From Macrostomum lignano (taxonomy: Eukaryota): DNA of 64,000 nucleotides. The stretch's first letter is position 1. Each line of letters starts with the position of its first letter. This document shows, in pieces, positions 1-64,000 of this stretch. Made by a program: the position numbers and the translations under genes. The notes beneath the pieces were generated by a model. That model worked only from the letters and a program-made list of their open reading frames with translations. It ran no database searches and was not told the DNA's origin. The DNA is taken from assembly GCA_002269645.1 (NCBI GenBank), contig NIVC01001513.1, positions 1 through 64,000 on the forward strand, written 5' to 3'.

Positions 1-318
1 ATTAAGATGGGCGTGCCAGGCGAGTCTAGGACTAGTCTGAGACAAGTCTAGGCAAGTCTCAGGCATCCGCCCGGCAGTCCCGACTGGTCACCTTGTATGA
101 CGCTGCCTTCTCTAAAAGGTTGGCTTGGCTGACTTGAACCACCTGGATAGATGGTTGTAGCCGGTTTTCCAGCGGTTTCCACACGTCATAAAACCAGCTA
201 ATATGCTACCCGGATGATGGGCCGCCAGTATAGGGCTCGAACGGCACTTCCAAAAAGAAGTAAATTCCTCATCATTTCATTAGTGAAAAATTCAAGGAAT
301 CATTTCTAATTGGGTTGG

Positions 319-499
319 TGTGGTGCGCAGCCTATGCGTGTACAATGCCCTTTCTCTGCTCTCTAGCCAACGTGCTCAGTACCCACCAATTTATTGCGTA
401 ACTCATAGCTGCACGTCGGCAGCTGCGTGAATATATATCGCAAATATACGGCTCTTAGAGGCAAGATTCTTACCCGCCAAGCGGACTACGAGCACTACA
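319..499 (+). repeat. 5' LTR
   Basis: Direct repeat of 4654-4834; starts TGTGG, ends TACA. Confidence 0.95.
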
Positions 500-3400
500 A
501 TGGCGTCGCAGCTAAACTTACCAAGCCCAGCGCGCTTGGACCTGCGAACAGACCCCAACACGGCCCAGACTAAATGGAAAAAGTGGTACGCACAATTTGA
601 ACTTTTCGCTGTGGCTGCAAACATCGAAGACAAAAAGCGGCTTCGCCAGCTTCTGCTGTATACAGCCGGAGAGGACTTGCAGTCGATTGCGGCCGGTCTC
701 GGCGACAAAGAGGCAGCAGGCAAAGACGTCGAAACACTTGTAGCCGCGCTTAACGACCACTTCGACAGCAAGCGGAATCTCCCGTTCACCCGCTATCAGT
801 TCAGGTTGTGCACACAGCGGTCCGGCGAGCCCATCGACGAATGGCTCCAGCGCCTCAAAGATGCTGCCGACTGCTGCGGCTTCGAGGGCCTCAGAGACTC
901 CCTGATCCGTGACCAGGTGATCGCCGGCTGCAGTTCAGAGCAGCTTCGCCGCAAGCTGCTAGCGATCGACAATGTCGACCTGGAGCAGGCGCTTCGGGTG
1001 GCCAGAGCCATGGAGACAGCAGAGACTCAGGCAAGCCTCATGGAATCTAACGAGGCGGCGGTACAGCGACTTCGGCTTCGAGACACTGGTGCAGCGGCCT
1101 CATCAGCAGAGCGCCCAGTCAAGGGACCAGCCAAGCAGCAGCCAGGCAAGCAGACCACGTGCATCAGATGCGGAGTCCCGGGCCACCGCACATGCAACGC
1201 AGCCAGAGGCAAGACGTGCGAGCGCTGCGGAAAGCGAAATCACTTGGCGAGGGCCTGCCTCTCCCGGCCGTTGGAAGCCGTCCGCGCCCTGCAGGCCGAC
1301 AGCGACAGCTCAGAGCCTGAGGACAGCATCTTCTGTCTGACCGTGGCGGCCACCGGGACGGCTACAGCGGGCGCCCGCACAACAGTGCTCGTCGACTCAA
1401 CGCAGCTGGAAGTCCTGGTCGACAGCGGGGCCGACTGCAATATCTTGACAGAGAAAGCCTGGCGGAAACTGCCGCGACCCCCGCCGCTGCAGACAACTCG
1501 CACAAAGGTATTCGCTTTCCGCTCTTCAGAACCGCTCAGCATCCTGGGAGCCTGCAGCCTGCAGGTGACAACCGGCCAAGATAGCCAGGAGGTTCGCTTC
1601 ATCGTCGTCCCCGGCGACGGCGTCAACATCCTGGGACGGGAGGCATCAACCTCACTCCGCCTTCTGAGCTTGGGGCCTCAGGTTCGCGCGATCGCAGCAG
1701 CCGAGACGGAGAACGCAGAGACCCTGGCGCTGGCCAAGCGATTTCCGGAGCTCTTCAAAGGCCTCGGAAAGGTCAAGGGTGTTTCGGTTCAGATTGGTAT
1801 CAAGCCTGACGCCAGGCCCGTCTGCCATCCGCCCTCTCGGGTACCAGTGCATCTCAGAGAGGCGCTGGACCGCGAGCTGGACGAGCAAGAGCGCCTGCAG
1901 ATCATCCAGCCAGTAGAAGGCCCCACGCCATGGGTCAGTCGCATCGTCGTGGTACCGAAAGAAGACGGGAAGACCGTGAGGATCACCCAGGATTTGCGAG
2001 ACGTTAACAAGGCGGCCCTGAGGCAACGACATCAAATCCCGACTTTTGAAGAAGCTACCAGCGACATGACGGGGTCGACAATCTTCACCAAGCTTGACAT
2101 CTTCAAGGCGTTTCATCAAATTGAGATCAGTGAGGACAGCCGCAAGTACTTCGTCTTCTCAACGCCCCGAGGGATGCGTCAGCTGACACGCCTGAGCATG
2201 GGATTCGCCTCCGCCTCGGAGATCCTGCAGCGCGTCATGCAGCAAGTGCTGGAAGGCCTCACTGGTGTCAAGTGGATCCACGACGACATCATCATCCACA
2301 GTCAGGGCCCTGAAGTTCACCAGGAACATGTGGCAGCCTGCCTGACCAGACTGCGTGACAATGGCATCACCCTGAATGCCAGCAAGTGCCGCTGGGGCAT
2401 CGGCAAGGCCAAGTTCATGGCCATGACGCTCTCCAAGTTCGGCATTCAGCCATCAGAAGAGAAAATCGCAGAGCTGCAAGCATTCAGGGATCCACAGTCT
2501 GCCAAGGAAGTCCGGTCGTTTCTCGGCCTGGCCAATCACCTCGAGAAGTTCATGCCGCACCTTGCCGACAAAGCGGAGCCGCTGAGGCGACTAACACGGA
2601 AAGGCCAGGAATTCGTCTGGGACCGCGAGCAGCAGCAGTCCTTCCAGGCCGTCAAGGACTGCATCTCCGAGGGCTGCACGCTGGCCTTCTTCGACAAGCG
2701 GCTGCCGACCGAGCTGGTGGTCGATGCGTCACCCGTCGGCGTTGGTGCCATTCTGCAGCAGCGGCACCCAAGCGGGCAGACGCGGCCGGTGGCCTACGCG
2801 AGCCGCACGCTCAGTGACGTCGAACGGCGCTACAGCCAGATCGAGCGCGAGGCCCTGGGCGTCAAGTTCGGCTGCTTGAAGTTCGCGTTTTACCTGGAGG
2901 GCTGCCCGCACTTTGATATCTACACCGACCACAAGCCGCTGCTCGGGATCTACAGAGCAGACTCAAGGCCGCCGCCCCGGCTCGAGCGTATCATGCTGCA
3001 GACCCAGCACTTCACGTTCACACTGCACTACCGCAAAGGCGAGGACAACCCGGCAGACCCGCTGAGCCGCAATCCGCTGACAAGCGCATCGTCACACAAA
3101 GACGAGGCTGAGGACACCAGACTGTGCAACGCCGTTGTCCAAGCGGCCACCCCAAAGGGCCTGACCGTCGACAGGATCCAGGCTGCGACCGAGAGAGACC
3201 CAGCTCTGGTGGTCGTCATGCGCGCCTTGGAAACAGGAAACTGGAGCTGCGGCGCGGCGAGCCCGGCGCACAGTTTTCGGTCCCTCAAAGACGAACTGAG
3301 CGTTCACGCAGGCCTTCTGCTCCGGGGAAACAGAATCGTGATCCCGGCAGAGCTTCAGCAGCTTACGATCGGTTTAGCGCACCAGGGCCACCTCGGACAG

Positions 3401-4453
3401 AAGAAGACGTGCGACCGACTGCAGCGTAAGGTCTGGTGGCCCGGCATGTCCAAGCAGGTCGAGGCGGTCGTCACTAACTGCCTCCCGTGTCAAGCGGCCC
3501 GGACCGACGGCGCCGTGAAACACCCGCCGATGCAGCCGACGCCGCTTCCGTCGGGGGCCTGGCAATCGCTCAGCGTCGACGTGTGCGGACCATTCCCAAC
3601 GGGCGAGAACGTAGTTGTCTTGGTGGACTACTTCAGCCGCTACCCGGACCTCTACGTGGTGCGCAGCCTCACCAGCGCCAGCGTCATCAACTGCGTCATT
3701 GCCTCATTCAGCCGCTTCGGTGTGCCGCAGCAGATCACTACGGACAACGCCACCTACTTCACGAGCGAAGAATTCAACTTGTTTCTGGACGGCCTCGGGG
3801 TTCGACAGCGCAGGGTCACCCCACTCTACCCGGCGGCGAACGGCGAGGTGGAGCGCTTCAACCGCAGCCTCAACAAGGCCATCAACGCCGCCACGGCCGA
3901 AGGCAACGACTGGCGGCGGGCGATCCACGAGTGGCTGCACGGATACCGCAACTCTGTGCACCGAGGCACCGACCGCACGCCCAACGACCTCATGTTCAAC
4001 CGAGAGACCGGCGACATCCTGCCATCTGGCCTGACAAAGCAAACCGGCAGCTCCGAACGGCAGCTGCAGCTCCTCGACCGCGGCTACAAGCAGGCGATGC
4101 GCAAGGCGGCCGACACGCGGCGTTCGGCTGCGCCACACGGCATCCTGGCAGGCGCCCGCGTGCTGCTCAGAAACCGCGGCAAGGCCAAGCTGCGCTGTCC
4201 GTTCGACCCGCGGCCTTGGCTTGTCAAGGCAGTCAGCGGCGGCGCCCTGACTCTGCAACGCGGCATGGCAGTCATTCGGCGGCATGTGACCGAGACGAAG
4301 CCGCTTCGTGAGTGCCCCTGGGACCTTGACGAGATGGACGGCGATCAGCGGCCGGGGGCGCCTGTGACAGAGGCAAATTCGGCCAACGACGGTCCGATTG
4401 CGCAGAGGCCTCATCCCAGGACAGCAAAGCAGCCCGTCTGCTACAAGCAGTGA
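500..4453 (+). CDS. Gag-Pol polyprotein, 1317 aa, uninterrupted
   Basis: Two Cys/His knuckles (CIRCGVPGHRTC, CERCGKRNHLARAC); aspartic protease LVDSGA; RT with TKLDIFKAFHQ and WIHDDII; RNase H DAS...EREAL...DHKPL; integrase HQGH...CLPC plus core D-D-E (VDVCGP, TDNA, GEVERFN). Confidence 0.96.
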   Translation: MASQLNLPSPARLDLRTDPNTAQTKWKKWYAQFELFAVAANIEDKKRLRQLLLYTAGEDLQSIAAGLGDKEAAGKDVETLVAALNDHFDSKRNLPFTRYQFRLCTQRSGEPIDEWLQRLKDAADCCGFEGLRDSLIRDQVIAGCSSEQLRRKLLAIDNVDLEQALRVARAMETAETQASLMESNEAAVQRLRLRDTGAAASSAERPVKGPAKQQPGKQTTCIRCGVPGHRTCNAARGKTCERCGKRNHLARACLSRPLEAVRALQADSDSSEPEDSIFCLTVAATGTATAGARTTVLVDSTQLEVLVDSGADCNILTEKAWRKLPRPPPLQTTRTKVFAFRSSEPLSILGACSLQVTTGQDSQEVRFIVVPGDGVNILGREASTSLRLLSLGPQVRAIAAAETENAETLALAKRFPELFKGLGKVKGVSVQIGIKPDARPVCHPPSRVPVHLREALDRELDEQERLQIIQPVEGPTPWVSRIVVVPKEDGKTVRITQDLRDVNKAALRQRHQIPTFEEATSDMTGSTIFTKLDIFKAFHQIEISEDSRKYFVFSTPRGMRQLTRLSMGFASASEILQRVMQQVLEGLTGVKWIHDDIIIHSQGPEVHQEHVAACLTRLRDNGITLNASKCRWGIGKAKFMAMTLSKFGIQPSEEKIAELQAFRDPQSAKEVRSFLGLANHLEKFMPHLADKAEPLRRLTRKGQEFVWDREQQQSFQAVKDCISEGCTLAFFDKRLPTELVVDASPVGVGAILQQRHPSGQTRPVAYASRTLSDVERRYSQIEREALGVKFGCLKFAFYLEGCPHFDIYTDHKPLLGIYRADSRPPPRLERIMLQTQHFTFTLHYRKGEDNPADPLSRNPLTSASSHKDEAEDTRLCNAVVQAATPKGLTVDRIQAATERDPALVVVMRALETGNWSCGAASPAHSFRSLKDELSVHAGLLLRGNRIVIPAELQQLTIGLAHQGHLGQKKTCDRLQRKVWWPGMSKQVEAVVTNCLPCQAARTDGAVKHPPMQPTPLPSGAWQSLSVDVCGPFPTGENVVVLVDYFSRYPDLYVVRSLTSASVINCVIASFSRFGVPQQITTDNATYFTSEEFNLFLDGLGVRQRRVTPLYPAANGEVERFNRSLNKAINAATAEGNDWRRAIHEWLHGYRNSVHRGTDRTPNDLMFNRETGDILPSGLTKQTGSSERQLQLLDRGYKQAMRKAADTRRSAAPHGILAGARVLLRNRGKAKLRCPFDPRPWLVKAVSGGALTLQRGMAVIRRHVTETKPLRECPWDLDEMDGDQRPGAPVTEANSANDGPIAQRPHPRTAKQPVCYKQ

Positions 4454-4653
4454 CTTGATTCGAACTGAGCCGGAACGCTGTCAAAGATCTGCATGCTTTA
4501 ATTGTTTAAGTATTTAATCGTTCGAAATCAAAAAAAATTGAGACTGTTTTACTAATTAATTTTTTTAATCCTTCACGTCGTTTCTTGACCAATTTTCGCA
4601 ATGAAATTTTAAACCCTCTCGTATTGGACTTTTCTTTTGCTTTGGGGGAGAGA

Positions 4654-4834
4654 TGTGGTGCGCAGCCTATGCGTGTACAATGCCCTTTCTCTTGCTCTCT
4701 AGCCAACGTGCTCAGTACCCCAATTTATTGCGTAACTCATAGCTGCACGTCGGCAGCTGCGTGAATATATATCGCAAATATACGGCTCTTAGAGGCCAAG
4801 ATTCTTACCCGCCAAGCGGACTACGAGCACTACA
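4654..4834 (+). repeat. 3' LTR
   Basis: Direct repeat of 319-499, preceded by the PPT and followed by the TSD. Confidence 0.95.
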
Positions 4835-5127
4835 GTTGGTTAGCTCGGGTTGGATCTGTGGTGCGCTACCGGAAATCCCTGAGCAATCACACGCACACGC
4901 AGGGTGGTACATGTACACTCTCGGTGGTACATGTACACCCTCTGTGCCTTGGGCTTTGGCGCTCATAAGTGGGCATTGCACAGGCTCTCTAAACAAATGT
5001 TCCGTCCCGAGCAAGCCCCCCCCCCCAAATAAATTTGGCCGCGCACAAAAAATCTAACCCGGGTCACAGAAGCCTTTACCCTACGGCCCCAATCGGCACT
5101 AATTACTTGCACTTTAACCTTTGTCAG

Positions 5128-6025
5128 GCTCAACCGACAGCTGGGCGAAGACGCCGTCGCCGCTTCATCTTCGATGCCCTCCAGTTCGGCCGCGGCGTCG
5201 CTAAACGATGATATCGAAAACGGCGCCGCTTTGGCCGACAAGAAGCCGCGCCGGAAGTCGCCGCTGTTCCCTCGAGGCAGCAGCTCGGCGTTCGCTTCGG
5301 GAGCTAGCGGCGGCAGCGGTGGCGGCCCGTCGATGGCCGACAGTCTTCGCCGGCCGCGCCTGTCTCTGCCATCGTCGGCCAGAGCCAAACTCGAAGCCAT
5401 GATGCTCGAAGGCGACCTGCTGGAGGTGGCCATGGAGGAGACGACCTGGCTGTGGCACCTGCTGCAGGCCAGCGCCCCCGAGGACGACGACAACGAGAAC
5501 GAAAACGAACTGAACAACGAAGACTCGTCGACAATTAGCGACAAAGAACAAATCGACGAATCGTCAGCGTCAGCGGCATCGTCTGCTGCCAAGTCCAAGT
5601 CAAAGTCGTCGCGAGTTCGAATCCGCCGGCAGAGAGATTCCCTGGCTGCTTCGCAGCCGCCTGAGAAACGGCAGCGAGGCGGCGGCGGTCCGACATCGAC
5701 TCGGAAGTCGAAGCCGGAGCGGCAGGCCGGCAGTCGCGTTGATGCTGGCAAAGAAGAGGAGGACGAGGAGGCGAAATGCTCGGCCGGTGTCCGGTGCTCC
5801 CAGCCCACCGGTGGCCAGGTGAACTGGGTGCAGTGCGACCGCTGCACCGAGTGGTACCACTGGCTCTGCGTCGGGGTCCGATCGGACGCTGAGCTGGTGG
5901 GCAGCTACTACTGCTCGCGGTGCTTGCGCCGGCCGGCGAAGTCGTCTCAGCCGCAGCAGCAGCAGTCGGGCAAAGCGTTGAAGAGAGGTCGAAAAAGTTC
6001 GGTCGCTTCGTCTGGGAAGGCTTGA
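5128..6025 (+). CDS. KDM5: Terminal coding exon of lysine-specific demethylase 5 (KDM5/lid/JARID1) with the C-terminal PHD3 finger; upstream exons lie outside the window
   Basis: Acceptor ctttgtcag at 5127. LEAMMLEGDLLEVAMEETTWLWHLLQA matches the KDM5 motif LEELMM.GDLLEVSLDET..IW..LQA. The PHD CSAGVRCSQPTGGQVNWVQCDRCTEWYHWLCVG...YYCSRC matches KDM5 PHD3. Confidence 0.88.
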
Positions 6026-6296
6026 ACTATGATTGGCTGACGGTTCTTTTCTCCGCTTTCTATATATGGAAACTGGTGGTGTTTTGTGTGTTTTTCGATT
6101 GTAAATCCCCCATTTCAGCTCTGCGTTATTTGTTTGCATATTTTAACTAGTCCTCACCTGAAGCTGAAATTTTCCCTTTCAAAGGGTCTGCAATTGTCTC
6201 AGCAAATCACTTATCTAAAGAGTCGGTTACTTGTCTTAGAAATTCTACGCCAGAAGCATCTCAGCTGGCCGGAGAAATTCCCTTTGTATAGTTCGT

Positions 6297-6600
6297 TATT
6301 AATTGATTACACCTGCCCCAATTGGGTCAGATGTGCAACCGACAGCTCAGCCGCAGTTATTGCTGGGCGCATCTGAGGGCTGCGTGCGGCTGTTCGGTCC
6401 AGGGACCGGGAAGTCGCCACACACAGCCTCAATTGCCCCAGCTGATGCTGGCACCCATTTTACAGCTGGGTGAACTGAAGCAATGCAGAGTTCAGTGTCT
6501 TGCTCAAGGATATAAATTGTCCTTGAGAATCGTTAAAGTTGAGAATCGAACTCCTAACATTCAAGTCGTGACTCCGACGCTCTAACCACACTAGGCTACA
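6297..6600 (-). mobile_element. tRNA-derived SINE copy A
   Basis: Minus-strand head TAGCCTAGTGTGGTTAGAGCG (A box) and GTTCGATTC (B box); central TTGAGCAAGACAC...CACCCAGCTGTAAAATGGGTGCCAGC; inverted homolog of 6765-7065. Confidence 0.75.
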
Positions 6601-6764
6601 ACTCCTTCTTGGCCAAGAATTTGGTCTCTCTCTAAAGTGTGGCTCTATATCTGGCTGAGAAATTCCCAATTTTATGCTCATGGCACATCAGAGAAATTCC
6701 CCACTAACTGATTTCTGCTGGGGCAGAAAAATTTCTCTTTAATGGAGCTTTACTAGGCTGAAAG

Positions 6765-7065
6765 ACAGCCTAGGACTCATGACTGAAAGGTTAGGGGTTC
6801 GATTCCCGATCCCACTGGAACAATTTATAGTTTTGAGCAAGACACTTAACGATCTGCATTGCTTCAGTTCACCCAGCTGTAAAATGGGTGCCAGCATTGG
6901 CTGGGGTGGTTGAGGCTGTGTGTGGCGACCCCCAGTCCTTGGACTGAACAGCCGTACGCAGCCTTCAGATGCGCCCGGCAATAGCTGCGGCTGAGCTGTC
7001 GGTTGCTCATCTGGCCGTAATGGGACAGGTGTAATCAATTATTATTATTACTATTATAGTATTAT
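6765..7065 (+). mobile_element. tRNA-derived SINE copy B
   Basis: GGTTCGATTCC B box, the same central block as copy A, and an (ATT)n tail. Confidence 0.75.
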
Positions 7066-7360
7066 TGTTAGGCTGAGAAATTCTCCTCTAATTAGTTTTC
7101 ACAAGGACTGAGAAATTCCCCTTCACTTTCGCAGCTCGATAGAGGGGAATTCCCCCTGTTCGTGTCGCTTTCTACAAGCAAACTTTCTATTTATAATTTG
7201 CTCTTTAACCCCCCAGTTTGTGTTTCGCAAATATCTCAGTAAAACATTTTTAACAGCTCATTTTCAGTTTGTCCACATTTTGTTTAAACGGAAATTATAT
7301 TTAAATACAAAACTTACTTGTTAAACTTTTGCAAAATAAATTTTGTAATCGTTGACACCT

Positions 7361-7374
7361 GTCACCATGGCAAC
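7361..7374. promoter_or_regulatory. Candidate RFX X-box
   Basis: GTCACCATGGCAAC fits GTHNYY-AT-RRNAAC. Single occurrence in the intergenic DNA upstream of RIC-3. Confidence 0.3.
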
Positions 7375-8649
7375 GCATCGAGATGCGATTTAAATGAATA
7401 ATTTCCCCTTGTTCAATCAGTGGTGAATCGCCCTTGTTTTGGTTGTTTGCATCGGGTCGGTAATGATTAAAGTGTTCGTGTGGTTTGGCTTTACTTTGTT
7501 CTGTCGGCTTTCACATGTTATTTTTGATCAGTTTTGTTTATTATTTACCTCTTAGCCCTTTGATTCCCTAATTTGGTTTTCAATATCAACTATAGAAATA
7601 TTTTCGCCTAAATTTCACAGTGTATAAAGAGACTTACACAACATATCGTCGCTGCATAAATATCACAGTGTATAAAGTGATTACCACAACATATCGGCGC
7701 TTAAAGTTTGCAGTTTATAAAGTGATTTACACAAAATATCAGATAAGCTTCACTTCTCTCCAGTTTTGGATTCAATAAGATTTCGATCAAATTATATTCC
7801 TGGGCACAGCGATATGTTGTGTAATAACATTATATATTGGTCATGAATCAGCATGATAACTGGGGTGTCTCCGTTCTTTCCTCGCCACTTTGTCAGTATT
7901 TTTCGCAACAATATTCTATAATTATTTATTGCCCCCTACTGGTTCACTTGATCAGAAAATTTAGTAGTGTGGTACGATTATGTTTCTTCAATTTTTTCCT
8001 GTATCTGAAATATAATATTATTACTAAAATATGTATTTTTGTGTTCTTTTTAATATAGTCATTGAGTAAGCCAGGCTTTTGTTTAAATGGCAAAAAAACA
8101 CATGCATGCTTTGGCCTCACAGCTGTGCCATATACTCCATGATTAAATCCATTTCTCCTCATAATTATTTTATCCTTGTCCACTGTCTCAAACTTTTTAA
8201 TTATATTGGATTATGTACGCATGCGTTTAGTGTGTTTACTATCTCGCTTTGCTAAACACATTTTCTAACAAGAAAACACTTGCTGATATTTTAACGGTTT
8301 GGTTCAATATAAATTAATGTAGTTGTGTTTTTTAGCCTTCTAGACTAGCAAGCGTGGCGGCAATCATGCATGTGCTTTGTGTCAGTTTTATTACTTCTGT
8401 ACAGAATGCTTTCATTCTGTTAAATCAGCCCCTTCCCCTACTGCCTGTCGCCTCCAATAGGCCATATGTACTTCTCTTCAGCTTCATTGTTTAACAAATT
8501 TATTAATTAAACATCATCAGGCTGCCGCTCTGCAAGGTGGCTTTCCTGGAAACAGCGGCTTCTCTTTGCTTCTTTGTGGGGGGAGAGACTTTTTACTGCG
8601 TAACTATGTGTATTTATGCATGTAGTTATCACACTAGTCGGGGAATAAG

Positions 8650-9168
<519 letters not shown>

Positions 9169-9311
9169 GATTACATCCAAATCTCTGTTACGCATCGAAT
9201 TTAGCACTGATGGAGTTTTACCGGAACGTTTGCCGAAAACTTCGCAAGCCCATCATGTTTTCACAAAATTAAACCACCCGGCTGCCCTGCCCAAAGGACC
9301 TATCCCTGCAG

Positions 9312-10849
9312 ACCCGGTCCTGGCTGGCTCTGGCCCTGATGGTGGGCGGTCTGGCGGTGCTGTACCCGCGCTACCTGCACCCCATGCTGCTCACAGTCAT
9401 GGGCCGCAGCGACGTCTCTTTCGGGGGCGGCGTCGGCGGCGCCATCAGCGATAACAGGTGAGATTTGCGCAAAGTACATTTTTCCACCGAATTGTGCTGG
9501 AATCTTATAAACACACACACTGTGCACTGTCAAAGCACATAAACACACATTATGCACTGTCAAAGCACATAAACACACACTGTTCACTATCAAAGCACAT
9601 AAACACACATTATGCACTGTCAAAGCACATAAACACACACTGTGCACTATCAAAGCACATAAACACACACATTATGCACTGTCAAAGCACAAACACACAC
9701 TGTGCACTATCAAAGCACATAAACACACACTGTGCACTATCAAAGCACATAAACACACATTATGCACTATCAAAGCACATAAACACATACCTCTATCCCA
9801 ATCCACCCCCTCAGCGCCAACATTCACCCGAGGCAGCTGCGCGATCCGCCGCTGCCAGGCGGTCGGCGCCCCTTGGCTGGGCGTCACGGCGCTGGCGCTA
9901 AATTTGCCGATAGCCCTGATACAAACGACGTTGACCACGAGGTCAACGACAAAGGCGAAGGCGGAGGCCGACGCGGCGGATTGGCGGCCGTCGCCCTCCC
10001 GGTTTACGCTGTGGGCATCCTGCTGTACCTGGCCTACACCCTGTTTAAGGCCATCGCCTCGGGCGGCGCCGGCGCTGTTCTGGCGCCGAAACGATCGTCG
10101 TCGGGTTCGACAGCCTCGTCGGCCGAAGCGATGCGAGAGCAGGCGCTGCGGGACTATTATAGGAATTTCCGATACGATCCGGTGAGTCAGCTGGCTTTGA
10201 GATAGATGTGTCAGTGGGTCAGCTGTGTCAGTGGGTCAGATGTGTCAGTTGGTCTGATGTGTCAGTGGGTCAAATGTGTCAGTGGGTCAGCTGTATCAGT
10301 GGGTCAGATGTGTCAGTGGGTCAGATGTGTCAGTGAGTCATGTTATCAGTGGGTCAGATGTGTCAGTGGGTCAGGTTATCAGTGGGTCAGCTGTGTCTGC
10401 GTCAGATTGTCAGTGGGTCAGTAATCCTTGACCCATTGAAACTCCAGGTGAGCGGCCAGTTCATCAACGGTCCGCAGTCTACAGACGACTATTTTGGCGG
10501 CGGCCTGGCCCGCAACGCGATGCCCGAGGCCGACCAGGAGGCCCGCTACCAGCGAATGCGCGTGGATCTGCAGCGCCTGCTGCATCGGCTGGACGATCAG
10601 GACGCCTCCGAAGCGGATCTGCTCCGTTTGAAAGCCCGACTGGAGGATACGGAGCGGCAGATGGCCGGCGTGCTGGCAGCGATGCGACCCCGCCAGGAGG
10701 GGGACGGTGCGCCGGACGGTGCCGATGTTGACGATGACGATCGCAACGATGAAGCTGATGAGGAGGAACCGGAGGCTGAGGGGCAGTCGACTGCGCCGGC
10801 CGATTGGGACGGCGCGGGACCGAGGCGACGCCGGCTGCGGGTTGACTGA
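9312..10849 (+). CDS. RIC3: RIC-3 (resistance to inhibitors of cholinesterase 3; nAChR ER chaperone); exons 9312-9457, 9815-10181, 10448-10849; start codon not located
   Basis: TM1 LALALMVGGLAVLYPRYLHPML; Pro/Gly spacer; TM2 GLAAVALPVYAVGILLYLAYTLFK; coiled coil LLRLKARLEDTERQMAGVL; acidic tail. GT-AG introns with consistent phases 2 and 0. Confidence 0.88.
9505..9790. repeat. 30-bp intronic minisatellite (ACACACACTGTGCACTGTCAAAGCACATAA)
   Basis: About 9 copies in the first visible RIC-3 intron. Confidence 0.92.
10206..10420. repeat. GTCAGTGGGTCAGATGT-type intronic minisatellite
   Basis: Fills the second visible RIC-3 intron. Confidence 0.88.
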
Positions 10850-10857
10850 TGGTGCCG

Positions 10858-11618
10858 CCGGTCAGCTGAGTCGGTGGGTCAGCTGAGTCGGGGCGTCAGT
10901 TGAGTCAGTTGATCAGTTGAGTCGGTGGGTCAGCTGAGTCGGGGCGTCAGTTGAGTCAGTTGATCAGTTGAGTCGGTGGGTCAGCTGAGTCGGGGCGTCA
11001 GTTGAGTCAGTTGATCAGTTGAGTCGGTGGGTCAGCTGAGTCGGGGCGTCAGTTGAGTCAGTTGATCAGTTGAGTCGGTGGGTCAGCTGAGTCGGGGCGT
11101 CAGTTGAGTCAGTTGATCAGTTGAGTCGGTGGGTCAGCTGAGTCGGGGCGTCAGTTGAGTCAGTTGATCAGTTCAGTCGGTGGGTCAGCTGAGTCGGGGC
11201 GTCAGTTGAGTCAGTTGATCAGTTGAGTCGGTGGGTCAGCTGAGTCGGGGCGTCAGTTGAGTCAGTTGATCAGTTGAGTCGGTGGGTCAGCTGAGTCGGG
11301 GCGTCAGTTGAGTCAGTGGGTCAGTAGAGTCAGTAGGTCAGTTGAGTCGGTGGGTCAGCTGAGTCGGGGCGTCAGTTGAGTCAGTTGAGTCAGTTGATCA
11401 GTTGAGTCAGTGGGTCAGCTGAGTCGGGGCGTCAGTTGAGTCAGTTGATCAGTTGAGTCAGTGGGTCAGTTGAGTCGGTGGGTCAGCTGAGTCGGGGCGT
11501 CAGTTGAGTCACTGGGTCAGTAGGTCAGTTGAGTCGGTGGGTCAGCTGAGTCGGTGGGTCAGCTGAGTCGGTGGGTCAGCTGAGTCTGTGGGTCAGTTGA
11601 GTTGGTGGGTCAGCTGAG
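10858..11618. repeat. 51-bp minisatellite built from GTCAG/TGAGTC subunits
   Basis: About 14 degenerate copies directly after the RIC-3 stop codon. Confidence 0.92.
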
Positions 11619-12329
11619 TACAGGTAAGGCAGTGACTGTTGCTTTGTCTGTCAATAATCTATTAGTTTATACGTTTTTTGTAGTTGTGCACATAGCATCC
11701 ATGTTTAGCTCACAGGTCTAAAAGTCAACCAGGCAGATTTCCATATTGTCCATATTGTCAGCCGATCGGCTTATTAATAACCTGTGGATTTTTATTGAAT
11801 TGCATCATACATTTCAGTGTTATTGTATTTTCTGTACAGCACCTTCTACAGATTAATAAATGTGTAAACCTAGCATTCTTGTCCGAGAATAAAATTTAAT
11901 GTTTTTGTTCTTTTAAAATTAAATTTCTTTTTCTGTTGTGCCCTACAAGCAAATTTGTTTGCACTGTTGATATTAATATTCTATTTGCACGCTGACAAAT
12001 ATTCATCTTCTAGTCAATTTTTTGGCCCTTTTGCTTAACTTTTATGTAAAATTTAGAAACAAATAAACTAGTTTAAATACATTGAATGTAACTTAAAAGA
12101 TTCACACAATTTTTGTGTTGTATTTGTTATAAGCATTACAGTTTGCATTTAAAATACTCTCGGCTTTTTAATCTGTGATAGAGAAACAAAAATATATATT
12201 AAGTACTAGTAATGTTCGTGAAGTCAGTACAGTTTTACGCAGGAGTGACAAAACAGCAGTTGAGGAAAGTTAAGTAACTTAAATAGCTACGCTCGTTTAT
12301 TATGAATCCAGTAGGTTAGAGCTTCCGAT

Positions 12330-13256
12330 CCCACTCATCCCAATGTACACGCTTGCCCCAGACCAACCCCTCTCATCCCAATGTACACGCTTGCCCCAGA
12401 CCAACCCCTCTCATCCCAATGTACACGCTTGCCCCAGACCAACCCCTCTCATCCCAATGTACACGCTTGCCCCAGACCAACCCCTCTCATCCCAATGTAC
12501 ACGCTTGCCCCAGACCAACCCCTCTCATCCCAATGTACACGATTGCCTCAGACCAACCCCTCTCATCCCAATGTACACGCTTGCCCCAGACCAACCCCTC
12601 TCATCCCAATGTACACGATTGCCTCAGACCAACCCTTCTCACCCTAATTTTGTACACGTTTCCCCCAGACCAACCCCTCTCACACCAATGTACACGATTG
12701 CCTCAGACCAACCCTTCTCACCCCAATTTTGTATACGCTTGCCCCAGACCAACCCCTCTCATCCCAATGTACACGATTGCCTCAGACCAACCCTTTTCAC
12801 CCCTATTTTGTACGCGCTTGCCCCAGACCAACCCCTCTCACACCAATGTACACGCTTGCCCCAGACCAACCCTTCCCACCCCAATGTACACGATTGCCTC
12901 AGACCAACCCCTCTCATCCCAATGTACACGCTTGCCCCAGACCAACCCCTCTCATCCCAATGTACACGATTGCCTCAGACCAACCCTTCTCACCCTAATT
13001 TTGTACACGCTTGCCCCAGACCAACCCCTCTCACACCAATGTACACGATTGCCTCAGACCAACCCTTCTGACCCCAATTTTGTATACGCTTGCCCCAGAC
13101 CAACCCCTCTCATCCCAATGTACACGATTGCCTCAGACCAACCCTTTTCACCCCTATTTTGTACGCGCTTGCCCCAGACCAACCCCTCTCACACCAATGT
13201 ACACGCTTGCCCCAGACCAACCCTTCCCACCCCAATGTACACGCTTGCCCAAGACC
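12330..13256. repeat. 38-bp TGTACA-core minisatellite
   Basis: Unit CCCCAGACCAACCCCTCTCATCCCAATGTACACGCTTG, about 24 copies. Confidence 0.93.
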
Positions 13257-13917
13257 ACTTAGCTTGAAATTCGATCTCCAATAGACTGAGAAAACATTAG
13301 GTTAAGGTCTTGAACAGAAGAATAGGCTCTTGCTATATAGGATAGTTAATTAGCTACTTACTAATTATTGAGAAGAATAAGAAAACACGCAATTAAAGAA
13401 GATACTTGTTACTGTTTTTTACGTACAGTATACATGCTATTATGTGTTGAACGCCAGTGCCGATTAGGTTAGGGCAGAATTAATTTGGGTTTACGTGAAC
13501 GATGACCATAGTTCTAATGGCAATAAAATAAAATTTAGATACTGATCCGTATGCTTAGAGGTCAGTGGGAGATAGAAGACATTATTATTAATCAGAGCAG
13601 CAAGTTTCTTGGTTAAGCATCTCAATTCAAAACAGAACAAAACGAAAGGATTCAACTATCAATAATAACTTTTTTAATATGCTTAAACTAGCTTACTAAA
13701 AGTAGGCTTGCGCGGCATTTTAAAATCTTTATCTTGTCAGTGTAAAAACAAAAAATAAACAGAGGCGAAAAGTACATTCGCAGAAACCAACTGATGTGCA
13801 ACTAGTACGGGCTAACTGAACTTTGAAGACCATTATCGTGTTGATGGGAAGTGGGCGGGGTTTCACTATGAATGCGCTGTACAAGACAAACAATGGATGA
13901 TGCGAATTGTTTTGGCT

Positions 13918-44277
<30,360 letters not shown>

Positions 44278-44339
44278 TGATGGGAGCGGCCGGGTCAGTA
44301 GGGTGGCAACTGCCGACGGATGGGTGAGGTGTGAGGTCT

Positions 44340-44995
44340 GAGAGTGTGGGATTTGAGAGTGTGGTATTTGAGAGTGTGGGATTTGAGAGTGTGGGATTTG
44401 AGAGTGTGGGATTTGAGAGTGTGGGATTTGAGAGTGTGGGATTTGAGAGTGTGGGATTTGAGAGTGTGGGATTTGAGAGTGTGGGATTTGAGAGTGTGGG
44501 ATTTGAGAGTGTGGGATTTGAGAGTGTGGGATTTGAGAGTGTGGGATTTGAGAGTGTGGGATTTGAGAGTGTGGGATTTGAGAGTGTGGGATTTGAGAGT
44601 GTGGGATTTGAGAGTGTGGGATTTGAGAGTGTGGGATTTGAGGGTGTGGGATTTGAGAGTGTGGGATTTGAGAGTGTGGGATTTGAGAGTGTGGGATTTG
44701 AGAGTGTGGGATTTGAGAGTGTGGGATTTGAGAGTGTGGGATTTGAGAGTGTGGGATTTGAGAGTGTGGGATTTGAGAGTGTGGGATTTGAGAGTGTGGG
44801 ATTTGAGAGTGTGGGATTTGAGAGTGTGGGATTTGAGAGTGTGGGATTTGAGAGTGTGGGATTTGAGAGTGTCGGATTCGAGAGTGAGGGATTTGAGAGT
44901 GTCGGATTCGAGAGTGAGGGATTTGAGAGTGTGGAATTTGAGAGTTTGGGATTTGAGAGTGTGGGATTTGAGAATGTGGGATTTGAGTGTGGGAT
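44340..44995. repeat. 15-bp minisatellite (TTTGAGAGTGTGGGA)n
   Basis: About 43 copies just upstream of the acceptor (near 44311) of the sif start-codon exon. Confidence 0.96.
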
Positions 44996-45479
44996 TTATA
45001 AACATGAAAATTAAATTCTCTTGAATATAAGTGGACGAAAATCTCAGTTCGCTTGCTATGGTTTAAGAATGTTTTGTTAAATCTTGGCTTCCTGCAGCGG
45101 GCTCTGCGTGCACTTTTTAAAAGACAGTCCTTCGCCACTCAAGCATTTTGCAGTTTCCGACCGTCCTCTCTCTTTCTCTCCTCATGTTAGGCGATGAATG
45201 CCACTCTGAATGGGAACTTTTGCCGCCAGTTCTCCCTATCGTTTGTCGTTCCGCTCTCCTATGCAGCTGATCTCTCCCTTCCCGCCCTCCCGCTTCAGAG
45301 ATCGATACACTTTTTTGCCTTGTGGGCGGGCCGCCGCGGTGCCTGCTGGCTGATATGGCAGTTTTTTCTGTGTCAGTCAGCCAAGCACGTTTTTTTTCAA
45401 ACTGTTGCATGGATTTTGGCTGGCCAATTCGACACAGCAATCGTTTCTTGATTTTATACCGAAGTTTATTCCAGGCGGC

Positions 45480-46730
<1,251 letters not shown>

Positions 46731-47154
46731 AGACAGCAGTTGATGCAGTGTGCGTGAGCGAGATGGGAGCCTACAGTAGGGGTCAAGCTCTGCAGGAGGA
46801 GCAGGCAGCGAAGAAGTTTCGGATGGAGGCGCCGAGCAAGCGAGGACGAATCTGGGCGCAGGGGAACGGGGCTAATCAATATTAATTTAGCCTGATAGAC
46901 TGAGGAAACGAAATGAGTGAGGCCGAGGAGCCGGGAGCGGGGTTGCGAGACTGGCTGCTGATCAACGCTCCCCGAACAACTCCAAATTTTCCCACCGCTG
47001 AGGCGGCGGGCAACCAACAAGTATTTCTCTGTCTGGCAGCGGTGGGAAAGATTCTGGAAGCTGAGTGCTTGATAAGAGGAACACGAAAAAATCAAAGCCG
47101 AGAAATGAAGGCGGCTTCTACTGATGTGGAATTTCAATGTTTTTGGGGATCTTC

Positions 47155-47930
47155 AGGGTATGGGATTTTCAGGGTGTGGGATTTGCAGGTATGGGATTCG
47201 CAGGGCATGGGATTCGCAGGGTATGTGATTCGCAGGGCATGGGATTCGCAGGGTATGAGATTCTCAGGTATGGGATTCGCAGGGCATGGGATTCGCAGGG
47301 TATGGGATTCGCAGGGCATGGGATTCGCAGGGTATGGGATTCGCAGGGCATGGGATTCGCAGGGTATGGGATTCTCAGGGATGGGATTCGCAGGGTATGT
47401 GATTCGCAGGGTATGTGATTCGCAGGGTATGTGATTCGCAGGGTATGGGATTCGCAGGGTATGGGATTCGCAGGGTATGGGATTCTCAGGTATGGGATTC
47501 TCAGGTATGGGATTCTCAGGTATGGGATTCGTAGGGTATGGGATTCGCAGGGTATGGGATTCTCAGGTATGTGATTCGCAGGGTATAGGATTCGCAGGGT
47601 ATGAGATTCTCAGGTATGGGATTCGCAGGGTATGGGATTCGCAGGGTATGAGATTCTCAGGTATGGGATTTGCAGGGTATGTGATTCGCAGGGTATGGGA
47701 TTCTCAGGTATGGGATTCAGGGTATGGGATTCGCAGGGTATGGGATTCGCAGGGTATGGGATTTGCAGGGTATGGGATTCGCAGGGTATGAGATTCTCAG
47801 GTATGGGATTCTCAGGTATGGGATTCGCAGGGTATGGGATTCGCAGGGTATGGGATTCTCAGGTATGGGATTTGCAGGGTATGGGATTCGCAGGGTATGG
47901 GATTCTCAGGTATGGGATTCGCAGGGTGTG
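47155..47930. repeat. 16-bp minisatellite (GGGTATGGGATTCGCA)n
   Basis: Direct reading. Confidence 0.93.
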
Positions 47931-48589
47931 AGATTAAGTCGCGCATTCTAGAACGTTGAGTCGTTTACAGGAAATCTCCGGCCACTTGGTGGATTAGAAC
48001 ATCTACGGCAGAGCAGGTCCATTCAAAGCGAGCTTCACGGATGCCGCTATTTCTCCTTACCGATTAATCGCTCCTTCTGTCTCAAAACACGCCGGATTTG
48101 AGCCGAGAATGACAGAGCGGGAGAGAAATGGAAGAGCGGAGACGGGATAAAAATAAGGAAAGAGCTCAGGATTAAGTTGGTCGCGAAGAAGTTCTGAGAC
48201 ATCAGACTCACTCGGCCCATAATTTTTAGGGTGGAGCGAAGAGTAAGGCCGGGATGGAGGGTCTGTAGCGCCTGAGGATTAAAAGTTAAAAGCACGATAG
48301 GCGTATTGCGGCATTGGGAATTTCTCAGCTGGAGACGAGATCCAACTCTGCTTCCCATTTTTGCAGAAGTCTTCCTGTAACTTCACTAGCTGGGCTGTTT
48401 GGCCGAGCCCGGGGAGAGGGAGGGAGCGGATCGATACGAGGGGCGATGGGGAACGACAAAGTGCTTATCTCCCAGGCAGCAACGGTGGTGGCGGGATGCG
48501 GGCCTGAGAGCTCAGTGATCCACACATTTTTGCGGTCCCCAACTGCTGTTCGACTGCTGCGGACTGAAACTGGAACTTTTTGGCTACTC

Positions 48590-49950
48590 TCCTCCCCTCT
48601 CTCCTTTCACTCTTCACCTCTCTCCTCTGGTTTCTCGCCTCTTTCATATCTCCTCTCTCCTCTCTCCTCTCACCTCTCTCCTCTTTCCTCTCTCCTCTCT
48701 CCTCTCTCCTCTTTCCTCTCTCCTCTCTCCTCTGTCCTCTCTCCTCTCTCCTCTCTCCTCTCTCCTGTCTCCTGTCTCCTCTCTCCTCTTTCCTCTCTCC
48801 TCTCTCCTCTTTCCTCTCTCCTCTCTCCTCTCTCCTCTCTCCTCTCTCCTCTCTCCTCTCTCCTGTCTCCTGTCTCCTCTTTCCTCTCTCCTCTCTCCTC
48901 TCTCCTCTCTCCTCTCTCCTCTCTCCTGTCTCATCTTTCCTCTCTCCTCTCTCCTCTCTCCTCTCTCCTCTCTCCTCTCTCATGTCTCCTCTCTTTTCTC
49001 TCCTCTCTCCTCTCCTCTCTTTTCTCTCCTCTCTCCTCTCCTCTCTCCTCTCTCCTCTCTCCTCTCTCCTCTCTCCTCTCTCCTCTGTTCTTTCTCTCTT
49101 AATTTCTGTCTCAATCACCTTTTATCTCCCATCTCACCTTTCCGTTCGTTCCTCTCCCGTCTCTCATCTCTCCACTTTCCTCTATCATTTCTGCTCTCAC
49201 ACTAATTTTCTCTCTTATTCCTCTCAATCACTGACGCCGGCATCTTTTCCTGACTCATCATTTAAACGTCTATTAAATATTTTAACTCGCAGCCCCAATG
49301 CCTTTGCCGCATTTTTGTGGCTCGACCGTTGCTGTCTGCGTAGGAACAGGTGTAACCTGCCATTACTTTTTACAGCCAGCTTTCTGCTTTTATCTTGGTG
49401 AATCCCGACTTCTTTACATCCTAGAACTTACTTTGTGCAATAAACATTTCCCGTGTGCTGAAACAACAGCCTTCCTTTGGGTGCGTACACAGTGAAGATG
49501 GGAAAACTGAAGTCAGTCTCTCCCTCTCCCACTCTCCCTCACTCTCCCACACTCTCCCCCACTCTCTACCACTCTCGCCCACTCTCCCCCCTCTCTCCCA
49601 CTCTCCCCCACTATCCACCACTCTCCCCCCTCTCTCCCACTCTCCCCCACTATCCACCACTCTCCCCACTCTCTCCCACTCTCCTCCACTCTCTCCCACT
49701 CTCCCCACTCTCCCCACTCTCCCCCACTCTCTCTCACTGTCCCCCACTCTCCCCCACTCTCTCCCACTCTCCCCCACTATCCACCACTCTCCCCACTCTC
49801 TCCCACTCTCCTCCACTCTCTCCCACTCTCCCCCACTCTCCCCACTCTCCCCCACTCTCTCTCACTGTCCCCCACTCTCCCCCACTCTCTCCCACTCTCC
49901 CCCACTATCCACCACTCTCCCCACTCTCTCCCACTCTCCCCAATTACTCC
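48590..49950. repeat. Two CT-rich simple-repeat tracts (48590-49090, 49520-49950)
   Basis: Direct reading. Confidence 0.88.
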
Positions 49951-50235
49951 CACTCTCTCCGAATCTCTACTCTTTTGCTTATCGAAGGGGGCCAAATCAC
50001 ACCAGATTTTCCGGCAAAAAATGTATCATTTGGGATCCCTTGCAAGCAGCGAAATTTCCCGTATTGCCAACAATTTGTTTTTTGTGATGCTGGCCCGAGC
50101 AGCTAGTTTTGGATGGGGGTCAAATTCCAATAAATAAATATTTGAGGCTCGTTAGTAGCAGGTGTTTCCTGTCTCTGCTTTGAAAACTCGGGTCTAAACA
50201 GGGAGCTCTGAGAGTTAACTTGCAAAACCAAAAGA

Positions 50236-50552
50236 CTGACTGACTGACTGACTGACTGACTGACTGACTGACTGACTGACTGACTGACTGACTGACTGAC
50301 TGACTGACTGACTGACTGACTGACTGACTGACTGACTGACTGACTGACTGACTGACTGACTGACTGACTGACTGACTGACTGACTGACTGACTGACTGAC
50401 TGACTGACTGACTGACTGACTGACTGACTGACTGACTGACTGACTGACTGACTGACTGACTGACTGACTGACTGACTGACTGACTGACTGACTGACTGAC
50501 TGACTGACTGACTGACTGACTGACTGAGTGACTTACTTACTTACTTACTTAC
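50236..50552. repeat. (GACT)n grading into (ACTT)n
   Basis: About 73 perfect GACT units followed by about 5 TTAC units. Confidence 0.96.
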
Positions 50553-51404
50553 CGCTTCGTCAGCAGACGTGCCCAGTCCCTCACTCCGGTAGCTGATTGA
50601 AAAGTCGAGTTTGAGATTCAGTTGGCCAGCCGCGAGATTTAGTGTGCAGCCGTCATCTTTGTATAGCGGATTCGGGGAATTTCTTTAAAGCCTGCCTGCC
50701 CTGCCCGCCACTGTGACTGGTCTGTTTTCCCTCGACTGCAGTTGCTGGGGGCTGGAGTTATCGAGGAGGCGGCTGTGGTTGGGGGGGGGGGGAAGCGGAG
50801 AGAGGAGGTCACGGAGTAGGCAGAAGGGGTGCCCGGGCAGTATAAGAAATGGAGGGAGACAGAAAATCGACATGAAGGCTTCGCCGTCGCCAATTGGCTG
50901 GACAAAAATCGCCAGAAATGAAACAGGGGGGGGGGGGAGGCCAGTGCGCACGTGGGGGAGTGAGGATCTGGAAGAAGAGGCAAGAGCCTTACTGCCCGCC
51001 CGGCCGCTCTCCCCCGCCGACACGCAGCAAACAGCTGTGCCAGACTTTTGCTACCATATGATTCTTAATAGGCCCTATAATTTGTATTCTTTCCTTCCAG
51101 ACTAATACAATTATTGAGCTATGCAGATATCAGTACTTTAATTATAAGTTTAAAGTACATCGTATAAAGCTAGAGGGATGGTACATAAAAGTTTGAGATA
51201 AAGGTGAGAGAGAAGTTAATTAAGAGAGAGAGGGGAAGAGAGGATGAGAGAGGGTGTGAGAGGGTGAGAGAGGATGAGAGAGGGTGAGAGAGGGTAAGAG
51301 AGGGTGAGAGAGGGTGAGAGAGGGTGAGAGAGGGTGAGAGAGGGTGAGAGAGGGTGAGAGAGGGTGAGAGAGGGTGAGAGATGGAGAGAGAGAGAGAGAG
51401 AGAG

Positions 51405-51439
<35 letters not shown>

Positions 51440-51443
<4 letters not shown>

Positions 51444-52390
51444 GGCGCCTCCAATCTCGGGCACTGACACGGTAGAAAGTCAGAAAGGACTGAAAAAAGT
51501 CAATTTAAATTGAGTAGCCGATATTTCGAAATTAAATTTCTTCGTCAGGGCTGTAAGCGAGTGAAGTTTATTTGGCGCGAATTGCCATCAATATATAAAG
51601 GCGATATCGCCAGGGAGAGACGATCGATAAATTGATGTGCTCAAGCACTTAAAACAGTACGCATGGTCAGTACATAAAAACGAGTCCGAGACTATGAGAA
51701 AAGCGGGGGGTGGCTAAAACTGTACAATTGGGCCAAGACGACCTTTGAGTGTAGAATAAAAATTGTAAAAATAAATGGCAAAATAAATAGACAAGGTAAA
51801 TAAAAATTATTATTAAATGCTCAGAGCAAAAAATGCAGGTGCACCGTACACAGTGTCAGAAAAATGAATAAAAAGCAGAGAATAAATAATCTGAATAAAT
51901 CAAAATAAAGTCAATGAAAAAATCACAGAGGGGAAAAATAGCAGTAAAAGAGCCTCTGTACAGGCGTCAAAAGGGGCCTAGTTGGCAGGATCGAGCCGAC
52001 TATGAGAGAGCAGAGTCCGGAGGCTTCTCCCCTTGGTGTAGGCGGGCAGCACCGGGGTCTCGCAGTGGCGTATCACCCTGTCCTTCACTTTGGCAGCCAG
52101 GGCGTCGGAGGTCGCACAGTGGGGCAGGATCAGCGGGATGGCCGGTTTGTGCAGTATGCCGGCAAGTTCGTTGGCGCCGTGTGGAACATGAGTCCTCAGG
52201 ACCTCGATAAACTTGGCCTCCTGGCGCTGACGCCGCTCGTCAGCTCTGGGTCCTGTGCCATCGCGTGTCCAGATGCCGGTGAAGGCGAAGTCCGTCAGAC
52301 TGTGGCCACCGCTGGTGAAGTGGCGCGCTACCGGAGTGTCACGGGTGTGCCGGATGTCACCGATGTGCGCCAGCATGCGACCACGGATGA
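51440..52390 (-). mobile_element. 5'-truncated Penelope-like element (GIY-YIG C-terminal half, 3' UTR/pLTR with hammerhead)
   Basis: Minus frame 52388-51978: IRGRMLAHIGDIRHTRDTPVARHFTSGGH...RRQRQEAKFIEVLRTHVPHGAN, matching the PLE GIY-YIG C-terminal motifs (R..H...I....PVARHF...H; R...E..I..L.T..P.G.N). Hammerhead core about 430 bp downstream of the stop. Confidence 0.85.
51516..51552 (-). ncRNA. Minimal type I hammerhead ribozyme motif
   Basis: Minus strand AGCC-CTGACGA-A-GAAAT(TTA)ATTTC-GAAA-TA-TC-GGCT: stem I AGCC/GGCT, CUGANGA and GAAA cores, stem II, palindromic ATAT stem III, AUC cleavage triplet (cut after 51520). Confidence 0.8.
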
Positions 52391-53015
52391 GAGAGGGTGA
52401 GAGAGGGTAAGAGAGGGTGAGAGAGGGTGAGAGAGGGTGAGAGAGGGTGAGAGAGGGTGAGAGAGGGTGAGAGAGGGTGAGAGAGGGTGAGAGAGGGTAA
52501 GAGAGGGTGAGAGAGGGTGAGAGAGGGTGAGAGAGGGTGAGAGAGGGTGAGAGAGGGTGAGAGAGGGTGAGAGAGGGTGAGAGAGGGTGAGAGAGGGTGA
52601 GAGAGGGTGAGAGAGGGTGAGAGAGGGTGAGAGAGGGTGAGAGAGGGTAAGAGAGGGTTAGAGAGGGTTAGAGAGGGTGAGAGAGGGGGAGAGAGGGTGA
52701 GAGAGGGTGAGAGAGGGTGAGAGAGGGTGAGAGAGGGTGAGAGAGGGTGAAAGAGGGTGAGAGAGGGTGAGAGAGGGTAAGAGAGGGTGAGAGAGGGTGA
52801 GAGAGGGTAAGAGAGGGTGAGAGAGGGTGAGAGAGGGTAAGAGAGGGTGAGAGAGGGTGAGAGAGGGTGAGAGAGGGTGAGAGAGGGTGAGAGAGGGTGA
52901 AAGAGGGTGAAAGAGGGTGAGAGAGGGTGAGAGAGGGTGAAAGAGGGTGAGAGAGGGTGAAAGAGGGTGAAAGAGGGTGAAAGAGGGTGAGAGAGGTTGA
53001 GAGAGGGTGAGTGAT
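52388..53015. repeat. (GAGAGGGTGA)n 10-bp array; second tract at 51235-51385
   Basis: Direct reading; the two tracts flank the PLE fragment. Confidence 0.95.
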
Positions 53016-53019
53016 GAGT

Positions 53020-53544
53020 GAGGGTAAGAAGCCCAGCTCCATCAGCACCTCTTATTTGATACGTGCGCAGGAAACGTCCGCTGTAGCCCTGGTGTCGCAC
53101 CAGATTTTCTGGTGCAAGCTTCATCGAAGTCAGCCATCCGAGAGCGACGTCAAGGCGTATCTGAGAAGCTGGGACTTCACCACCCCCTCGGAAAGTAGAC
53201 TTGGGATGGAATGAGCTGCGATTGATGAGGGCTCGGACTGTCGGTGGGCTTGAAGAAAGTTATAAGTGGCACAGCAGAGAAAAATGTCCTTGGGGCGGCC
53301 GTAGCCCCAGCACCCACAGTTCACGGCATTCCCGAAGTCCATTCCCAGGTCAGGTGACTCCCAGTCTACGGCGCGGTGGAATGCAAAACTGGGCCGCACA
53401 TTCGATGCCCTCGGTTGTCTCCCCCCGCAAAATCAAGTTTTCCCAAACCGCATCGGTTTTCACCGGGATCTCCTGTAGCAGGGAACTGGCAGTCCATTGA
53501 TCAGCCAGTGCCAGCGCTAGCCAAACTGCTGTGTGCCGGATGTA
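53020..53544 (-). pseudogene. Degraded gene for a small secreted protein (signal-like segment, PAN-like Cys module, possible discoidin-like segment)
   Basis: One frame: YIRHTAVWLALALAD...TEGIECAAQFC...LGVT*PGNGLRECREL...CHL*LSSS...IRLDVALGW...VRHQGYSGRFLRTYQIRGADG. In-frame stops at 53352 (TGA) and 53262 (TAA); no ATG; runs into the microsatellite. Confidence 0.35.
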
Positions 53545-53671
53545 CTAATACAGGGTGCGCTGACTGACTGGTTGGCTGGATAAAAGATGCGATTTTTTGG
53601 GGAGATCCCGATGTAAAATTGACTTCTGCCAGCTGTTCTGAGGGGGAGAAATGTTGGTGAGGCTGGTTAAG

Positions 53672-54635
53672 CCGGTGGCGCCAAGGGAGACTGAATGGCG
53701 CCAAGGGAGACTGTATGGCGCCAAGGGAGACTGTATGGCGCCAAGGGAGACTGTATGGCGCAAAGGGAGACTGTATGGCGCCAAGGGAGGCCATGTGGCG
53801 CCAAGGGAGACTGTATGGCGCCAAGGGAGACTGTATGGCGCCAAGGGAGACTGTATGGCGCCAAGGGAGACTGTATGGCGCAAAGGGAGACTGTATGGCG
53901 CCAAGGGAGACTGTATGGCGCAAAGGGAGACTGTATGGCGCCAAGGGAGGCTAAGAGTGGGTTCAAGATACCTATGACTTACCTGAGTGCAAGTCACTCT
54001 GGAGAATATCGCTGGGCAGCGACAGAACTGAGCGTTAATTGACTGCAGAGTTGATTTAGCGGCCGCGAAGAACCCGAAAAATATTCCCGGAAATTGAAAC
54101 TAAATGAACTTTTCCCTGGCTGGAGTAAGGGACTTCTTTGACTTAAAACAATCGAGGTTTACTTCCGCACGAGCTATCGGGTTCCAGATTCGTGTTTCGT
54201 AATGGAATTTTTAGACGCCCCTGATCACTGTCTTGGTGCAGTTGGAATAGCCTTATTGGCATTGGCTGAGGCGACTAAAAGCTTAAGTTCAGGGAAATGG
54301 CAGGCGAGCTTTTGCATTTTGGCGTTCCAAAGTTTGCATTTCCTCGGGGGTTTGCAAGCAAAATAGGGATTTCTAGATTCTGCTCAATCACTGCGCTGAC
54401 CAGACCACTCAGTTCAGGGGGTCTGAAAAGTTTCTTCTAGAAATTATAAAAATAGAGTGACTGAAAGGCTGCTCAAATGCAGCTAACTGGTCCGCAGTCT
54501 TCTCGGGTATGGCGCCATACAGTCTCCCTTGGCGCCATACAGTCTCCCTTGGCGCCATACAGCCTCCTTTGGCGCCATACAGTCTCCCTTGGCGCCACCC
54601 GGTCCCCCTTGGCGCCACCCGTCTCCCTTGGCACC
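53672..54635. mobile_element. Foldback-like non-autonomous element: inverted arrays of a 20-bp unit around a ~560-bp non-coding core
   Basis: Left arm 53672-53952 (GGCGCCAAGGGAGACTGTAT)n; right arm 54509-54635 is its reverse complement. Confidence 0.6.
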
Positions 54636-54659
54636 AAACAGACTAGATATCTACAGTCC

Positions 54660-55132
<473 letters not shown>

Positions 55133-56144
55133 CAAAACGTACATAAGTGTTCTCAGAATTGATCTGAGAGTGGGACAGCGGAGCCAAATCACTTGAATCG
55201 GGTGAACGAGTGGCTGCGTGTGTGCCGTGGCCGCGCATGCGCCTGCTTGAAATGTGATTGAAAGCCAGCCAAAGCCAAGTCTCTCTCTCTCTCCTCGGCT
55301 CCAACTGTCGGCCGGTCATTAGAATCGATTTAGCAAGAGTAGAGGAGGGCATGGCGAGGTTTGAGTTCTCAAATCCTCAGTTGGGGGGGGGCGCGTCTCA
55401 AGGATCTGGGGAATTCTCTCGCCAGGCCTTCCAAGTGCAGTGGGTTTGGAAACGAGGAAGGTAAAGGTGCAATCGCACTAGGAACTAAATATTCACCTCT
55501 GCAGTGATAATGATCACCAATAGTATTAAACAGCTGGCGATTGGAAAGCCAGGGCTCCTGTACACCATGCGTTGCGGTCAAAGGCAACGGCCTTCTTATT
55601 TACCTCCTCGCTAGTCAAGGACTCGTCTTATTACAAGTAAAATTTAGATCACAAAAAAGATATAACAGCTTTTATTCTGTTAGTAGTACTGTTAGTAGGC
55701 TAGTAGCGATTCTATGATATTTTTATTTACCTATTCTTAAAAAATAATGAATCAGCATGTACTATTGCAAAGTTGCGCGCACTAATTCAAAAAGTACAAA
55801 GCAATCAGTAATGCAAGTCAATTTAGTATTGACGTACCACAGGCAGAGACTCAAGCTTAAACATTTGGCTGACGGCAGCTGCAGCTCATTATTATGCATG
55901 AAATGTTACAAGAACAGTCAGCATCCAGGCTTGCATTGCCTGCATACTTTGTTGCAGGCGTGCCACAGGAAAGCAAAGAAGGAGACCTGTTTAATTTAGA
56001 AGAATTCTGGCTTGCTTGGCTTAAACTCAAACTCAAACTCAGTACAGCTGTTAAGCACCCGCAAACGATGCAATAAATTACCGCCTCAGGTGGACTTAAG
56101 CGGGGGAGCGCTCTCTTTTTCTCTATTTCAGTTTGTTTCTCGAA

Positions 56145-56158
56145 GTTTCCATGGAAAC
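56145..56158. promoter_or_regulatory. Perfect palindromic RFX X-box upstream of PAN-GRD gene copy 1
   Basis: GTTTCCATGGAAAC, 154 nt before the ATG; conserved in copy 3. Confidence 0.55.
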
Positions 56159-56311
56159 TTGAGGCAGCCCCAAGACAATAGACTTTCCTACTAAAGCAGA
56201 GTTTGACTGCATCGGGTCTGCGCCACTTCCCCAGTTTGTTGAGATTCTCAAGCTCACAGCCTCTCACTCAGTGCTGCCTTCTCAGTCCTACTTACTGGAC
56301 GGCCTTCCAAA

Positions 56312-57596
56312 ATGTCCTTATCGAGCATTGCCGTCATCGTGGCCATCTGGAGCTCTCGAGCTGCCGGTGAGACCTTCGTCTTCGACAAGAGGCCGGACCT
56401 GTGCTTCGCGGAGGCGGCCCCGGCTGCTGGCGACCAGCGCAAAGTGCTCGGAGTTGTTGACTCTCGAGTGTGCGCGGTTGAGTGCGCGGTCAACACCAGC
56501 GTGTGCTCCGTGTACCAATACCTGCCTGGCAACAAATCCTGCGTCCTTGGCAACAGCTGCGACCTGCTGCTGAAGTGGCAGAGCACTGGCGGGCCAGCGT
56601 GCGACACGCAGACGCTTCGAGATCGGGCAGCGTGCGGGACCACAGCATCATCTACTGTCTCGACTACAGCTACAACCCAAACAACAACCACTGCACAAAC
56701 CGCATTTCATGGTAAATTGAGCATGAGATCTTCCGATCTAAATGCCGGGTCATGGGTGCCATTAGCGAACACTGTATCAGATTATAGCAATACAACACAT
56801 GGAACTTCTTCCAGCTCCTCCGTCGGACTCGAGCAACCAAACTGGATCGGTGCAGACTTTCACTCCGCCGACCGACGGCTGCTATCGAATCTCGGCTTGG
56901 GGCGCCAGAGGCGGCAAGTCATCCGCTAACGCGAACGGCGGCAGAGGCGCATTCAAGAGCGCCAATTTCATGCTGACCACGTCGCAAACTCTCACGCTTG
57001 TTGTTGGCAAGCCGGGAAACAGCGGCAGCAGCGGCGGAGGAGGCGGAGGAGGCGGCAGCTTTGTGTACACAACCGGCGACAACACGCTGCTGCTGGCGGC
57101 CGGTGGCGGAGGAGGCGGCGGCGCCGAGTCGTCCTCGTCGGTCGGCAGAAACGGAACAAGCAGCACCGGAGGCTCTTGCGGCACATCAGACGAACAAGGC
57201 GGTGACGGAGACAGCAACGATAACTCTGGCGCGGGCGGAGCTGGCTGGAGCTCAGACGGAGCAGCTCGAGCCACTGGCAATGGCGGAGGCCACGGTGGAA
57301 GAGGCATCGGCGGCAGCTGGGCCGGCGGCAACGCGGGAACGGGCAGCAACGGCTTCGGCGGCTACGGCGGAGGCGGCGGAGGCGGCAACAACGATGGTGA
57401 CAAGGGAGGCGGCGGTGGAGGCGGCGGCTTCTCTGGCGGTTGTGGAGGATCCGGCGACAGCGATGACGGCTACGGAGGCAGCGGCGGCAGCTACGCGAGC
57501 TCATCCGGCAAGCAGGCCGCGGGAACGACAGGCGGCAACGGTGAAGTCTTCGGCAAGGTGAGCATCGCTCAGGTGGACGGCTCTCTGTGCCATTAA
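56312..57596 (+). CDS. Secreted PAN/apple + Thr-rich linker + ALK/LTK-like glycine-rich domain protein, 393 aa (exons 56312-56711, 56815-57596)
   Basis: Signal peptide MSLSSIAVIVAIWSSRAAG; PAN-like CFAE...VCAVECAVNTSVCSVYQYLPGNKSCVL; intron CATG|gtaaat...cttccag|CT (103 nt, phase 1); exon 2 YRISAWGARGG...LTLVVGKPG...GGGGGGSFVY...LLLAAGGGGG...GGFSGG...GGSY...GKVSI as in the ALK/LTK glycine-rich ectodomain. No TM segment or kinase. Confidence 0.85.
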
Positions 57597-58274
57597 CATG
57601 AGCACTCAGTCATTAGTTTGCTACTGTTTATAAATACAGGAAAATAAGGGGCTTGTGAATTGGATCAACTATTTGAAGGAGCGTCATTTGAATTAACGTT
57701 GGGTTGGAAGATGTTGAGTGACAAACCAGCAACTTTGCAATCGTACAATTAAGACTTCTTACTTTCTGAATATATTTTTGATTAAATATTTTTTCTTCAC
57801 AAAGCCAATTCATTACGCGTATCGATTGACTTTCTCTTTTGTACTGCTCAGTTCTGAATTATGATTTATGCAGCCATGACCATATTAGCCGTAATCCACT
57901 GACCCATGGTAACAAGCTTGAGTGCTTTGTCACAAAAATAAAAAATTTGTTCTGGTACAATTTGATTTTTTCCGAATGTCTTCATAAAAAAGTTTCACTA
58001 CTTACAGTAGGGTGACGTGTATTAGCAACTGCAAACTGGTTTTGTTGAACTTAAATAAATGGGCGAGTCATTCTGATGCAGTGGTTTCTCTTTAAATTCT
58101 CTAGCAAAAGGCAGCGTTCACCTATTCGAGTATATTTTATAAAGCAGTCTTTCTCTAATAAACTGAAATACGTTAATGCGAGCTATTTACTCTCTATAGC
58201 AACGTTATGGCTCTGTGACTTCTTCACGCTTAAGTCAGGCTTTGGAAGGATCTAAAAGCTGTGCGATCAGTGCT

Positions 58275-59255
58275 AGGCACATTGGAAGGGTACAGTGGAA
58301 GGTTACAGTTGGTTCGCAGAGTTGAAGGGCACAGTGGAAGGGTACAGTGGAATGTCACAGTGGAAGGGCACAGTGTGGAAGGCTACAGTGGAAGGGCACA
58401 GTGGAAGGGCACAGTGGAAGGGCACAGTGGAAGGGCACAGTGGAAGGGCACAGTGTGGAAGGGTACAGTGGAAGGGCACAGTGGAAGGGTACAGTGGAAG
58501 GGTACAGTGGAAGGGCACAGTGTGGAAGGGTACAGTGGAAGGGCACAGTGTGGAAGGGTACAGTGGAAGGGCACAGTGGAAGGGTACAGTGGAAGGGTAC
58601 AGTGGAAGGGTACAGTGGAAGGGTACAGTGGAAGGGTACAGTAGAAGGGTACAGTAGAAGGGTACAGTGGGTTCGCAGAGTTGAAGGGTACAGTGGAAGG
58701 GTACAGTGGAAGGGTACAGTGGAAGGGTACAGTGGAAGGGTACAGTGGAAGGGTACAGTGGAAGGGTACAGTGGAAGGGTACAGTGGAAGGGTACAGTGG
58801 AAGGGTACAGTAGAAGGGTACAGTGGGTTCGCAGAGTTGAACGACACAGTGGAAGGGTACAGTGGAAGGGTACAGTGGAAGGGCACAGTGTGGAAGGGTA
58901 CAGTGGAAAGGCACAGTGGAAGGGTACAGTGGAAGGGTACAGTGGAAGGGTACAGTAGAAGGGTACAGTGGGTTCGCAGAGTTGAACGACACAGTGGAAG
59001 GGTACAGTTGAAGGGCACAGTGGGTTCGCAGAGTTGAACGACACAGTGGAAGGGTACAGTGGAAGGGTACAGTGGAAGGGCACAGTGTGGAAGGGTACAG
59101 TGGAAGGGCACAGTGGAAGGGTACAGTGGAAGGGTATAGTGGAAGGGTACAGTAGAAGGGTACAGTGGGTTCGCAGAGTTGAACGACACAGTGGAAGGGT
59201 ACAGTTGAAGGGCACAGTGGGTTCGCAGAGTTGAAGGGCAGAGTTGAAGGGCACA
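58275..59255. repeat. 13-bp minisatellite (GTGGAAGGGTACA)n
   Basis: About 70 units in the spacer of the inverted gene duplication. Confidence 0.94.
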
Positions 59256-60418
59256 TTGAGTAATTCATCTCCACTTGAGAGCCGCGCGTGTCTCCGCTGC
59301 AAATATCCCGGCAATTTCATGAACCTGCTGTACGAATCACTGAACGACTTGCTTCCAGGCTTACCTGACGCCTTCTTCTTCTTGGCCGAGCTGCTCCATT
59401 GCGGCTAGCAGAGATTGTAGCCGACTTGGCTCTCCCTCGTCCCGCAGACTTTGTTGGATCGCCTGCTGTCTTGGCTGGCTCCTTGCTCATTGCGTCCGGT
59501 TAGAGTCGCTGCAACGCCACTGTTATGGCTGAGACGGATCACTGGCTTATTGGTTCATGGCTGATAAACGCCAAAATGTGTTATCAAGCTCAACTTTAAT
59601 TTTTTCTACGAGTGCTAGCATTTCATATGCGCATCGCATCTTTCAGCTACAAGCCGATGAAAATAAATGGTAGCAGTCCGTGCTGGCGATTCAAGTCTGT
59701 GATCGAGCCAGAGCAAACATTATGTGGGAAAAAGCGCCCATCAGCTGGGATGTTCTACAAGTGTTTTAGTTAAGGTTTCTAAGCGAAACTCCCATGCCAG
59801 CAGTATCATAGTTTGAGGGATTGGGGGCCAGTGGCAGCTGATTGACTACAGAACTCGAATGATCTTTCCTTTAGAAAAAACCTTAAAGAATAATCACTGC
59901 ATCAGACTGACTCGCCCGTTTATTCCAGTTCAACAAAACCAGTTCAGAAATACGTGTCACCCTACTGTAAGTAGCAAAACTCGGATAGCTTTTTACATGA
60001 AAACGTTCAGAGAAAGGATCAAGTCTTTCAAGAAAAAAAGTTTAATTTTTCAGACAAAGCACTCAAGCTTGTTAACATGGGTCAGTGGATTACGGCAAAT
60101 ATGGTCATGCCTGCATAAATCATAATTCACAACTGAACAGCACAAAACCAGCAGAGAAAGTCAAACAAAGCTTGGCTCGCTTTGTGAATAAACGAATTTT
60201 ATATTCAATATTTAATTAGAAAGATCACCCTAGGTTGCAAGCAAAATATAATATAAATATTTAATCATAAATATTCAATCATATCATTTTGGATTAAATC
60301 ATAAATATAATCAAAAATTGATAAAAAATGACGTTCCTTCAAATAGTTGATCCAATTCACAAGCCCCTTATTTTCCTGTATTTATAAACAGTAGCAAACT
60401 AATGACTGAGTGCTCATG

Positions 60419-61364
60419 TTAATGGCACAGAGAGCCGTCCACCTGAGCGATGCTCACCTTGCCGAAGACTTCACCGTTGCCGCCTGTCGTTCCCGCGGCC
60501 TGCTTGCCGGATGAGCTCGCGTAGCTGCCGCCGCTGCCTCCGTAGCCGTCATCGCTGTCGCCGGATCCTCCACAACCGCCAGAGAAGCCGCCGCCTCCAC
60601 CGCCGCCTCCCTTGTCACCATCGTTGTTGCCGCCTCCTCCGCCTCCGCCAAAGCCGCCGAAGCCGTTGCTGCCCGTTCCCGCGTTGCCGCCGGCCCAGCT
60701 GCCGCCGATGCCTCTTCCACCGTGGCCTCCGCCATTGCCAGTGGCTCGAGCTGCTCCGTCTGAGCTCCAGCCAGCTCCGCCCGCGCCAGAGTTATCGTTG
60801 CTGTCTCCGTCACCGCCTTGTCCGTCGGATGTGCCGCAAGAGCCTCCGGTGCTGCTTGTTCCGTCCTTACCGACCGACGAGGAAGACTCGGCGCCGCCGC
60901 CTCCTCCGCCACCGGCCGCCAGCAGCAGCGTGTTGGGGCCGGTTGTGTACACAAAGCTGCCGCCTCCTCCGCCTCCGCCTCCTCCGCCGCTGCTGCCGCT
61001 GTTTCCCGGCTTGCCAACAACAAGCGTGAGAGTTTGCGACGTGGTCAGCATGAAATTGGCGCTCTTGAATGCGCCTCTGCCGCCGTTCGCGTTAGCGGAT
61101 GACTTGCCGCATCTGGCGCCCCAAGCCGAGATTCGATAGCAGCCGTCGGTCGGCGGAGTGAAAGTCTGCACCGATCCAGTTTGGTTGCTCGAGTCCGACG
61201 GAGGAGCTGGAGGGAGTTCCGTATGTTGTATTGCTATAGTCTGATACAGTGCTCGCTAATGGCACCCATGACCCGGCATTTAGATCGGAAGATCTCATGC
61301 TCAATTTACCATGAAATGCGGTTTGTGCAGTGGTTGCTGTTTGGGTTGTAGTTGTAGCTGTCGA
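60419..61364 (-). pseudogene. Inverted, 5'-truncated copy 2 of the PAN-GRD gene (exon-1 remnant 61364-61310, intron 61309-61207, exon 2 61206-60419)
   Basis: Near-identical to 56660-57596. Signal peptide and PAN region are absent because homology stops at TCGA 61361-61364. GARGG is changed to GARCG. Confidence 0.8.
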
Positions 61365-63235
61365 CTGAATCCTTCGGGAACTTATGTCAATAAAACTCTC
61401 TTATTTGAAGTAAATTCTTATAGAATGAACCACGTTAATGCGCAGACTCTCTATAGCTTTCAGCGATCACAAAAGTTGTAGCTGTGTGACTTCATCATGC
61501 AATGGGTCGGTATGTGACAGTGTCAGGCTTTTGGGCTCCTCGCAACTGCCGGAATGCAGATTCCAGAAGTTCGCCATCTGCACATGGGAATGCACGGTTG
61601 AGAAGGATCTCGAGCATGCAGTCTCCCATCTGTCAGATCTCGAGCATGCAGTCTCCTATCTGTCGGATCTCGAGCATGCAGTCTCCCATCTGTCGGATCT
61701 CGAGCATGTGAGCATGCAGTCTCCTATCTGTCGGATCTCGAGCATGCAGTCTCCCATCTGTCGGATCTCGAGCATGCAGTCTCCCATCTGTCAGATCTCG
61801 AGCATGTGAGCATGCAGTCTCCTATCTGTCGGATCTCGAGCATGCAGTCTCCCATCTGTCAGATCTCGAGCATGCAGTCTCCTATCTGTCGGATCTCGAG
61901 CATGCAGTCTCCTATCTGTCGGATCTCGAGCATGTGAGCATGCAGTCTCCCATCTGTCGGATCTCGAGCATGCAGTCTCCTATCTGTCGGATCTCGAGCA
62001 TGTGAGCATGCAGTCTCCTATCTGTCGGATCTCGAGCATGCAGTCTCCTATCTGTCGGATCTCGAGCATGTGAGCATGCAGTCTCCTATCTGTCGGATCT
62101 CGAGCATGCAGTCTCCCATCTGTCGGATCTCGAGCATGCAGTCTCCCATCTGTCAGATCTCGAGCATGTGAGCATGCAGTCTCCTATCTGTCGGATCTCG
62201 AGCATGCAGTCTCCCATCTGTCAGATCTCGAGCATGCAGTCTCCTATCTGTCGGATCTCGAGCATGTGAGCATGCAGTCTCCTATCTGTCGGATCTCGAG
62301 CATGTGAGCATGCAGTCTCCCATCTGTCGGATCTCGAGCATGTGAGCATGCAGTCTCCTATCTGTCGGATCTCGAGCATGCAGTCTCCTATCTGTCGGAT
62401 CTCGAGCATGTGAGCATGCAGTCTCCTATCTGTCGGATCTCGAGCATGTGAGCATGCAGTCTCCCATCTGTCGGATCTCGAGCATGCAGTCTCCCATCTG
62501 TCGGATCTCGAACATGTGAGCATGCAGTCTCCCATCTGTCGGATCTCGAACATGTGAGCATGTAGTCTCCCATCTGTCGGATCTCGAACATGTGAGCATG
62601 CAGTCTCCCATCTGTCGGATCTCGAACATGTGAGCATGCAGTCTCCCATCTGTCGGATCTCGAGCATGCAGTCTTCCATCTGTCGGTCTGAGAGCCCAAG
62701 CGCAACATATGCGGCACGAGACCGAAGAGGTAGCAACATCAAGGCCGCCTGTCTGCCACCGTCAGCACCGTATATGCACTATAGAGCAGTTTCTGCGTTA
62801 GAGTCAAAGAAAGCGCTACCCTGTTAAATAGTTAAAGACATGTAAAGTCATGTTGAAGACATCTACATGTAAATGCAGCTCAGTTCAAAGCTACTTCGGC
62901 GCTGCCATCACAGGAGCCCAATATTTGCGTAATCACACGACTCGTTCACAAGCTGCTGTATCTTTGTACATCCTATGTGTGATTTCATGGCAGCGTGAAC
63001 GAGCTATTGAGTCACATCACTGACGTAACAAGCAACAACAAAAGTGAAGAATATTACAGAGGCGAGGGAGATATTTTTAAGTGGTGTCCAATCGAAATTC
63101 TCTGTGCCAGTATCATCAGTGCTATTGGCAGCTCATTGACTACCAAAATGGTCTCTGACAAGGTCAATTCACTAATAATTTTGTTTTTCTGGCTTTTAGA
63201 GGGCTTTTATATAACTTCCCGACGGATTCAGTCGA
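61361..63235. mobile_element. Putative non-autonomous TIR element carrying an internal minisatellite
   Basis: Imperfect ~40-bp inverted ends: TCGACTGAATCCTTCGGGAACTTATGTCAATAAAACTCTC (61361-61400) and GAGGGCTTTTATATAACTTCCCGACGGATTCAGTCGA (63199-63235). No transposase seen. Confidence 0.55.
61608..62690. repeat. 30/38-bp minisatellite (GAGCATGCAGTCTCCYATCTGTCGGATCTC, with or without GAGCATGT)
   Basis: About 32 units inside the putative TIR element. Confidence 0.95.
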
Positions 63236-63798
63236 TTCTTTGCCTGAAATCTCTCTTGCCTTAAATGCTTTGTCGCCCGTAGTGCCTTCAGTATGGTTCT
63301 GTCAGCAAGCCTAAAACTAGAAAGAAAATATGCACCACCCCCCAACACTGATGGCGCGCCAGGCATACCATGGGTCTCATTTAACATCAGCTTAAAATGG
63401 AAGAGCTGAAATATCGACCGCTAATGGATAGCCTTCCCTCAAAAGAGAAGTTCTTTGGGTAACGACGCTAAGTGCCTTCACGAATAGAGATTACTATAGA
63501 AAGTTTGCCAAGTCGTTTGTTGCAGAGCACCCATCCATTCTTAAGACTCGTCTCTCAGTAGACCGTGATAAGCCCCCCATTGGTAGAAATTTTTGTGGCA
63601 CAGACTTTAACAAAAACTGAGTCTTTTTGCGTTTTCTAACATTTACAGCTTTTATCTCCCCATCAGGAGTTATCCCCTCCCATTATCGCCTCCCATTTCA
63701 AGCTACGCTCGTACGCTACTGTGGCCTCTCGTTTCCCACTCTCGCTCCCCTCCTCTCTCACTCTCTCACATTTTCTCTCTGTCAGTTTGTTTCTCAAA

Positions 63799-63812
63799 GT
63801 TTCCATGGAAAC
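63799..63812. promoter_or_regulatory. Perfect RFX X-box upstream of PAN-GRD gene copy 3
   Basis: GTTTCCATGGAAAC, same position relative to the ATG as in copy 1. Confidence 0.55.
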
Positions 63813-63965
63813 ATTAGGCAGGCCCCAAGACAATAGACTTTCCTACTAAAGCAGAGTTTGACTGCATCGGGTCTGCGCTACTTCCCCAGTTTTTGAGATT
63901 CTCAAGCTCACAGCCTCTCACTCAGTGCTGCCTTCTCATTCCTACTTACTGGACGGCCTTCCAAA

Positions 63966-64000
63966 ATGTCCTTATCGAGCATTGCCGTCATCGTGGCCAT
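63966..64000 (+). CDS. Start of PAN-GRD gene copy 3 (runs off the window)
   Basis: ATGTCCTTATCGAGCATTGCCGTCATCGTGGCCAT is identical to the start of copy 1; the ~200 nt upstream (63765-63965) is homologous to 56110-56311. Confidence 0.85.
   Translation, partial: MSLSSIAVIVA

What the first reader, a model, noticed from the sequence alone, without database searches (positions are those of the whole stretch)
56312..57596. Secreted, kinase-less ALK/LTK glycine-rich-domain protein fused to a PAN module
Seen: splicing at a phase-matched 103-nt intron joins a signal peptide, a PAN/apple-like Cys module and a Thr-rich stalk to a complete ALK/LTK-type glycine-rich domain, then a stop, with no TM segment or kinase. 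Established: in ALK/LTK this domain (TNF-like sandwich plus polyglycine-II helices) is the ligand-binding and dimerising ectodomain, and PAN modules bind glycans or proteins. Inference: an amplified family of soluble ALK-ectodomain-like molecules (decoy, ligand carrier, or polyglycine-II surface/mucus protein). The ORF track splits the gene into two overlapping ORFs and hides it.
Basis: partly seen in the sequence, partly recalled or inferred. Interest (0 to 1): 0.75.

Follow-up and report, generated by a model that had tools for sequence, protein, structure and literature searches.

The report
Secreted flatworm Apple–glycine-rich-domain protein gene
This is a real two-exon gene of the flatworm Macrostomum lignano for a secreted protein that joins a PAN/Apple module to the glycine-rich fold otherwise known from the ALK/LTK receptors; it is a further, unannotated copy of an already catalogued but unstudied gene family, so it is moderately interesting rather than new.

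Summary
Exon 1 (56312-56711), a 103-nt GT..AG intron and exon 2 (56815-57596) give a 393-aa protein. It has a signal peptide, a PAN/Apple-like Cys module, a Thr-rich linker and a complete ALK/LTK-type glycine-rich domain (GRD), then a stop. There is no TM segment or kinase anywhere in the window. GRD membership rests on a direct LTK/ALK sequence match (E 2e-8), 106 bits against an HMM of homologues (block-shuffled controls at most 27 bits), and Foldseek, whose 21 significant hits are all ALK/LTK/SCD-2 GRDs. The window is from Macrostomum lignano. A paralogue in that genome's RNA-seq-based annotation (BOX15_Mlig019850, "Apple domain-containing protein") is collinear with this protein. It has one phase-1 intron at the same place, which supports the splice. 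The family is expanded: an inverted 5'-truncated copy at 60326-61357, the start of a third copy at 63765-64000, and at least six paralogue clusters. Kinase-less GRD proteins are common: 3,279 cluster representatives, including bacterial and fungal ones, and corals also have PAN+GRD. By bit score this protein is closer to those than to ALK, so an ALK-derived decoy is unlikely. The most likely role is extracellular binding or adhesion, which is inferred only. Verdict: new member of a known, uncharacterised kind.

The parts
56111..56311 (+). Conserved 5' flank / 5' UTR of copy 1. It starts at a pyrimidine tract followed by CAG at about 56131, which may be a (trans-)splice acceptor. It holds in-frame stops upstream of the ATG and a 3-codon uORF at 56152.
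   Evidence: 95% identical to 63765-63965 upstream of copy 3. In-frame stops are shown. The start context is CCAAAATGT.
56312..56368 (+). Signal peptide, aa 1-19: MSLSSIAVIVAIWSSRAAG, with predicted cleavage before ETF.
   Evidence: This is the only hydrophobic segment of the protein. The N-terminus aligns with the paralogue's MSLSLIAAILLSTLAQDASG|YRIVF. Copy 3 encodes an identical MSLSSIAVIVA. No SignalP run was possible.
56402..56635 (+). PAN/Apple-like Cys module, aa 31-108, with 8 Cys. The core is C54-x3-C58-x6-C65-x11-C77-x-L-x-N.
   Evidence: Pfam PAN_1 scores 22.8 bits (cut-off 21.4, E 8e-5) on aa 19-111, but 19.6-21.1 bits on longer queries. The four core Cys align with coral PAN_1 domains. 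A family profile gives weak PDB hits that are PAN/apple domains: a fungal oxidase PAN, Toxoplasma MIC4 and Sarcocystis SML-2. The low-confidence AF2 core gives weak Foldseek hits to the HGF N domain and SML-2. The paralogues are named 'Apple domain-containing'.
56636..56711 (+). Thr/Ser-rich linker (aa 109-140 are 38% Thr and 19% Ser; it continues into exon 2). It is probably an O-glycosylated, mucin-like stalk. Exon 1 ends here in phase 1.
   Evidence: Composition. AF2 gives pLDDT 30-37 here, consistent with disorder.
56712..56814 (+). Intron, 103 nt, GT..AG, phase 1.
   Evidence: The paralogue has an intron at the equivalent position and phase.
56815..57596 (+). Exon 2: the end of the linker, the complete GRD (TNF-like sandwich plus polyglycine region, aa ~141-387, nt 56835-57575), a 6-aa tail with Cys392, and the TAA stop at 57594-57596.
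   Evidence: LTK E 2.4e-8 and ALK about 2e-5. The family profile matches ALK at 2e-18 over the whole domain. 105.8 bits against an HMM of 81 homologues, with shuffled controls at most 27 bits. AF2 strands at 145-229 and 359-387 have pLDDT 80-96. The top 21 Foldseek hits are all ALK/LTK/SCD-2 GRDs. Every invariant column of the 82-sequence alignment is kept.
57597..57689 (+). Proximal 3' UTR shared with copy 2. Candidate poly(A) signals lie further on: ATTAAA at 57781 and AATAAA at 57937.
   Evidence: 1 difference in 93 nt.
58279..59220 (.). 13-nt satellite array at the centre of the tail-to-tail inverted duplication.
   Evidence: The diverged flanks 57826-58095 and 59883-60164 are also inverted copies of each other, 80% identical.
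60326..61357 (-). Copy 2, an inverted and 5'-truncated duplicate. It comprises a 48-nt remnant of exon 1 (61310-61357), the intron (61207-61309), an intact exon 2 ORF (60419-61206) and the 3' UTR. It has no ATG, signal peptide or PAN module, and the sequence upstream is a 38/98-nt satellite (61612-62686).
   Evidence: 97.3% identical to 56664-57689. There is an in-frame stop just upstream of the remnant. It carries 6 amino-acid changes plus a GG insertion, including G166C in the nearly invariant WGARGG motif. No other match to aa 1-117 exists in the window.
63765..64000 (+). Copy 3: the 5' flank and the first 35 nt of the CDS (ATG at 63966). It runs off the end of the window.
   Evidence: 95.4% identical to 56111-56346. 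The first 11 amino acids are identical.

Best explanation
A two-exon Macrostomum lignano gene encodes a 393-aa secreted glycoprotein. After signal-peptide cleavage it would consist of three parts. First, an N-terminal PAN/Apple module, a fold that in other proteins binds glycans or proteins (for example the galactose-binding apple domains of MIC4 and SML-2). Second, a Thr/Ser-rich spacer that is probably O-glycosylated. Third, a C-terminal TNF-like/glycine-rich 'TG' domain of the PF12810 family, a rigid beta-sandwich carrying a polyglycine-II lattice.

The protein ends right after that domain, as its paralogues and the coral, fungal and bacterial stand-alone GRD proteins do. It is therefore a soluble or matrix-bound extracellular protein, not a receptor.

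The gene model and domain architecture are shown. The function is inferred: a bivalent extracellular binding or adhesion molecule (mucus, gland secretion, matrix or non-self recognition), in which the PAN module and the GRD surface each contact a partner. It belongs to a lineage-expanded flatworm family. The local cluster holds one complete copy, one truncated inverted copy and the start of a third.
For: - **Gene model:**. The intron is less conserved than the exon. In the paralogue BOX15_Mlig019850 the intron position and phase are conserved. That paralogue's GenBank annotation derives from a genome-guided RNA-seq transcriptome (PMC5730564).
- **Organism:** the Ty3/gypsy Pol in the window is 97% identical to an M. 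lignano protein.
- **Collinear homology with the paralogue:** 37% identity over 348 aa, E 8e-21. The N-terminal exon alone gives E 7e-8 by tblastn.
- **GRD:**
- **PAN:**
- **Secretion, no TM segment, no kinase:**
- **C-termini of homologues end at the same point:**
- **Breadth of stand-alone GRD proteins, and PAN+GRD in corals:**
Against: - No expression or junction evidence exists for this copy.
- The exact protein is absent from the 15-billion-protein collection, and no relative of 60% identity or more over the full length was found.
- Pfam's own ALK_LTK_GRD model reports no hit for this protein even at E<=10.
- The polyglycine region (pLDDT 40-55) and the PAN module (pLDDT 30-79) are poorly modelled.
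- The PAN score straddles the Pfam cut-off depending on how the query is trimmed.
- The function is purely by analogy. No member of the stand-alone GRD family has a demonstrated role (PMC4859500: 'no hint of a function').
Confidence: 0.6

Rival explanations
1. Soluble decoy or ligand carrier for an ALK-type signalling system. The free GRD would bind the worm's ALK ligand (Jeb/HEN-1-like) and modulate receptor activation.
For: The fold is that of the ALK/LTK ligand-binding domain, and the protein is secreted and lacks a kinase.
Against: - It is more similar to bacterial, fungal and coral stand-alone GRD proteins (62-95 bits) than to LTK or ALK (27-37 bits).
- It lacks the membrane-proximal EGF-like module that follows the GRD in ALK and LTK (PMC10605310).
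- From general knowledge, ALKAL ligands are a vertebrate feature.
- The family is far too broad taxonomically to be tied to ALK signalling.
- Neither an ALK nor a ligand gene of M. lignano was examined here.
Confidence: 0.07
2. A silent or decaying duplicate. The copy sits in a satellite-rich, rearranged region and is not expressed. Only the annotated paralogues function.
For: - It is flanked by satellites, a truncated inverted copy and a retrotransposon-rich neighbourhood.
- It is not present in the NCBI or UniProt protein sets.
- The only public model touching the locus is a chimeric mis-prediction (P0006).
- The assembly is known to contain many recent duplicates (PMC5730564).
Against: - The 393-codon ORF is intact, with canonical splice sites and a good start context, and all invariant family residues are retained.
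- The exon is more conserved than the intron between the copies.
- The GenBank annotation deliberately dropped transcripts overlapping repeats, so absence from it is weak evidence.
Confidence: 0.15
3. Two separate products rather than one spliced gene: a short PAN protein from 56312-56929 and a leaderless Gly-rich protein from ATG 56799.
For: Both ORFs exist mechanically.
Against: - ATG 56799 lies inside the AT-richer intron and is ACG in copy 2.
- The read-through tail of ORF 1 has no homologue.
- The paralogue joins the two homologous parts through an intron at the same place.
Confidence: 0.03

Closest known systems
Macrostomum lignano BOX15_Mlig019850g1/g2 (PAA61162.1/PAA91998.1, UniProt A0A267H149, 'Apple domain-containing protein', 403 aa) and BOX15_Mlig028980g1 (PAA57358.1, 373 aa)
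   Same: Same species. Same order of parts: signal peptide, PAN/Apple-like module, linker, GRD, then a short Cys-containing tail. 37% identity over 348 aa. Two coding exons with one phase-1 intron at the equivalent position.
   Different: Only 37% identical. The linker here is Thr-rich, whereas other paralogues have different linkers or D/Y-rich ones. The intron is 103 nt here and 744 nt there. This copy is not in the public protein sets. None of these proteins has a known function.
Coral PAN+GRD proteins (Porites harrisoni ABFA07_017308, 450 aa; Pocillopora verrucosa 'putative lysozyme-like protein', 536 aa)
   Same: An N-terminal PAN_1 domain and a C-terminal PF12810 GRD that ends the protein, with no kinase. 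The core PAN cysteines align.
   Different: The coral proteins carry extra modules (EGF/cEGF and a spacer domain) between PAN and GRD. The N-termini show no pairwise significance against the window protein. Whether the shared architecture is inherited or convergent is not resolved.
ALK/LTK/SCD-2 receptor ectodomain GRD ('TG' supradomain; PDB 7NX0, 7N00, 7LIR)
   Same: Homologous domain. Sequence E 2e-8 directly and 2e-18 for the family profile. Foldseek E 2.5e-10, with only ALK-family hits above noise. Shares the YxIxAxGAxGG motif and polyglycine runs.
   Different: No EGF-like module, TM helix or kinase. No MAM/LDLa region. 20-29% identity. Ligand binding is unknown.
Stand-alone 'glycine rich protein' members of PF12810 in bacteria and fungi (e.g. 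Bacillus cereus glycine-rich protein, Kwoniella I302_101138, Drechmeria coniospora)
   Same: Kinase-less and predicted secreted. The GRD is the main or terminal domain. 35-41% identity. Function unknown (PMC4859500).
   Different: They have no PAN module or mucin-like stalk and different partner domains (for example PF18962, the secretion sorting domain, in some hits). The gene here has an intron and a eukaryotic signal peptide.
Phage receptor-binding proteins with polyglycine-II domains (Salmonella phage S16 gp38; cyanophage Pam3 gp24)
   Same: A TNF-like domain plus a glycine-rich PGII lattice used as an extracellular recognition device. Pam3 gp24 superposes on the C. elegans ALK GRD (PMC9608196). 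This gives a functional analogy for a binding or adhesin role.
   Different: No phage protein appeared among the significant sequence or Foldseek hits. The phage proteins are trimeric fibre tips. The relation is an analogy only.

Membership tests
PF12810 ALK_LTK_GRD (TNF-like/glycine-rich 'TG' domain) | Significant full-length sequence similarity to family members, beyond glycine composition | tested here: met
   phmmer gives LTK E 2.4e-8 and ALK 2e-5. An HMM built from 81 homologues without the query gives 105.8 bits; residue shuffles reach at most -40.7 bits and 10-aa block shuffles at most 27.1 bits. The family profile matches ALK at E 2e-18 across the domain.
PF12810 ALK_LTK_GRD (TNF-like/glycine-rich 'TG' domain) | Hit to Pfam's own model above the gathering score (24.5 bits) | tested here: inconclusive
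   hmmscan lists no PF12810 hit for this protein even at E<=10. Homologues pass or nearly pass: P0250 34.3, P0002 35.2, P0047 34.3, P0003 26.8 and paralogue P0248 23.0 bits. The miss is probably due to the composition-bias filter. This is an operational criterion, not a structural one.
PF12810 ALK_LTK_GRD (TNF-like/glycine-rich 'TG' domain) | TNF-like beta-sandwich whose strands are split in sequence by the glycine-rich insert | tested here: met
   AF2 places strands at 145-229 and 359-387 with pLDDT 80-96. The 21 Foldseek hits with E<=1e-5 are all ALK/LTK/SCD-2 GRDs (TM 0.41-0.54 normalised to target length), and the next hit has E of about 1.
PF12810 ALK_LTK_GRD (TNF-like/glycine-rich 'TG' domain) | Multiple polyglycine segments forming a PGII-helix lattice | tested here: inconclusive
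   At sequence level there are four G7-G8 runs plus shorter ones at invariant family columns. The 3-D lattice is not confidently modelled (pLDDT 40-55 for aa 240-350).
ALK/LTK receptor tyrosine kinases | Transmembrane helix and intracellular tyrosine-kinase domain | tested here: not met
   The stop comes 6 aa after the last GRD strand. There is no hydrophobic segment beyond the signal peptide. No kinase motif occurs in six frames of the 64-kb window, and only satellite ORFs lie downstream.
ALK/LTK receptor tyrosine kinases | EGF-like module after the GRD; MAM/LDLa modules before it (ALK) | tested here: not met
   Pfam finds none. For the receptor architecture see PMC10605310.
ALK/LTK receptor tyrosine kinases | Binding of an ALK ligand (ALKAL, Jeb, HEN-1) | not testable with these tools
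   This needs binding assays. Ligand-contact residues were not compared.
PAN/Apple domain (PF00024 / PROSITE Apple) | Profile match above the curated cut-off | tested here: met
   PAN_1 scores 22.8 bits against a cut-off of 21.4, E 8.2e-5, on aa 19-111. The result is borderline: 21.1 bits on aa 1-133 and 19.6 bits on the full protein. Only profile positions 15-51 of 76 are matched.
PAN/Apple domain (PF00024 / PROSITE Apple) | Conserved core cysteine pattern | tested here: met
   C54, C58, C65 and C77 align with the cysteines of the coral PAN_1 domains. C54 and C77 are invariant across the M. lignano paralogues.
PAN/Apple domain (PF00024 / PROSITE Apple) | PAN fold (helix packed on an antiparallel sheet) | tested here: inconclusive
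   The AF2 model has mean pLDDT 51 (core 66-79), with strand, helix and two strands. Foldseek gives no hit with E<=0.001, but the weak hits with the highest probability are the HGF N domain and the SML-2 apple lectin, at rmsd 1.0-3.0 A over 37-53 residues. The profile against PDB gives the PAN of 6RYX at E 0.015, MIC4 at 0.03 and SML-2 at 0.29.
M. lignano Apple-GRD secreted protein family | Collinear homology over signal peptide, PAN module and GRD; shared intron position and phase; protein ends after the GRD | tested here: met
   C-termini are shown.

The most novel reading that the evidence does not exclude
Apple/PAN-GRD proteins of flatworms and cnidarians may be one ancient metazoan family of secreted polyglycine-II-lattice binding proteins. 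They would represent the free-standing form from which the ALK/LTK ligand-binding ectodomain was recruited. In M. lignano they may have expanded as gland-secreted adhesion, mucus or recognition factors, and could still bind ALK-type ligands.
Probability: 0.12. Interest if true: 0.6.

Novelty: new member of a known kind. Interest (0 to 1): 0.3.

Why it matters
The ALK/LTK glycine-rich domain is structurally unusual and is known functionally only as a cytokine-binding receptor module. Free, secreted versions fused to a lectin-type PAN module are present in a tractable flatworm (transgenesis is established, PMC5730564, and from general knowledge RNAi is routine), and they are duplicated there. 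They offer a way to ask what this fold does outside receptor signalling, and where the ALK ectodomain came from.

In practical terms, the locus shows that current M. lignano protein sets miss or mis-model members of this family in repeat-rich regions. Automatic names such as 'receptor protein-tyrosine kinase', 'Loricrin' and 'PE-PGRS' given to paralogues are misleading.

Tried and rejected
1. Pfam hmmscan of the full protein and of exon 2 alone found no PF12810 hit. Membership was therefore tested by other routes.
2. A word-index search with the N-terminal 133 aa found nothing. Pairwise BLASTP of the N-terminus against the coral and P0003 N-termini was not significant.
The 265-aa ORF is not on record, and the exact 393-aa sequence is not in the collection.
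4. The weak tblastn Gly-rich hits at about 14.1-14.6 kb, 20.3 kb, 26.0-26.4 kb, 44.2 kb and 49.6-49.9 kb were rejected as GRD paralogues. They fall in poly-Q/Gly low-complexity ORFs or satellite arrays.
5. Rfam and tRNA scans of the window were empty.
6. The three 2021 ALK/LTK structure papers are not held. No paper mentions the paralogue locus tags, or PF12810 beyond one fungal genome paper.
7. The alternative donor AAG|GTGAGC at 57557/57558 was considered as a route to downstream exons and rejected. It would remove the last sandwich strand (KVSIAQV), which aligns with the C-terminal strand of homologues, and nothing coding lies downstream.
8. dN/dS between copies 1 and 2 rests on too few substitutions to be informative: about 7-8 nonsynonymous against 4-6 synonymous.
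Full report

An ATG at 56312 sits in a good context (CCAAAATGT) and is preceded by in-frame stops. It opens a 400-nt exon that ends ...CAT G at 56711. A 103-nt GT..AG intron follows (GTAAAT...CTTCTTCCAG, GC 43% against 60% and 66% in the flanking exons). Exon 2 runs from 56815 to a TAA at 57594-57596. The spliced CDS is 1182 nt and encodes 393 aa.

The mechanical ORF list does split the gene into two overlapping ORFs in different frames, 56312-56929 and 56799-57596. I enumerated all 48 GT..AG pairs that restore an open frame. The proposed junction has the best donor and polypyrimidine score. The same donor with an acceptor at 56787 is a possible alternative and would add only nine residues to the linker.

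**2. Which organism, and is there independent support for the splice?**

The window contains an intact Ty3/gypsy Gag-Pol ORF (500-4453). It is 97% identical to Macrostomum lignano BOX15_Mlig008473g1, and many other M. lignano hits follow. The window is very rich in satellites and has about 50% GC. This fits the description of that genome, in which LTR elements make up 21% and simple or tandem repeats 15% (PMC5730564). The source is therefore M. lignano or a very close relative.

An exhaustive phmmer search with the exon-2 protein turned up M. lignano paralogues:
- P0248 = PAA61162.1/PAA91998.1 (BOX15_Mlig019850g1/g2, 403 aa; UniProt 'Apple domain-containing protein').
- P0211 = PAA57358.1 (Mlig028980g1, 373 aa).
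- Several fragmentary models.

The window protein aligns collinearly with P0248 from the initiator Met through the Cys module into the GRD, with 37% identity over 348 aa and E 8e-21. The N-terminal exon alone gives E 7e-8 by tblastn on the paralogue's locus.

I reconstructed the paralogue's CDS on GCA_002269645.1. It has exactly two coding exons and one phase-1 intron (ATG|GTGAGA...CAG, 744 nt) after residue 129, about 21 residues before GCYRIRAWG. The window intron is also phase 1, lies after residue 133 and is 22 residues before GCYRISAWG. That GenBank annotation was built from a genome-guided RNA-seq transcriptome, and transcripts overlapping repeat annotations were removed (PMC5730564). 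The homologous intron is therefore transcript-supported in the paralogue. The filtering also gives a plausible reason why the window gene is missing from public protein sets: the exact sequence is not in the collection.

**3. The domains**

*Signal peptide.* MSLSSIAVIVAIWSSRAAG|ETF is the only hydrophobic segment. The maximum Kyte-Doolittle 19-residue average elsewhere is 1.08. The paralogues have equivalent leaders.

*PAN/Apple module.* Eight cysteines lie between residues 31 and 108. Pfam PAN_1 scores 22.8 bits (cut-off 21.4, E 8e-5) when residues 19-111 are scanned. It falls just below the cut-off with longer queries. Further points:
- The four core cysteines (C54, C58, C65, C77) align with bona fide PAN_1 domains of the coral homologues (coral PAN_1 E 1e-7).
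- A profile of the M. lignano N-termini gives only weak PDB hits. Five of the top nine are PAN/apple-containing entries: the three 6RYX-type fungal oxidase chains (matched at residues 34-77, where I recall the PAN domain lies; not checked here), Toxoplasma MIC4 and Sarcocystis SML-2.
- A low-confidence AF2 model (core pLDDT 66-79) gives no significant Foldseek hit. Its weak hits with the highest probability are again PAN domains, the HGF N domain and SML-2.

I regard the PAN call as probable, but not proven structurally.

*Linker.* Residues 109-140 are 38% Thr and 19% Ser, so the linker is mucin-like. It is predicted disordered. There are four N-glycosylation sequons.

*GRD.* The evidence is as follows:
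- phmmer against PDB sequences hits LTK (E 2.4e-8, including the CYRISAWGARGGK / YLISAYGAAGGK block) and ALK.
- A profile of the query plus 81 homologues matches ALK, LTK and C. elegans SCD-2 over the entire domain (E 2e-18 to 7e-11).
- To exclude a composition artefact I built an HMM from the 81 homologues without the query. The window protein scores 105.8 bits. 500 residue shuffles reach at most -40.7 bits, and 500 shuffles of 10-residue blocks at most 27.1 bits.
- AF2 models the TNF-like sandwich strands (145-229 and 359-387) at pLDDT 80-96. The glycine-rich insert reaches only 40-55.
- The 21 Foldseek hits with E<=1e-5 are exclusively ALK/LTK/SCD-2 GRD entries. A cliff to E of about 1 follows.
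- All invariant columns of the 82-sequence alignment are satisfied.

One caveat remains. Pfam's own PF12810 model reports nothing for this protein, although it does for homologues. I attribute this to bias filtering.

**4. Kinase-less and soluble?**

The stop follows the last sandwich strand by six residues. M. lignano paralogues (…RYGSCA, …NHTACTG, …PASTCA), coral, fungal and bacterial homologues all end at the same point.

A consensus-like donor (AAG|GTGAGC, 57557/57558) lies before the stop. Using it would delete the terminal strand. Downstream on the + strand there are only an AT-rich 3' region with poly(A) signals, a 13-nt satellite and then the 3' end of an inverted gene copy. No tyrosine-kinase catalytic-loop or glycine-loop motif occurs in any frame of the window.

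**5. Local amplification**

- 56664-57689 is repeated in inverted orientation at 61357-60326 with 97.3% identity.
- This copy 2 keeps the intron, an intact exon 2 and the 3' UTR, but only the last 48 nt of exon 1.
- An in-frame stop and then a 38/98-nt satellite lie upstream of copy 2. No signal-peptide or PAN-coding sequence exists elsewhere in the window.
- Copy 2 carries G166C in the nearly invariant WGARGG motif. It is most simply a truncated, probably dead duplicate.
- The intron is more diverged than exon 2 between the copies (5.8% against 1.7%).
- A third copy begins at 63765 with a 95% identical 5' flank and identical first 11 codons. It runs off the window.

**6. How it compares with what is known**

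Kinase-less GRD proteins are the rule rather than the exception. 3,279 cluster representatives match at E<=1e-3 and 432 at E<=1e-10. They include giant multi-GRD proteins, roughly 300-aa proteins in marine assemblies, and proteins from corals, fungi (Kwoniella) and bacteria (Bacillus, plus proteins with the PF18962 sorting domain).

By bit score the window protein is nearer to these (62-95 bits) than to LTK or ALK (27-37 bits). It is therefore not a truncated ALK.

PAN+GRD without a kinase also exists in corals (Porites, Pocillopora). In M. lignano, paralogues are already deposited, under uninformative or wrong automatic names: 'hypothetical', 'Apple domain-containing', 'receptor protein-tyrosine kinase', 'Loricrin', 'PE-PGRS'.

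I found no functional study. The only paper in the searchable library that mentions PF12810 says no function can be inferred (PMC4859500).

**7. Mechanism**

*Shown.* A gene model for a secreted three-part protein.

*Inferred.* A role in extracellular binding or adhesion. PAN/apple modules of the kind weakly matched here (MIC4, SML-2) are, from general knowledge, galactose-binding lectins. The Thr-rich stalk would be O-glycosylated. PGII-lattice domains serve as rigid recognition surfaces in ALK/LTK (cytokine binding) and in phage adhesins (S16 gp38, Pam3 gp24; PMC9608196 and PMC13243192).

The decoy reading is possible but disfavoured (see section 6, and the missing EGF-like module). Non-expression of this particular copy cannot be excluded.

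**8. Verdict**

This is a new, unannotated member of a known but uncharacterised family. Interest is modest.

Noticed in passing
window 500-4453 (+): Intact 1317-aa Ty3/gypsy Gag-Pol ORF (protease, RT, RNase H, integrase). It is 97% identical to M. lignano BOX15_Mlig008473g1, so it is probably a recently active element. It identifies the source organism.
   Followed up: partly
window 56254-56691 (-), 56882-57349 (-), 52357-53124 (-), 43921-45138 (-); protein P0006 (MetaClust UPI0007A34941): A 520-aa public protein model is a chimera. It starts with a copy-2-type GRD fragment. It then strings together antisense ORFs of the GRD gene and pieces of ORFs at about 53 kb and 44 kb on the minus strand. 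An earlier annotation therefore mis-modelled this locus.
   Followed up: partly
window 57597-60420: Copies 1 and 2 lie tail to tail as a large imperfect palindrome around a 13-nt satellite (58279-59220). The inner flanks 57826-58095 and 59883-60164 are only 80% identical, while the genes are 97% identical. This suggests gene conversion or a two-step duplication; an assembly artefact is not excluded.
   Followed up: partly
whole window, e.g. 8.5-9.4 kb, 12.3-13.3 kb, 17.2-18.9 kb, 25.9-26.5 kb, 29.6-30.7 kb, 34.7-35.6 kb, 40.7-43.2 kb, 44.3-45.0 kb, 45.8-46.6 kb, 48.5-50.1 kb, 52.4-53.1 kb, 54.5-55.1 kb, 61.6-62.7 kb: The window has an extraordinary density of micro- and minisatellite arrays. 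They generate long spurious ORFs in all frames and strong GC/AT-skew swings.
   Followed up: no
window 56111-56135: The block conserved between copies 1 and 3 begins at a pyrimidine tract followed by CAG (ctctctttttctctatttcag|ttt), about 180 nt upstream of the ATG. It may be a trans-splice or 5'-exon acceptor; 38.8% of M. lignano genes are trans-spliced (PMC5730564).
   Followed up: no
window 5174-6025 (+); 13918-14979 (-); 33690-34700 (-); 43921-44300 (-): Other probable coding exons: a PHD-finger ORF (Pfam E 6e-7); two poly-Q/Gly-rich ORFs with no Pfam hit; and an ORF end that looked EVH1-like by eye but gave no such Pfam hit. The weak tblastn 'GRD' hits in these regions are low-complexity matches.
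   Followed up: partly
proteins P0273 (A0A1I8GWL7) and P0227 (A0A1I8J935), M. lignano paralogue fragments: In these paralogues the linker between the Cys module and the GRD is rich in D, Y and S (DYDSDYN repeats) instead of Thr. The stalk is therefore the fast-evolving part of the family.
   Followed up: no
proteins P0190-P0199 (ENA/Logan contigs): The best-scoring relatives in the 1.8-billion-protein library are giant proteins of 2,000-4,000 aa with up to seven tandem GRDs. Some also carry F5/8 type C or EGF modules. Their organisms are unknown.
   Followed up: partly
locus L001/L002 (GCA_002269645.1 NIVC01002065.1 and NIVC01000067.1): The paralogue Mlig019850 lies within the span of a gene called on the opposite strand (701-9423). 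It is present on two contigs, in line with the recent genome duplication of the DV1 line.
   Followed up: no
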